A stretch of DNA of 64,000 nt from Eledone cirrhosa. Lineage: Eukaryota. Positions 1 to 64,000 of the stretch are shown here, one piece after another. Within the stretch, counting starts at the first letter, position 1. Every line of letters begins with the position of its first letter. The DNA lies in assembly GCA_964016885.1 (NCBI GenBank), contig OZ024764.1, forward strand, positions 5,766,001 to 5,830,000. The letters run 5' to 3'. The notes under the pieces are model-generated. The model searched no databases. It saw only the letters and a list, made by a program, of their open reading frames with translations, and was not told where the DNA came from. The position numbers were made by a program, and so were the translations under genes.

Positions 1-3000
1 GCCTGTCTACAAGGTGTCCCCAGTACACTACGACAGTGAGACATGTAGCCTGTCTACAAGGTGTCCCCAGTACACTACGACAGTGAGACATGGAGCCTGT
101 CTACAAGGTGTCCCCAGTACACTACGACAGCGAGACATGGAGCCTGTCTACAAGGTGTCCCCAGTACACTACGACAGTGAGACATGGAGCCTGTCTACCA
201 TGTGTCCCCAGTACACTACGACAGCGAGACATGGAGCCTGTCTACAAGGTGTCCCCAGTACACTACGACAGTGAGACATGGAGCCTGACTACCATGTGTC
301 CCCAGTACACTACGACAGCGAGACATGGAGCCTGTCTACAAGGTGTCCCCAGTACACTACGACAGTGAGACATGGAGCCTGTCTACAAGGTGTCCCCAGT
401 ACACTACGACAGTGAGACATGGAGCCTGTCTACAAGGTGTCCCCAGTACACTACGACAGTGAGACATGGAGCCTGACTACCATGTGTCCCCAGTACACTA
501 CGACAGCGAGACATGGAGCCTGTCTACAAGGTGTCCCCAGTACACTACGACAGTGAGACATGGAGCCTGTCTACAAGGTGTCCCCAGTACACTACGACAG
601 TGAGACATGGAGCCTGTCTACAAGGTGTCCCCAGTACACTACGACAGTGAGACATGGAGCCTGTCTACAAGGTGTCCCCAGTACACTACGACAGCGAGAC
701 ATGGAGCCTGTCTACAAGGTGTCCCCAGTACACTACGACAGTGAGACATGGAGCCTGTCTACCATGTGTCCCCAGTACACTACGACAGCGAGACATGGAG
801 CCTGTCTACAAGGTGTCCCCAGTACACTACGACAGTGAGACATGGAGCCTGTCTACAAGGTGTCCCCAGTACACTACGACAGTGAGACATGTAGCCTGTC
901 TACAAGGTGTCCCAGTACACTACGACAGCGAGACATGGAGCCTGTCTACAAGGTGTCCCCAGTACACGACAGTGAGACATGGAGCCTGTCTACCATGTGT
1001 CCCCAGTACAATACGACAGTGAGACATGGAGCCTGTCTACAAGGTGTCCCCAGTACACTACGACAGTGAGACATGGAGCCTGTCTACAAGGTGTCCCCAG
1101 TACACTACGACAGTGAGACATGGAGCCTGTCTACAAGGTGTCCCCAGTACACTACGACAGTGAGACATGGAGCCTGTCTACAAGGTGTCCCCAGTACACT
1201 ACGACAGTGAGACATGGAGCCTGTCTACCATGTGTCCCCAGTACACTACGACAGTGAGACATGGAGCCTGTCTACCATGTGTCCCCAGTACACTACGACA
1301 GTGAGACATGGAGCCTGTCTACCATGTGTCTCCAGTACACTACGACAGTGAGACATGGAGCCTGTCTACAAGGTGTCCCCAGTACACTACAACAGTGAGA
1401 CATGTAGCCTGTCTACAAGGTGTCCCCAGTACACTACGACAGTGAGACATGGAGCCTGTCTACAAGGTGTCCCCAGTACACTACGACAGTGAGACATGGA
1501 GCCTGTCTACAAGGTGTCCCCAGTACACTACGACAGTGAGACATGGCGCCTGTCTACAAGGTGTCCTCAGTACACTACGACAGTGAGACATGGAGCCTGA
1601 CTACAAGGTGTCCCCAGTACACTACGACAGTGAGACATGGAGCCTGTCTACCATGTGTCCCCAGTACACTACGACAGTGAGACATGGCGCCTGTCTACAA
1701 GGTGTCCCCAGTACACTACGACAGTGAGACATGTAGCCTGTCTACCATGTGTCCCCAGTACACTACGACAGTGAGACATGGCGCCTGTCTACAAGGTGTC
1801 CCCAGTACACTACGACAGTGAGACATGGAGCCTGTCTACAAGGTGTCCCCAGTACACTACGACAGTGAGACATGGAGCCTGTCTACAAGGTGTCCCCAGT
1901 ACACTACGACAGTGAGACATGGAGCCTGTCTACAAGGTGTCCCCAGTACACTATGACAGTGAGACATGGAGCCTGTCTACCATGTGTCCCCAGTACACTA
2001 CGACAGTGAGACATGTAGCCTGTCTACAAGGTGTCCCCAGTACGCTACGACAGTGAGACATGGAGCCTGTCTACAAGGTGTCCCCAGTACGCTACGACAG
2101 TGAGACATGGAGCCTGTCTACAAGGTGTCCCCAGTACACTACGACAGTGAGACATGTAGCCTGTCTACAAGGTGTCCCCAGTACGTTACGACAGTGAGCC
2201 TGTCTACAAGGTGTCCCCAGTACACTACGACAGTGAGACATGTAGCCTGTCTACAAGGTGTCCCCAGTACGCTACGACAGTGAGACATGGAGCCTGTCTA
2301 CAAGGTGTCCCCAGTACACTACGACAGTGAGACATGGAGCCTGTCTACAAGGTGTCCCCAGTACACTACGACAGTGAGACATGGAGCCTGTCTACAAGGT
2401 GTCCCCAGTACACTACGACAGTGAGACATGTAGCCTGTCTACAAGGTGTCCCCAGTACGCTACGACAGTGAGACATGGAGCCTGTCTACAAGGTGTCCCC
2501 AGTACACTACGACAGTGAGACATGTAGCCTGTCTACAAGGTGTCCCCAGTACACTACGACAGTGAGACATGGAGCCTGTCTACAAGGTGTCCCCAGTACA
2601 CTACGACAGTGAGACATGGAGCCTGTCTACCATGTGTCCCCAGTACACTACGACAGTGAGACATGGAGCCTGACTACAAGGTGTCCCCAGTACACTACAA
2701 CAGTGAGACATGTAGCCTGTCTACCATGTGTCCCCAGTACACTACGACAGTGAGACATGGCGCCTGTCTACAAGGTGTCCTCAGTACACTACGACAGTGA
2801 GACATGGAGCCTGTCTACAAGGTGTCCCCAGTACACTACGACAGTGAGACATGGAGCCTGTCTACAAGGTGTCACCAGTACACTACGACAGTGAGACATG
2901 GAGCCTGTCTACAAGGTGTCCTCAGTACACTACGACAGTGAGACATGGAGCCTGTCTACAAGGTGTCCTCAGTACACTACGACAGTGAGACATGGAGCCT

Positions 3001-6000
3001 GTCTACAAGGTGTCCTCAGTACACTACGACAGTGAGACATGGAGCCTGTCTACAAGGTGTCACCAGTACACTACGACAGTGAGACATGGAGCCTGTCTAC
3101 AAGGTGTCCCCAGTACACTACGACAGCGAGACATGGAGCCTGTCTACAAGGTGTCCCCAGTACACTACAACAGTGAGACATGGAGCCTGTCTACAAGGTG
3201 TCCTCAGTACACTACGACAGTGAGACATGGAGCCTGTCTACAAGGTGTCCCCAGTACACTACAACAGTGAGACATGGAGCCTGTCTACAAGGTGTCCCCA
3301 GTACACTACGACAGTGAGACATGGAGCCTGTCTACCATGTGTCCCCAGTACACTACGACAGTGAGACATGTAGCCTGTCTACAAGGTGTCCCCAGTACAC
3401 TACGACAGTGAGACATGGAGCCTGTCTACAAGGTGTCCCCAGTACACTACGACAGTGAGACATGGAGCCTGTCTACAAGGTGTCCCCAGTACACTACGAC
3501 AGTGAGACATGGAGCCTGTCTACAAGGTGTCCCCAGTACACTACGACAGTGAGACATGGAGCCTGTCTACAAGGTGTCCCCAGTACACTACGACAGTGAG
3601 ACATGTAGCCTGTCTACAAGGTGTCCCCAGTACACTACGACAGTGAGACATGTAGCCTGTCTACAAGGTGTCCCCAGTACACTACGACAGTGAGACATGG
3701 AGCCTGTCTACCATGTGTCCCCAGTACACTACGACAGTGAGACATGGAGCCTGTCTACAAGGTGTCCCCAGTACACTACGACAGTGAGACATGGAGCCTG
3801 ACTACAAGGTGTCCCCAGTACACTACAACAGTGAGACATGTAGCCTGTCTACAAGGTGTCCCCAGTACACTACGACAGTGAGACATGGAGCCTGTCTACC
3901 ATGTGTCCCCAGTACACTACGACAGTGAGACATGGAGCCTGTCTACAAGGTGTCCCCAGTACACTACGACAGTGAGACATGGAGCCTGTCTACCATGTGT
4001 CCCCAGTACACTACGACAGTGAGACATGGAGCCTGTCTACCATGTGTCCCCAGTACACTACGACAGCGAGACATGGAGCCTGTCTACAAGGTGTCCCCAG
4101 TACACGACAGTGAGACATGGAGCCTGTCTACCATGTGTCCCCAGTACAATACGACAGTGAGACATGGAGCCTGTCTACCATGTGTCCCCAGTACACTACG
4201 ACAGTGAGACATGTAGCCTGTCTACAAGGTGTCCCCAGTACACTACAACAGTGAGACATGGAGCCTGTCTACAAGGTGTCCCCAGTACACTACGAGTGAG
4301 ACATGGAGCCTGTCTACAAGGTGTCCCCAGTACACTACGACAGTGAGACATGGAGCCTGTCTACAAGGTGTCCCCAGTACACTACGACAGTGAGACATGG
4401 AGCCTGTCTACAAGGTGTCCCCAGTACACTACAACAGTGAGACATGGAGCCTGTCTACAAGGTGTCCCCAGTACACTACGAGTGAGACATGGAGCCTGTC
4501 TACAAGGTGTCCCCAGTACACTACGACAGTGAGACATGGAGCCTGTCTACAAGGTGTCCCCAGTACACTACGACAGTGAGACATGGAGCCTGTCTACAAG
4601 GTGTCCCCAGTACACTACGACAGTGAGACATGGAGCCTGTCTACAAGGTGTCCCCAGTACACTACGACAGTGAGACATGGAGCCTGTCTACAAGGTGTCC
4701 CCAGTACACTACGACAGCGAGACATGTAGCCTGTCTACAAGGTGTCCCCAGTACACTACGACAGTGAGACATGGAGCCTGACTACAAGGTGGCCCCAGTA
4801 CACTACGACAGTGAGACATGGAGCCTGTCTACAAGGTGTCCCCAGTACACTACGACAGCGAGACATGTAGCCTGTCTACAAGGTGTCCCCAGTACACTAC
4901 GACAGTGAGACATGGAGCCTGACTACAAGGTGTCCCCAGTACACTACGACAGTGAGACATGGAGCCTGTCTACAAGGTGTCCCCAGTACACTACGACAGT
5001 GAGACATGGAGCCTGTCTACAAGGTGTCCCCAGTACACTACGACAGTGAGACATGGAGCCTGTCTACAAGGTGTCCCCAGTACACTACAACAGTGAGACA
5101 TGTAGCCTGTCTACAAGGTGTCCCCAGTACACTACGACAGTGAGACATGGAGCCTGTCTACAAGGTGTCCCCAGTACGCTACGACAGTGAGACATGGAGC
5201 CTGTCTACAAGGTGTCCCCAGTACACTACGACAGCGAGACATGTAGCCTGTCTACAAGGTGTCCCCAGTACACTACGACAGTGAGACATGGAGCCTGTCT
5301 ACAAGGTGTCCCCAGTACACTACGACAGTGAGACATGGAGCCTGTCTACAAGGTGTCCCCAGTACACTACGACAGTGAGACATGGAGCCTGTCTACCATG
5401 TGTCCCCAGTACACTACGACAGCGAGACATGGAGCCTGTCTACAAGGTGTCCCCAGTACACTACGACAGTGAGACATGTAGCCTGTCTACAAGGTGTCCT
5501 CAGTACACTACGACAGTGAGACATGGAGCCTGTCTACAAGGTGTCCCCAGTACACTACGACAGTGAGACATGGAGCCTGTCTACAAGGTGTCCCCAGTAC
5601 ACTACGACAGCGAGACATGGAGCCTGTCTACCATGTGTCCCCAGTACACTACGACAGTGAGACATGGAGCCTGACTACAAGGTGTCCCCAGTACACTACG
5701 ACAGTGAGACATGGAGCCTGTCTACAAGGTGTCCCCAGTACACTACGACAGTGAGACATGGAGCCTGTCTACCATGTGTCCCCAGTACACTACGACAGTG
5801 AGACATGGAGCCTGTCTACAAGGTGTCCCCAGTACACTACGACAGTGAGACATGGAGCCTGTCTACAAGGTGTCCCCAGTACACTACGACAGTGAGACAT
5901 GGAGCCTGTCTACAAGGTGTCCCCAGTACACTACGACAGGGAGACATGGAGCCTGTCTACAAGCTGTCCCCAGTACACTACGACAGTGAGACATGGAGCC

Positions 6001-9000
6001 TGTCTACAAGGTGTCACCAGTACACTACGACAGCGAGACATGGAGCCTGTCTACAAGGTGTCCCCAGTACACTACGACAGTGAGACATGGAGCCTGTCTA
6101 CAAGGTGTCCCCAGTACACTACGACAGTGAGACATGGAGCCTGTCTACCATGTGTTCCCAGTACACTACGACAGTGAGACATGGAGCCTGTCTACAAGGT
6201 GTCACCAGTACACTACGACAGCGAGACATGGAGCCTGTCTACAAGGTGTCCCCAGTACACTACGACAGTGAGACATGGAGCCTGTCTACAAGGTGTCCCC
6301 AGTACACTACGACAGTGAGACATGGAGCCTGTCTACCATGTGTCCCCAGTACACTACGACAGTGAGACATGGAGCCTGTCTACAAGGTGTCACCAGTACA
6401 CTACGACAGCGAGACATGGAGCCTGTCTACAAGGTGTCCCCAGTACACTACAACAGTGAGACATGGAGCCTGTCTACAAGGTGTCCCCAGTACACTATGA
6501 CAGTGAGACATGGAGCCTGTCTACAAGGTGTCCCCAGTACACTACGACAGTGAGACATGGAGCCTGTCTACAAGGTGTCCCCAGTACACTACGACAGTGA
6601 GACATGGAGCCTGTCTACAAGGTGTCCCCAGTACACTACGACAGTGAGACATGTAGCCTGTCTACAAGGTGTCCCCAGTACACTACGACAGTGAGACATA
6701 GCGCCTGTCTACAAGGTGTCCCCAGTACACTACGACAGTGAGACATGGAGCCTGTCTACCATGTGTCCCCAGTACACTACGACAGTGAGACATGGAGCCT
6801 GTCTACAAGGTGTCCCCAGTACACTACGACAGTGAGACATGGAGCCTGACTACAAGGTGTCCCCAGTACACTACAACAGTGAGACATGTAGCCTGTCTAC
6901 AAGGTGTCCCCAGTACACTACGACAGTGAGACATGGAGCCTGTCTACCATGTGTCCCCAGTACACTACGACAGTGAGACATGGAGCCTGTCTACAAGGTG
7001 TCCCCAGTACACTACGACAGTGAGACATGGAGCCTGTCTACCATGTGTCCCCAGTACACTACGACAGTGAGACATGGAGCCTGTCTACCATGTGTCCCCA
7101 GTACACTACGACAGCGAGACATGGAGCCTGTCTACAAGGTGTCCCCAGTACACGACAGTGAGACATGGACCCTGTCTACCATGTGTCCCCAGTACAATAC
7201 GACAGTGAGACATGGAGCCTGTCTACAAGGTGTCCCCAGTACACTACGACAGTGAGACATGGAGCCTGTCTACAAGGTGTCCCCAGTACACTACGACAGT
7301 GAGACATGGAGCCTGTCTACAAGGTGTCCCCAGTACACTACGACAGCGAGACATGTAGCCTGTCTACAAGGTGTCCCCAGTACACTACGACAGTGAGACA
7401 TGGAGCCTGACTACAAGGTGGCCCCAGTACACTACGACAGTGAGACATGGAGCCTGTCTACAAGGTGTCCCCAGTACACTACGACAGCGAGACATGTAGC
7501 CTGTCTACAAGGTGTCCCCAGTACACTACGACAGTGAGACATGGAGCCTGACTACAAGGTGTCCCCAGTACACTACGACAGTGAGACATGGAGCCTGTCT
7601 ACAAGGTGTCCCCAGTACACTACGACAGTGAGACATGGAGCCTGTCTACAAGGTGTCCCCAGTACACTACGACAGTGAGACATGGAGCCTGTCTACCATG
7701 TGTCCCCAGTACACTACGACAGCGAGACATGGAGCCTGTCTACAAGGTGTCCCCAGTACACTACGACAGTGAGACATGTAGCCTGTCTACAAGGTGTCCT
7801 CAGTACACTACGACAGTGAGACATGGAGCCTGTCTACAAGGTGTCCCCAGTACACTACGACAGTGAGACATGGAGCCTGTCTACAAGGTGTCCCCAGTAC
7901 ACTACGACAGTGAGACATGGAGCCTGTCTACAAGGTGTCCCCAGTACACTATGACAGCGAGACATGGAGCCTGTCTACCATGTGTCCCCAGTACACTACG
8001 ACAGTGAGACATGGAGCCTGACTACAAGGTGTCCCCAGTACACTACGACAGTGAGACATGGAGCCTGTCTACAAGGTGTCCCCAGTACACTACGACAGTG
8101 AGACATGGAGCCTGTCTACCATGTGTCCCCAGTACACTACGACAGTGAGACATGGAGCCTGTCTACAAGGTGTCCCCAGTACACTACGACAGTGAGACAT
8201 GTAGCCTGTCTACAAGGTGTCCGCAATACGCTACGACAGTGAGACATGGAGCCTGTCTACAAGGTGTCCCCAGTACACTACGACAGTGAGACATGGAGCC
8301 TGTCTACCATGTGTCCCCAGTACACTACAACAGTGAGACATGGAGCCTGTCTACAAGGTGTCCCCAGTACACTACGACAGTGAGACATGGAGCCTGACTA
8401 CAAGGTGTCCCCAGTACACTACGACAGTGAGACATGTAGCCTGTCTACCATGTGTCCCCAGTACACTACGACAGTGAGACATGGCGCCTGTCTACAAGCT
8501 GTCCCCAGTACACTACGACAGTGAGAACTGGCGCCTGTCTACAAGGTGTCCCCAGTACACTACGACAGTGAGACATGGAGCCTGTCTACAAGGTGTCCCC
8601 AGTACACTACGACAGTGAGACATGGAGCCTGTCTACAAGGTGTCCTCAGTACACTACGACAGTGAGACATGGAGCCTGTCTACAAGGTGTCCCCAGTACA
8701 CTACGACAGTGAGACATGTAGCCTGTCTACCATGTGTCCCCAGTACACTACGACAGTGAGACATGGCGCCTGTCTACAAGCTGTCCCCAGTACACTACGA
8801 CAGTGAGAACTGGCGCCTGTCTACAAGGTGTCCCCAGTACACTACGACAGTGAGACATGGAGCCTGTCTACAAGGTGTCCCCAGTACACTACGACAGTGA
8901 GACATGGAGCCTGTCTACAAGGTGTCCTCAGTACACTACGACAGTGAGACATGGAGCCTGTCTACAAGGTGTCCCCAGTACACTACGATAGTGAGACATG

Positions 9001-9373
9001 GAGCCTGTCTACAAGGTGTCCCCAGTACACTACGACAGTGAGACATGTAGCCTGTCTACAAGGTGTCCCCAGCACACTACGACAGTGAGACATGGAGCCT
9101 GTCTACAAGGTGTCCCCAGTACACTACGACAGTGAGACATGGAGCCTGACTACAAGGTGTCCCCAGTACACTACGACAGTGAGACATGGAGCCTGTCTAC
9201 AAGGTGTCCCCAGTACACTACGACAGTGAGACATGTAGCCTGTCTACAAGGTGTCCCCAGTACACTACGACAGTGAGACATGGAGCCTGACTACAAGGTG
9301 TCCCCAGTACGCTATGACAGTGAGACATGGAGCCTGTCTACAAGGTGTGTCCCCAGTACACTACAACAGTGAG
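1..9373. repeat. 47-bp tandem satellite, about 200 copies, running off the window start
   Basis: Unit GCCTGTCTACAAGGTGTCCCCAGTACACTACGACAGTGAGACATGGA with recurring variants (ACCATG, GACAGCG, ATGTAG). The unit resembles the RTE LINE ORF2 motif VYKACVLSTLLYGSETW. Confidence 0.97.
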
Positions 9374-9585
9374 TTCATCTACCAATATACCGTATATACT
9401 CACGTATAGGTCGCATACCCACTTTACATTTAACAAATAGGCTATTTGCCATTGACTCGCAGATAGGTTGCACTGAAATTTGGGCCATCAAACTACTATT
9501 GTTTATGATAATTGAAACTAAAAATCTGTTAACTTTCCATTACTTCACCGTTGCGATATATACTCCAAACCATGTTTTATTTATA

Positions 9586-10475
9586 AAACTAGCATTAAAG
9601 CCCGGCGTTGCTTGGGGTCAGTAAGTTACCAAAGTTAGGTTGCACCACCCATTTTATGGCAGCACTTTTTTGTCTGCCAGGCACTGGGTGAATGAATTGC
9701 AGACCTGGACTGCCGAAGCAGGAGCTGCGCCAGCAGTGACAATTGTAGTTTCGCCTATGGATATTATCTCTGTACAAAGAAGTGTTGAAATTTATTGTTT
9801 CACAGTACTTGCGCAACACGCGCGTAGATGATGCCAGCCGAACAGAGCTGCGATGAAGTTGTTCTGCATGGTTGTCTAATGTGTGTTTTCTAAATTTAAG
9901 ACAGTAGGGAGGGGTGTGATATGGGGGAGAGTTAGCTGCTGTTTCTAGCAGGTTTAGTGACCTCATAGAGGATATTATTGTGTATAGTAAATAAACTGAT
10001 ACTTCTTTCTTCCGCGTTCGTTGAAAGATGTTTTAAAAAAGATTTATCGCTATATTTTTTGTTGTTGAATAATTGTTGTTTCGTATGAAATGTAATAAGT
10101 ACTCTTCGTTGTCATTGAAGTAAATAAATGTTTGACCATTCCACACTCAAAAACAAACGTTCTCTCTCTCTCTTTCATTTCTTTCTTTGAAGTTTGTAAG
10201 TTTAAGCGTATATAAGAGAAAGTTGCAGCATGTATGTAGTTTTATCGAATTTTAAGGGGAGTAGAGAGTGGAAATCAGATTGTATTAGAGGGGTAAAGCG
10301 TCATGTATTTAGTTTTATCGATTATTGTGGGTGAGTTTGAATGAAATAAATAGTCGTTGACCTAAGTTAGACCATTTACAACATTCTTACAGACTTTGAG
10401 TCGAATTGGTTTGAAATTGTGCAAATGTATAAACATGGAACATGCACACACACACACAACAACAATCTGCCTTTT
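9586..10475. mobile_element. Possible Helitron/Helentron-derived non-autonomous fragment
   Basis: Starts AAACTAGCATTAAAGCCCGGCGTTGC and ends near a (CA)n tract, resembling DINE/HINE-type termini. No intact ORF. Confidence 0.3.
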
Positions 10476-10639
10476 AACGTCATCGAAATCTCGTCAATTC
10501 GAGATTACTGCGAGATAAAGCCTTTAAGCACGAAAATTAACTCTTAATATAGTGAAACAACTTGAAACAACTTGAAATAACACGTGTTTTTTAACGTTGA
10601 AAGTATAACAGATTTTTAGCGTATCAACGTGGCTTCCCA

Positions 10640-10863
10640 AAGTAGTGAATACCGACTTTGAAGGTTTTACATGCAACGACATTCGAAATGAAAAAGAAAC
10701 AGAAGATAATATTAGTGATTTATCTTCAAATGAATCAGACGTATTTATTTCTGTCGATGATAGTTACTTTGAAAGTGAAAGCGAAGATCTGACGGACACC
10801 ATTGAAAATATTACAGCAACGTGGTTGAAAGATACAACACCAATACATGTTCACACCTGTTAA
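10640..10863 (+). pseudogene. Possible piggyBac-like transposase N-terminal remnant
   Basis: Acidic stretch DFEGF...SDLSSNESD...ESESED...W, typical of PGBD4-like N-termini. Short and weak. Confidence 0.25.
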
Positions 10864-11261
10864 TGAACTTATATATTGGGAACATTCTGTTACGTAAATT
10901 TACACCATACATTGTGTAAGAGTACATTGCAAATATTATTTTGACTGGTGAAAAGGTTTTATACATTTTTTTCAATGAAAATATTTGCCTGGAATGTAGA
11001 GAAAGACTAAAACCTTGTACTGATTATATCTGCATTTTTAATTAATTCACCACATGCAATAATCTGTTTCCTGTTAAAGTAAATACGTCACAATACATGT
11101 TCATAGCAACGCTAAGACAATTAAATCACATTTTAAATACCGGGTGTGCATTTCTATGGATTTTAATGACGGATGGTTCGGTCAGATAGAAAAAAAACGT
11201 AAATACTACGAAGTTTTAGTAAAATATTTAAAATCAAGAAATATATGTATAAGAAGGCACA

Positions 11262-11605
11262 TGGAGGCACATGGCTTAGTGGTTAGAGCATTGGCCTTGC
11301 AATCGAAAGGTTGTGAGTTCAATTCTTAGACCGGGTGATGTGTTGTGTCCTTGAGCAAGACACTTTATTTCACATTGCTCCAGTTTACTCAGCTGTAGAA
11401 ATGAGATGATAGGGACTGGGGTCCCTATCATTCCACTGCAAAGTGGTTGTGGAGGTGCCACGGCAAAAAAGCACCCAGCACTCACTGTAAATGAGGTTGG
11501 TGTTAGGAAGGGCATCCAGCTGTAGAAATCAAGCCAGAATCAGTTCCCGTCCCACCCTTGCAAGCAGGGAAAAGCGGATGTAAAATGATGATGATGATGA
11601 TGATA
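11262..11605 (+). mobile_element. tRNA-derived SINE (family 1) with (ATG)n tail
   Basis: A box TGGCTTAGTGG, B box GAGTTCAATTC, central TCCTTGAGCAAGACACT segment, 3' (ATG)n. Near-identical copies at 29218 and 59487. Confidence 0.9.
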
Positions 11606-11679
11606 TATATATATATATATATAATATTATAATGAAATGACAGGAGGCTGGACTTGTGTAAATCCTTGAAAGGTTTATT

Positions 11680-11737
11680 ATACTATGATCATTTCAATGA
11701 CCGGGTTCCGTATGAATCCGGTGATATCATCAGGTAT
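11680..11737 (-). ncRNA. Minimal type I hammerhead ribozyme motif
   Basis: Minus strand: ATAC-CTGATGA-[stem II ACCGG/CCGGT]-GAAA-TGATCA(palindrome)-TA-GTAT. Stem I is ATAC/GTAT. Confidence 0.7.
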
Positions 11738-11767
11738 TCAAAATATAATAAATGAATGTAATAGATA

Positions 11768-11913
11768 AAATCCATGGGGCTGAAAATCAAAGACCAGAGG
11801 ACGACCGACCATCTAGCATTTTCCACTTTAGCCAGTTGAGGGCGACCGGCTAAAGTGGAAGATGCTAGATGGTCGGTTGTCCTCCGGTCTTTGATTTTCA
11901 GCCCTATGGATTT
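11768..11913. repeat. Fold-back inverted repeat, arms about 65 bp
   Basis: TCCATGGGGCTGAAAATCAAAGACC...CACTTTAGCC / GGCTAAAGTG...GGTCTTTGATTTTCAGCCCTATGGA. Confidence 0.9.
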
Positions 11914-12139
11914 TTTTTTTTTTAGACCAGAATTAGCCGTCGAAACGGCTTGAGCTCAGCCGTCGGGGTCCTACTCGTTCCTATATATATATATATAATC
12001 ATCATCCTCGTTTAATGTAAATCTTCCACTTTTGTTCCATTTGATGCGGGAATGGTTGGGAGACTGTGTCTCACTTGTACGGAAGTGTCTCTGGCAGGTT
12101 TTTTACAGCTGGATGCCCTTTCTAACACCATATATATAT

Positions 12140-12268
12140 ATATAGAAATGACTTCTACAGGACTAGAACTGTTTCAATCGAAGGAAATCATCAGGAAACC
12201 TGACTTGCATTACAATACTGATGATTCCCTTCGGAACAGTTCTAGTCCTGTAGAAGCCATTTCTATAT
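12140..12268. repeat. Fold-back inverted repeat containing a decayed hammerhead core
   Basis: ATAGAAATGACTTCTACAGGACTAGAACTG / CAGTTCTAGTCCTGTAGAAGCCATTTCTAT. CTGATGA...GAAAC or GGAAC in each arm, but stem I is not recoverable. Confidence 0.8.
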
Positions 12269-12359
12269 TAAATTTGTTGTTTACACTCTACTAATGTATT
12301 GAGTACCTTACTTAATGTGATTACCCCCGATTGAGAAAGAGAGAAAAAGAAGACGTTAC

Positions 12360-12446
12360 CTTCACCATATTGGTTACTCCCAGGGATATAAGCTTCTGTT
12401 AAGACTGAAGCATCACCAGCACCATCACTTGAACTGGCATCCATTG
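12360..12446 (-). CDS. Candidate coding exon of an unidentified second gene (MDASSSDGAGDASVLTEAYIPGSNQYGE-G)
   Basis: Strong polypyrimidine acceptor TTTTCTTCTTTTGTCTTTCAAGTTTTCAG, ATG at 12444-12442, donor G|GTAACG. Unique balanced-composition sequence amid repeats. Confidence 0.55.
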
Positions 12447-12611
12447 CTGAAAACTTGAAAGACAAAAGAAGAAAAAATATATATATATATATATACAAAA
12501 GTTTTATTTAAAATTGTTGGGTTACAACAAGTAAATATTTTATAACTGATATAAAGCACTCGACAAGTATTTGGAGTAGATATACGATATTAAACAAATG
12601 GAAACTATATA

Positions 12612-12808
12612 AAAATATGGCATGCCTTCGTCAGATAAAATACAATATATAACCAGTTTTATAAATAATTTTGACGTACCATAAATATAGCGACCATTAA
12701 TTAAGCCAGCCTCCTACATTAATGGTCGCTATATTTATGGTACGTCAAAATTATTTATAAAACTGGTTATATATTGTATTTTATCTGACGAAGGCATGCC
12801 ATATTTTT
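12612..12808. repeat. Perfect inverted repeat (arms about 88 bp) of a Penelope-like terminal repeat
   Basis: AAAATATGGCATGCCTTCGTCAG...GCGACCATTA / TAATGGTCGC...CTGACGAAGGCATGCCATATTTT. Confidence 0.9.
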
Positions 12809-12842
12809 AATATGGTATCCCTGAAATATGTATAATGAAATA
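12777..12842 (+). ncRNA. Minimal type I hammerhead ribozyme motif, intact core
   Basis: TATTTTAT-CTGACGA-AGGCATGCCATA..TATGGTATCCCT-GAAA-TATGTATA-ATGAAATA. Stem I has 8 bp, stem II is long, predicted cleavage after AUA. Confidence 0.85.
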
Positions 12843-13026
12843 AATATGGTTTTATAAATATAGTTTCCATTTGTTTAATATCGTATATATATATATATGC
12901 AAAAGTTCTATTTAAAATTGTTGGGATACAAGTAAATATTTTTATAACTGATATAAAGCACTCGACAAGTATTTGGAGTAGATATACAATATTAATAAAT
13001 GGAAACTATATTTATAAAACCATATT

Positions 13027-13091
13027 TATTTCATTATACATATTTCAGGGATACCAAATTAAATTATGGTATGCCTTCATCAGACAAAATA
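13027..13091 (-). ncRNA. Minimal type I hammerhead ribozyme motif, intact core
   Basis: Minus strand: TATTTTGT-CTGATGA-AGGCATACCA..TGGTATCCCT-GAAA-TATGTATA-ATGAAATA. Confidence 0.85.
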
Positions 13092-13332
13092 CAATATATA
13101 ACAGTTTTACAAATAAGCATTGACGTACCCTTTCAAAATGCGACCATTACTTTTGGAGGACATCAGGATAGTGGTTTGTTTATATTATTTTAGTAAGTCT
13201 TATTGTAATTGTCCTTAACACTAAGACTTACTAAAATAATATAAACAAACCACTATCCTGATGTCCTCCAAAAGTAATGGTCGCATTTTGAAAGGGTATG
13301 TCAATGCTTATTTGTAAAACTGATATATATTG

Positions 13333-13397
13333 TATTTTGTCTGATGAAGGCATACCATAATTTAAATTGGTATCCTTGAAATATGCATAATGAAATA
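13333..13397 (+). ncRNA. Minimal type I hammerhead ribozyme motif, intact core
   Basis: TATTTTGT-CTGATGA-AGGCATACCA..TGGTATCCTT-GAAA-TATGCATA(palindrome)-ATGAAATA. Confidence 0.85.
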
Positions 13398-13436
13398 AAT
13401 ATGGTTTTATAAATATAGTTTCCATTTATTAATATC

Positions 13437-13485
<49 letters not shown>

Positions 13486-13516
13486 CAAATGGAAACTATA
13501 TTTATAAAACCATATT

Positions 13517-13581
13517 TATTTCATTATACATATTTCAAGGACACCAAGTTAAATTATGGTGTGCTTTCATAAGATAAAATA
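13517..13581 (-). ncRNA. Hammerhead motif with mutated core (CTTATGA), likely inactive
   Basis: Minus strand: TATTTTAT-CTTATGA-AAGCACACCA..TGGTGTCCTT-GAAA-TATGTATA-ATGAAATA. Stem II shows a compensatory T-A to C-G pair relative to sibling copies. Confidence 0.7.
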
Positions 13582-13756
13582 TAATATAGAGCAGTTTTAT
13601 AGATAAATATTGACATACCCTTAAAGAATGCAACCATTACTGTTGGAAGCTCCCGGATATTGTGGTTATAACTTTATTAATACTATTATGTAAATTTGTA
13701 TTGGATATTTTTAAATAAGCCGTTGGGTTACAGAGAAAGAGAGAGAGATATTAATA

Positions 13757-13792
<36 letters not shown>

Positions 13793-13829
13793 TATTAATA
13801 AAATAGATGTCCTTTTGATCAATTACATT

Positions 13830-13876
13830 TTATTATACATATTTCGGATGTACAACAGTACGTCCTCATCAGACAA
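13830..13876 (-). ncRNA. Minimal type I hammerhead ribozyme motif, intact core
   Basis: Minus strand: TTGT-CTGATGA-GGACGTAC(TGTT)GTACATCC-GAAA-TATGTATA-ATAA. Confidence 0.75.
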
Positions 13877-13899
13877 CGACCACAGGAAACAAGCACTAC

Positions 13900-14062
13900 C
13901 AAACTCTGGGAAGGGTCTGTAGAAACAGTAGACAGCTTTTGCTACCTAGGTGACCGAATTAGAGCAGAGGTGGGTGTTCTGAAAGTATAGTAACCAGGGT
14001 AAGAACAGGATGGAAGAAGTTCAGGGAGCTACTGCCACTGCTAGCTGCAAAAGGCTTTTCCC
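13900..14062 (+). mobile_element. RTE-type LINE ORF2 fragment
   Basis: Encodes SVETVDSFCYLGD...RVRTGWKKFRELLPLLAAKG with a frameshift. Homologous to 31560-31700. Confidence 0.75.
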
Positions 14063-14107
14063 CTTAATATATATATATATTTTTTTTTTTATATATATAT
14101 ATATATA

Positions 14108-14688
14108 TAGAGAAAATTGAGGTTGGTAATGGCACATGGAATATATAAGAGACAGAATACTTTTTTATGAAAAAACATAATTTTATAAGGTAAGGAAATA
14201 ATAAAGGGTATAAAAAATGAGCGGTTTCGATGGGTCTGCAAAAGCCATCTTTTCAAATGTTGATTAATATTAAGAACAATTAATAATACGAAGAGTTAAA
14301 ATTTGAGATTTGAAAATTCAAGTATAAAATACATTGTGGGATTTCATAGCAGTTTTCATCTAGGTAGCAACAACAGGTTCACTGCTGTGTCTACCAGAAA
14401 GGGACACAGCAGTCAACCTGTTGTTGCTACCTAGATGAAAACTGCTATGAAATCCCACAATGTATTTTATACTTGAATTTTCAAATCTCAAATTTTAACT
14501 CTTCGTATTATTAATTTTTCTTAATATTAATCAACATTTGAAAAGATGGCTTTTGCAGACCCATCGAAACCGCTCATTTTTTATACCCTTTATTATTTCC
14601 TTACCTTATAAAATTATGTTTTTTCACAAAAAAGTATTCTGTCTCTTATATATTCCATGTGCCATTACCAACCTCAATTTTCTCTATA
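14108..14688. repeat. Near-perfect inverted repeat (arms about 285 bp), each arm with a decayed hammerhead
   Basis: AGAGAAAATTGAGGTTGGTAATGG... / ...CCATTACCAACCTCAATTTTCTCT. Motif TTGAAAA-GATGG..CCATC-GAAA-CCGCTC at 14538-14575 and its mirror. Confidence 0.92.
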
Positions 14689-14858
14689 ACCTTCGTTTTG
14701 TGTAGAAAATTACACTTTTCATATATATATATATGTAGGAGGTGAGTTTTATTGTAGTACAATAAAGCAATGCAGATATCGGATAAGAAGCACTCTACAG
14801 TTTGTAGGACTGGAGTATACATAATATAAGATCAAAAGATGGTTAAAGGAGTTCCATG

Positions 14859-14929
14859 TATTTTATTATGCGCATTTCAAAAACAAACATCATCATGCAA
14901 TAATATTTGTGTTTTCATCAGATAAAACA
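14859..14929 (-). ncRNA. Minimal type I hammerhead ribozyme motif, intact core
   Basis: Minus strand: TGTTTTAT-CTGATGA-AAACACAAATATTAT..ATGATGTTTGTTTTT-GAAA-TGCGCA(palindrome)-TA-ATAAAATA. Confidence 0.8.
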
Positions 14930-14984
14930 GGAGAACATGATATGAAGGCTAAAAAACACTTGTGGATAGTGCAGTTTTAAATCA

Positions 14985-15030
<46 letters not shown>

Positions 15031-15176
15031 AAAATTTGGTAGAAATATCCAAGGGTAACAGCACTCCGTCCATAGGATGTGTTTAGTGTAATTACAACAG
15101 TGACATAAACAGCTACTTAAGGTTCGATGGGTTCTGGACCCTAATTGAGGATGGCATAGGAGTAATAGATGATTAT

Positions 15177-15226
15177 GACAGGCTGAGTTGGGTAGCCCAC
15201 AACCCAGCGGAACTTAAGTACCTGTT
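15177..15226 (+). ncRNA. Decayed hammerhead motif within an imperfect inverted repeat (about 15085-15240)
   Basis: GACAGG-CTGA(deleted TGA)-GTTGGGT..ACCCAGC-GGAA-CTTAAG(palindrome)-TA-CCTGTT. All three stems are retained. Confidence 0.55.
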
Positions 15227-15233
15227 TATATCA

Positions 15234-15276
<43 letters not shown>

Positions 15277-15292
15277 CATATATACATAAATA

Positions 15293-15334
<42 letters not shown>

Positions 15335-15392
15335 TACATAAATATATACGATGATATTAAATAAATGGAAACTATATTTATAAAACCATATT

Positions 15393-15457
15393 TATTTTAT
15401 TATATATATTTCAAGGGAAACCAAGACAACATTGGTACGCTTTCATCAGATAAAATA
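15393..15457 (-). ncRNA. Minimal type I hammerhead ribozyme motif, intact core
   Basis: Minus strand: TATTTTAT-CTGATGA-AAGCGTACCAA..TTGGTTTCCCTT-GAAA-TATATATA-ATAAAATA. Confidence 0.78.
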
Positions 15458-15523
15458 CAAAGTTTGTTTTATAAATTATTTGTCGGACTTCCAACAAATT
15501 AAATACCACTTCTACTTTATACA

Positions 15524-15554
<31 letters not shown>

Positions 15555-15625
15555 GACCACAAAAATATATACACACTTCGACAGCATTCTAATAAATATT
15601 GATTATAGGTAATCAAAGTGTTTAC

Positions 15626-15671
<46 letters not shown>

Positions 15672-15740
15672 GTAAACACTACTGCCAAGACTGGAATTGA
15701 ACCATCAGCACAGTTGAGGTATATCATCCATCAATTTATG

Positions 15741-15806
15741 TATTTTATCTGATGAAGACGTACTGAGGAAACAGCACAGTACCTCCAAAATATATATAAT
15801 AAAATA
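15741..15806 (+). ncRNA. Hammerhead motif with GAAA to AAAA core mutation
   Basis: TATTTTAT-CTGATGA-AGACGTACTG..CAGTACCTCC-AAAA-TATATATA-ATAAAATA. Confidence 0.7.
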
Positions 15807-15847
15807 TATTTGATTACATGAATGTCTATATTTATTAATATTTTGAA

Positions 15848-15903
<56 letters not shown>

Positions 15904-16173
15904 GAGGGGGCGGGGGGGAGAAAGACGTATAAAGACAGACACAGAAAGAAAGATGAGAGATGGACAAGGGCAAAATAAAAAGGGAGAGAGAGAAGAGAGA
16001 CAGAGATATATAAGAAGATAAAGAGAGAAAGAGATAGAGATAAGGAGAGAGATAGAGATATATAAAGAAGAAAGAGAAAGACACATCACATATATATATA
16101 TATACGAAGTGAGAGAGGGATAAGAAGAGAGAGAGAGATATAGGAGGTGAGAGAGAGAGAGAGGGATAAGAAG

Positions 16174-16206
<33 letters not shown>

Positions 16207-16339
16207 CACGAAGTGAGAGAGAGAGAGAGGGATAAGAAGAGAGAGATGGATAAGAAGAGAGAGAGAGATATAGGAGGTGAGAGAGAGAGAGATAGAGAGA
16301 AGGTGTGAAAAAAAGGCCAATAAAAATGAGAGAACGAAC

Positions 16340-16625
16340 CTGTGAGGAAGGACGATGGCTGAGCTTTCGTCAAGTTGGTTGGTCAAAGGAGAGAACCAGT
16401 GAAAAGGCTGCACCATTTAAATAATAAACAGAGAGACAGACAGTTCCACCAACCACCGACTAAACCAGTTCACACCATTAATATATTAATATATATATAT
16501 ATATTATATATGATAGAGTAATATGGTTGAAGGAGTGTGGTAGTTGTGTATGTTATTGATGAGAGTAAGATGGCAGCTAAAGTAGTATTTTCCTTGTTGT
16601 AAGCGGCGACAGCTAAACAACGTGG
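16340..16625 (-). promoter_or_regulatory. Candidate first exon / promoter-proximal region of the second gene
   Basis: Unique sequence ending in CACAG|GTTCGT donor, with YY1-like AAGATGGC motifs near 16568 and 16835. Not proven. Confidence 0.3.
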
Positions 16626-16626
16626 C

Positions 16627-16659
<33 letters not shown>

Positions 16660-16852
16660 ATATATATATATATACACACGTATATATATGTGTGTAAGGT
16701 AAAGGAAAGAAGAGTGCTCTATGTAAAGTAATATATATATATATATATATTTATATATATTATATACTTATATTTATATATTTATATATAAATATATATA
16801 GAGGGAGAGATGGATAGATTGTATAGTTTTACAAAGATGGCCTGATGGTGTT

Positions 16853-16887
<35 letters not shown>

Positions 16888-17016
16888 AATGCTTATATAT
16901 ATACACGTGTGTGTGTGTACAGAGATAGAAACAAGCCAGATTGTTTTCTACGTTGTGAGCGACAAACACAAACAACGTGAATGTTATGTATATTGTATGT
17001 AACGTAGCGTTGTAAT

Positions 17017-17158
17017 TATATATATATATATATATGTCTGTGTGTGTATATATATATATATGTGTGTGTGTATATATATATATAAAAATATGTGTGTGTG
17101 TGTATATATATATATATGTGTGTGTGTGTGTATATATATATATATGTGTGTGTATATA

Positions 17159-17209
<51 letters not shown>

Positions 17210-17238
17210 ATGTATATATATATGTGTGTGTGTATATA

Positions 17239-17285
<47 letters not shown>

Positions 17286-17338
17286 ATATATATATGTGTG
17301 TGTATATATATATGTGTGTGTATATATATATATATGTG

Positions 17339-17377
<39 letters not shown>

Positions 17378-17382
17378 ATATA
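17017..17382. repeat. (TA)n/(TG)n compound microsatellite
   Basis: Seen directly in the sequence. Confidence 0.95.
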
Positions 17383-17436
17383 CACTCATTAAAATATAAG
17401 GTATATTTTATTCACAGTTGTATAAAAAAGAAATAT

Positions 17437-17795
17437 AATTGTTTCTACTTTAGAAACAAGACCAGCAATTACCCAGTGCATTACTGGTACTTTATTTTAT
17501 CGACCCCGTAAAGATGAAAGGCAAAGTCAACCTCGGCGGGATTTGAACTCAGATCGTAAAGGGACGTAACTATGCTGGAAAGAATGGCGTCCGACCCTCT
17601 ATATAATAATTGTTTCTACTATTGGCACAAGGCCAGAAAATTACCCAGTACATTACTGGTACTTTATTTTATCGACCCCGTAAGGATGAAAGGCAAAGTT
17701 AACCTCGGCGGGATTTGAACTCAGAATGGCAAGGGCCGTAACTCTATGCGTCAAAGCATGGCGTCCGAACCTCTACCGATACTGCCAATCCACCA
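17437..17795 (-). mobile_element. Two adjacent copies of tRNA-derived SINE family 3
   Basis: Reverse complement of GGATTGGCAGTATCGGTAGAG...GAGTTCAAATCCCGCCGAGG...GGGTCGATAAAATAAAGTACCAG. Confidence 0.85.
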
Positions 17796-17989
17796 TAATA
17801 ATACAAGGCTTACAGAACGAAATCACAAACAAATATAGTATAAAGGAAAGGGGAAAAGAAAGAGAAAAGAAAAAAAATTACAGAAGCGGTTAGCACACAC
17901 ATCTGGGACCACATACAATAAAAGGCAGGCGAAAGGGGGTGGACAACCGAGCCACTACCAGAGTAAAAGATACCAATATCACGAGGAGG

Positions 17990-18255
17990 ACTGTGAAACC
18001 TCTCTAATGATTATTGAGGCAAGCTGCCAGCCCGCTGGTAGCGTTACCTCGGGTGATGGCGAGTCTGAGGCGCTGGAACAGCCAAGCACCCTCGCAAGCA
18101 TCACCAGTTACCTCTGTTAGGGGAACCGCCAGTGAAGATAAGAACCTCGCTGGCAGTAGCCCGACTCCCCCAAACGTCGCGACCCCCACAGGCTGGATAA
18201 TGTAGTTGGCCGACATATCACAGTATTTCAGGATTTTGTTCCGCTCGGCTGTATG
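17990..18255 (-). mobile_element. CRE-clade non-LTR retrotransposon 3' fragment (restriction-like endonuclease end)
   Basis: Encodes AERNKILKY...QPVGVATFGG...WLFQRLRLAITRGNA, matching the K..KY...P..ET.G...LFQRLS.A..RGNA pattern. Confidence 0.7.
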
Positions 18256-18510
18256 GTTTCACATTAAAGTCTGTATTGATTACACAGTTACGACCGTTTC
18301 ACAGATGGGTGCTTCAGGATCTATATAAATGGTGTAGACCTGACTCCAGCCTCATCTGATCTTCAAACTTATTAATCAAGCAAAACCAACATTTCATGAG
18401 ATGATCAGATGAGGCTGGAGTCAGGTCTATAATATTTTATATAGATCCTGAGCCACCCATCTGTGAAACGGCCATAACTGTATAATCAATAGAGATCTTA
18501 ATGTGAAACC
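18256..18510. repeat. Imperfect inverted repeat with decayed hammerhead-like cores
   Basis: GGTTTCACATTAAAGTC... / ...GATCTTAATGTGAAACC. Contains CTGAAGC-AC..GT-GAAACGGTC. Confidence 0.75.
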
Positions 18511-18619
18511 TCACTTTGTTTTTAGTATATACACTCTGCCATAACATAGGGTATGGATTTTGGTACCTTCCTCACTAAACGATGAATCTACTGAACCTCT
18601 TATATATACACACGCACAT

Positions 18620-19078
18620 GTAAAGCGGTCATGTAGGTGTCACAACAAAAAGTACCCAGTCCACACTGTAAAGTGGTCATGTAAGTGTCACAACAAAAAG
18701 TACCCAGTCCACACTGTAAAGTGGTCATGTAGGTGTCACAACAAACTACACCCAGTCCACACTGTAAAGTGGTCATGTAGGTGTCACAACAAAAAGCACC
18801 CAGTCCACATTGTAAAATGGTCATGTAGGTGTCACAACAAAAAGCACCCAGTCCACACTGTAAAGTGGTCATGTAGGTGTCACAACAAAAAGTAGCCAGT
18901 CCACACTGTAAAGTGGTCATGTAGGTGTCATGACAAAAAGTACCCAGTCCACACTGCAAAATGGTCATGTAGGTGTCACAACAAAAAGCACCCAGTCCAC
19001 ACTGTAAAATGGTCATGTAGGTGTCACAACAAAAAACACCCAGTCCACACTGTAAAGTGGTTGTGTAGGTGTCACAAT
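18620..19078. repeat. 48-bp minisatellite derived from a SINE internal segment, about 10 copies
   Basis: Unit GTGGTCATGTAGGTGTCACAACAAAAAGCACCCAGTCCACACTGTAAA. Confidence 0.92.
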
Positions 19079-19144
19079 AACGTAGTTCTCAGGGAGATTC
19101 AGTGTGACAAGCTCCTTCCAATTACAGCTACAATTCACACACAT

Positions 19145-20860
19145 TTATCATCATTGTTTTCCATGTCTTTTTCCATGCTAGCATGGGTTGCACGGCTCCT
19201 TCTCAGCATGGTATCTCTCCATTTACCAAGTTCCTTCTGTTCTGCGAGTCTCGGCGATTTGAGGTCAGCTCTAACAGCCTCTACCCAGATCTTTCTTGGT
19301 TGCCCTCTACTGCAACTTGCTTCCACTTCTTCACCCAGTAATCATCGTCCATGCACATCACATGTCTGTACCAGTGCAGTCTTCTGCCTTGCACACTACT
19401 TCTGATTCCTCTTAAACCCAATTTCTCCCACAGCTTATCCAAGCTCTGCTGTTCTCTTACATTTACCTTGCACATCCAATGAAGCATGGCTGCTTCATTT
19501 CTCTCCCATCTGTGCAAGTCCTCTGTAGTCACAACCCATGTTTCACTACCATGTAGCACCACATGTCATCTGTAGTCACAGCCCATGTTTCACTTCCATG
19601 TAGCACCACATGTCATCTGCAGTCACAGCCCATGTTTCACTACCATGTAGCACCACATGTCATCTGCAGTCACAGCCCATGTTTCACTACCATATAGCAC
19701 CACATCATCTGCAGTCACAGCCCATGATTTCACCACCATGTAGCACCACGTCTTCTGTAGTCACAGCCCATGTTTCACCACATGTCATCTGCAGTCACAG
19801 CCCATGTTTCACTACCATGCAGCACCATATGTCCTCTGCAGTCACAGTCCATGTTTCACTACATGTAGCACCACATGTCATATGCACTCACTGCCCATGT
19901 TTCACTACCATGTAGCACCACATGTTCTCTGCAGTCACAGCCCATGTTTCACCACATGTCCTCTGCAGTCACAGCCCCTGTTTCACTACCATGTAGCACC
20001 ACAGCCTCTACCCAGATCTTTCTTGGTTGCCCTCTACTGCAACTTGCTTCCACTTCTTCACCCAGTAATCATCGTCCATGCACATCACATGTCTGTACCA
20101 GTGCAGTCTTCTGCCTTGCACACTACTTCTGATTCCTCTTAAACCCAATTTCTCCCACAGCTTATCCAAGCTCTGCTGTTCTCTTACATTTACCTTGCAC
20201 ATCCAATGAAGCATGGCTACTTCATTTCTCTCCCATCTGTGCAAGTCCTCTGTAGTCACAACCCATGTTTCACTACCATGTAGCACCACATGTCATCTGT
20301 AGTCACAGCTCATGTTTCACTTCCATGTAGCACCACATGTCATCTGCAGTCACAGCCCATGTTTCACTACCATGTAGCACCACATGTCATCTGCAGTCAC
20401 AGCCCATGTTTCACTACCATATAGCACCACATCATCTGCAGTCACAGCCCATGATTTCACCACCATGTAGCACCACGTCTTCTGTAGTCACAGCCCATGT
20501 TTCACCACATGTCATCTGCAGTCACAGCCCATGTTTCACTACCATGCAGCACCATATGTCCTCTGCAGTCACAGTCCATGTTTCACTACATGTAGCACCA
20601 CATGTCATCTGCACTCACTGCCCATGTTTCACTATCATGTAGCACCACATGTTCTCTGCAGTCACAGCCCATGTTTCACCACATGTCCTCTGCAGTCACA
20701 GCCCCTGTTTCACTACCATGTAGCACCACATCCTCTGCAGTTGCAGCCCATGTTTCACTACCATGTAGCACCACATATATTCTGCAGTCACAGCCCCTGT
20801 TTCACTACCATGTAGCACCACATGTCCTCTGTAGTCACAGCCCATGTAGCACCACATGTC
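19145..20860 (-). mobile_element. RTE LINE 3' end with internal about 47-bp amplification of the LHGSETW motif and a 727-bp duplication
   Basis: VLHGSETWVVTTEDLHRWERNE...RRLHWYRHV...RGQPRKIW. ORFs 19281-19562 and 20008-20289 are offset by 727 bp. Confidence 0.88.
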
Positions 20861-20869
20861 ACACACAGA

Positions 20870-22605
20870 TGTCCTTTCGTATGCAGGGAGATACCATTTG
20901 TTACCAAATGTAACAGTTGACGATGATGCTGCTACGCCAGTCATTTGGTATGACACTATTCTGTATTACTTGGTTTACTATCCGGGTGACCATAGTGTGT
21001 CCCACCATTCCAGATGCTTTCAACATCTCAGCAACTATCCCTGAAGGCCCAGCTGCCTTGCCTGTCTGCATATCTTTGATTGCCTTATTTATAATACTTG
21101 TTTCTACTTTAGGCACAAGGCCAGCAATTACCCAGTGCATTACTGGTACTTTATTTTATCGACCCCGTAAGGATGAAAGGCAAAGTCAACCTCAGCGGGA
21201 TTTGAACTCAGATCGTAAAGGGACGTAACCTTATTTATAATACTACCATTAACTTGCACAGCTGGTCCTTCTATTGGATCAATGTGGGGCAGACTATCTT
21301 TTTCCCATTTATTCTCCTCATTCAGTAGTCTCTTGTAGTGACACTTCCAAGCTACCTTCTTATCAGCATCAGTGAGGGCAATTACACCATCATCATTACA
21401 GACACACTTCTCCCCGACAATATCACGGTTTTCCATGATACATTGTCCTGCAATCCTGAACACCTCACGTTGAACTTTCTATCCTCTGCTTCCCTTCTTG
21501 CAAAGTACACATATCGTCTAGCTTTTCTCCTAGCTACCCGATAGAGTTCTGTACTACCCCCATCCTGCCATACTTTCCAAGCCAGCTTTTTGCCCTTGAT
21601 GGACTCCTCCACCTTACTGTTCCACCACCAAGTTACTCTTCTCCTGCCTAAAGGTCTGCTCCAGCCACAGATTTCATCTGTTGACTTCAGTAGGTTAACT
21701 TTCAGGAATTCCTACTGTTCCTCTATATTGTACGTCTCTAATTGTTCTTCCTTACTGTCAAAAGCATCAAGTATTATGCTTTTAAATTTGTTACTGGCTG
21801 TGGGGTCCTTCAACTTCCATATTCTTCTCCTCAGGGTAGTCCTCCTCTGTCGTCAAGTACATCTAGTACTGACTATGAGGTCACTAACTACTAGCCTATG
21901 TTGGGAGGTGCATTCTTCACGGGGGAGGGATTTAGTGTTTACAACAGACATTTTGTCACTTTGTCACGTCTTCTAGTAAGGATATATCTGGCTGGCGTGT
22001 TCCTCTGATCTATAGGTGATCAAGTGATTGTCTCGTTTTTTGAAGTTAGTGTTACAGATAGTTGGGTTATTAGCATCACAGAATTCCAAGATTCTGAAGC
22101 CTTCCTCATTTCTAGTACCAAACCCATAGCCTCCATGGATTCCATCATAGCCATCACAATGTTGTCCATTTAGGTTGCCAGCAATAATTAAGTAGTTGCT
22201 GTTGGTTATTTGGGAGGTAGTGAGCAAAACGACTCAGAGAACCTGCCTTTTATAACGTCAGGTAGGCCAGATTGGGGTGCATAAGCAGATATAATTGATA
22301 CAGTTGTTCTATTTAGAACTAGTCTTATTTTAATTATTCTGTCGTTCACTCTATTTACGTCAATTACCTTATCTACCCATTTTTCTGCTAACATAATTCC
22401 TACTCCACCCAGCCCATTGTCATTTCCCATCCAGAAAAGTTTATAGCATCGTTTTTTGCCCACAATGAATCTAGCAGACCCAGCCCTCCACCTGGTCTCT
22501 TGAACACAACAAACATCAACTTCTTTATGTTCAAGCATCTCTACAACCTCATTTGAGCAACCTTTCAATGTGCCTACGTTCATGGTACCAACTCTGAAGT
22601 TTTGG
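20870..22605 (-). mobile_element. Degenerate RTE LINE 5' part (AP endonuclease to start of RT), interrupted by a SINE fragment at 21097-21228
   Basis: RVGTMNVGTL..CCVQETRW..GVG..SAYAPQ..NEEGFRILEFC..HLITY; KAAGPSGIVAEMLK..IPNDWRSSIIVNCY. Frameshifts and stops are present. Confidence 0.9.
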
Positions 22606-22934
22606 ATTTCGTGGGGGGGGGGGGGGGGGTTGGAGATGCAGGGAGGGGGGGGGATTATGTTGGTCATCCATGTCTGAAATAAAGACATATATATATCCTA
22701 CAAAGTACGTTGTCCGACGCTCTACCGATTCTGCCAATCCACTGCCTCAGTTGTAACAAAAACATTATGTAAACAATGACAAACCTTACAGAATTCCTTT
22801 CTTAATTTATTTTATAATCTTTCTGTATTTGATACAAACAACATTCAGTTAAACAGATTCCTAAATAACAATGATTGCTAATATAAAAAATACCACCTGG
22901 AGACATTTGTCAGCTAAGTTAAAGTCTTTTAATC

Positions 22935-23270
22935 AGGCTGGTGCTTATCCTGGTTACCTTAGCGTGAAGTGACTGGGAGAACCTTACTACCCCCTGGACA
23001 GAACTCCAGTCCATCATAGGTTAAAGTCAGACTTAAGCTCAAAAGCTCATCGGGCCAGTGCTTATCCTGGTTACCTTAGCGGGAAGTGACTGGGAGAACC
23101 TTACTACCCCCTGGACAGAACTCCAGTCCATCATAGGTTAAAGTCAAACTTAAGCTCAAAAGCTCATTGGGCCAGTGCTTATCCTGGTTTCCTTGGCGTG
23201 AAGCGACATAGAGTACAAAACTCGCCCTGGACAGGACACCAGTCCATCATAGATTAAAGTCTATCTTAAC
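22935..23270 (-). mobile_element. Three tandem copies (about 120 bp) of a SINE-like 3' segment
   Basis: GTGCTTATCCTGGTT..CCCCTGGACAG..CCAGTCCATCATAG repeated. Related to 24040-24220 and to the 24.4-27.4 kb array. Confidence 0.7.
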
Positions 23271-23357
23271 CCTTTAGCATCTAAACCAGCTGTATCCGGC
23301 CAGAATCCTCCCAACTCTCTCTGTTCAAACCGGCTGTAACCGCTGCTCACACTGATG

Positions 23358-24028
23358 TTAACCCTTTAGTATTCACATTACTCTCTGTATACTATTATAT
23401 TTTCATGATAAATGCTTTACCTCACATAATTATTTCACATAATATCGAATCTATGAGATTTTGAAAGTATTTATTTTGAGAACAATACCTTAACATCAGT
23501 TTGACCGACCAGTTACAGCCAGTTACAGCCAGTTTGAACATTAAAGGTTTAAGGTAATGTTCTCAAAATAAATATCAAAATCTTATAGATTTGATATTAT
23601 GGGAGTTAAAGCCTTTACTGTGAAAATACAATAGTATATATAGAGTAATGTAAATGTTATGTGAGATATTATGTGAGGTAAAGCCTTTACTGTGACAATA
23701 CAATAGTATATATAGAGTAATGTAAATGTTATGTGAGATATTATGTGAGGTAAAGCCTTTACTGTGACAATACAATAGTATATATAGAGTAATGTAAATG
23801 TTATGTGAGATATTATGTGAGGTAAAGCCTTTACTGTGAAAATACAATAGTATATATAGAGTAATGTAAATGTTATGTGAGATATTATGTGAGGTAAAGC
23901 CTTTACTGTGACAATACAGTAGTAAATATAGAGTAATGTAAATGTTATGTGAGATATTATGTGAGGTAAAGCCTTCACTGTGAAAATACAATAGTATATA
24001 TAGAGTAATGTGAATGCTAAAGGGTTAA
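23358..24028. mobile_element. piggyBac-type MITE with an internal 72-bp tandem repeat (about 6 copies)
   Basis: TTAA-CCCTTTAGTATTCACATTACTCT ... AGAGTAATGTGAATGCTAAAGGG-TTAA terminal inverted repeats with TTAA. Confidence 0.8.
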
Positions 24029-24389
24029 TCTCAGAAGCTCTTCGGGCTGGTACTTATCCTTAGTTTCCTTGGCATTAAGCAACTGAGAGAACAAGACTCA
24101 CCCTGGACAGAGCACCAGTTCATCACGTGATTAACTCCCCTGCTACTGCTGGTACCTACTCTCAGTTGAGTGTACTGGAACAACGTGAAATAAAGTGTTT
24201 TAATTGAGAGCACAGCAGCCAATCCAGATATTGAACTGCCGATTGATTTTTGAACAAGGTAGATTGTTGATAAAGATAGTATATGAACTAGTAATAATCA
24301 AATATATGGTTGAAACAGCCCAGCAGCACATTTGATGAGATTCAAGCCTATAAGTTGAAGTCTGTTCTAAGACGAAGGCTCATTAGGCC

Positions 24390-27375
24390 GGTGTTTACCC
24401 CTGGTTTCTTTAGTGTAAAGTGAGAGTAGATGACACTCCCCTGGACATGACACCAGTCTATCACAGGATTAACTCCCCAGCTCATTACCCCTGGTTTCTT
24501 TAGTGTAAAGTGAGTGAGAGTACAAGACACTCCCCTGGACATGACACCAGTCTATCACAGGATTAACTCTCCAGCTCATTACCCCTGGTTTCTTTAGTGT
24601 AAAGTGAGAGTACAAGACACTCCCCTGGACATGACACCAGTCTATCACAGGATTAACTCCCCAGCTCATTACCCCTGGTTTCTTTAGTGTAAAGTGAGTG
24701 AGAGTACAAGACACTCCCCTGGACATGACACCAGTCTATCACAGGATTAACTCCCCAGCTCATTACCCCTGGTTTCTTTAGTGTAAAGTGAGAGTAGATG
24801 ACACTCCCCTGGACATGACACCAGTCTATCACAGGATTAACTCCCCAGCTCATTACCCCTGGTTTCTTTAGTGTAAAGTGAGTGAGAGTACAAGACACTC
24901 CCCTGGACATGACACCAGTCTATCACAGGATTAACTCCCCAGCTCATTACCCCTGGTTTCTTTAGTGTAAAGTGAGTGAGAGTACAAGACACTCCCCTGG
25001 ACATGACACCAGTCTATCACAGGATTAACTCTCCAGCTCATTACCCCTGGTTTCTTTAGTGTAAAGTGAGTGAGAGTACAAGACACTCCCCTGGACATGA
25101 CACCAGTCTATCACAGGATTAACTCCCCAGCTCATTACCCCTGGTTTCTTTAGTGTAAAGTGAGTGAGAGTACAAGACACTCCCCTGGACATGACACCAG
25201 TCTATCACAGGATTAACTCTCCAGCTCATTACCCCTGGTTTCTTTAGTGTAAAGTGAGTGAGAGTACAAGACACTCCCCTGGACATGACACCAGTCTATC
25301 ACAGGATTAACTCCCCAGCTCATTACCCCTGGTTTCTTTAGTGTAAAGTGAGTGAGAGTACAAGACACTCCCCTGGACATGACACCAGTCTATCACAGGA
25401 TTAACTCCCCAGCTCATTACCCCTGGTTTCTTTAGTGTAAAGTGAGAGTAGATGACACTCCCCTGGACATGACACCAGTCTATCACAGGATTAACTCCCC
25501 AGCTCATTACCCCTGGTTTCTTTAGTGTAAAGTGAGTGAGAGTACAAGACACTCCCCTGGACATGACACCAGTCTATCACAGGATTAACTCCCCAGCTCA
25601 TTACCCCTGGTTTCTTTAGTGTAAAGTGAGTGAGAGTACAAGACACTCCCCTGGACATGACACCAGTCTATCACAGGATTAACTCCCCAGCTCATTACCC
25701 CTGGTTTCTTTAGTGTAAAGTGAGTGAGAGTACAAGACACTCCCCTGGACATGACACCAGTCTATCACAGGATTAACTCTCCAGCTCATTACCCCTGGTT
25801 TCTTTAGTGTAAAGTGAGTGAGAGTACAAGACACTCCCCTGGACATGACACCAGTCTATCACAGGATTAACTCCCCAGCTCATTACCCCTGGTTTCTTTA
25901 GTGTAAAGTGAGTGAGAGTAGATGACACTCCCCTGGACATGACACCAGTCTATCACAGGATTAACTCTCCAGCTCATTACCCCTGGTTTCTTTAGTGTAA
26001 AGTGAGTGAGAGTACAAGACACTCCCCTGGACATGACACCAGTCTATCACAGGATTAACTCCCCAGCTCATTACCCCTGGTTTCTTTAGTGTAAAGTGAG
26101 TGAGAGTACAAGACACTCCCCTGGACATGACACCAGTCTATCACAGGATTAACTCCCCAGCTCATTACCCCTGGTTTCTTTAGTGTAAAGTGAGTGAGAG
26201 TACAAGACACTCCCCTGGACATGACACCAGTCTATCACAGGATTAACTCCCCAGCTCATTACCCCTGGTTTCTTTAGTGTAAAGTGAGTGAGAGTACAAG
26301 ACACTCCCCTGGACATGACACCAGTCTATCACAGGATTAACTCCCCAGCTCATTACCCCTGGTTTCTTTAGTGTAAAGTGAGTGAGAGTACAAGACACTC
26401 CCCTGGACATGACACCAGTCTATCACAGGATTAACTCCCCAGCTCATTACCCCTGGTTTCTTTAGTGTAAAGTGAGTGAGAGTACAAGACACTCCCCTGG
26501 ACATGACACCAGTCTATCACAGGATTAACTCCCCAGCTCATTACCCCTGGTTTCTTTAGTGTAAAGTGAGTGAGAGTACAAGACACTCCCCTGGACATGA
26601 CACCAGTCTATCACAGGATTAACTCCCCAGCTCATTACCCCTGGTTTCTTTAGTGTAAAGTGAGTGAGAGTACAAGACACTCCCCTGGACATGACACCAG
26701 TCTATCACAGGATTAACTCCCCAGCTCATTACCCCTGGTTTCTTTAGTGTAAAGTGAGTGAGAGTACAAGACACTCCCCTGGACATGACACCAGTCTATC
26801 ACAGGATTAACTCCCCAGCTCATTACCCCTGGTTTCTTTAGTGTAAAGTGAGTGAGAGTACAAGACACTCCCCTGGACATGACACCAGTCTATCACAGGA
26901 TTAACTCCCCAGCTCATTACCCCTGGTTTCTTTAGTGTAAAGTGAGAGTAGATGACACTCCCCTGGACATGACACCAGTCTATCACAGGATTAACTCTCC
27001 AGCTCATTACCCCTGGTTTCTTTAGTGTAAAGTGAGTGAGAGTACAAGACACTCCCCTGGACATGACACCAGTCTATCACAGGATTAACTCCCCAGCTCA
27101 TTACCCCTGGTTTCTTTAGTGTAAAGTGAGAGTAGATGACACTCCCCTGGACATGACACCAGTCTATCACAGGATTAACTCTCCAGCTCATTACCCCTGG
27201 TTTCTTTAGTGTAAAGTGAGTGAGAGTACAAGACACTCCCCTGGACATGACACCAGTCTATCACAGGATTAACTCCCCAGCTCATTACCCCTGGTTTCTT
27301 TAGTGTAAAGTGAGTGAGAGTACAAGACACTCCCCTGGACATGACACCAGTCTATCACAGGATTAACTCTCCAGC
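24390..27375. repeat. 94/90-bp tandem array (about 32 copies) inside a SINE-like element
   Basis: Unit TTACCCCTGGTTTCTTTAGTGTAAAGTGAGTGAGAGTACAAGACACTCCCCTGGACATGACACCAGTCTATCACAGGATTAACTCCCCAGCTCA. Flanks continue the element seen at 24040-24220. Confidence 0.95.
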
Positions 27376-27836
27376 TACAGCTGCTGGTACTCATCTCAAC
27401 TGAGTGTACTGGAGCAATATGGAATATGACCCCAACACAGCTCCCTGTCCATGACACTATGATAGTACGCCCAGCACCCTCACCATCACTCAATGTGGCT
27501 ATACTCTAAACAGTGGCTATTAACATATATTTGCAATCATGTCATTTGAAATAAGTCATTTTAAGCTCAGAAGTAAAACTTTCTGTAAAGATGTCCTCAT
27601 GTATAAGACCCCCACATTGTTGTCCTAAAATTCCATTCAATATTTTTCGTATTATACATGAGAAAATATGGCAAATGTGTACATACACATGCACATATAT
27701 ATATATGTATGTATATAAGTCTGTTTATTCATTTTTCTTCTTACAACATAGCTATGATGTTTCAGCAAAGCAATTTGATATTTCACTCAGCTTTCTCAGA
27801 GAAACAATGTGATATCTTTGTTTATCATTTATATAT

Positions 27837-27871
<35 letters not shown>

Positions 27872-27976
27872 AATATATATATATTGGGGGTGGTGGTGGT
27901 GTTAGGCGAGCATGTGGGTGTAGTTGTGTGTATGTATATATACACACACACATATATACATATGTATGTATATATC

Positions 27977-28033
<57 letters not shown>

Positions 28034-28037
<4 letters not shown>

Positions 28038-28165
28038 GTTTCTACGTTAGGCACAAGGCCAGCAATTACCCAGTGCATTACTGGTACTTCATGTATATAT
28101 ATATATATAATTGTTTCTACGTTAGGCACAAGGCCAGCAATTACCCAGTGCATTACTGGTACTTC

Positions 28166-28209
<44 letters not shown>

Positions 28210-28265
28210 GTTTCTACGTTAGGCACAAGGCCAGCAATTACCCAGTGCATTACTGGTACTTCATG
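28034..28265 (-). repeat. Three copies of the SINE family 3 tail separated by (TA)n
   Basis: AATTGTTTCTACGTTAGGCACAAGGCCAGCAATTACCCAGTGCATTACTGGTACTTCATG three times. Confidence 0.85.
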
Positions 28266-28328
28266 TATATATATATATAATATTCGTCGCCCAGTCATCC
28301 ATATTTTTCCATAAAAATCTCTTTTATC

Positions 28329-28362
<34 letters not shown>

Positions 28363-28616
28363 TCAGTGCTCCTTTGGGAGCCCCTACATGGACACACTAG
28401 AAGAGGAAGACCAAGGTTAACATATGTTGATGCCCTAAGGACAGACACTGGTCTGTTGGAGACGCAGGACATGGCAGCGATAATAAGGGACAGAGACCGC
28501 TGGAGAGAACTCGTCCATGGATCTCGGGAATTTTACCCGCTTTAGATAGATAGATATACACACACATATACATATATATATATATGTATGTATATGTGTG
28601 TGTATATATGTATGTA

Positions 28617-28649
<33 letters not shown>

Positions 28650-28792
28650 GTATCTAGCACCCAACTATAATGTCAAAGTAGGGATCTGTACGATTTTATG
28701 AGAGGTAAATGTGAAAAGAGAGAGATAGAGGAAGAGAGAAAGAGAGAGGTGTATGAGATGGTGGTGGTGGTGGTGGGGGTGGGGGTTGGGGG

Positions 28793-28909
28793 TCATGAGT
28801 TGTAGAGATCTTGGCAGTGGCGACTCTCGTTCATGTCGTTACCAACGGCATCAATGATGTCCAACAGCAACTCCCGCTTGAGGTTTCGAATCTGGGGCAG
28901 ACGAGCGAC
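28793..28909 (-). CDS. LZTR1: LZTR1 terminal coding exon (VARLPQIRNLKRELLLDIIDAVG...LYNS*)
   Basis: Acceptor TTTTCCCAG, TGA stop. Matches the human C-terminus [22 protein letters not shown]. Confidence 0.92.
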   Translation of the reverse strand, partial: VARLPQIRNLKRELLLDIIDAVGNDMNESRHCQDLYNS

Positions 28910-29217
28910 CTGGGAAAACATCGGAGAAAGAGAGAATGTGCTAGAAATATATAAAGGGCAAAGGATAACAAATAAAACAGAACAAAGTAAACACAAATTT
29001 AAATAATTTTGAAAGCCAAACAATGCACTAGAAAGAAAATTAAATCGCTAAGATAACAAAAGAATCTTACCTTAGCAAATTTAATAATCCCAATTTTGGG
29101 GTTTAAAAACCCTTTATCAAGGGAGTAACCATATGAGAGACTTAAAAGGTTGATCGGAGTTGACTTGTTTGTTTGGAGCAGATTTAAATGAAATGAAAAG
29201 ATATCACACACATACAT

Positions 29218-29648
29218 GGAGGCACATGGCTTAGTGGTTAGAGCATTGGCCTTGCAATCGAAAGGTTGTGAGTTCAATTCTCAGACCGGGAGATGAGTTG
29301 TTTCCTTGAGCAAGACACTTTATTTCACATTGCTCCAGTTTACTCAGCTGTAGAAATGAGATGATAGGGACTGGGGTCCCTATCATCCTACAGCAAAGTG
29401 GTCGTGGAGGTGCCACGGCAAAATGGCACCCAGCCCACACTGTAAAGTGGTCGTGGAGGTGCCATGGCAAAAAAGCCCCCAGCCCACACACCAAAGTGGA
29501 CGTGTAGGTGCTACGTAAAAAAAGCACCCAGCACTCACTGTAAATGAGGTTGGTGTTAGGAAGGGCATCCAGCTGTAGAAATCAACCCAGAATCAGTTCC
29601 CGTCCCGCCCTTGCAAGCAGGGAAAAGCGGACGTAAAATGATGATGAT
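29218..29648 (+). mobile_element. SINE family 1 copy with internal about 48-bp triplication
   Basis: Same head and tail as the 11262 copy. Confidence 0.9.
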
Positions 29649-29934
29649 AAGTCCCCAACTTACAAACAGTCCAAGAAGGCATTCATTAATTGAGTTGTCT
29701 AACACAGTACGTTACAGTAAGCCCATATATGGTACTGCAGGTTTCCATATATACTGCAGGTTTCCACACAGTATATAGAGGTATATATATAGTATATAAA
29801 GGTACATATAACATGTAATAATATATATATATATATGCAGGTGTATCAATATTTGTGTATGTATATGTATGTCTATATATATATATATAGTAATAAACAC
29901 AGTAAATTGTGTGTTTAAAATTACGAGGGTTATA

Positions 29935-29968
<34 letters not shown>

Positions 29969-30009
29969 ATAATAAACACAGTAAATTGTGTGTTTAAAAT
30001 TACGAGGGT

Positions 30010-30540
30010 TAATAATAATGAAATTATTGTGTAAAGTGCTCAGGTGCACTACAACTCGTCAATATAGTACATAGAATAATACACAAATGTCAGGGAAGTA
30101 CATGTGTGTATGTGTTAGCTGTTCTGTTGGCGGATCTCGGGAAGCATGGAGGCCTTAAAGGATGCAGTGTCTCGACAGCTAACAACTGATGCAGGTAGTT
30201 TGTTCCATGGAGGCCTTAAAGGATGCAGTGTCTCGACAGCTAACAACTGAAGCAAGTAGTTTGTCCCATGGAGGATTTAAAGGATGCAGTGTCTCGACAG
30301 CTAACAACTGATGCAGGGAGTTTGTTCCATGGAGGCCTTAAAGGATGCAGTGTCTCGACAGCTAACAACTGATGCAGGGAGTTTGTTCCATGCTTCAGCA
30401 ACTCTGAGCGTGAAAAAATGTTTCTGAAAGTCATGGGAACTGTGCTGTTTTCTTACTTTGTGGGCATGTCCACGTGTGTTAGACACATGGAAATCGAAAA
30501 GGTACTCAGGGTTGTTGTTGGCAACATGGTTAAGATACCA
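30010..30540 (-). mobile_element. CR1/L2-group LINE 3' end with (TTA)n tail and internal about 61-bp repeats
   Basis: NTRGHAHKV..HFFTLRVAEAWNKLPASVVS motif. The 3' UTR is the same as the unit amplified at 56878. Confidence 0.8.
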
Positions 30541-30924
30541 CGTTGGTTTGACAGATTTAACCTGAAGCAAACGGAAAATACAGGATAAAGAGTAAAATGT
30601 ACTGACTGTTTTAATAACTATTTCATCTACCGGATAGATTAGAGACTTAACCTCTTTCGCCCAGAGAATTGTGTTTGTAACAGATAACCCTTAGGCATCA
30701 TCAGTGAGAGATAAGATCAAATGTGACAAACACCGAAAACTAAAAGCTACACGAATGAATATTTCACTTTGTGCGCAAGAAGTCCAAAATGGCTAGAAAC
30801 AATAGCCCAAATACACCCAATTTATAAGCTCACCAAGTTAGGGAGCCGAAATTCAAATACGAGGCAGAGTTAATAATTCATATTAATACCCTCTTTCCAG
30901 TCGACATTATCACCCTTTCCTTCC

Positions 30925-32125
30925 TCAGTCGACATTATCTGGTGGGCCCTCAGAAAACTAGGTGTTGATGAATGGCTTGAGAGAGCTATACAAGCCATGT
31001 ATAAAGAAACAGTCAGCAAGGTTAGAATTAACAATGAATATAGTGAAGAATTTAGTGTAAAGGTAGGTGTTCATCAAGGCTCTGTCCTTAGCCCCCTCCT
31101 ATTTATCATTGCTCTTCAGGCTATAACAGAGGGGTTTAAGACTGGCTGCCCATGGGAACTTTTATATGTAGATTATCTAACTGAATCCATGGCTGAATTA
31201 GAGAAGAAATCCATGGCTGAATCCATGGGGAACTAGAGAAGAAATACCAAACATAGAAGCATGGCCTAGACTCAAAAGACCTTAAAGTTAACTTGTCTAA
31301 GACTAAAGTTCTAGTATGTAGAAAGGAAAATAGGGCACAGGTGCCCTCTGGGAAATGGCCATGCTCAGTGTGTAGGAAAGGAGTAGGTAGAAATTCCATT
31401 CTATGTCCCAAATGCAAACTATGGGTACATAAAAGATGTAGTGGGATCACAGGTAAACTATCTAAGAACGTAGATTTATATGTGGCCGATGCTGAGGTGC
31501 AGTAATTAGCAAGGACCCACTGGATGGTATCTCCTTCAACTGCCCAGATGGTTCTATAGAAATAGTAAGCACTCTCCATTACCCGGGTGACAAAATCAGG
31601 AGTGGAGGAGGGTGCTCTGAAAGTACAGCAGCCAGAGTTAGAACGGGATGGAAAAAGTTCAGAGAGCTAATACCACTATTGGACGCTAAAGGTTTCTCTC
31701 TAAAAACGAAAAGCAGATTGTATGATGCCTGCATATGAACAGCAATGTTACATGGTAGTGAGACATGGGTGTTGTGTACTGAAGACCTGCATAGATTAGA
31801 AAGAAATGAAGCTTGCATGTTCCGATGGATGTGTAATAGTAATGTGCGTGAACGGCAAAGCATAAACGAATTGAGAGAGAGACTAAGCATAAGAGGTATC
31901 AAATGTGTGTGCAGCAGAGGAGATTGCGTTGGTGTGGCATGTGATGCATATGAAGGACGACTGCTGTATAAAAAGGTGCAGGGCAATGAAAGTTGATGGG
32001 TAGACCGAGAAAAACCTGGGACGAGGTGATAAAAACTGACCTAGCTCACCTACACCTCTCTAAAGCAATGACACTGGATCAAGATCTTTGGTGCCATGCA
32101 GTAATACAGAAGACCCGCCTTGCCT
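30925..32125 (+). mobile_element. Degenerate RTE LINE ORF2 3' half
   Basis: VGVHQGSVLSPLLF..ELLY; CSVCRKGVGRNSILCPKCKLWVHKRCSG; LHGSETW; GRPRKTW. Confidence 0.92.
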
Positions 32126-32219
32126 TACATACAAACCTACAGTCAGTAGGCACCTCTTAACCCAATATACACCCCACCACACCCTACCCCATTCTCCCAT
32201 TTCCGTCCACTGTGTCAAT

Positions 32220-32820
32220 CACACACTGTAAGGTGGCCTTGTAGGTGACATGGTAAGAAGGCTCCCAGTCCACACTGTAAGGTGGTCATGTAGGAGACAC
32301 GGTAAGAAGGCTCCCAGTCCACACTGTAAGGTGGCCTTGTAGGTGACATGGTAAGAAGGCTCCCAGTCCACACTGTAAGGTGGTCATGTAGGAGACACGG
32401 TAAGAAGGCTCCCAGTCCACACTGTAAGGTGGCCTTGTAGGTGACATGGTAAGAAGGCTCCCAGTCCACACTGTAAGGTGGTCATGTAGGAGACATGATA
32501 AAAAGGCTCCCAGTCCACACTGTAAAGTGGTCATGTAGGAGACAGGGTAAAAAGACTCCCAGTCCACACTGTAAAGTGGTCATGTAGGAGACACAGTAAA
32601 AAGGCTCCCAGTCCACACTGTAAAGTGGTCATGTAGGTGACACGGTAAAAAGGCTCCCAGTCCACACTGTAAAGTGGTTGTGTAGGAGACAGGGTAAAAA
32701 GGCTCCCAACCCACACTGTAAAGTGGTCATGTAGGTGACACGATAAAAAGGCTCCCAGTCCACACTGTAAAGTGGTTGTGTAGGAGACAGGGTAAGAAGG
32801 CTCCCAATCCACAATGTAAA
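32220..32820. repeat. 49-bp minisatellite from a SINE internal segment, about 12 copies
   Basis: Unit CACACTGTAAGGTGGTCATGTAGGAGACACGGTAAGAAGGCTCCCAGTC. Confidence 0.92.
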
Positions 32821-32967
32821 TGTGGTTGGTGTTAGGAAGGGCATCCATCTGTAAAAAACCTGCCAGAGACACTTCCATACGAGTGACACACGGTCTCCCG
32901 ACCAATCCCGCATCAAATGGAACAAAACCATCTAACCCATTCTAACATGGAAGATATATATATGTGA

Positions 32968-33170
32968 AGGCATGTGACTGAGTGGTTAGAGAATTGGATT
33001 CGCAATTGTGAGGTTGTTAGTTCGATTCTTGGACCAGGCGATGTGTTATGTCCTTCAGCAAGACACTTTATTTCACGCTGCTTCTTCTACCTGGAGTTGC
33101 GACCAATAGATAGTATTAGCAATTGGAAAGACCAATGGAAACATTGTTTCCTCGGTCCGATTTGATGAAA
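32968..33170 (+). mobile_element. tRNA-derived SINE family 2
   Basis: TGACTGAGTGGTTAGAG...GTTCGATTC head. Paralog at 60024-60230. Confidence 0.8.
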
Positions 33171-33522
33171 AATCAATCAACTGTCGTATATATATATATA
33201 TAATCATCATCATCATTTTACGTCCGCTTTTCCCTGCTTGCAAGGGTTGGACGGGTCCTATTCAGCACAGCATCTCTCCACTTGTCACGGTCCTTCGTCA
33301 TCTCCTCAGTGAGCTTCAGCAATCTGAGGTCTGCCCTCACCACCTGCGCCCATGTTTTTCGTGGTCTTCCTCTACTGCGTCTTCCCTCAACTGGGATATA
33401 TATATATATATATATCATCATCATCAACATCACCTGCAACACTACTCAACAAAGACCTGGTGAAACAATGTACGTGATATGCAACAAAGGGTGTAGAACT
33501 AGTTCCGGACTAAAAAAACACA

Positions 33523-35355
33523 TGGTGACCCCACCGGTCCTGAGGAAAGCACAACTCTCTTCTGTCACCTGTGTCGTAAACCATGTAGATCTACAGCTGG
33601 CCTACAAAGTCACCTACAAAGTCCCACAGGGTGACCCCACCAGTCCTGAGGAAAGCACAACTCTCTTCTGTCACCTGTGTCGTAAACCATGTAGATCTAC
33701 AGCTGGCCTACAAAGTCCCACAGGGTGACCCCACCAGTCCTGAGGAAAGCACAACTCTCTTCTGTCACCTGTGTCGTAAACCATGTAGATCTACAGCTGG
33801 CCTACAAAGTCCCACAGGGTGACCCCACCAGTCCTGTGGAAAGCACAACTCTCTTCTGTCACCTGTGTCGTAAACCATGTAGATCTACAGCTGGCCTACA
33901 AAGTCACCTACAAAGTCCCACAGGGTGACCCCACCAGTCCTGTGGAAAGCACAACTCTCTTCTGTCACCTGTGTCGTAAACCATGTAGATCTACAGCTGG
34001 CCTACAAAGTCACCTACAAAGTCCCACAGGGTGACCCCACCAGTCCTGAGGAAAGCACAACTCTCTTCTGTCACCTGTGTCGTAAACCATGTAGATCTAC
34101 AGCTGGCCTACAAAGTCCCACATGGTGACCCCACCAGTCCTGAGGAAAGCACAACTCTCTTCTGTCACCTGTGTCGTAAACCATGTAGATCTACAGCTGG
34201 CCTACAAAGTCACCTACAAAGTCCCACAGGGTGACCCCACCAGTCCTGTGGAAAGCACAACTCTCTTCTGTCACCTGTGTCGTAAACCATGTAGATCTAC
34301 AGCTGGCCTACAGCTGGCCTACAAAGTCCCACAGGGTGACCCCACCAGTCCTGAGGAAAGCACAACTCTCTTCTGTCACCTGTGTCGTAAACCATGTAGA
34401 TCTACAGCTGGCCTACAAAGTCACCTACAAAGTCCCACAGGGTGACCCCACCAGTCCTGAGGAAAGCACAACTCTCTTCTGTCACCTGTGTCGTAAACCA
34501 TGTAGATCTACAGCTGGCCTACAAAGTCCCACAGGGTGACCCCACCAGTCCTGTGGAAAGCACAACTCTCTTCTGTCACCTGTGTCGTAAACCATGTAGA
34601 TCTACAGCTGGCCTACAAAGTCACCTACAAAGTCCCACAGGGTGACCCCACCAGTCCTGAGGAAAGCACAACTCTCTTCTGTCACCTGTGTCGTAAACCA
34701 TGTAGATCTACAGCTGGCCTACAAAGTCCCACAGGGTGACCCCACCAGTCCTGTGGAAAGCACAACTCTCTTCTGTCACCTGTGTCGTAAACCATGTAGA
34801 TCTACAGCTGGCCTACAAAGTCACCTACAAAGTCCCACAGGGTGACCCCACCAGTCCTGAGGAAAGCACAACTCTCTTCTGTCACCTGTGTCGTAAACCA
34901 TGTAGATCTACAGCTGGCCTACAAAGTCCCACAGGGTGACCCCACCAGTCCTGTGGAAAGCACAACTCTCTTCTGTCACCTGTGTCGTAAACCATGTAGA
35001 TCTACAGCTGGCCTACAAAGTCACCTACAAAGTCCCACAGGGTGACCCCACCAGTCCTGTGGAAAGCACAACTCTCTTCTGTCACCTGTGTCGTAAACCA
35101 TGTAGATCTACAGCTGGCCTACAAAGTCACCTACAAAGTCCCACAGGGTGACCCCACCAGTCCTGTGGAAAGCACAACTCTCTTCTGTCACCTGTGTCGT
35201 AAACCATGTAGATCTACAGCTGGCCTACAAAGTCACCTACAAAGTCCCACAGGGTGACCCCACCAGTCCTGTGGAAAGCACAACTCTCTTCTGTCACCTG
35301 TGTCGTAAACCATGTAGATCTACAGCTGGCCTACAAAGTCACTTACGAAGTCATG
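33523..35355 (+). repeat. 94/106-bp tandem array (about 18 copies) of a C2H2 zinc-finger-coding segment
   Basis: Units encode FCHLCRKPCRSTAGLQS, and the last unit completes ..HLRSH. Unit lengths shift the frame each copy. Confidence 0.92.
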
Positions 35356-35477
35356 GATGCAGATGGGATGACAATGAAGAATCAATAAGAGACGGCAATC
35401 GTCTGTGGAAGCGCTGCAATCCTCATGTATATGTGTGTGTGTATGATGATGATGATGATGTGGAAAGAAGTACTTAC

Positions 35478-35762
35478 ATTGGGAAAGTTGTGAACGATAA
35501 TGTTGAGGGCATGTTTCTTCATGTCTGAAGCTTGGATCTTGTCTGCAGCCTCCAGGATCTGGACAACATTCTTAAACGACACATTCATTTCTAGGTTGTG
35601 CTTGCAGAACGCCTGCAACCTGTTGTTAGTGAAACCATAGAAATAGGGCGCTGAAAAGAGGTAGAGGGAATCTTCGGGAGGCATCGTGACATCTCCGTAG
35701 TAGATATATCGCATCAGACTGCGAAAAGCCTGCAACGACGGCACCATCTCTCCGATGGCTAT
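35478..35762 (-). CDS. LZTR1: LZTR1 exon (BTB2/BACK2: [13 protein letters not shown]...IIVHNFPN)
   Basis: TTCCAG|ATA acceptor, AAT|GTAAGT donor, 285 nt. Closely matches human [29 protein letters not shown]. Confidence 0.97.
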
Positions 35763-35819
35763 CTGGAATACAAAGAAAAAAAAACAAACACAGAAAACAT
35801 AAGGAAAGAATCCAATTGT

Positions 35820-36511
35820 CAGATCATCAGACCAAGGAAACAATGTTTCTATTGGTCTTTCCATTACTGATACTATCTGTCAGTCACAACTCCTGGCAGA
35901 AGAAAGGAGCTGATCATCAGATCAGACCAAGGAAACAATGTTTCCATTGGTCTTTCCATTACTGATACTATCTGTCAGTCACAACTCCTGACAGAAGAAA
36001 GGAGCTGATCATCAGATCAGACCAAGGAAACAATGTTTCCATTGGTCTTTCCATTACTGATACTATCTGTCAGTCACAACTCCTGGCAGAAGAAAGGAGC
36101 TGATCATCAGATCAGACCAAGGAAACAATGTTTCCATTGGTCTTTCCAATACTGATACTATCTGTCAGTCACAACTCCTGACAGAAGAAAGGAGTTGATC
36201 ATCAGATCAGACCAAGGAAACAATGTTTCCATTGGTCTTTCCATTACTGATACTATCTGTCAGTCACAACTCCTGGCAGAAGAAAGGAGCTGATCATCAG
36301 ATCAGACCAAGGAAACAATGTTTCCTTTGGTCTTTCCATTACTGATACTATCTGTCAGTCACAACTCCTGGCAGAAGAAAGGAGCTGATCATCAGATCAG
36401 ACCAAGGAAACAATGTTTCCATTGGTCTTTCCATTACTGATACTATCTGTCAGTCACAACTCCTGGCAGAAGAAAGGAGCTGAACATCAGATCAGACCAA
36501 GGAAACAATGT
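35820..36511. repeat. 95-bp tandem array (about 7 copies) from the SINE family 2 3' segment
   Basis: The unit is a reverse-complement homolog of 33080-33170. Confidence 0.9.
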
Positions 36512-36999
36512 CCTCCTGCCAACGGGTCCTGTCAGAAGCAACCATCTCCAATTGATCTGGTTGGATCCCCAAGCGGGACCAGCTGAGTTCATGAAGGTTA
36601 TCCAACCATCTTGCTCGGAGGTCTACCCATGAGTCTCCTGCTGGGTAGTAACGCTCATAAAATTCTTTCCTAATAAATTCTAATCACATGTCCGTAATAT
36701 CAGAGCTATGGTCTCTCAATTCGGAGAAGTAGCAGCTCTATCTGGAGTGACACTCTGATCTTCGAGATATGCACTCTATCGAATAATGTTACTTCAAAGG
36801 CCCTTTGGAGGAACCCCATTTTTGCTGCTACCTTAAATACCTAAATATGGCCCCAAACTGACGTTAGGAAGGGCATCTAGCTGTAGAAACCCAGCCAGAA
36901 ACAGTCCTATATGAGCAAGACACGGTCACCTGACCCAACTTACCTCATATGGGAGAACCCGTCTAACCCATGCTAGCGTGGAAAGTGGCCGTTAAACAA

Positions 37000-37033
<34 letters not shown>

Positions 37034-37053
37034 CTCAAAAAAGGCCTGCTTAC

Positions 37054-37232
37054 CTTGACTGTGTTGTCTTCAGGCATGAAAGACCTAAACATGGCCTCAA
37101 AATAGCTACTCCTGGCTGCCAAGATGGACTTGTGTGCAGGGATAGAGATTCCATCCAGGATGAGGATTATATCACAGAATTCCACCCCAACAACTTTTAG
37201 GAAGTTCTCCATGTCTTTCTCCAGAGTATTGG
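37054..37232 (-). CDS. LZTR1: LZTR1 exon (BTB2: [44 protein letters not shown])
   Basis: TGTAG acceptor, AAG|GTAAGC donor, 179 nt, phase 1 to 0. Confidence 0.97.
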
Positions 37233-37354
37233 CTACAACAACAACAACAGCATTAAGCACAATCACAGCCATAGTTAGAATTATAAACATCGTTAGATAA
37301 CTGAGATACAGGCTGGACAGAGAGATAGTAATGTAACTAACTTTCTCTTTATAA

Positions 37355-37760
37355 AGTTGGTGTTTGGAACATAACTTAACAAAGGTTCTTACATAAAATT
37401 ATGGTGAAAGGTTTTTAGATAAATATAAACACTTTAACCCTTTCATTACCATATTTCTAATGAAAGACACTGTTGGTGTTTGGAACATAACTTAACAAAG
37501 GTTCTTACATAAATACTTTAACCCTTTCATTACCATATTTCTAATGAAAGACACTGTTGGTGTTTGGAACATAACTTAACAAAGGTTCTTACATAAAATT
37601 ATGATGGAAGGTTTTTAGATAAATATAAACACTTTAACCCTTTCATTACAATATTTCTAATGAAAGACACTGTTGGTGTTTGGAACATAACTTAACAAAG
37701 GTTCTTACATAAATACTTTAACCCTTTCATTACCATATTTCTAATGAAAGACACTGTTGG
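37355..37760. repeat. Tandemly repeated piggyBac-MITE-like fragments
   Basis: TTAACCCTTTCATTACCATATTTC..TTGGTGTTTGGAACATAACTTAACAAAGG repeated 4 times. Family also present at 57.5-59.1 kb. Confidence 0.7.
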
Positions 37761-37885
37761 GGTTCTGCCCTTCCAACCCTTTATTTGACAAGATTTCTAC
37801 AGCTAGATACCCTTCATATCACCAACCACTTTACAGCATGTACACAGTGCATTTATTGTGAAGATAAACACCCTAAAATACTCAC

Positions 37886-38048
37886 AATTGTTGGGGTCAG
37901 TCTGGGGGTCAGGCAAAGTCCTGAACTGGGGCTGTTGTTTCCGTCTAATGATCTCAACCATCAAGGGCTGGTCCAAGATTTCAAACTCTTTACTCATTAT
38001 AATCTGGCTGTAGTTGCTCTCCTTCACAATGAACTTCAAACAGTATTC
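37886..38048 (-). CDS. LZTR1: LZTR1 exon ([33 protein letters not shown]..)
   Basis: CTACAG acceptor, T|GTGAGT donor, 163 nt. Confidence 0.96.
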
Positions 38049-38099
38049 CTGTAGAGAGAGAGAGAGAGATTAAGTGGGGGAGGGGGCAATGGTTTATAT

Positions 38100-39870
38100 G
38101 GGAGGAGAGGGTGAGAGGGTGTGGAGGAGAGAGATGTGAGGCGAGAGATGTGAGGTGAAAGGTGAGAGATGTATGAGGTGAGAGGTGAGAGATGTGAGAG
38201 GTGAGTTGTGAGGTGAGAGATGTGAGAGGTGAGTTGTGAGAGGCGAGAGATGTGGGGTGAGATGTGAGGTGAGAGATGTGAGGTGAAAGGTGAGAGATGT
38301 ATGAGGTGAGAGGTGAGAGATGTGAGAGGTGAGTTGTGAGGTGAGAGATGTGAGGTGAAAGGTGAGAGATGTACGAGATGAGAGGTGAGAGATGTGAGAG
38401 GTGAGTTGTGAGAGGCGAGAGATGTGGGGTGAGATGTGAGGTGAGAGATGTGAGGTGAAAGGTGAGAGATGTGAGAGGTGAGTTGTGAGAGGCGAGAGAT
38501 GTGGGGTGAGATGTGAGGTGAGAGATGTGAGGTGAAAGGTGAGAGATGTATGAGGTGAGAGGTGAGAGATGTGAGAGGTGAGTTGTGAGAGGCGAGAGAT
38601 GTGGGGTGAGATGTGAGGTGAGAGATGTGAGGTGAAAGGTGAGAGATGTATGAGGTGAGAGGTGAGAGATGTGAGAGGCGAGAGATGTGGGGTGAGATGT
38701 GAGGTGAGAGATGTGAGGTGAAAGGTGAGAGATGTATGAGGTGAGAGGTGAGAGATGTGAGAGGTGAGTTGTGAGAGGCGAGAGATGTGGGGTGAGATGT
38801 GAGATGAGAGATGTGAGGTGAAAGGTGAGAGATGTATGAGATGAGATGTGAGAGGTGAGATGTGAGAGGTGAGTTGTGAGGTGAGATGTGAGGCGAGAGG
38901 TGAGAGATGTGAGGTGAGAGATGTGAGGTGAGAGATGTGAGGTGAGATGTGAGGCAAGAGATGTGAGGTGAAAGGTGAGAGATGTATGAGATAAGAGGTG
39001 AGAGGTGAGATGTGACGTGAAAGGTGAGAGATGTGAGGTGAGAGGTGAGAGATGTGAGGTGAGATGTGAGGCGAGAGGTGAGAGATGTGAGGTGAGATGT
39101 GAGGTGAAAGGTGAGAGATGTATGAGGTGAGAGGTGAGAGATGTGAGGTGAAAGGTGAGAGATGTATGAGGTGAGAGGTGAGAGGTGAGATGTGAGGCGA
39201 GAGGTGAGATGTGAGGCGAGAAGTGAGAGATGTGAGGTGAGATGTGAGGTGAAAGGTGAGAGATGTATGAGATGAGAGGTGAGATGTGAGAGGTGAGAGA
39301 TGTGGGGTGAGATGTGAGGCGAGAGATGTGAGGTGAAAGGTGAGAGATGTATGAGATGAGATGTGAGAGATGTGAGGTGAGGTGAGATGTGAGGCGAGAG
39401 ATGTGAGGTGAAAGGTGAGAGATGTGAGATGAGAGATGTGATAGGTGAGATGCGAGAGGTGAAAGATGAGATGAAAGGTGTTGAAAAGAGAAAGAGATAA
39501 GAGGTGAAAGATGTGAAATGAAAGGTAATAGATGAGAGACAAGAAGTGAGAGATGAAAGGTGTGAGGTGAAAGGTGAAAGATGTGAGGTGAAAGGTGAAA
39601 GATGTGAAATGAAAGGTGAAAGATGTGAAATGAAAGGTAATAGATGAGAGAGGAGAAGTGAGAGATGAAAGGTGTGAGGTGAAAGGTGAAAGATGTGAAA
39701 TGAAAGGTGAAAGATGTGAAATGAAAGGTGAAAGATGTGAAATGAAAGGTAATAGATGAGAGACGAGAAGTGAGAGATGAAAGGTGTGAGGTGAAAGGTG
39801 AAAGATGTGAAATGAAAGGTGAGAGATGAGAGATGACGACAGGTGAAAGGTGTCAGGTGACAGGTGAGAA
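38100..39870. repeat. GA-rich low-complexity repeat filling an LZTR1 intron
   Basis: GTGAGA/GATGTGAG/GTGAAAG units. Confidence 0.92.
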
Positions 39871-39883
39871 GAGATTATCCTAC

Positions 39884-40000
39884 CTTAATGAAGTCCAGTT
39901 TCAAAGCTGCAGAGTTCTGTAGAGCTACCAGAACATTCTTGTGACCAATACAGGCCTCAAGGTAGTGGATACAGAGTTGCTCCAGTCTGGTCATGTTAAA
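39884..40000 (-). CDS. LZTR1: LZTR1 exon (FNMTRLEQLCIHYLEACIGHKNVLVALQNSAALKLDFIK)
   Basis: CTCTAG acceptor, AAG|GTAGGA donor, 117 nt. Matches human FQLCRLEQLCRQYIEASV. Confidence 0.96.
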
Positions 40001-40026
40001 CTAGAGGTAGAGAATGAGAGACAGTA

Positions 40027-40057
<31 letters not shown>

Positions 40058-40074
40058 TTATATACATAGATATC

Positions 40075-42650
40075 ATCATCATCATTTTACGTCCACTTTT
40101 CCCTGCTTGCAAGGGTGGGACGGGCCCTATTCAGCACAGCATCTCTCCACTTGTCACGGTCCTTCGTCATCTCCTCCGTGAGCTTCAGTGATCTGAGGTC
40201 TGCTCTCACCACCTCCGCCCATGTTTTACGTGGCCTCCCTCTACTGGTATTTCTTGGCACTTCTTTACCCATCGGTCATCCTCCATACACTTCACATGTC
40301 CATACCACTGCAATCTTCTCTCCCACACACCACAACTTATCCCTCTTATACACAGTTTCTCTCTCAACACATCACATGTCCATACCACTGCAATCTTCTC
40401 TCCCACACACTACAACTTATCCCTCTTATACACAGTTTCTCTCTCAACACATCACGTGTCCATACCATCTCAGTCTTCTCTCCCACACACCACAACTTAT
40501 CCCTCTTATACACAGTTTCTCTCTCAACACATCACATGTCCATACCATCTCAGTCTTCTCTCCCGCACACTACAACTTATCCCTCTTATATACAGTTTCT
40601 CTCTCAACACATCACATGTCCATACCATCTCAGTCTTCTCTCCCACACACTACAACTTATCCCTCTTATATACTGTTTCTCTCTCAACACATCACATGTC
40701 CATACCATTTCAGTCTTCTCTCCCGCACACCACAACTTATCCCTCTTATACACAGTTTCTCTCTCAACACATCACATGTCCATACCATCTCAGTCTTCTC
40801 TCCCACACACCACAACTTATCCCTCTTATACAGTTTCTCTCTCAACACATCACATGTCCATACCATCTCAGTCTTCTCTCCCACGCACCACAACTTATCC
40901 CTCTTATACAGTTTCTCTCTCAACACATCACATGTCCATACCACTGCAATCTTCTCTCCCACACACTACAACTTATCCTTCTTATACACAGTTTCTCTCT
41001 CAACACATCACATGTCCATACCATCTCAGTCTTCTCTCCTACACACTACAACTTATCCCTCTTATACACAGTTTCTCTCTCAACACATCACATGTCCATA
41101 CCATCTCAGTCTTCTCTCCCACACACTACAACTTATCCTTCTTATACACAGTTTCTCTCTCAACACATCACATGTCCATACCATCTCAGTCTTCTCTCCT
41201 ACACACTACAACTTATCCCTCTTATACACAGTTTCTCTCTCAACACATCACATGTACATACCATCTCCGTCTTCTCTCCCACACACTACAACTTATCCCT
41301 CTTATACACAGTTTCTCTCTCAACACATCACATGTCCATACCATCTCAGTCTTCTCTCCCACACACCACAACTTATCCCTCTTATACACAGTTTCTCTCT
41401 CAACACATCACATGTCCATACCATCTCAGTCTTCTCTCCCACACACTACAACTTATCCTTCTTATACACAGTTTCTCTCTCAACACATCACATGTCCATA
41501 CCATCTCAGTCTTCTCTCCTATACACTACAACTTATCCCTCTTATACACAGTTTCTCTCTCAACACATCACATGTCCATACCATCTCAGTCTTCTCTCCC
41601 ACACACTACAACTTATCCCTCTTATACACAGTTTCTCTCTCAACACATCACATGTCCATACCATCTCAGTCTTCTCTCCCACACACCACAACTTATCCTT
41701 CTTATACCCAGTTTCTCTCTCAACACATCACATGTCCATACCATCTCAGTCTTCTCTCCCACACACCACAACTTATCCCTCTTATACACAGTTTCTCTCT
41801 CAACACATCACATGTCCATACCATCTCAGTCTTCTCTCCCACACACCACAACTTATCCTTCTTATACCCAGTTTCTCTCTCAACACATCACATGTCCATA
41901 CCATCTCAGTCTTCTCTCCCACACACCACAACTTATCCTTCTTATACCCAGTTTCTCTCTCAACACATCACATGTCCATACCATCTGTCTTCTCTCCCAC
42001 ACACCACAACTTATCCCTCTTATACACAGTTTCTCTCTCAACACATCACATGTCCATACCATCTCAGTCTTCTCTCCCACACACTACAACTTATTCCTCT
42101 TATACACAGTTTCTCTCTCAACACATCACATGTCCATACCATCTCAGTCTTCTCTCCCACACACCACAACTTATCCTTCTTATACCCAGTTTCTCTCTCA
42201 ACACATCACATGCCCATACCATCTCAGTCTTCTCTCCCACACACCACAACTTATCCTTCTTATACCCAGTTTCTCTCTCAACACATCACATGTCCATACC
42301 ATCTCAGTCTTCTCTCCCACACACCACAACTTATCCCTCTTATACACAGTTTCTCTCTCAACACATCACATGTCCATACCATCTCAGTCTTCTCTCCCAC
42401 ACACCACAACTTATCCCTCTTATACACAGTTTCTCTCTCAACACATCACATGTCCATACCATCTCAGGCTTCTCTCCCACACACTACAACTTATCCCTCT
42501 TATACACAGTTTCTCTCTCAACTTGTCTATGATTGGTCATTCATACATATTGACATTGCACATCCAACAGCGCATGCTTGCTTCATTTCTCTCCAGCCTT
42601 CGCATATCCTGTGCAGTTGCTGCCCACGTCTCACTACCATGCAGCATTGC
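40075..42650 (-). mobile_element. RTE LINE 3' end containing an 80-bp tandem array (about 28 copies, 40300-42520)
   Basis: Flanks encode LHGSETW..ERNEASM and RGRPRKTW with an (ATG)n tail. The unit encodes LREKLCIRGISCGVWERRLRWYGHVMC. Confidence 0.92.
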
Positions 42651-42748
42651 GCATCTTTCACACACAGACACACATATAAACACACGCAGAGACATATAGA
42701 TATGTGTAGAGACACATATCTATAGACGCAGCGAGACAATAGACTCAC

Positions 42749-42813
42749 CTGGACAGATAGCCGATATACATCCATCATCAGTAGTATGACCTCATTGCTG
42801 GTTGGTTCTTGAC
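42749..42813 (-). CDS. LZTR1: LZTR1 exon (GQEPTSNEVILLMMDVYRLSVQ)
   Basis: TTTCAG acceptor, CAG|GTGAGT donor, 65 nt. Matches human DVLLIMDVYKLALS. Confidence 0.95.
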
Positions 42814-43419
42814 CTGAAACACACGAGAAGGGTCAGCCTACCATAACAAAGTACATCTATATCATCATCCAGACTTGTACTGTCAGTCACTTCACGCCAT
42901 GAAACCAAGCAGCAACCTGACAAGCCTTCTGCCTTGACACAGACTTTAGACCTAACACATCAAATGCCCCTATCAGTCACGAATGACCATGGTTCTGCAA
43001 CTAGAAACTTACCCTCTGAGGAAGAAGTCTAGGCAAGGTTTGTTTTGTAAAGGCCAGCAGTCACCCCTGGTATACCAGTCCCCCCTCTCCATACCACCGA
43101 TGTTGTCCAAGGGAAAGGCAATAGCCAATACAGCTTGGCACCAGTGATATAACATATATATACACTATATATACAATATATATACTCTATGTACAGTATA
43201 TATACACTATATATGCATTATATATACACTATATATGATGTTGTCCAAGGCTGATACAGCTTTGCACCAGTGATGTCACAACTCATATATACACCATATA
43301 TACACCATATATACATTATATATATATTATATATACACTATATATACATTATATATATATTATATATACACTATATATACATTATATATATACATTATGT
43401 ATACACTATATATATATAT

Positions 43420-44490
43420 ATGGCGATAAAAATAGACGGTAGCCACGGAGTAGGTAGACCCAGAAAAACCTGGGACGACTTGATAAATTCCGACCTCACA
43501 CACTTACACCTCTCCAAGTCAATGTCACTGGACCGAGATCTTTGGCGCTACGCAGTAATACAGAAGACCCGCCTTGCCTAAGTACAGAGTGAAACCTACT
43601 ACAGTCAGTAGGCACCTCTAACAAAATACACCACCGTCCCACTACCCACACCCCATCCATACCACCCCCTTAAATGTAAAGTTATGTTGGTACCACAACA
43701 TCCAGTCCTAAATAAATGAGGTCGTGTAGGTGTCACGACAGAAAAACACACAGTCCACGCTGTAATGTGGCCGTGTAGGTAACACGGTAAAAACCTCCCA
43801 GTCCACACTGTAAACGTGGTTGGTGTTAGGAAGGGCATCCAGCTGTAGAAAACCTGCCAGACAGTCCACGCTGTAATGTGGCTGTGTAGGTAACACGGTA
43901 AAAACCTCCCAATCCACACTGTAAACGTGGTTGGTGTTGGGAAGGGCACCCAGCCGTAGAAAACCTGCCAGACGTGTAGGTGTCACGACAAAAAAACACA
44001 GTCCACGCTGTAATGTGGCCGTGTAGGTAACACGGTAAAAACCTCCCAATCCACACTGTAAACGTGGTTGGTGTTGGGAAGGGCACCCAGCCGTAGAAAA
44101 CCCGCCAGACGTGTAGGTGTCACGACAAAAAAACACCCAGTCCACGCTGTAATGTGGCCGTGTAGGTAACACGGTAAAAACCTCCCAGTCCACACTGTAA
44201 ACGTGGTTGGTGTTGGGAAGGGCACCCAGCCGTAGAAAACCCGCCAGACGTGTAGGTGTCACAACAAAAAACACACAGTCCACGCTGTAATGTGGCCGTG
44301 TAGGTAACACGGTAAAAACCTCCCAGTCCACACTGTAAACGTGGTTGGTGTTGGGAAGGGCATCCAGCCGTAGAAAACCCGCCAGACAGTCCTGAGCAAG
44401 ACAACCAATCTTGCCTCAAGTGGGACAATTCCCGTCCAGACCCATGCTAGCGTGGAAAATGGACGTTAAACGATGATGATGATGATGATA
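43420..44490 (+). mobile_element. RTE 3' fragment plus SINE tail with about 137-bp tandem repeats
   Basis: GRPRKTWDD fragment, repeated CCACACTGTAAACGTGGTTGGTGTTGGGAAGGGC blocks, (ATG)n tail. Confidence 0.8.
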
Positions 44491-44594
44491 TATATATTTG
44501 TGTGTGCGTATGTATATGTATGCGTTGGCGCATACATATACACTGGCCTAAATTTTAACAATTATTTATATTTACTATTATAATAACCTCTAAG

Positions 44595-45222
44595 GGCGGT
44601 GGTTTGGCAGTATCGGTAGAGGGCCGGACACCATGCTTTCCAGCATAGAGTTACGCCCCTTTGTGGTCTGAGTTCAAATCCCGCCGAGGTTAACTTTGCC
44701 TTTCATCCTTACGGGGTCGATATTAAATAAAGTTCCAGTCACGCACTGGCGTCGATTTAATAGACTTTCCCCTTCCCCCCCCCCAAATTGTTGTCCCTGT
44801 GCCTATATAAGAAACCATTATTAATCCGGCGCGCCGCCCTGCCCGAACAGTTGAGCAAAGTGCCACTGAAAGGCCGCGCTCCTCTGCTTCGGCTCACGTA
44901 TCATGCGTCCGTTTTGGTCCTTCAAAGATCGAATCATGGACTTGTTGCCACTTTTCGCCTCCGTAACTCGGGCCCAGCTAACAGCTTTGGCTCCCTCGTT
45001 TCCCAGAGCACGTATTTTGCTCCTGACAATGCAGCCTTCACTGGCAGTGTCAGTAGAGGGTCGGACGCCATGCTTTCCAGCACAGTTACGTCTCTTTACG
45101 GTCTGAGTTCAAATCCCGCCGAGGTTGACTTTGCCTTTCATCCTTACGGGGTCGATAAAATAAAGTACCAGTAATGCACTGGGATAATTGCTGGCCTTGT
45201 GCCTAAAGTAGAAACAATTATT
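44595..45222 (+). mobile_element. Two SINE family 3 copies (44595-44820 and 45041-45222)
   Basis: TGGCAGTATCGGTAGAG A box, GAGTTCAAATCC B box. Confidence 0.85.
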
Positions 45223-45676
45223 TACTTTTACTATTATTAATAACCTCTGTCATTTATTTTATTCTTAAACTCCGGAACTGGAAATCATTTGGTTATTCTA
45301 AATAGAATATTAGTCTAACGACTCCTTTTATACAATAAACATGGTTTTGTCATTGCAAGAAATTCTTCTTCTCGCTCCACATAATGACGTAATTATCCTC
45401 GAATTTTTCCGTTCATTGCCAGGGAACGTCTTCACAAACCAAAGTATCATCTTCCTGTTTTCCTTCAGTTGCAACATTTTTAAAAACATTTTTCCTGCGT
45501 TCACAGATTGATTTTTTTAGTTTCAGAAGATCCCGTTAAGGGTGAAAGCAGCGATTCTTTGCTTAAACTTTAATCTGTCCTTATAATAAATATTTGCTCT
45601 GCAGGTTTATATATATTTTTATATATATATAATCCTTATTGAGCCCTCTACGGACTTTAGTCTTCACAGTTATTAT

Positions 45677-45728
<52 letters not shown>

Positions 45729-45736
45729 ATACAAAG

Positions 45737-46042
45737 TGTTTCCTTGAGCAAGACACTTTATTTCACATTGCTCCAGTTTACTCAGCTGTAGAAATGGGAT
45801 GATAGGGACTGGGGTCCCTATCATTCCACTGTAAAGTGGTTGTGGAGGTGCCACGGCAAAAAAGCACCCAGCCCACACTGTAAAGTGGACATGTAGGCGC
45901 CACAGAAAAAAAGCACCCAGCACTCACTGTAAATGAGGTTAGTGTTAGGAAGGGCATCCAGCTGTAGAAATCAAGGCAGAATCAGTTCCCGTCCCACCCT
46001 TGCAAGCAGGGAAAAGCGGACGTAAAATGATGATGATGATGA
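45737..46042 (+). mobile_element. 5'-truncated SINE family 1
   Basis: Matches 11345-11600. Confidence 0.85.
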
Positions 46043-46669
46043 TATATCTATATAATATATAGAAATAAACACACAAAGAAGTGTGTTTAGAATTACATGG
46101 GTTGAAAAGCACTTTGGTGCATTGTATATAATCTATGAACAAATGGAAAATAGATAATAACCGGGGAAAAAATGAATTAAAATGTACTAACCACTTCAAT
46201 AACTAATAAACTCCTGGACAAACTACTGATAGAGTTTGTTTCACCATAAATTAGTGGCTATGTCACATAATCCTAGGGTTTCTCAACAGGAGTAAGGATT
46301 ATATGAACAGCACACCTAGAGATAATTTAGGTAACTAAATATTGCACATGGTGAATATAGTAAGAGAACCAATGAAACCTTGTGTGACAGACAGCACATA
46401 GTGGCATGAGTGGATCATAAAACAGCTAAAAATGGCAGCCTAAAGCGACTCAACTTCAAAGGTTCAACAAACAGCGAGAGAAACTGTTAAGAGCCAAATT
46501 CAAATGAAAAACGGAGTACGCCCCACATTTGCAGTCCCAGTTATTCATGGAATTATCTTTAAAACCTAACTAATAATTATTCCTGAAAACCACCAAATAT
46601 TCATGGAAGCATAAATATCTTCTGCGATTTTTTTTTAATGGTTTTTTTCCTGGCATTATATATTTTTTG

Positions 46670-46855
46670 GGGATTGGCAGTATCGGTAGAGGTTCGGACG
46701 CCATGCTTTGACGCATAGAGTTACGGCCCTTGCCATTCTGAGTTCAAATCCCGCCGAGGTTAACTTTGCCTTTCATCCTTACGGGGTCGATAAAATAAAG
46801 TACCAGTAATGTACTGGGTAATTTCTGGCTTTGTGCCAATAGTAGAAACAATTAT
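46670..46855 (+). mobile_element. SINE family 3
   Basis: Near-identical reverse complement of 17607-17795. Confidence 0.88.
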
Positions 46856-47110
46856 ATTTTTTTTTTTCACACTTTTTAACACTAAATCATCAACAACAAT
46901 ATACCACATTTGCTGGCCTATTGGACAGCCCTGCTCATAAGATTCTCCCTCTTTTTTTAAAAATTATATTTTAAGTTATACTTTGACGCCTATAGGCATT
47001 ATATGGACCACATCCAATATTCAGTTTTTCACTCTTCACAGTGCTCCAGGAACATAACCTCCACAAATACAGGGGGGACAACTGTATATGTAAAATCAAT
47101 TAACTAATTT

Positions 47111-47785
47111 AATTGTTTCTACTTTAGGCACAAGGCCAGCAATTACCCAGTGCATTACTGGTACTTTATTTTATCGACCCCGTAAGGATGAAAGGCAAAG
47201 TCAACCTCGGCGGGATTTGAACTCAGATCGTAAAGGGACGTAACTATGCTGGAAAGCATGGCGTCCGACCCTCTACCGATACTGCCAATCCACCGCCCTA
47301 GCATGGTGTCCGACCCTCTACCGATACTGCCAATCCACCACCCTAGCATGGTGTCCGACCCTCTACCGATATTGTCAATCCACCACCCTAGCATGGTGTC
47401 CGACCCTCTACCGATACTGCCAATCCACCACCCTAGCATGGTGTCCGACCCTCTACCGATACTGACAATCCACCACCCTAGCATGGTGTCCGACCCTCTA
47501 CCGATACTGACAATCCACCACCCTAGCATGGTGTCCGACCCTCTACCGATACTGACAATCTACCACCCTAGCATGGTGTCCGACCCTCTACCGATACTGC
47601 CAATCCACCACCCTAGCATGGTGTCCGACCCTCTACCGATACTGCCAATCCACCACCCTAGCATGGTGTCCGACCCTCTACCGATACTGCCAATCCACCA
47701 CCCTAGCATGGTGTCCGACCCTCTATCGATACTGCCAATCCACCACCCTAGCATGGTGTCCGACCCTCTACCGATACTGACAATC
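47111..47785 (-). mobile_element. SINE family 3 whose 5' head is amplified as a 45-bp tandem repeat (about 12 copies)
   Basis: Unit GCATGGTGTCCGACCCTCTACCGATACTGCCAATCCACCACCCTA. Confidence 0.9.
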
Positions 47786-48026
47786 CCCCAATCCTGGTTA
47801 TTCTTATTCATTTTATTTATCTCAATGAAACAAAACAAAAAAAAACGAATAAACAAGAGGATGCAATCACATGAAGTGTATTAGTTTCACGCTTGGAGAA
47901 AGAAGAGTGAGTTATATAGTCAACAACATCAGGCATTTGCCCATATAATGGAGTATTGGGAAAGCCAGTACATCTCGGGGTGTATACAGAAGGGGTATAT
48001 ATAGTGAAGAGGGTGTATAAACTGAC

Positions 48027-48156
48027 CTTTCTGTGTTGGGTGTATACGATCGGTGTATATATAGGACAGGACCATGTCAAAAGCCTTGGGGTTGGCATCA
48101 GGGACGGAAACCTTCAGTTTTCCAGCCATTTCTTTACTGCATAGAGGTAACTGTTG
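48027..48156 (-). CDS. LZTR1: LZTR1 exon (QQLPLCSKEMAGKLKVSVPDANPKAFDMVLSYIYTDRIHPTQK)
   Basis: TTCCAG acceptor (alternative in-frame CAG 6 nt downstream), AAG|GTCAGT donor, 130 nt. BTB F..vL.yiYTD motif. Confidence 0.93.
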
Positions 48157-48225
48157 CTGGAAGTGAGAGAGGGACTAATGTTAGGCATTAACTAGCGTTA
48201 GACACTGGCTTATTGACATTTTAAG

Positions 48226-51200
48226 GTGGTGGTGGTGATAGTAGTGGTGGTGGTGGTAGTGGTGGTGGTAGTAGTGGTGGTGGTAGTGGTGGTGGTGATA
48301 GTAGTGGTGGTGGTGGTAGTGGTGGTGGTGGTGGTGGTAGTGGTGGTGGTAGTGGTGGTGGTGGTAGTAGTGGTGGTGGTAGTGGTGGTGGTGGTAGTAG
48401 TGGTGGTGGTAGTAGTGGTGGTGGTAGTGGTGGTGGTGGTAGTAGTGGTGGTGGTAGTAGTGATGGTGGTAGTAGTGATGGTGGTAGTGGTGGTGGTGGT
48501 AGTGGTGGTGGTGGTAGTGGTGGTGGTAGTGGTGGTGGTGGTAGTAGTGGTGGTGGTAGTAGTGATGGTGGTAGTAGTGGTGGTGATAGTAGTGGTGGTG
48601 ATAGTAGTGGTGGTGATAGTAGTGGTGGTGGTAGTGGTGGTGGTGGTGGTAGTAGTGATGGTGGTAGTGGTGATGGTGGTAGTAGTGGTGGTGATAGTAG
48701 TGGTGGTGGTAGTAGTGGTGGTGGTAATAGTGGTGGTGGTAGTGGTGGTACTAGTGGTAGTGGTGGTGGTGGTAGTAGTGATGGTGGTAGTGGTGGTGGT
48801 GGTAGTGGTGGTGGTGGTAGTAGTGATGGTGGTAGTGGTGGTGGTGGTAGTAGTGATGGTGGTAGTAGTGGTGGTGGTAGTAGTGGTGGTGATAGTAGTG
48901 GTGGTGGTAGTAGTGGTGGTGGTAGTAGTGATGGTGGTAGTAGTGGTGGTGGTAGTGGTGGTGGTGGTAGTGGTGATGGTGGTAGTGGTGGTGGTGGTAG
49001 TGGTGATGGTGGTAGTAGTGATGGTGGTAGTAGTGATGGTGATAGTGGTGGTGGTGGTGGTAGTGGTGGTGGTAGTGGTGGTGGTGGTAGTAGTGATGGT
49101 GATAGTAGTGGTGGTGATAGTAGTGGTGGTGGTAGTAGTGGTGGTGGTAGTGGTGGTGGTGGTAGTGGTGGTGGTGGTAGTAGTGATGGTGGTAGTAGTG
49201 GTGGTGGTAGTAGTGGTGGTGGTGGTAGTGGTGGTGGTAGTGGTGGTGGTGGTAGTAGTGATGGTGATAGTAGTGGTGGTGATAGTAGTGGTGGTGATAG
49301 TAGTGGTGGTGGTAGTAGTGATGGTGGTAGTAGTGATGGTGGTAGTGGTGGTGGTGGTAGTAGTGGTGGTGGTAGTAGTGATGGTGGTAGTAGTGGTGGT
49401 GATAGTAGTGGTGGTGGTAATAGTGATGGTGGTAGTAGTGATGGTGGTAGTGGTGGTGGTGGTAGTAGTGGTGGTGGTAGTAGTGATGGTGGTAGTAGTG
49501 GTGGTGATAGTAGTGGTGGTGGTGGTAGTGGTGGTGGTAATAGTGATGGTGGTAGTAGTGATGGTGGTAGTGGTGGTGGTGGTAGTAGTGGTAGTGGTAG
49601 TAGTGATGGTGGTAGTAGTGGTGGTGATAGTAGTGGTGGTGGTGGTAGTGGTGGTGGTAATAGTGATGGTGGTAGTAGTGATGGTGGTAGTGGTGGTGGT
49701 GGTAGTAGTGATGGTGGTAGTAGTGGTGGTGATAGTAGTGGTGGTGGTGGTAGTGGTGGTGATAGTGGTGATGGTGGTAGTGGTGATGGTGGTAGTGGTG
49801 GTGGTGGTAGTAGTGATGGTGGTAGTGGTGGTGGTGGTAGTAGTGATGGTGGTAGTGGTGGTGGTGGTAGTAGTGATGGTGGTAGTAGTGATGGTGGTAG
49901 TGGTGGTGATAGTGGTGATGGTGGTAGTGGTGATGGTGGTAGTGGTGGTGGTGATAGTAGTAATGGTGATAGTAGTGGTGGTGGTAGTAGTGATGGTGGT
50001 AGTGGTGGTGGTGGTAGTGGTGATGGTGGTAGTGGTGGTGGTGGTAGTGGTGGTGATAGTGGTGATGGTGGTAGTGGTGATGGTGGTAGTGGTGGTGGTG
50101 ATAGTAGTAATGGTGATAGTAGTGGTGGTGGTAGTAGTGATGGTGGTAGTGGTGGTGGTGGTAGTGGTGATGGTGGTAGTGGTGGTGGTGGTAGTAGTGG
50201 TGATAGTAGTGATGGTGGTAGTGGTGGTGGTGGTAGTGGTGGTGGTGGTAGTAGTAATGGTGATAGTAGTGGTGGTGGTAGTGGTGGTGATAGTGGTGAT
50301 GGTGGTAGTGGTGATGGTGGTAGTGGTGGTGGTGATAGTAGTAGTGGTGGTGGTGTTGATGATAGTAGTGATGGTGATAGTGGTAGTGATGGTGGTAGTG
50401 TTGGTGGTAATAGTAGTGATGGTGGTGGTGACGATGGTGATAGTAGTGGTGGTGGTGGTGGTGTTGATGATAATAAATATAGTGGTAGTGGTAGTGATGG
50501 TGGTAGTGTTGGTGGTAGTGGTAGCGATGGTGGTAGTGTTGGTACTAGTGTTGGTATTAGTGGTAGTGTTGGTGGTAGTGTTGGTACTAGTGGTAGTGTT
50601 GGTACTAGTGGTAGTGTTGGTGGTAGTGTTGGTACTAGTGGTAGTGTTGGTGGTAGTGTTGGTACTAGTGGTAGTGTTGGTATTAGTGGTAGTGTTGGTG
50701 GTAGTGTTGGTACTAGTGGTAGTGTTGGTGGTAGTGTTGGTACTAGTGGTAGTGTTGGTGGTAGTGTTGGTACTAGTGGTAGTGTTGGTGGTAGTGTTGG
50801 TACTAGTGGTAGTGTTGGTATTAGTGGTAGTGTTGGTGGTAGTGTTGGTACTAGTGGTAGTGTTGGTGGTAGTGTTGGTACTAGTGGTAGTGTTGGTACT
50901 AGTGGTAGTGTTGGTGGTAGTGTTGGTACTAGTGGTAGTGTTGGTGGTAGTGTTGGTACTAGTGGTAGTGTTGGTGGTAGTGTTGGTACTAGTGGTAGTG
51001 TTGGTATTAGTGGTAGTGTTGGTGGTAGTGTTGGTACTAGTGGTAGTGTTGGTGGTAGTGTTGGTACTAGTGGTAGTGTTGGTGGTAGTGTTGGTACTAG
51101 TGGTAGTGTTGGTGGTAGTGTTGGTACTAGTGGTAGTGTTGGTGGTAGTGTTGGTACTAGTGGTAGTGTTGGTATTAGTGGTAGTGTTGGTGGTAGTGTT

Positions 51201-54200
51201 GGTATTAGTGGTAGTGTTGGTGGTAGTGTTGGTACTAGTGGTAGTGTTGGTGGTAGTGTTGGTACTAGTGGTAGTGTTGGTGGTAGTGTTGGTACTAGTG
51301 GTAGTGTTGGTGGTAGTGTTGGTACTAGTGGTAGTGTTGGTATTAGTGGTAGTGTTGGTGGTAGTGTTGGTACTAGTGGTAGTGTTGGTATTAGTGGTAG
51401 TGTTGGTGGTAGTGTTGGTACTAGTGGTAGTGTTGGTATTAGTGGTAGTGTTGGTGGTAGTGTTGGTACTAGTGGTAGTGTTGGTGGTAGTGTTGGTGGT
51501 AGTGTTGGTACTAGTGGTAGTGTTGGTGGTAGTGTTGGTACTAGTGGTAGTGTTGGTGGTAGTGTTGGTACTAGTGGTAGTGTTGGTGGTAGTGGTAGTG
51601 TTGGTGGTAGTGTTGGTACTAGTGGTAGTGTTGGTATTAGTGGTAGTGTTGGTGGTAGTGGTAGTGTTGGTACTAGTGGTAGTGTTGGTGGTAGTGTTGG
51701 TACTAGTGGTAGTGTTGGTGGTAGTGTTGGTACTAGTGGTAGTGTTGGTACTAGTGGTAGTGTTGGTGGTAGTGTTGGTACTAGTGGTAGTGTTGGTGGT
51801 AGTGTTGGTACTAGTGGTAGTGTTGGTGGTAGTGTTGGTACTAGTGGTAGTGTTGGTGGTAGTGTTGGTACTAGTGGTAGTGTTGGTGGTAGTGTTGGTG
51901 GTAGTGGTAGTGTTGGTGGTAGTGTTGGTACTAGTGGTAGTGTTGGTGGTAGTGTTGGTACTAGTGGTAGTGTTGGTGGTAGTGTTGGTACTAGTGGTAG
52001 TGTTGGTGGTAGTGTTGGTGGTAGTGGTAGTGTTGGTGGTAGTGTTGGTACTAGTGGTAGTGTTGGTATTAGTGGTAGTGTTGGTGGTAGTGGTAGTGTT
52101 GGTACTAGTGGTAGTGTTGGTGGTAGTGTTGGTACTAGTGGTAGTGTTGGTGGTAGTGTTGGTACTAGTGGTAGTGTTGGTACTAGTGGTAGTGTTGGTG
52201 GTAGTGTTGGTACTAGTGGTAGTGTTGGTGGTAGTGTTGGTACTAGTGGTAGTGTTGGTGGTAGTGTTGGTACTAGTGGTAGTGTTGGTGGTAGTGTTGG
52301 TACTAGTGGTAGTGTTGGTGGTAGTGTTGGTACTAGTGGTAGTGTTGGTGGTAGTGTTGGTACTAGTGGTAGTGTTGGTGGTAGTGTTGGTATTAGTGGT
52401 AGTGTTGGTGGTAGTGGTAGTGTTGGTATTAGTGGTAGTGTTGGTACTAGTGGTAGTGTTGGTACTAGTGGTAGTGTTGGTACTAGTGGTAGTGTTGGTG
52501 GTAGTGTTGGTACTAGTGGTAGTGTTGGTGGTAGTGTTGGTACTAGTGGTAGTGTTGGTGGTAGTGTTGGTACTAGTGGTAGTGTTGGTGGTAGTGTTGG
52601 TACTAGTGGTAGTGTTGGTGGTAGTGTTGGTGGTAGTGGTAGTGTTGGTGGTAGTGTTGGTACTAGTGGTAGTGTTGGTGGTAGTGTTGGTACTAGTGGT
52701 AGTGTTGGTGGTAGTGTTGGTACTAGTGGTAGTGTTGGTGGTAGTGTTGGTGGTAGTGGTAGTGTTGGTGGTAGTGTTGGTACTAGTGGTAGTGTTGGTA
52801 TTAGTGGTAGTGTTGGTGGTAGTGGTAGTGTTGGTACTAGTGGTAGTGTTGGTGGTAGTGTTGGTACTAGTGGTAGTGTTGGTGGTAGTGTTGGTACTAG
52901 TGGTAGTGTTGGTACTAGTGGTAGTGTTGGTGGTAGTGTTGGTACTAGTGGTAGTGTTGGTGGTAGTGTTGGTACTAGTGGTAGTGTTGGTGGTAGTGTT
53001 GGTACTAGTGGTAGTGTTGGTGGTAGTGTTGGTACTAGTGGTAGTGTTGGTGGTAGTGTTGGTACTAGTGGTAGTGTTGGTGGTAGTGTTGGTACTAGTG
53101 GTAGTGTTGGTGGTAGTGTTGGTATTAGTGGTAGTGTTGGTGGTAGTGGTAGTGTTGGTATTAGTGGTAGTGTTGGTACTAGTGGTAGTGTTGGTACTAG
53201 TGGTAGTGTTGGTACTAGTGGTAGTGTTGGTGGTAGTGTTGGTACTAGAGGTAGTGTTGGTGGTAGTGTTGGTACTAGTGGTAGTGTTGGTGGTAGTGTT
53301 GGTACTAGTGGTAGTGTTTGTGGTAGTGTTGGTACTAGTGGTAGTGTTGGTGGTAGTGTTGGTATTAGTGGTAGTGTTGGTGGTAGTGGTAGTGTTGGTA
53401 TTAGTGGTAGTGTTGGTACTAGTGGTAGTGTTGGTACTAGTGGTAGTGTTGGTGGTAGTGTTGGTACTAGTGGTAGTGTTGGTACTAGTGGTAGTGTTGG
53501 TGGTAGAGTTGGTACTAGTGGTAGTGTTGGTACTAGTGGTAGTGTTGGTGGTAGTGTTGGTACTAGTGGTAGTGTTGGTGGTAGTGTTGGTACTAGTGGT
53601 AGTGTTGGTGGTAGTGTTGGTGGTAGTGTTGGTACTAGTGGTAGTGTTGGTGGTAGTGTTGGTACTAGTGGTAGTGTTGGTGGTAGTGTTGGTACTAGTG
53701 GTAGTGTTGGTGGTAGTGTTGGTACTAGTGGTAGTGTTGGTGGTAGTGTTGGTACTAGTGGTAGTGTTGGTGGTAGTGTTGGTACTAGTGGTAGTGTTGG
53801 TACTAGTGGTAGTGTTGGTACTAGTGGTAGTGTTGGTGGTAGTGTTGGTACTAGTGGTAGTGTTGGTATTAGTGGTAGTGTTGGTGGTAGTGGTAGTGTT
53901 GGTACTAGTGGTAGTGTTGGTACTAGTGGTAGTGTTGGTACTAGTGGTAGTGTTGGTGGTAGTGTTGGTACTAGTGGTAGTGTTGGTGGTAGTGTTGGTA
54001 CTAGTGGTAGTGTTGGTGGTAGTGTTGGTACTAGTGGTAGTGTTGGTGGTAGTGTTGGTACTAGTGGTAGTGTTGGTGGTAGTGTTGGTACTAGTGGTAG
54101 TGTTGGTGGTAGTGTTGGTATTAGTGGTAGTGTTGGTGGTAGTGGTAGTGTTGGTATTAGTGGTAGTGTTGGTGGTAGTGTTGGTACTAGTGGTAGTGTT

Positions 54201-55552
54201 GGTACTAGTGGTAGTGTTGGTGGTAGTGGTAGTGTTGGTGGTAGTGGTAGTGTTGGTACTAGTGGTAGTGTTGGTGCTAGTGGTAGTGTTGGTACTAGTG
54301 GTAGTGTTGGTGGTAGTGTTGGTACTAGTGGTAGTGTTGGTACTAGTGGTAGTGTTGGTGGTAGTGGTAGTGTTGGTGGTAGTGGTAGTGTTGGTGGTAG
54401 TGTTGGTACTAGTGGTAGTGTTGGTGGTAGTGTTGGTACTAGTGGTAGTGTTGGTACTAGTGGTAGTGTTGGTGGTAGTGGTAGTGTTGGTGGTAGTGTT
54501 GGTACTAGTGGTAGTGTTGGTACTAGTGGTAGTGTTGGTGGTAGTGGTAGTGTTGGTACTAGTGGTAGTGTTGGTACTAGTGGTAGTGTTGGTACTAGTG
54601 GTAGTGTTGGTGGTAGTGGTAGTGTTGGTACTAGTGGTAGTGTTGGTACTAGTGGTAGTGTTGGTGGTAGTAGTAGTGTTGGTACTAGTGGTAGTGTTGG
54701 TGGTAGTGTTGGTATTAGTGGTAGTGTTGGTACTAGTGGTAGTGTTGGTGGTAGTGTTGGTACTAGTGGTAGTGGTGGTACTAGTGGTAGTGTTGGTACT
54801 AGTGGTAGTGGTAGTGTTGGTGGTAGTGTTGGTACTAGTGGTAGTGTTGGTACTAGTGGTAGTGTTGGTACTAGTGGTAGTGTTGGTACTAGTGGTAGTG
54901 TTGGTGGTAGTGTTGGTACTAGTGGTAGTGTTGGTACTAGTGGTAGTGTTGGTGGTAGTGGTAGTGTTGGTACTAGTGGTAGTGTTGGTACTAGTGGTAG
55001 TGTTGGTACTAGTGTTGGTACTAGTGGTAGTGTTGGTGGTAGTGTTGGTACTAGTGGTAGTGTTGGTACTAGTGGTAGTGTTGGTGGTAGTGTTGGTGGT
55101 AGTGGTAGTGTTGGTACTAGTGGTAGTGTTGGTACTAGTGTTGGTACTAGTGGTAGTGTTGGTACTAGTGGTAGTGTTGGTGGTAGTGTTGGTACTAGTG
55201 GTAGTGTTGGTACTAGTGGTAGTGTTGGTACTAGTGGTAGTGTTGGTACTAGTGGTAGTGTTGGTGGTAGTGTTGGTACTAGTGGTAGTGTTGGTGGTAG
55301 TGGTAGTGTTGGTACTAGTGGTAGTGTTGGTACTAGTGGTAGTGTTGGTGGTAGTGTTGGTACTAGTGGTAGTGTTGGTGGTAGTGGTAGTGTTGGTACT
55401 AGTGGTAGTGTTGGTACTAGTGGTAGTGTTGGTACTAGTGGTAGTGTTGGTGGTAGTGGTAGTGTTGGTACTAGTGGTAGTGTTGGTACTAGTGGTAGTG
55501 TTGGTGGTAGTGTTGGTACTAGTGGTAGTGTTGGTGGTAGTGGTAGTGTTGG
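48226..55552. repeat. 7.3-kb trinucleotide-based (GGT/AGT/GAT) microsatellite with a higher-order 12/18-nt zone
   Basis: 48226-50500 is simple. 50500-55552 is built from AGTGTTGGTGGT and AGTGTTGGTACTAGTGGT blocks. Confidence 0.97.
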
Positions 55553-55559
55553 TACCTAC

Positions 55560-55613
55560 CTGTGTGTCATCAGAGTGGTACTTTGCAGCATCAACTACCG
55601 TCATGTCCTGCAT
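55560..55613 (-). CDS. LZTR1: LZTR1 small exon (MQDMTVVDAAKYHSDDTQ), variable insertion in BTB1
   Basis: TTTCCTCAG acceptor, CAG|GTAGGT donor, 54 nt, phase 0/0 consistent with neighbours. No sequence homology, as expected for this loop. Confidence 0.7.
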
Positions 55614-55847
55614 CTGAGGAAATAAACCCAACAATTAGGTCAGAAAACTATGAAAAATTGAGGATTACCTTCCCCCTAATTAAACAACATTTCCTTTAAT
55701 TAATGAAGAATTTACTACTCTACTAGAAATATTAATTATTTCATTACTAAGATAGTAAATTAACATAAGGTTCTTATATAAAATTATACTGGAAGATTTT
55801 AACTAAAATAAGAACCCTTTAAAATGTTTCAATTAATTAAGTGAGAA

Positions 55848-56466
55848 TTTTAAGGGATTTAGTACTAAAATAATTAATTATTTCTTTATTAAGACAGTAA
55901 ATTAACATATGGTTCTTGTCTAAAATTATGTTGAAAGATTTTGATACTGTATTTTAATTAATTAATGAAGAATTTTAAGGGATTTACTACTAAAATCATT
56001 AATTATTTCTTTATTAAGACAGTAAATTAACATATGGTTCTTGTCTAAAATTATGTTGAAAGATTTTGATACTGTATTTTAATTAATTAATGAAGAATTT
56101 TAAGGGATTTACTACTAAAATCATTAATTATTTCTTTATTAAGACAGTAAATTAACATATGGTTCTTGTCTAAAATTATGTTGAAAGATTTTGATACTGT
56201 ATTTTAATTAATTAATGAAGAATTTTAAGGGATTTACTACTAAAATCATTAATTATTTCTTTATTAAGACAGTAAATTAACATATGGTTCTTGTCTAAAA
56301 TTATGTTGAAAGATTTTGATACTGTATTTTAATTAATTAATGAAGAATTTTAAGGGATTTACTACTAAAATCATTAATTATTTCTTTATTAAGACAGTAA
56401 ATTAACATATGGTTCTTGTCTAAAATTATGTTCAAAGATTTTGATACTGTATTTTAATTAATTAAT
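55848..56466. repeat. 125-bp AT-rich tandem repeat, about 5 copies
   Basis: TTTTAAGGGATTTACTACTAAAATC... recurs every 125 bp. Confidence 0.9.
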
Positions 56467-56647
56467 TGTTTCTACTTTAGGCACAAGGCCAGCAATTACC
56501 CAGTGCATTACTGGTACTTTATTTTATCGACCCCGTAAGGATGAAAGGCAAAGTCAACCTCGGTGGGATTTGAACTCAGATCGTAAAGGGACGTAACTAT
56601 GCTAGAAAGCATGGCGTCCGACCCTCCACCAATACTGCCAATCCACC
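56467..56647 (-). mobile_element. SINE family 3 insertion with target-site duplication
   Basis: GTATTTTAATTAATTAAT flanks both sides. Confidence 0.88.
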
Positions 56648-56877
56648 GTATTTTAATTAATTAATGAAGAATTTTAATTGATTTACTAAATTAATCAATT
56701 ATTTCTTTACTAAGCATAGCATAGAGTTTGATTGACAAGATCCCAGATTTCATTCACTTACTGAGTGTAGTGGAACTCGTCAAATCGGACCAAGGAAATA
56801 ATGTTTCCATTGGTTTTTCCATAGTAACTTGACATATGGTTCTACTATAAAATTATGTTGGAAGATTTTAATTTAAA

Positions 56878-57303
56878 TGATGAGTTGTAGTGCACCTGAG
56901 CACTGTACACAATAATTTCATTATTATTATTATATCATGACTCATTCACTGTTCACTTTCCTGACATTTGTACATTATTCTATGTACTATACATGCACCT
57001 TTGATGAGTTGTAGTGCACCTGAGCACTGTACACAATAATTTCATTATTATTATTATATCATGACTCATTCACTGTTCACTTTCCTGACATTTGTACATT
57101 ATTCTATGTACTGTACATGCACCTTTGATGAGTTGTAGTGCACCTGAGCACTGTACACAATAATTTCATTATTATTATTATATCATGACTCATTCACTGT
57201 TCACTTTCCTGACATTTGTACATTATTCTATGTACTGTACATGCACCTTTGATGAGTTGTAGTGCACCTGAACACTGTACACAATAATTTCATTATTATT
57301 ATT
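56878..57303 (+). repeat. 124-bp tandem repeat (about 3.4 copies) of a LINE 3' UTR
   Basis: GAGTTGTAGTGCACCTGAGCACTGTACACAATAATTTCATTATTATT, same as the reverse complement of 30010-30060. Confidence 0.88.
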
Positions 57304-57914
57304 TTTTAAATAGGAACCCTTTAAAATGAGTGGTTTTATTTCATAGAACCAGAACCTACTTTAGCTGGGTTGGTTTCAAAAGGGTTAGATATCTTTGACA
57401 AATGAGGCTTTCATGAAAATATTTTAAATATCTTTCACCCAAAGGGGCCTTCCCGCAACTATTTCACCACATTGTAACCACATTGCCTATAATTTACAAA
57501 TAATTTTGAAAATACTTAAGAATTTAGAGTAATTTAGTAATATAACTAATTTTCTCTGGTGTTTGGAACATAACTTAATAAAGGTTCTTACATAAAATTA
57601 TGATAGGCTGTTTAAATAAATATAAACAGCTTAAACCAAACAGTTATGTTTCATAAAACCAGGGCTGGCTTCAGGTGGTTTGATATCAAAAGGGTTAAGC
57701 TGGTGTTTAGAACATAACTTAACAAAGGTTCTTAGATAAAATTATGATGGAAGGTTTTTAGATAAATATAAACACTTTAAAACCTTTTAATATAACTAAC
57801 TTTCTCATTAATAAGTTGCTATTTGGAACATAACTTAACAAAGGTTCTTACATAAAATTATAATGGAAGGGTGTTTAGATAAATATAAACATTTTAATAC
57901 TTTGTAATATAACT

Positions 57915-58802
57915 ACCGTATATGCCAGTGTACAAGTCAACATTTGGAGCCTAAAAATATCTCTCCAAACCAGGGGTTGACTTGTCTGCCAAATACAGAA
58001 TGTTGACCTTTACCACTGAGGGGTAAACAGTGAAAGTGCCTGCCTAACACTTGTTGTACACCACTTACCATAACTCTAGCAACCCACCACAATTATTTCT
58101 ACTGAATCTCATATTTGTTAAGTCTAACGTAGAGATTATAATAATATCACTTGCTGTAGCTTATAGGGTAGGTTACCATAGGTTAGGTTACTGTAGGGTA
58201 GGTTACCATAGGGTAGGTTACCATAGAGTAGGTTACCATTGGGTAGGTTACCATAGGATATGTTACTATAGAGTAGGTTACCATAGGGTAGGTTACAATA
58301 GTTTAGGTTACCATAGGGTAGGTTACTGTAGGGTAGGTTACCATAGCGTAGGTTACTATAGGGTAGGTTACCATAGGGTAGGTTACCATAAGGTAGGTTA
58401 CCATAGGTTAGGTTACCATAGGGTAGGTTACCATAGGGTAGGTTACCATAAGGTAGGTTACCATAGGTTAGGTTACCATAGGATATGTTACCATAGAGTA
58501 GGTTACAATAGTTTAGGTTACCATAGGTGAAGTTAGCATACGGTAGGTTACCATAGGTTTGTTAAGGTTAGGCTAGGCTGGTTTACTCAGTGAGTTAGAA
58601 CTCACGTGCGACTGTAGTGTTTTAGAAGAAGTGTCTTAGCCTTTAGTGCGCCACTAAACTTTTTGAATTATTTCCCCTGCAACTGCTTTATTTTTGGTGG
58701 GTTGTCTTATCCGGCAAATATAGCCTTAAACCTGAATTACACCTCAGAATTTTAGGGGTCAACTTATGTGCTGGATCGACTTGTATGTCGGCATATACAG
58801 TA
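57915..58802. mobile_element. Tc1/mariner-pogo-type MITE containing a 15-bp minisatellite (GGGTAGGTTACCATA, 58161-58557)
   Basis: TIRs TA-CCGTATATGCCAGTGTACAAGTC / GACTTGTATGTCGGCATATACAG-TA. Confidence 0.75.
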
Positions 58803-59128
58803 ACTTTCTCATTAAATTGGTGTTTGGAACATAACTTAACAAAGGTTCTTACATAAAATTATAATGGAAGGCTGTTTAGATAAATATAAACATTCTAACA
58901 CTTTGTAATATAACTAACTTTCTCATTATTAAGTTGGTGTTTGGAACATAACTTAAAGGTTCTTACATAATAGTACGATGGAAGACTGATAGATAAACAT
59001 AAACAGCTTAAACCAAACAGTTTTATATCATAAAAGCAAACTGGTTTCAGGTGGTTTGGTATCAAAAGGGATAAATACAGGCCTAGAGGATTTCAATATG
59101 TGAAGTGGTCAAAGTAATGGGGACTTAC

Positions 59129-59218
59129 CAGCTGGGTTCTGGCCCTTTTGATCCTGGTCTTCAACAGGGGCGAGCGGGCAGCCACCAGAGCTATGTGGGC
59201 TGGGATCTCAACTTTTTC
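59129..59218 (-). CDS. LZTR1: LZTR1 exon (EKVEIPAHIALVAARSPLLKTRIKRARTQL)
   Basis: ATCTAG acceptor, CTG|GTAAGT donor, 90 nt. Matches human GHVAIVTARSRWLRRKI. Confidence 0.95.
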
Positions 59219-59486
59219 CTAGATACAAGATAAAAATGTTATGGTTGACTAGTAAATGTAGATTGACAATGTTATAGGGTATGGTATGGTCCCGTAACTC
59301 CTGGGGGAGTCGGACAGGTGTTGTATTGACATACAGCATTTCTTGGGACATTTTAAGCCTGGCAGAGCCCCTCCCTCTCCAGGCCCAAGTACAACAGATA
59401 TTTTTCCAGAGAAGGATCGAAAGTAAGAAAGAGATACGGAGGAAAAATCGACCCCAGTGCTAGACTGGAACTTTATATATATATAT

Positions 59487-59830
59487 GGAGGCACATGGCT
59501 TAGTGGTTAGAGCATTGGTCTTGCAATCGAAAGGTTGTGAGTTCAATTCTCAGACCGGGTGATGTGTTGTTTCCTTGAGCAAGACACTTTATTTCACGTT
59601 GCTCCAGTTTACTCAGCTGTAGAAATGAGATGATAGGGACTGGGGTCCCTATCATTCCACTGCAAAGTGGTCGTGGAGGTGCCACGGTAAAAAAGCACCC
59701 AGCACTCACTGTAAATGAGGTTGGTGTTAGGAAGGGCATCCAGCTGTAGAAATCAAGCCAGAATCAGTTCCCGTCCCACCCTTGCAAGCAGGGAAAAAGC
59801 GGACGTAAAATGAAATGATGATGATGATGA
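59487..59830 (+). mobile_element. SINE family 1
   Basis: Near-identical to the 11262 copy. Confidence 0.9.
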
Positions 59831-60023
59831 TATATATATATATATATGTAAATGTGGTTGGTGTTAGGAAGGGCATCCAACTGTAGAAAACCCGCCAGAC
59901 AGTCCTATGCAAGCAAGACTACCACTCTTGCCTCAAGTGGGAAAACCCCCGTTCAAACCCATGCAAGCGTGGAACACGGACGCTAAACCTGATGATGATG
60001 ATGATATATATATATATAAATAT

Positions 60024-60230
60024 AAGGCGTGTGGCTGAGTAGTTAGAGAATTAGATTCACAATCTTGAGGTTGTGAGTTCGATTCCTGGACCGGGCGATG
60101 CGTTATGTCCTTGAGCAAGACACTTTATTTCACGTTGCTCCTTCTACCTGGAGTTGCGACCGACAGATAGTATTAGCAATTGGAAAGACCAACGGAAACA
60201 TTGTTTCCTCGGTCCGATTTGATGAAAGTC
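60024..60230 (+). mobile_element. SINE family 2
   Basis: GGCGTGTGGCTGAGTAGTTAG...GAGTTCGATTCC head. Confidence 0.85.
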
Positions 60231-60449
60231 GATCGAAATATAAATATATACATGTCTTCTCTCCAGCATCTCCGCTAGCAGGGAAAAGCGGACGTAAAAT
60301 GATGATGATGATGATGATATATGGAGAGATGGAGTGAGAAGGAGATATAGAGATATAATGTTATAGAGTTAATAACAAAACCTACACACATGCGCTCTCA
60401 GTTTCTACAGCTGAATGCCCTTCCTAACGCCAATCACATTTACAGGACG

Positions 60450-62457
60450 GACTGGGTGCTTTTTGCATGTCACCAACACAACCACTTTACAGGGTGTACT
60501 GGGTGTTTTTTGTCCTGTCACCAACACAACCACTCTACAGGGTGTACTGGGTGTTTTTTGCCCTGTCACCAACACAACCACTTTACAGGGTGTACTGGGT
60601 GTTTTTTGTCCTGTCACCAACACAACCACTTTACAGGATGTACTGGGTGTTTTTTGTCCTGTCACCAACACAACCACTTTACAGGGTGTACTGGGTGTTT
60701 TTTGTCCTGTCACCAACACAACCACTTTACAGGGTGTACTGGGTGTTTTTTGTCCTGTCACCAACACAACCACTTTACAGGATGTACTGGGTGTTTTTTG
60801 TCCTGTCACCAACACAACCACTTTACAGGGTGTACTGGGTGTTTTTTGTCCTGTCACCAAAACAACCACTTTACAGGATGTACTGGGTGTTTTTTGTCCT
60901 GTCACCAACACAACCACTTTACAGGGTGTACTGGGTGTTTTTTGTCCTGTCACCAACAAAACCACTTTACAGGGTGTACTGGGTGTTTTTTGTCCTGTCA
61001 CCAACACAACCACTCTACAGGGTGTACTGGGTGTTTTTTGTCCTGTCACCAACACAACCACTTTACAGGGTGTACTGGGTGTTTTTGTCATGCCACCAAC
61101 ATAACCACTTTACAGGGTGTACTGGGTGTTTTTGTCATGCCACCAACATAACCACTTTACAGGGTGTACTGGGTGTTCTTGTCCTGTCACCAACACAACC
61201 ACTTTACAGGGTGTACTGGGTGTTTTTGTCCTGTCACCAACACAACCACTTTACAGGGTGTACTGGGTGTTTTTGTCCTGTCACCAACACAACCACTTTA
61301 CAGGGTGTACTGGGTGTTTTTTGTCATGTCACCAACACAACCACTTTACAGGGTGTACTGGGTGTTTTTTGTCCTGTCACCAACACAACCACTTTACAGG
61401 GTGTACTGGGTGTTTTTTGTCCTGTCACCAACACAACCACTTTACAGGGTGTACTGGTTGTTTTTGTCCTGTCACCAACACAACCACTTTAGAGGGTGTA
61501 CTGGGTGTTTTTTGTCCTGTCACCAACACAACCACTTTACAGGGTGTACTGGGTGTTTTTTGTCCTGTCACCAACACAACCACTTTACAGGGTGTACTGG
61601 GTGTTTTTTGTCCTGTCACCAACACAACCACTTTACAGGGTGTACTGGTTGTTTTTTGCCCTGTCACCAACACAACCACTTTACAGGGTGTACTGGGTGT
61701 TTTTTGCCCTGTCACCAACACAACCACTTTACAGGGTGTACTGGGTGTTTTTTGTCCTGTCACCAACACAACCACTTTACAGGGTGTACTGGGTGTTTTT
61801 GTCATGTCACCAACACAACCACTTTACAGGATGTACTGGGTGTTTTTTGTCCTGTCACCAACAAAACCACTTTACAGGGTGTACTGGGTGTTTTTTGTCC
61901 TGTCACCAACAAAACCACTTTACAGGGTGTACTGGGTGTTTTTTGACCTGTCACCAACACAACCACTTTACAGGGTGTACTGGGTGTTTTTTGTCCTGTC
62001 ACCAACACAACCACTTTACAGGGTATACTGGGTGTTTTTTGTCCTGTCACCAACAAAACCACTTTACAGGGTGTACTGGGTGTTTTTTGTCCTGTCACCA
62101 AAACAACCACTTTACAGGGTGTACTGGGTGTTTTTTGTCCTGTCACCAACAAAACCACTTTACAGGGTGTACTGGGTGTTTTTTGTCCTGTCACCAACAC
62201 AACCACTTTACAGGGTGTACTGGGTGTTTTTTGTCCTGTCACCAACACAACCACGTTACAGGGTGTACTGGGTGTTTTTTGTCCTGTCACCAACACAACC
62301 ACTTTACAGGGTGTACTGGGTGTTTTTTGTCCTGTCACCAACACAACCACTTTACAGGGTGTACTGGGTGTTTTTTGTCCTGTCACCAACACAACCACTT
62401 TACAGGGTGTACTGGGTGTTTTTTGTCCTGTCACCAACACAACCACGTTACAGGGTA
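60450..62457. repeat. 48-bp minisatellite (about 42 copies) from a SINE internal segment, reverse orientation
   Basis: Unit GTCACCAACACAACCACTTTACAGGGTGTACTGGGTGTTTTTTGTCCT. Confidence 0.95.
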
Positions 62458-62735
62458 TATACAACCAAAACAATTATTAACACACACACAGAAATATTTA
62501 CACATACACAAACACTGACCCACACAGAGAACACTGTCACACACACACTTACTGTCACACATACACACAACACAGTCTACACACACACACACACACACAC
62601 ACGATACTCACCCTGTCCACACTCGCACACACACACTGACATTCACACACACACAAACACTGACATACATAGACACATACACACTGACATACACACACAC
62701 ACGTACACACTGACACAAAGAAGTAGCGTCCTTAC

Positions 62736-62828
62736 CGCTCCAACAATGAAGGAAACATCACAGAATTGACGAGACTCCAGCAGACGTTCATAGTCTTCGT
62801 GTAGGGTACATTTGGGATAACTGGAGAA
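62736..62828 (-). CDS. LZTR1: LZTR1 exon ([31 protein letters not shown]), start of BTB1
   Basis: TTTCAG acceptor, GCG|GTAAGG donor, 93 nt. Matches human [30 protein letters not shown]. Confidence 0.96.
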
Positions 62829-63994
62829 CTGAAATAGGATATAGACCTGTTGTAGGGTACATTTGGGATAACTGGAGAACTGAAATAGGATATAGACCTG
62901 CTGTAGGATACATTTGGGATAACTGGAGAACTGAAATAGGATATAGACCTGTTGTAGGATACATTTGGGATAACTGGAGAACTGAAATAGGATATAGACC
63001 TGTTGTAGGGTACATTTGGGATAACTGGAGAACTGAAATAGGATATAGACCTGTTGTAGGGTACATTTGGGATAACTGGAGAACTGAAATAGGATATAGA
63101 CCTGTTGTAGGGTACATTTGGGATAACTGGAGAACTGAAATAGGATATAGACCTGTTGTAGGGTACATTTGGGATAACTGGAGAACTGAAATAGGATATA
63201 GACCTGTTGTAGGGTACATTTGGGATAACTGGAGAACTGAAATAGGATATAGACCTGTTGTAGGTTACATTTGGGATAACTGGAGAACTGAAATAGGATA
63301 TAGACCTGTTGTAGGGTACATTTGGGAGAACTGAAATAGGATATAGACCTGTTGTAGGATACATTTGGGATAACTGGAGAACTGAAATAGGATATAGACC
63401 TGTTCTAGGGTACATTTGGGATAACTGGAGAACTGAAATAGGATATAGACCTGTTGTAGGATACATTTGGGATAACTGGAGAACTGAAATAGGATATAGA
63501 CCTGTTGTAGGGTACATTTGGGATAACTGGAGAACTGAAATAGGATATAGACCTGTTGTAGGATACATTTGGGATAACTGGAGAACTGAAATAGGATATA
63601 GACCTGTTGTAGGATACATTTGGGATAACTGGAGAACTGAAATAGGATATAGACCTGTTGTAGGGTACATTTGGGATAACTGGAGAACTGAAATAGGATA
63701 TAGACCTGTTGTAGGATACATTTGGGATAACTGGAGAACTGAAATAGGATATAGACCTGTTGTAGGGTACATTTGGGATAACAGGAGAACTGAAATAGGA
63801 TATAGACCTGTTGTAGGATACATTTGGGATAACTGGAGAACTGAAATAGGATATAGACCTGTTGTAGGGTACATTTGGGATAACTGGAGAACTGAAATGG
63901 GATATAGACCTGTTGTAGGGTACATTTGGGATAACTGGAGAACTGAAATGGGATATAGACCTGTTGTAGGGTACATTTGGGATAACTGGAGAAC
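62801..63994 (-). repeat. 51-bp tandem array (about 23 copies) of the LZTR1 splice acceptor plus exon start
   Basis: Minus-strand unit ACAGGTCTATATCCTATTTCAG|TTCTCCAGTTATCCCAAATGTACCCTACA. Confidence 0.95.
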
Positions 63995-64000
63995 AAATAG

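What the first reader, a model, noticed from the sequence alone, without database searches (positions are those of the whole stretch)
11680..15806. Stem III covaries as different palindromes, the signature of dimeric hammerheads
Seen: the segment between GAAA and the cleavage site differs among copies yet stays self-complementary: TGATCA, TGCGCA, TATATA, ATATGCATA region, TATGTA (G-U), CTTAAG. Stem II also shows a compensatory pair (CATACCA/TGGTAT versus CACACCA/TGGTGT). Known: minimal PLE hammerheads with tiny palindromic stem III cleave as dimers. Inference: structure was selected in the source elements, and the palindrome may act as a family-specific pairing code.
Basis: partly seen in the sequence, partly recalled or inferred. 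Interest (0 to 1): 0.7.

Follow-up and report, generated by a model that had tools for sequence, protein, structure and literature searches.

The report
Dimer-type hammerheads of Penelope-like jumping genes
These are broken end-pieces of Penelope-like jumping genes carrying a small hammerhead RNA motif whose self-complementary third stem likely lets two copies pair and cut each other; that design is already published, and because different families share or cross-match palindromes it is not a family code.

Summary
Seven have intact cores. The families are large (41,673, 5,595 and 492 exact pattern hits versus 2, 0 and 0 in controls). Full-length elements carry the same hammerhead on both sides of the ORF, 3.7 kb apart. 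Self-complementarity holds across families (23 of 24 arm pairs) and is strand-asymmetric (centre T-G 25,474, C-A 458), which points to selection on RNA in the source elements. The 'family pairing code' is not supported. Any two different perfect palindromes fail to cross-pair by arithmetic (0 of 2,016), yet 16 of 45 observed groups do cross-pair, and two families (GAAC/GGAC, CCGC) are not palindromic. Palindromic helix III, covariation and dimer cleavage are in print (PMC4209133), and varied palindromes of Hydra-clade hammerheads are tabulated (PMC8557442, File S2). This scan reported the same thing before, in this genome and others. Cleavage was not tested.

The parts
11680..11737 (-). Hammerhead, TGATCA family; core CTGATGA at 11733, stem I 4 bp, palindrome 11686-11691; element runs about 11624-11915 with an internal inversion
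   Evidence: family 5,595 hits vs 0; same motif 5' of a full Hydra-type ORF in L253
12163..12245 (.). Inverted pair of hammerhead-like cores (-12194, +12218) followed by CAGTTC; no palindrome and no stem I in register; another repeat family
12610..12809 (.). Inverted repeat (92-nt arms, 100%) with a truncated core at -12634
12777..12842 (+). Hammerhead, intact core CTGACGA, stem I 8 bp, TATGTA (U-G centre)
12979..13445 (.). Inverted duplication (228-nt arms, 96%) holding the -13083 and +13341 hammerheads; folds as one long hairpin (-335.5 kcal/mol) that would bury both
13027..13091 (-). Hammerhead, intact core, stem II CATACCA/TGGTAT, TATGTA
13333..13397 (+). Hammerhead, intact core, TATGCA (A-C mismatch in register; private change)
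13517..13581 (-). Hammerhead relic, core CTTATGA (G5 lost), stem II CACACCA/TGGTGT, TATGTA
13830..13876 (-). Hammerhead, intact core, GGACGTAC subfamily, TATGTA; 5' side cut off by an RTE-like LINE fragment, stem I 4 bp left
14217..14258 (-). U3-A8 core variant (TTGAAAA), stem II GATGG/CCATC, loop CCGC (CCGG in 8 of 18 copies seen), in the 286-nt inverted arm 14106-14391
14536..14577 (+). Mirror copy of the U3-A8 variant, in arm 14403-14688
14859..14929 (-). Hammerhead, intact core, TGCGCA family, stem I 8 bp, long stem II; element end about 14721-14990; homodimer folds as a double hammerhead
15105..15235 (.). Old inverted element of the CTTRAG family; + arm 15178-15225 has a shortened core and GGAA, the mirror arm keeps only CTTAAG (15116-15121)
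15393..15457 (-). Hammerhead, intact core, AAGCGTACC subfamily, TATATA
15741..15806 (+). Hammerhead relic, G12 lost (AAAA), TATATA 15791-15796

Best explanation
The region is a pile-up of 5'-truncated, often inverted 3' ends (pseudo-LTRs) of several Hydra-type Penelope-like retrotransposon families lying between (TA)n runs, each ending in a type I hammerhead motif whose palindromic stem III likely forms only between two copies, so that the pair would cut the element RNA. Shown: the motifs, their family sizes, their place 3' of an RT + GIY-YIG ORF, direct-repeat pairs flanking full ORFs, and self-complementarity kept across families. Inferred: in a read-through transcript of a tandem element the upstream and downstream hammerheads, identical by descent, swap arms (8-bp stem III, hybrid stem I) and each cuts the other after UA, releasing unit-length RNA; selection acted only in the master elements, which drifted among any self-pairing sequences, passing through U-G wobbles; the scattered copies decay neutrally and most are caged in long hairpins by their own inverted twin.
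For: Pattern counts 41,673 vs 2, 5,595 vs 0, 492 vs 0. [quoted passage not shown] A TGCGCA-type hammerhead lies 860-1,100 nt after the ORF end on the same strand at 24 of 36 ORF ends listed. Hammerhead-ORF-hammerhead direct repeats: L093 (TGCGCA, 3,709 nt apart) and L269 (TATATA, 3,676 nt); TGATCA, TATGTA and CTTAAG motifs also lie next to Hydra-type ORF pieces. Across 10 flank-defined clusters 21 of 24 arm pairs are WC and 23 of 24 WC/GU, null mean 7.2, 0 of 100,000 shuffles. Centre T-G 25,474 vs C-A 458; CTTGAG 32 vs CTCAAG 1 of the first 100 rows (my tally). The central pair cannot form in a monomer (no loop). Unconstrained cofold of the TGCGCA copy gives the double hammerhead, 12.1 kcal/mol below two monomers. 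Dimer and trimer constructs, not monomers, cleave in vitro in PMC4209133.
Against: No cleavage or expression data here. The double hammerhead was the lowest-energy dimer in only 2 of 13 window copies folded. Two families are not palindromic: GAAC/GGAC (16 copies) and CCGC (8 of 18 copies). The usual G10.1-C11.1 pair is rare (6 of 202), and reported activity of such motifs is low. The large T-G counts rest on few founder events (two lineages). In one search two of five measures were not above shuffles (153/500 and 412/500). Rfam and Pfam gave no hit, so the family calls rest on motifs and on tblastn.
Confidence: 0.82

Rival explanations
1. The palindrome is a family-specific pairing code, selected so that hammerheads of different families do not cut each other.
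For: TGCGCA and TAYRTA groups have interchangeable 8-bp stems I, so the palindrome alone separates them (heteroduplex -0.1 or +5.7 vs homoduplex -10.5 kcal/mol). TGATCA was invariant in 40 of 40 copies, but these were fetched by a pattern that fixed it.
Against: 0 of 2,016 pairs of different perfect hexamer palindromes can cross-pair, so exclusion needs no selection; the observed groups cross-pair in 16 of 45 pairs. TATATA, TATGTA and CTAG are reused by groups with other stems. Single families hold two forms (CTTAAG/CTTGAG, TATGTA/TATATA). In Hydra magnipapillata five published families share actt-t-aagt (PMC8557442 File S2). A partner in cis is identical by descent.
Confidence: 0.06
2. The motif cleaves as a monomer with a 2-bp stem III and 4-nt loop, helped by a protein; inner palindromy is incidental.
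For: GAAC/GGAC and CCGC families lack full palindromy; most window copies do not fold into the active dimer by energy alone.
Against: Inner positions are complementary in all hexamer families and only the wobble-compatible change amplified; a monomer min-HHR did not cleave in PMC4209133.
Confidence: 0.07
3. The palindromes are DNA-level products (template-switch correction, CpG decay, a DNA-binding site) with no RNA selection.
For: The region is full of long DNA inverted repeats; TACGTA/TATGTA/TATATA and CTCGAG/CTTGAG/CTTAAG are linked by CpG-type changes.
Against: DNA processes treat both strands alike, as seen for decay of TGCGCA (TACGCA about 180, TGCGTA about 157, estimated), but TATGTA outnumbers TACATA by roughly 300 to 1 (96 of 100 rows of 25,474 vs 16 of 100 rows of 458); the palindrome sits exactly between GAAA and UH with stems I and II around it.
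Confidence: 0.04

Closest known systems
Minimal and small-palindromic-helix-III type I hammerheads in pLTRs of metazoan PLEs (Cervera and De la Pena 2014, PMC4209133; read: first 20,000 of 32,700 characters, supplement parts 1-2 of 3)
   Same: CUGANGA/GAAA/UH core, palindromic 15.2-16.2 and loop 3, families full of covariation, long helix II, dispersed truncated copies, opposite-strand pairs 100-700 bp apart, U3-A8 core variant, dimer model.
   Different: Here mostly 6-nt palindromes, stem I up to 8 bp, first stem II pair usually A-U, U-U or G-U rather than G-C, and a fixed C-Y mismatch at the fourth step of stem II that I did not see described in the parts read.
Hydra-clade PLEs and their hammerheads, incl. 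Hydra-1_Obim (Craig et al. 2021, PMC8557442; read: passages, supplement part 2 of 59 and search hits)
   Same: RT with DKT, CxCX5C linker, CxxC and CxH around the nuclease, (TA)n targets, inverted 5'-truncated copies; File S2 lists stem III palindromes that differ between families of one genome and T-T at 10.1/11.1.
   Different: The listed octopus motif (acca-a-tggt) is another family; published Hydra stems III are mostly odd-length with one central base; RWK reads RWI/RWT here.
Small hammerhead variants of PLEs that cleave as dimers (Lunse, Weinberg, Breaker 2017, PMC5785218; not held: seen only as a citation and summary in review PMC6765202, passages)
   Same: Short palindromic stem III, dimer cleavage, PLE link, as summarised in the review.
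   Different: Could not be compared in detail; it may already treat matched versus mismatched palindromes.
Metazoan non-LTR retrozymes (PMC7229834, search listing only; bioRxiv 10.64898/2026.07.22.740005, parts 1-2 of 5)
   Same: Type I hammerheads working in pairs, PLE-related.
   Different: Retrozymes are head-to-tail tandem repeats; these copies are dispersed or inverted ends of ORF-bearing elements.

Membership tests
PLE minimal/palindromic type I hammerhead | Core CUGANGA ... GAAA ... UH with stems I and II | tested here: met
   7 of 11 hexamer copies intact; 58 vs 0 in reversed control
PLE minimal/palindromic type I hammerhead | Self-complementary stem III/loop 3 | tested here: met
   10 of 11 in window; 23 of 24 arm pairs over 10 clusters; exceptions GAAC/GGAC, CCGC
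PLE minimal/palindromic type I hammerhead | Located in pLTRs flanking an RT-EN ORF | tested here: met
   L093, L269, 24 of 36 ORF ends; no ORF piece in the window itself
PLE minimal/palindromic type I hammerhead | G10.1-C11.1 closing pair (typical, not universal) | tested here: not met
   G-C in 6 of 202; published Hydra-clade motifs often have T-T there too
PLE minimal/palindromic type I hammerhead | Cleavage as dimer, not monomer | not testable with these tools
   Only folding: double hammerhead is the lowest-energy dimer in 2 of 13 copies
Hydra clade of PLEs | DKT; CxCX5C linker; CxxC and CxH motifs; C-terminal GIY-YIG | tested here: met
   Residues 123, 658, 758, 786 and 679 ff. of the 799-aa ORF of the TGCGCA family
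Hydra clade of PLEs | N-terminal RWK motif | tested here: inconclusive
   RLRWI/RLRWT in this family; VRWKT in the L131 ORF
Hydra clade of PLEs | Insertion into (TA)n | tested here: met
   16 (TA)5+ runs between the pieces in 11.4-16.0 kb; same in loci
Hydra clade of PLEs | Groups with Hydra in an RT tree | not tested
Non-LTR retrozyme | Head-to-tail tandem units each with a hammerhead | tested here: not met
   No such array in the region; copies are inverted or dispersed
Rfam hammerhead families | Covariance-model match | tested here: not met
   No hammerhead among 58 matches at E<=1
   16 of 45 group pairs cross-pair; reuse of TATATA, TATGTA, CTAG

The most novel reading that the evidence does not exclude
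Stem I and stem III together form a two-part address that lets these hammerheads pair in trans: transcribed stubs among the more than 100,000 copies could cut RNAs of compatible Penelope-like families, and the split of TGCGCA from TAYRTA (same stem I, exclusive palindromes) was an escape from such cross-cutting, with the fixed C-Y mismatch in stem II as the switch a protein uses to allow cleavage.
Probability: 0.06. Interest if true: 0.6.

Novelty: new member of a known kind. Interest (0 to 1): 0.15.

Why it matters
As it stands it is a clean example of a published design: PLE hammerheads made to work in pairs. What it adds is small: a strand-asymmetry argument (wobble forms amplified, mismatch forms only at decay level) that the constraint is on RNA and acted in master elements, and a simple reason why palindrome diversity is not a code. 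If trans pairing between copies were real, a genome with about 10^5 such stubs would carry a ribozyme-based way for retroelement families to interfere with each other, which would be new.

Tried and rejected
Rfam scan: no hammerhead hit. Pfam scan of two full ORFs: 0 families at E<=0.1. First guess of a Naiad element dropped: the nuclease is C-terminal and the motifs fit Hydra. Canonical core + CTTAAG gave 14 hits vs 10 control; the family is real but mostly has an 8-nt core CTGAATGA or CTGAAGAA. TACGCA looked amplified in a small sample (4 of 100) but is at decay level genome-wide (41 of 100 rows of 440). Upstream extension of TATGTA copies within 1.4 kb found no ORF; wider stretches did. The descriptor misses the TGATCA family (two mismatches in stem II) and the U3-A8 family; 10 singleton clusters (5 self-complementary, 5 not) were left out of the shuffle test; 5 of the 73 stretches were chosen beside the window or around a known copy. 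Offsets for +15183 and +15749 were wrong and corrected. Sequencing runs: no RNA holder listed. Literature searches for an octopus hammerhead paper, for heterodimer/palindrome specificity and for a helix II mismatch showed nothing on a pairing code in the listings; Lunse et al. 2017 could not be read, so absence from print is not established.
Full report
1. What is in the sequence. A scan for CTGANGA on both strands and a structure-aware table find, between 11,680 and 15,806, eleven segments of the form GAAA-hexamer-TA (or relics of it). Intact cores: -11733 (TGATCA), +12785 (TATGTA), -13083 (TATGTA), +13341 (TATGCA), -13872 (TATGTA), -14921 (TGCGCA), -15449 (TATATA). Damaged: -13573 (CTTATGA; TATGTA), +15749 (AAAA; TATATA), +15183 (shortened core, GGAA; CTTAAG) and its mirror arm (CTTAAG only). 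Six hexamers are perfect palindromes, four have a central U-G, and TATGCA has an A-C mismatch in register; its inverted twin and 28 of 29 other nearest loci have TATGTA. The pieces lie between (TA)n runs, and several form long inverted repeats (286, 228, 92-nt arms). The 12979-13445 pair folds into a single hairpin of -335.5 kcal/mol, which would bury both hammerheads. Rfam has no hammerhead match.

2. What the pieces are. The window is in a 3.0-Gb animal genome; the species was not determined (earlier notes of the scan call it octopus-like). The motifs are ends of large repeat families: 41,673 exact hits for the ATAAAAT-tail pattern against 2 for the reversed control, 5,595 against 0 for TGATCA, 492 against 0 for the CTTRAG family. 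Loci of the TGCGCA family hold a 799-aa ORF with RLRWI, DKT, GIYRDD, CNCPIKNKC (CxCX5C), a GIY-YIG-type nuclease, CNLC and CLH. These are the marks given for the Hydra clade of Penelope-like elements (PMC8557442, passages); Pfam gave no hit and no tree was made. At 24 of 36 ORF ends listed, a hammerhead follows 860-1,100 nt downstream on the same strand. L093 has hammerhead-ORF-hammerhead in direct orientation 3,709 nt apart, both TGCGCA; L269 has the same with TATATA, 3,676 nt apart, around a frameshifted ORF. TGATCA (L253), TATGTA (L265, L266) and CTTAAG (L257, L264) motifs also lie beside related ORF pieces. The window itself has no ORF piece: it holds truncated 3' ends only.

3. Is the covariation real? 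In 73 stretches (730 kb; 5 of them chosen near the window or a known copy) a descriptor that leaves stem III free found 58 motifs and none in the reversed sequence. Over all loci, 240 distinct motifs fell into 20 flank-defined clusters; in the 10 with two or more copies, 21 of 24 arm pairs were Watson-Crick and 23 of 24 WC or G-U, against a null mean of 7.2 and 0 of 100,000 shuffles. The clusters are partly related, the largest merges TGCGCA with TAYRTA, and 10 singletons (5 self-complementary, 5 not) were left out. Forms seen: CG, CTAG, TGCA, CATG, CAATG, CCACTGG, TATATA, TATGTA, TGCGCA, CTTAAG/CTTGAG, plus TGATCA. Exceptions: GAAC/GGAC (16 copies) and CCGC (8 of 18 copies of the U3-A8 family).

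4. RNA or DNA, and when? A central T-G keeps pairing in RNA; its mirror C-A does not, while DNA mutation makes both alike. Genome-wide the T-G class has 25,474 hits and the C-A class 458. By my tally of the first 100 rows of each, the T-G class is 96 TATGTA, and the C-A class is 82 TGCACA, 16 TACATA, 2 TGCATA. In the unrelated CTTRAG family CTTGAG is 32 and CTCAAG 1 of 100 rows. By contrast single changes of TGCGCA are even-handed: TACGCA (mismatch) 41 of 100 rows of 440, TGCGTA (wobble) 39 of 100 rows of 403. The large counts come from few founders (two lineages), so this is support, not a p-value.

5. Mechanism. Shown in print: single minimal PLE hammerheads do not cleave, dimers and trimers do, weakly (PMC4209133); the review PMC6765202 (passages) ties this to tandem PLE layout. 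Inferred here: a transcript through a tandem element brings two identical motifs together; the palindromes form an 8-bp stem III, stem I forms between the 5' arm of one and the 3' arm of the other, and each core cuts the partner after UA. Unconstrained cofolding gives this structure for the TGCGCA copy (12.1 kcal/mol below two monomers) and the CTTAAG relic, but for the other 11 of 13 copies other dimers were lower. No expression data were available.

6. The code idea. Different perfect palindromes can never fully cross-pair (0 of 2,016), so exclusion between families is automatic. The observed hexamer groups cross-pair in 16 of 45 pairs; TATATA pairs with TATGTA at -3.2 kcal/mol, better than TATGTA with itself (-2.2); TATATA, TATGTA and CTAG recur with different stems I and II. 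Specificity, where it exists, comes from stem I and stem III together. One case is left open: TGCGCA and TAYRTA share stem I and differ only in the palindrome. Drift explains it equally well.

7. Known or new. Palindromic helix III, covariation, opposite-strand pairs and the U3-A8 variant are described in PMC4209133; Perreault et al. (PMC3088659, passages) already noted palindromic stem III/loop III in repeat-type hammerheads; File S2 of PMC8557442 lists Hydra-clade hammerheads with different palindromes in one genome and shared ones between families, and includes an octopus element. Lunse et al. 2017 was not readable. The scan reported the same reading in this genome and others. Verdict: real, ordinary; new members of a known kind; interest 0.15. 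The least explained feature is a side one: stem II position 4 is unpaired in 202 of 202 T....A-type motifs (C-C 130, C-T 66) while its neighbours pair in 96-100% and swap pair types; the scan has noted this elsewhere too.

Noticed in passing
window 11680-15806 and loci: Stem II position 4 from the core is never paired in 202 motifs of the ATAAAA, ATGAAA, GCAG and GTAT tail groups (C-C 130, C-T 66, C-A 3, T-T 2, A-A 1), while positions 2, 3, 5, 6, 7 pair in 96-100% with compensatory swaps; absent from the CTTRAG and CTAG families. Possibly a tertiary, metal or protein contact.
   Followed up: partly
window 15105-15235; L156-L194: The CTTRAG family mostly has an 8-nt core CTGAATGA (an insertion after A6) or CTGAAGAA; an A6a insertion was reported as low-activity in PMC3088659. 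It amplified all the same.
   Followed up: partly
window 14106-14688; L273-L287: 286-nt inverted arms hold a U3-A8 core variant with only 2 bp of stem I; loop CCGG in 8 and CCGC in 8 of 18 copies; no ORF link found. One distant copy (C28) is 100% identical over 141 bases to the window arm.
   Followed up: partly
window 11920-11997: Very common short repeat end (96 hits in 54 loci) with a GCCGTC-GAAA-CGGC hairpin, usually inverted and set in (TA)n like a PLE end, but no CTGANGA core was seen upstream.
   Followed up: partly
window 12140-12334: Another inverted PLE-like end family (33 loci) with core, short stem II and GAAA but CAGTTC instead of a palindrome and no clear stem I.
   Followed up: partly
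L205, L207, L218 and others: Abundant hammerhead family with GAAC or GGAC in stem III; a dimer would have tandem A-A or G-A pairs in the centre.
   Followed up: no
window 13880-14064: Fragment of an RTE-like LINE ORF (VETVDSFCYLGD...) abutting and truncating the -13872 hammerhead; family name recalled, not tested.
   Followed up: no
window 11272-11635: tRNA-related SINE-like repeat (weak Rfam tRNA match 11272-11329; many copies in loci).
   Followed up: no
window 1-9373 and elsewhere: Long minisatellite arrays, e.g. 200 copies of a 47-nt unit at 1-9373 and a GGT-rich array at 48225-55553.
   Followed up: no
L147-L149 (C8:18.197-18.207 Mb): Three copies 4.4-4.6 kb apart of a CTTAAG hammerhead with canonical core inside a repeated unit that also holds LINE ORF pieces.
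   Followed up: no

What the first reader, a model, noticed from the sequence alone, without database searches (positions are those of the whole stretch)
62736..63994. LZTR1 splice acceptor and exon start amplified about 23 times as an in-frame 51-bp unit
Seen: each unit contains the 3' splice site (CCTATTTCAG) and the first codons FSSYPKCTL, and is 17 stop-free codons ([17 protein letters not shown]). The ten acceptors from 62829 to 63288 are all in frame, so each more distal choice adds 17 aa between Kelch and BTB1. One unit near 63326 has an 8-nt deletion, putting all more distal acceptors out of frame (likely NMD). Each unit also has a CAG|GT, the configuration proposed for intron gain by tandem duplication. 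How the spliceosome picks among identical acceptors in a conserved RAS-regulator gene is an open question.
Basis: partly seen in the sequence, partly recalled or inferred. Interest (0 to 1): 0.75.

Follow-up and report, generated by a model that had tools for sequence, protein, structure and literature searches.

The report
Splice-acceptor "mirage" repeat in octopod LZTR1
A 51-base piece spanning the end of an intron and the start of an exon in an octopus-type LZTR1 gene is repeated about 98 times, but the one spliced transcript seen uses only the last splice site, so this is likely a tolerated repeat of a kind already known from lancelets and humans.

Summary
The array is real and larger than reported. 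It runs past the window end to about 5 kb: 98 units, with 90 of 99 unit starts preceded by AG. It fills most of intron 10 of an intact 20-exon, 778-codon octopod LZTR1 (761/778 identical to the Octopus vulgaris/sinensis protein). A 2,690-nt contig of run X1 (RNA inferred) joins exon 10 directly to the last acceptor and on to exon 12, and no other X1 contig lay on the unit. The Kelch-BTB linker is never lengthened in 35 measured homologs. The CAG|GT is outside the exon-derived part and scores below all 19 real donors, so this is not precise intron gain. The gene is 72% tandem repeat; 2 of 38 exon edges are captured against about 3.4 expected. This is a known repeat type: lancelet "mirages", human CBS 844ins68, F7. 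The scan has noted similar, sometimes larger, arrays elsewhere in this genome and in others. Rare unit-containing isoforms are not excluded.

The parts
62736..62828 (-). LZTR1 exon 11 (93 nt, phase 0/0): end of the Kelch domain, linker and start of BTB1; its first 29 nt are the exon-derived part of the repeat
   Evidence: tblastn with P0004; AG and GT ends and phases; covered without mismatch by spliced contig X1 record 1
62829..62850 (-). Authentic 3' splice site: the last 22 nt of intron 10, identical to the intron-derived part of the consensus unit
   Evidence: X1 contig leaves the genomic sequence here for exon 10 (loose end compared by eye with exon 10); leave-one-out acceptor score 8.2 bits, real acceptors range -4.1 to 17.7
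62800..64000 (-). Window part of the 51-bp boundary-spanning minisatellite; it continues to G000:C25:5833792 (window-equivalent 67792), 98 units in all
   Evidence: TRF; unit list
62880..63288 (-). Nine spare acceptors that are in frame and stop-free with exon 11 (would add 17 residues each); no use seen
   Evidence: frame and stop count; no X1 contig on the unit
63288..63330 (-). 43-nt unit with the 8-nt deletion; the same variant occurs 3 times in the full array
62730..62735 (-). Donor of exon 11 (GTAAGG), the likely exon-definition partner of the last acceptor
   Evidence: sequence; donor score 5.1 bits
59129..59218 (-). LZTR1 exon 12, joined to exon 11 in the X1 contig
28796..55613 (-). 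LZTR1 exons 13-20 (rest of BTB1, BACK, BTB2, BACK, followed by TGA); exons 1-10 lie beyond the window at C25:5835379-5883950

Best explanation
This is a 98-copy intronic minisatellite whose 51-base unit spans the LZTR1 intron 10/exon 11 boundary; the one spliced contig seen joins exon 10 to the last acceptor only, so the other copies are likely unused passengers. Origin (inferred): a local tandem duplication caught the boundary, as chance predicts in a gene that is 72% tandem repeat, and it grew by block duplication. It grew upstream into the intron and left the exon whole. Choice of site (inferred, not tested): the copies cannot be told apart locally, so the last one most likely wins by exon definition, because only it is followed directly by the unique exon body and a real donor 93 nt away. 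The in-unit CAG|GT is probably too weak to define mini-exons. Any leak to the 80 other AG-bearing sites by exon extension would meet a stop codon and would probably be removed by nonsense-mediated decay.
For: Shown: (1) Spliced 2,690-nt contig, depth 22.1, covers 62735-62835 with 0 differences; its two 30-nt loose ends match exon 10 and exon 12; it is the only 1 of X1's contigs laid on a stretch holding about two units. (2) Intact 778-codon frame with GT-AG at all 19 introns when no unit is included. (3) Motif-to-motif length across the junction is 44 residues in 34 of 35 measurable homologs, 43 in one, never longer; 8 of 43 long proteins had no motif match. (4) 40 of 90 AG-bearing starts share the authentic -22..+29 context exactly and 24 of 90 share -51..+29; internal units fold to an open centroid, so neither local sequence nor hairpins mark the decoys. 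(5) In-unit donor scores 2.5 bits against 4.3-11.1 for the 19 real donors. (6) 2 of 38 exon edges of the gene lie in arrays, about 3.4 expected (rough estimate). (7) Unit variants recur in blocks: a 13-unit block twice, a 7-unit block twice. (8) An older 40-bp array upstream is a diverged relative of the unit (score 69 against a maximum of 64 in 1000 shuffles) and is not a multiple of three. Literature: the same layout in lancelet BflGb6 leaves splicing normal (PMC3087553); in human CBS 844ins68 the downstream copy of a duplicated intron/exon junction is strongly favoured (PMC2630376).
Against: The RNA evidence is one contig from one run whose kind is not on record, and such contigs drop rare variants. 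Exon size alone does not exclude the next three acceptors: 144, 195 and 246 nt lie within the gene's own internal exon range of 54-285 nt. In donor-side arrays of human 6-16 and CBS intron 13 the nearest spare sites are used (PMC1557585), and ABCA7 retains one unit in some transcripts (PMC5954066). The splice-site matrices come from 19 sites each and are crude: an exonic CAG at +8 scores 11.6, above the authentic 8.2. Exon definition was not tested here.
Confidence: 0.85

Rival explanations
1. Leaky isoform ladder: the nearest spare acceptors are used at a low or tissue-specific rate, adding 17 residues per unit to the Kelch-BTB linker, while farther ones send transcripts to nonsense-mediated decay, so array length would tune LZTR1 dose.
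For: Nine spare acceptors are in frame and stop-free; three give normal exon sizes; the insertion point is at the edge of the crystallised human Kelch construct, which ends at P0004 residue 350, so a longer linker may be tolerated; nearest spare sites are used in some human donor arrays.
Against: No X1 contig carries a unit; no homolog has a longer linker, 0 of 35; the frame is broken repeatedly along the array, the older 40-bp array is out of frame, and the exon 4 array of the same gene lacks the AG in 39 of 39 spare copies, none of which suggests selection for in-frame use.
Confidence: 0.1
2. Intron gain or micro-exon use: an upstream acceptor plus the in-unit CAG|GT defines a 33-nt in-frame micro-exon, and the rest of the array becomes a new intron.
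For: Each unit has AG...CAG|GT 33 nt apart, phase 0 at both ends (sequence); Ebner et al. propose mirages as a route to new introns (PMC3087553).
Against: The donor scores below all 19 real donors; its use would add 11 residues to a length-invariant region; the X1 contig shows no such insert; precise gain needs an exonic AGGT, and this one is not in the exon-derived part.
Confidence: 0.03
3. The array, or its length, is an assembly artefact.
For: Copy number could not be calibrated against single-copy depth; no listed contig spans the array.
Against: Contigs of three DNA-like runs hold the unit at depths up to 1031, 314 and 457 (one sample, possibly the source of the assembly, so not independent); 17 unit types recur in ordered blocks, which read errors would not readily give; both flanks lead to the expected neighbouring exons.
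Confidence: 0.02

Closest known systems
Lancelet 'mirages' (globin BflGb6 and BflGb9, Adh3, troponin C, PGBD5); PMC3087553 and PMC3902484, passages read
   Same: Minisatellite-like tandem duplication of an intron 3' end plus the 5' part of the next exon (BflGb6); many copies keep AG/GT signals; regular splicing reported to be unaffected; repeat turnover within the cluster.
   Different: BflGb6 has 3-6 units of 150-160 bp at 81-100% identity; here 98 units of 51 bp differing by about 1 base on average, in an octopod, with 9 spare sites in frame and stop-free.
Human CBS c.844_845ins68; PMC7490669 and PMC2630376, passages read
   Same: Duplication of the last 52 intron bases and first 16 exon bases; the downstream site is strongly favoured and normal mRNA is made.
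   Different: Two copies, a polymorphic allele with a few divergent bases; here 90 AG-bearing starts.
Human F7 intron 7 37-bp VNTR, with 6-16, CBS intron 13, lamin B2 and PDGF; PMC1557585, passages read; ABCA7 intron 18 VNTR, PMC5954066, passages read
   Same: A minisatellite repeats an identical splice site; the site next to the unique exon dominates; F7 spare sites are functional but silent.
   Different: These repeat the donor, not the acceptor; in 6-16, CBS intron 13 and ABCA7 nearby spare sites are partly used, which was not seen here.
Intron gain by tandem genomic duplication; PMC3443670, passages read
   Same: Tandem duplication with an AG|GT in each copy.
   Different: The model duplicates an exonic AGGT and leaves the coding sequence unchanged; here the AGGT is outside the exon-derived part, the donor is weak, and no new intron is seen.

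Membership tests
Mirage (boundary-spanning minisatellite) | Head-to-tail unit spans an exon-intron boundary of the host gene | tested here: met
   29 nt exon start plus 22 nt intron end; exon confirmed by homology and a spliced contig
Mirage (boundary-spanning minisatellite) | Spare copies lie in the intron and many keep splice signals | tested here: met
   90 of 99 unit starts follow AG; 9 lost it
Mirage (boundary-spanning minisatellite) | Regular splicing of the mRNA is kept | tested here: met
   Main form only: X1 contig joins exons 10, 11 and 12 with no unit; one run, rare forms not visible
Mirage (boundary-spanning minisatellite) | Repeat turnover within the cluster | tested here: met
   Variant blocks recur (13-unit and 7-unit blocks); mean 1.07 differences among 89 units of 51 nt
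Mirage (boundary-spanning minisatellite) | Length differs between alleles or individuals | not testable with these tools
Intron gain by tandem genomic duplication | The duplicated AGGT lies in exonic sequence so that splicing leaves the protein unchanged | tested here: not met
   Exon and unit diverge after 29 nt, before the CAG|GT; use would add at least 11 residues
Intron gain by tandem genomic duplication | The duplicated sites are used as a new donor and acceptor | tested here: not met
   No such insert in the X1 contig; donor 2.5 bits against 4.3-11.1 for real donors; rare use not excluded
Alternatively spliced VNTR (6-16, CBS intron 13, ABCA7 type) | Transcripts that retain one or more units | tested here: inconclusive
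   None among X1 contigs, but contigs drop rare variants and only one run was available
LZTR1 ortholog | Kelch propeller followed by two BTB-BACK modules, high identity to named LZTR1 | tested here: met
   761 of 778 residues identical to P0004, named LZTR1 of Octopus vulgaris/sinensis; BTB hits in the window; P0004 matches human LZTR1 Kelch 9MEY at E 3.9e-177

The most novel reading that the evidence does not exclude
The nearest spare acceptors are used in some tissues, giving LZTR1 forms with a Kelch-BTB linker longer by 17, 34 or 51 residues, and array length varies between animals and shifts the balance between normal, lengthened and decay-bound transcripts: a repeat-length dial on a conserved signalling regulator.
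Probability: 0.07. Interest if true: 0.55.

Novelty: new member of a known kind. Interest (0 to 1): 0.15.

Why it matters
As it stands it is one more mirage, in a genome where the scan's unchecked notes list several others, one with about 247 copies. Its value is as a clean natural test of acceptor choice: 24 sites identical over 80 bases, of which one is seen used, which points away from local sequence and towards position relative to the downstream donor. It would matter more if spare sites were used in proportion to array length, since LZTR1 is a dosage-sensitive RAS-family regulator in humans (recalled, not from a call). For annotation, the in-frame units should not be added to the gene model.

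Tried and rejected
Single-copy depth calibration: window 9480-11250 looked nearly unique against the DNA held (tested as 9400-11250) but proved to be a high-copy dispersed repeat, so no read-based copy number was obtained. The unique part of exon 11 had no cover in X2-X4; this is not used as evidence. No RNA holder was listed as such; X1 is taken as RNA only because its contig is spliced. The 31-residue exon alone found nothing in PDB or Pfam. Masking of spare acceptors by RNA structure: rejected, internal units fold worse than all 200 shuffles. Selective loss of AG within the array: 9 of 98 units lack it, but from only two variant types out of 17, so no claim is made. Enrichment of boundary capture: none in this gene, 2 against about 3.4 expected; the estimate is rough because some of the 42 arrays are one array split at fetch borders or are related to each other. 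Genome survey: of 179 Pfam rows (72 myosin, 107 kinesin) 98 were given to the script and 97 had DNA; the rest were left out because no DNA was fetched for them or they lay in long open frames. 3 of 97 touched an array, 2 of these appear by eye to include a donor (2-3 copies), none an acceptor. HMM matches can stop short of exon ends, so this is a floor. Scripts stopped with errors (after printing the counts cited); one search had exon 3 mis-set; one search is the corrected run. Literature searches for an octopus report gave only unrelated listings; 'mirages' gave one paper; one search gave F7 and an abstract book. No supplements were read.

Full report
Observation. On the minus strand the window holds 23 acceptor motifs from 63943 to 62829, spaced 51 nt apart except for one 43-nt unit between 63331 and 63288. 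The unit is the first 29 nt of the exon at 62828-62736 followed by the last 22 nt of the intron, and it reads as 17 stop-free codons. The window cuts the array. In the own genome it spans C25:5828800-5833792, 98.6 copies at 96% matches. Of 99 unit starts (98 units plus the real exon), 90 follow AG, 6 lost it by a 2-nt deletion and 3 by a substitution; 48 of the 90 are in frame with the exon and 10 are also stop-free, exactly the ten from 62829 to 63288.

Gene. A 54-residue exon of the window found 51 proteins, headed by Octopus LZTR1. Mapping P0004 onto the window and its neighbours gave 20 exons over 89 kb. Joined, they give 778 codons with no stop, GT-AG at all 19 introns, and 761 of 778 residues identical to P0004. 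The focal exon is exon 11, phase 0 at both ends; the array fills about 5 kb of the 6,550-nt intron 10. The junction falls between P0004 residues 348 and 349, at the end of the crystallised human Kelch construct, which aligns to residue 350. Across homologs the stretch spanning the junction is 44 residues in 34 of 35 measurable proteins, 43 in one and never longer; 8 of the 43 proteins of 450 residues or more had no motif match.

Which acceptor is used. Run X1, whose kind is not on record, has a 2,690-nt contig at depth 22.1 that matches 62735-62835 without a difference. Its two loose ends match the start of exon 12 and the end of exon 10 over the 30 letters shown (compared by eye). The 7 bases beyond 62828 are shared between the end of exon 10 and the end of the intron. 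The contig is therefore a spliced mRNA with no extra unit, and its flanks (about 1,230 and 1,360 nt) can hold the 1,044 and 1,197 coding bases on either side. It was the only X1 contig laid on a stretch containing about two units. This is one run of one study, and contigs drop rare variants, so it shows the main form, not the absence of minor ones. Contigs of X2-X4 hold the unit at depths up to 1031, 314 and 457; they come from one sample that may be the assembly's source, and my attempt to calibrate copy number failed.

How it likely works. 40 of the 90 AG-bearing starts match the authentic site from -22 to +29 and 24 from -51 to +29, and internal units are unstructured. The choice therefore cannot rest on local sequence or hairpins. 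What is unique to the last site is the exon body and a real donor 93 nt downstream, which points to exon definition (inferred; the model is described in PMC1557585). The in-unit CAG|GT scores 2.5 bits on a matrix from the gene's own donors, below all 19 real ones (4.3-11.1), and the in-unit CAG scores -4.1 as an acceptor, equal to the weakest real one. These matrices are crude: an exonic CAG at +8 scores above the authentic acceptor. Size does not exclude the next three acceptors, whose exons (144, 195, 246 nt) fall within the gene's range of 54-285 nt, so low-level leakage remains possible.

How it likely arose. TRF masks 72% of the gene span, with 42 complex arrays counted; a rough chance model expects 3.4 of 38 exon edges to be caught and 2 are. 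The second is a 137-bp array before exon 4, where 39 of 39 spare copies lack the AG. Upstream of the 51-bp array lie 30- and 40-bp repeats that are diverged relatives of the same unit (score 69, above all 1000 shuffles, maximum 64), interrupted by about 170 bases that look like a dispersed repeat. So this boundary seems to have seeded arrays twice, and the older one kept no frame. Variant units recur in blocks, such as a 13-unit block 28 units apart, as expected from unequal exchange (inferred). Elsewhere the genome is less extreme: around 97 myosin and kinesin exon matches TRF covers 17% of the DNA, against 66% within 1.5 kb of LZTR1 exons; 2 of 97 appear to carry a small donor-spanning duplication and none an acceptor array (98 of 179 rows were used, see Tried and rejected).

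Comparison with what is known. Lancelet 'mirages' are minisatellite-like duplications of intron-exon boundaries; BflGb6 repeats an intron 3' end plus exon start, many units keep AG/GT, and regular splicing is reported to be unaffected (PMC3087553, passages; PMC3902484, passage). Human CBS 844ins68 duplicates 52 intron and 16 exon bases, and the downstream site is strongly favoured (PMC7490669, passages; PMC2630376, passage). On the donor side, F7 spare sites are functional but silent, while 6-16 and CBS intron 13 use the nearest ones (PMC1557585, passages) and ABCA7 retains one unit in some transcripts (PMC5954066, passages). Precise intron gain by tandem duplication needs an exonic AGGT (PMC3443670, passages), which is not met here. 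I found no paper on such arrays in octopus in two searches (listings only), but the library lacks most subscription journals. The term 'mirage' and several paper leads came from earlier notes of this scan, which list like cases in this genome and others; those notes are unchecked and are not counted as support.

Verdict. It is a new member of a known kind and most likely silent (0.85). A leaky isoform ladder is not excluded (0.10). Interest 0.15.

Noticed in passing
G000:C25:5864601-5870003 (L007 6601-10000, L008 1-2003): Second mirage in the same gene: a 137-bp array of about 40 copies repeating the start of LZTR1 exon 4; 39 of 39 spare copies lack the AG, and the authentic acceptor is the weakest-scoring of the gene's 19.
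   Followed up: partly
L004 5751-5902 and 6073-6639 (C25:5833751-5834639): Older 30- and 40-bp repeats related to the 51-bp unit, each ending in AG at the matching position, split by about 170 bases resembling a dispersed repeat; suggests two rounds of amplification from one boundary.
   Followed up: partly
window 62829-62835 and C25:5835379-5835385: Exon 10 and intron 10 end in the same 7 bases, so aligners can slide the junction; probably chance.
   Followed up: no
window 1-9373, 24395-27376, 33519-35352, 40287-42522, 48226-55553, 60431-62456: Several multi-kilobase minisatellites, each with its own unit; TRF masks 61% of the window and 72% of the LZTR1 span, against 17% in loci sampled elsewhere.
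   Followed up: partly
window 9480-11250: High-copy dispersed repeat (summed contig depth up to several hundred thousand in X2-X4), also present in X1 contigs; family not identified.
   Followed up: no
window 19284-22697: Fragments whose translations look like endonuclease and reverse-transcriptase parts of a LINE-type element (judged from recall); not searched.
   Followed up: no
L034 1707-1763 (C3:145259684-145259740) and L048 1403-1505: Small duplications of 2-3 copies that appear to include a splice donor of a myosin exon (donors judged by eye).
   Followed up: partly
P0001, P0002, P0003: Public Octopus bimaculoides LZTR1 models are 669-728 residues and lack parts of BTB1 and the last BACK region present in P0004 and in this genome, probably annotation gaps.
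   Followed up: no
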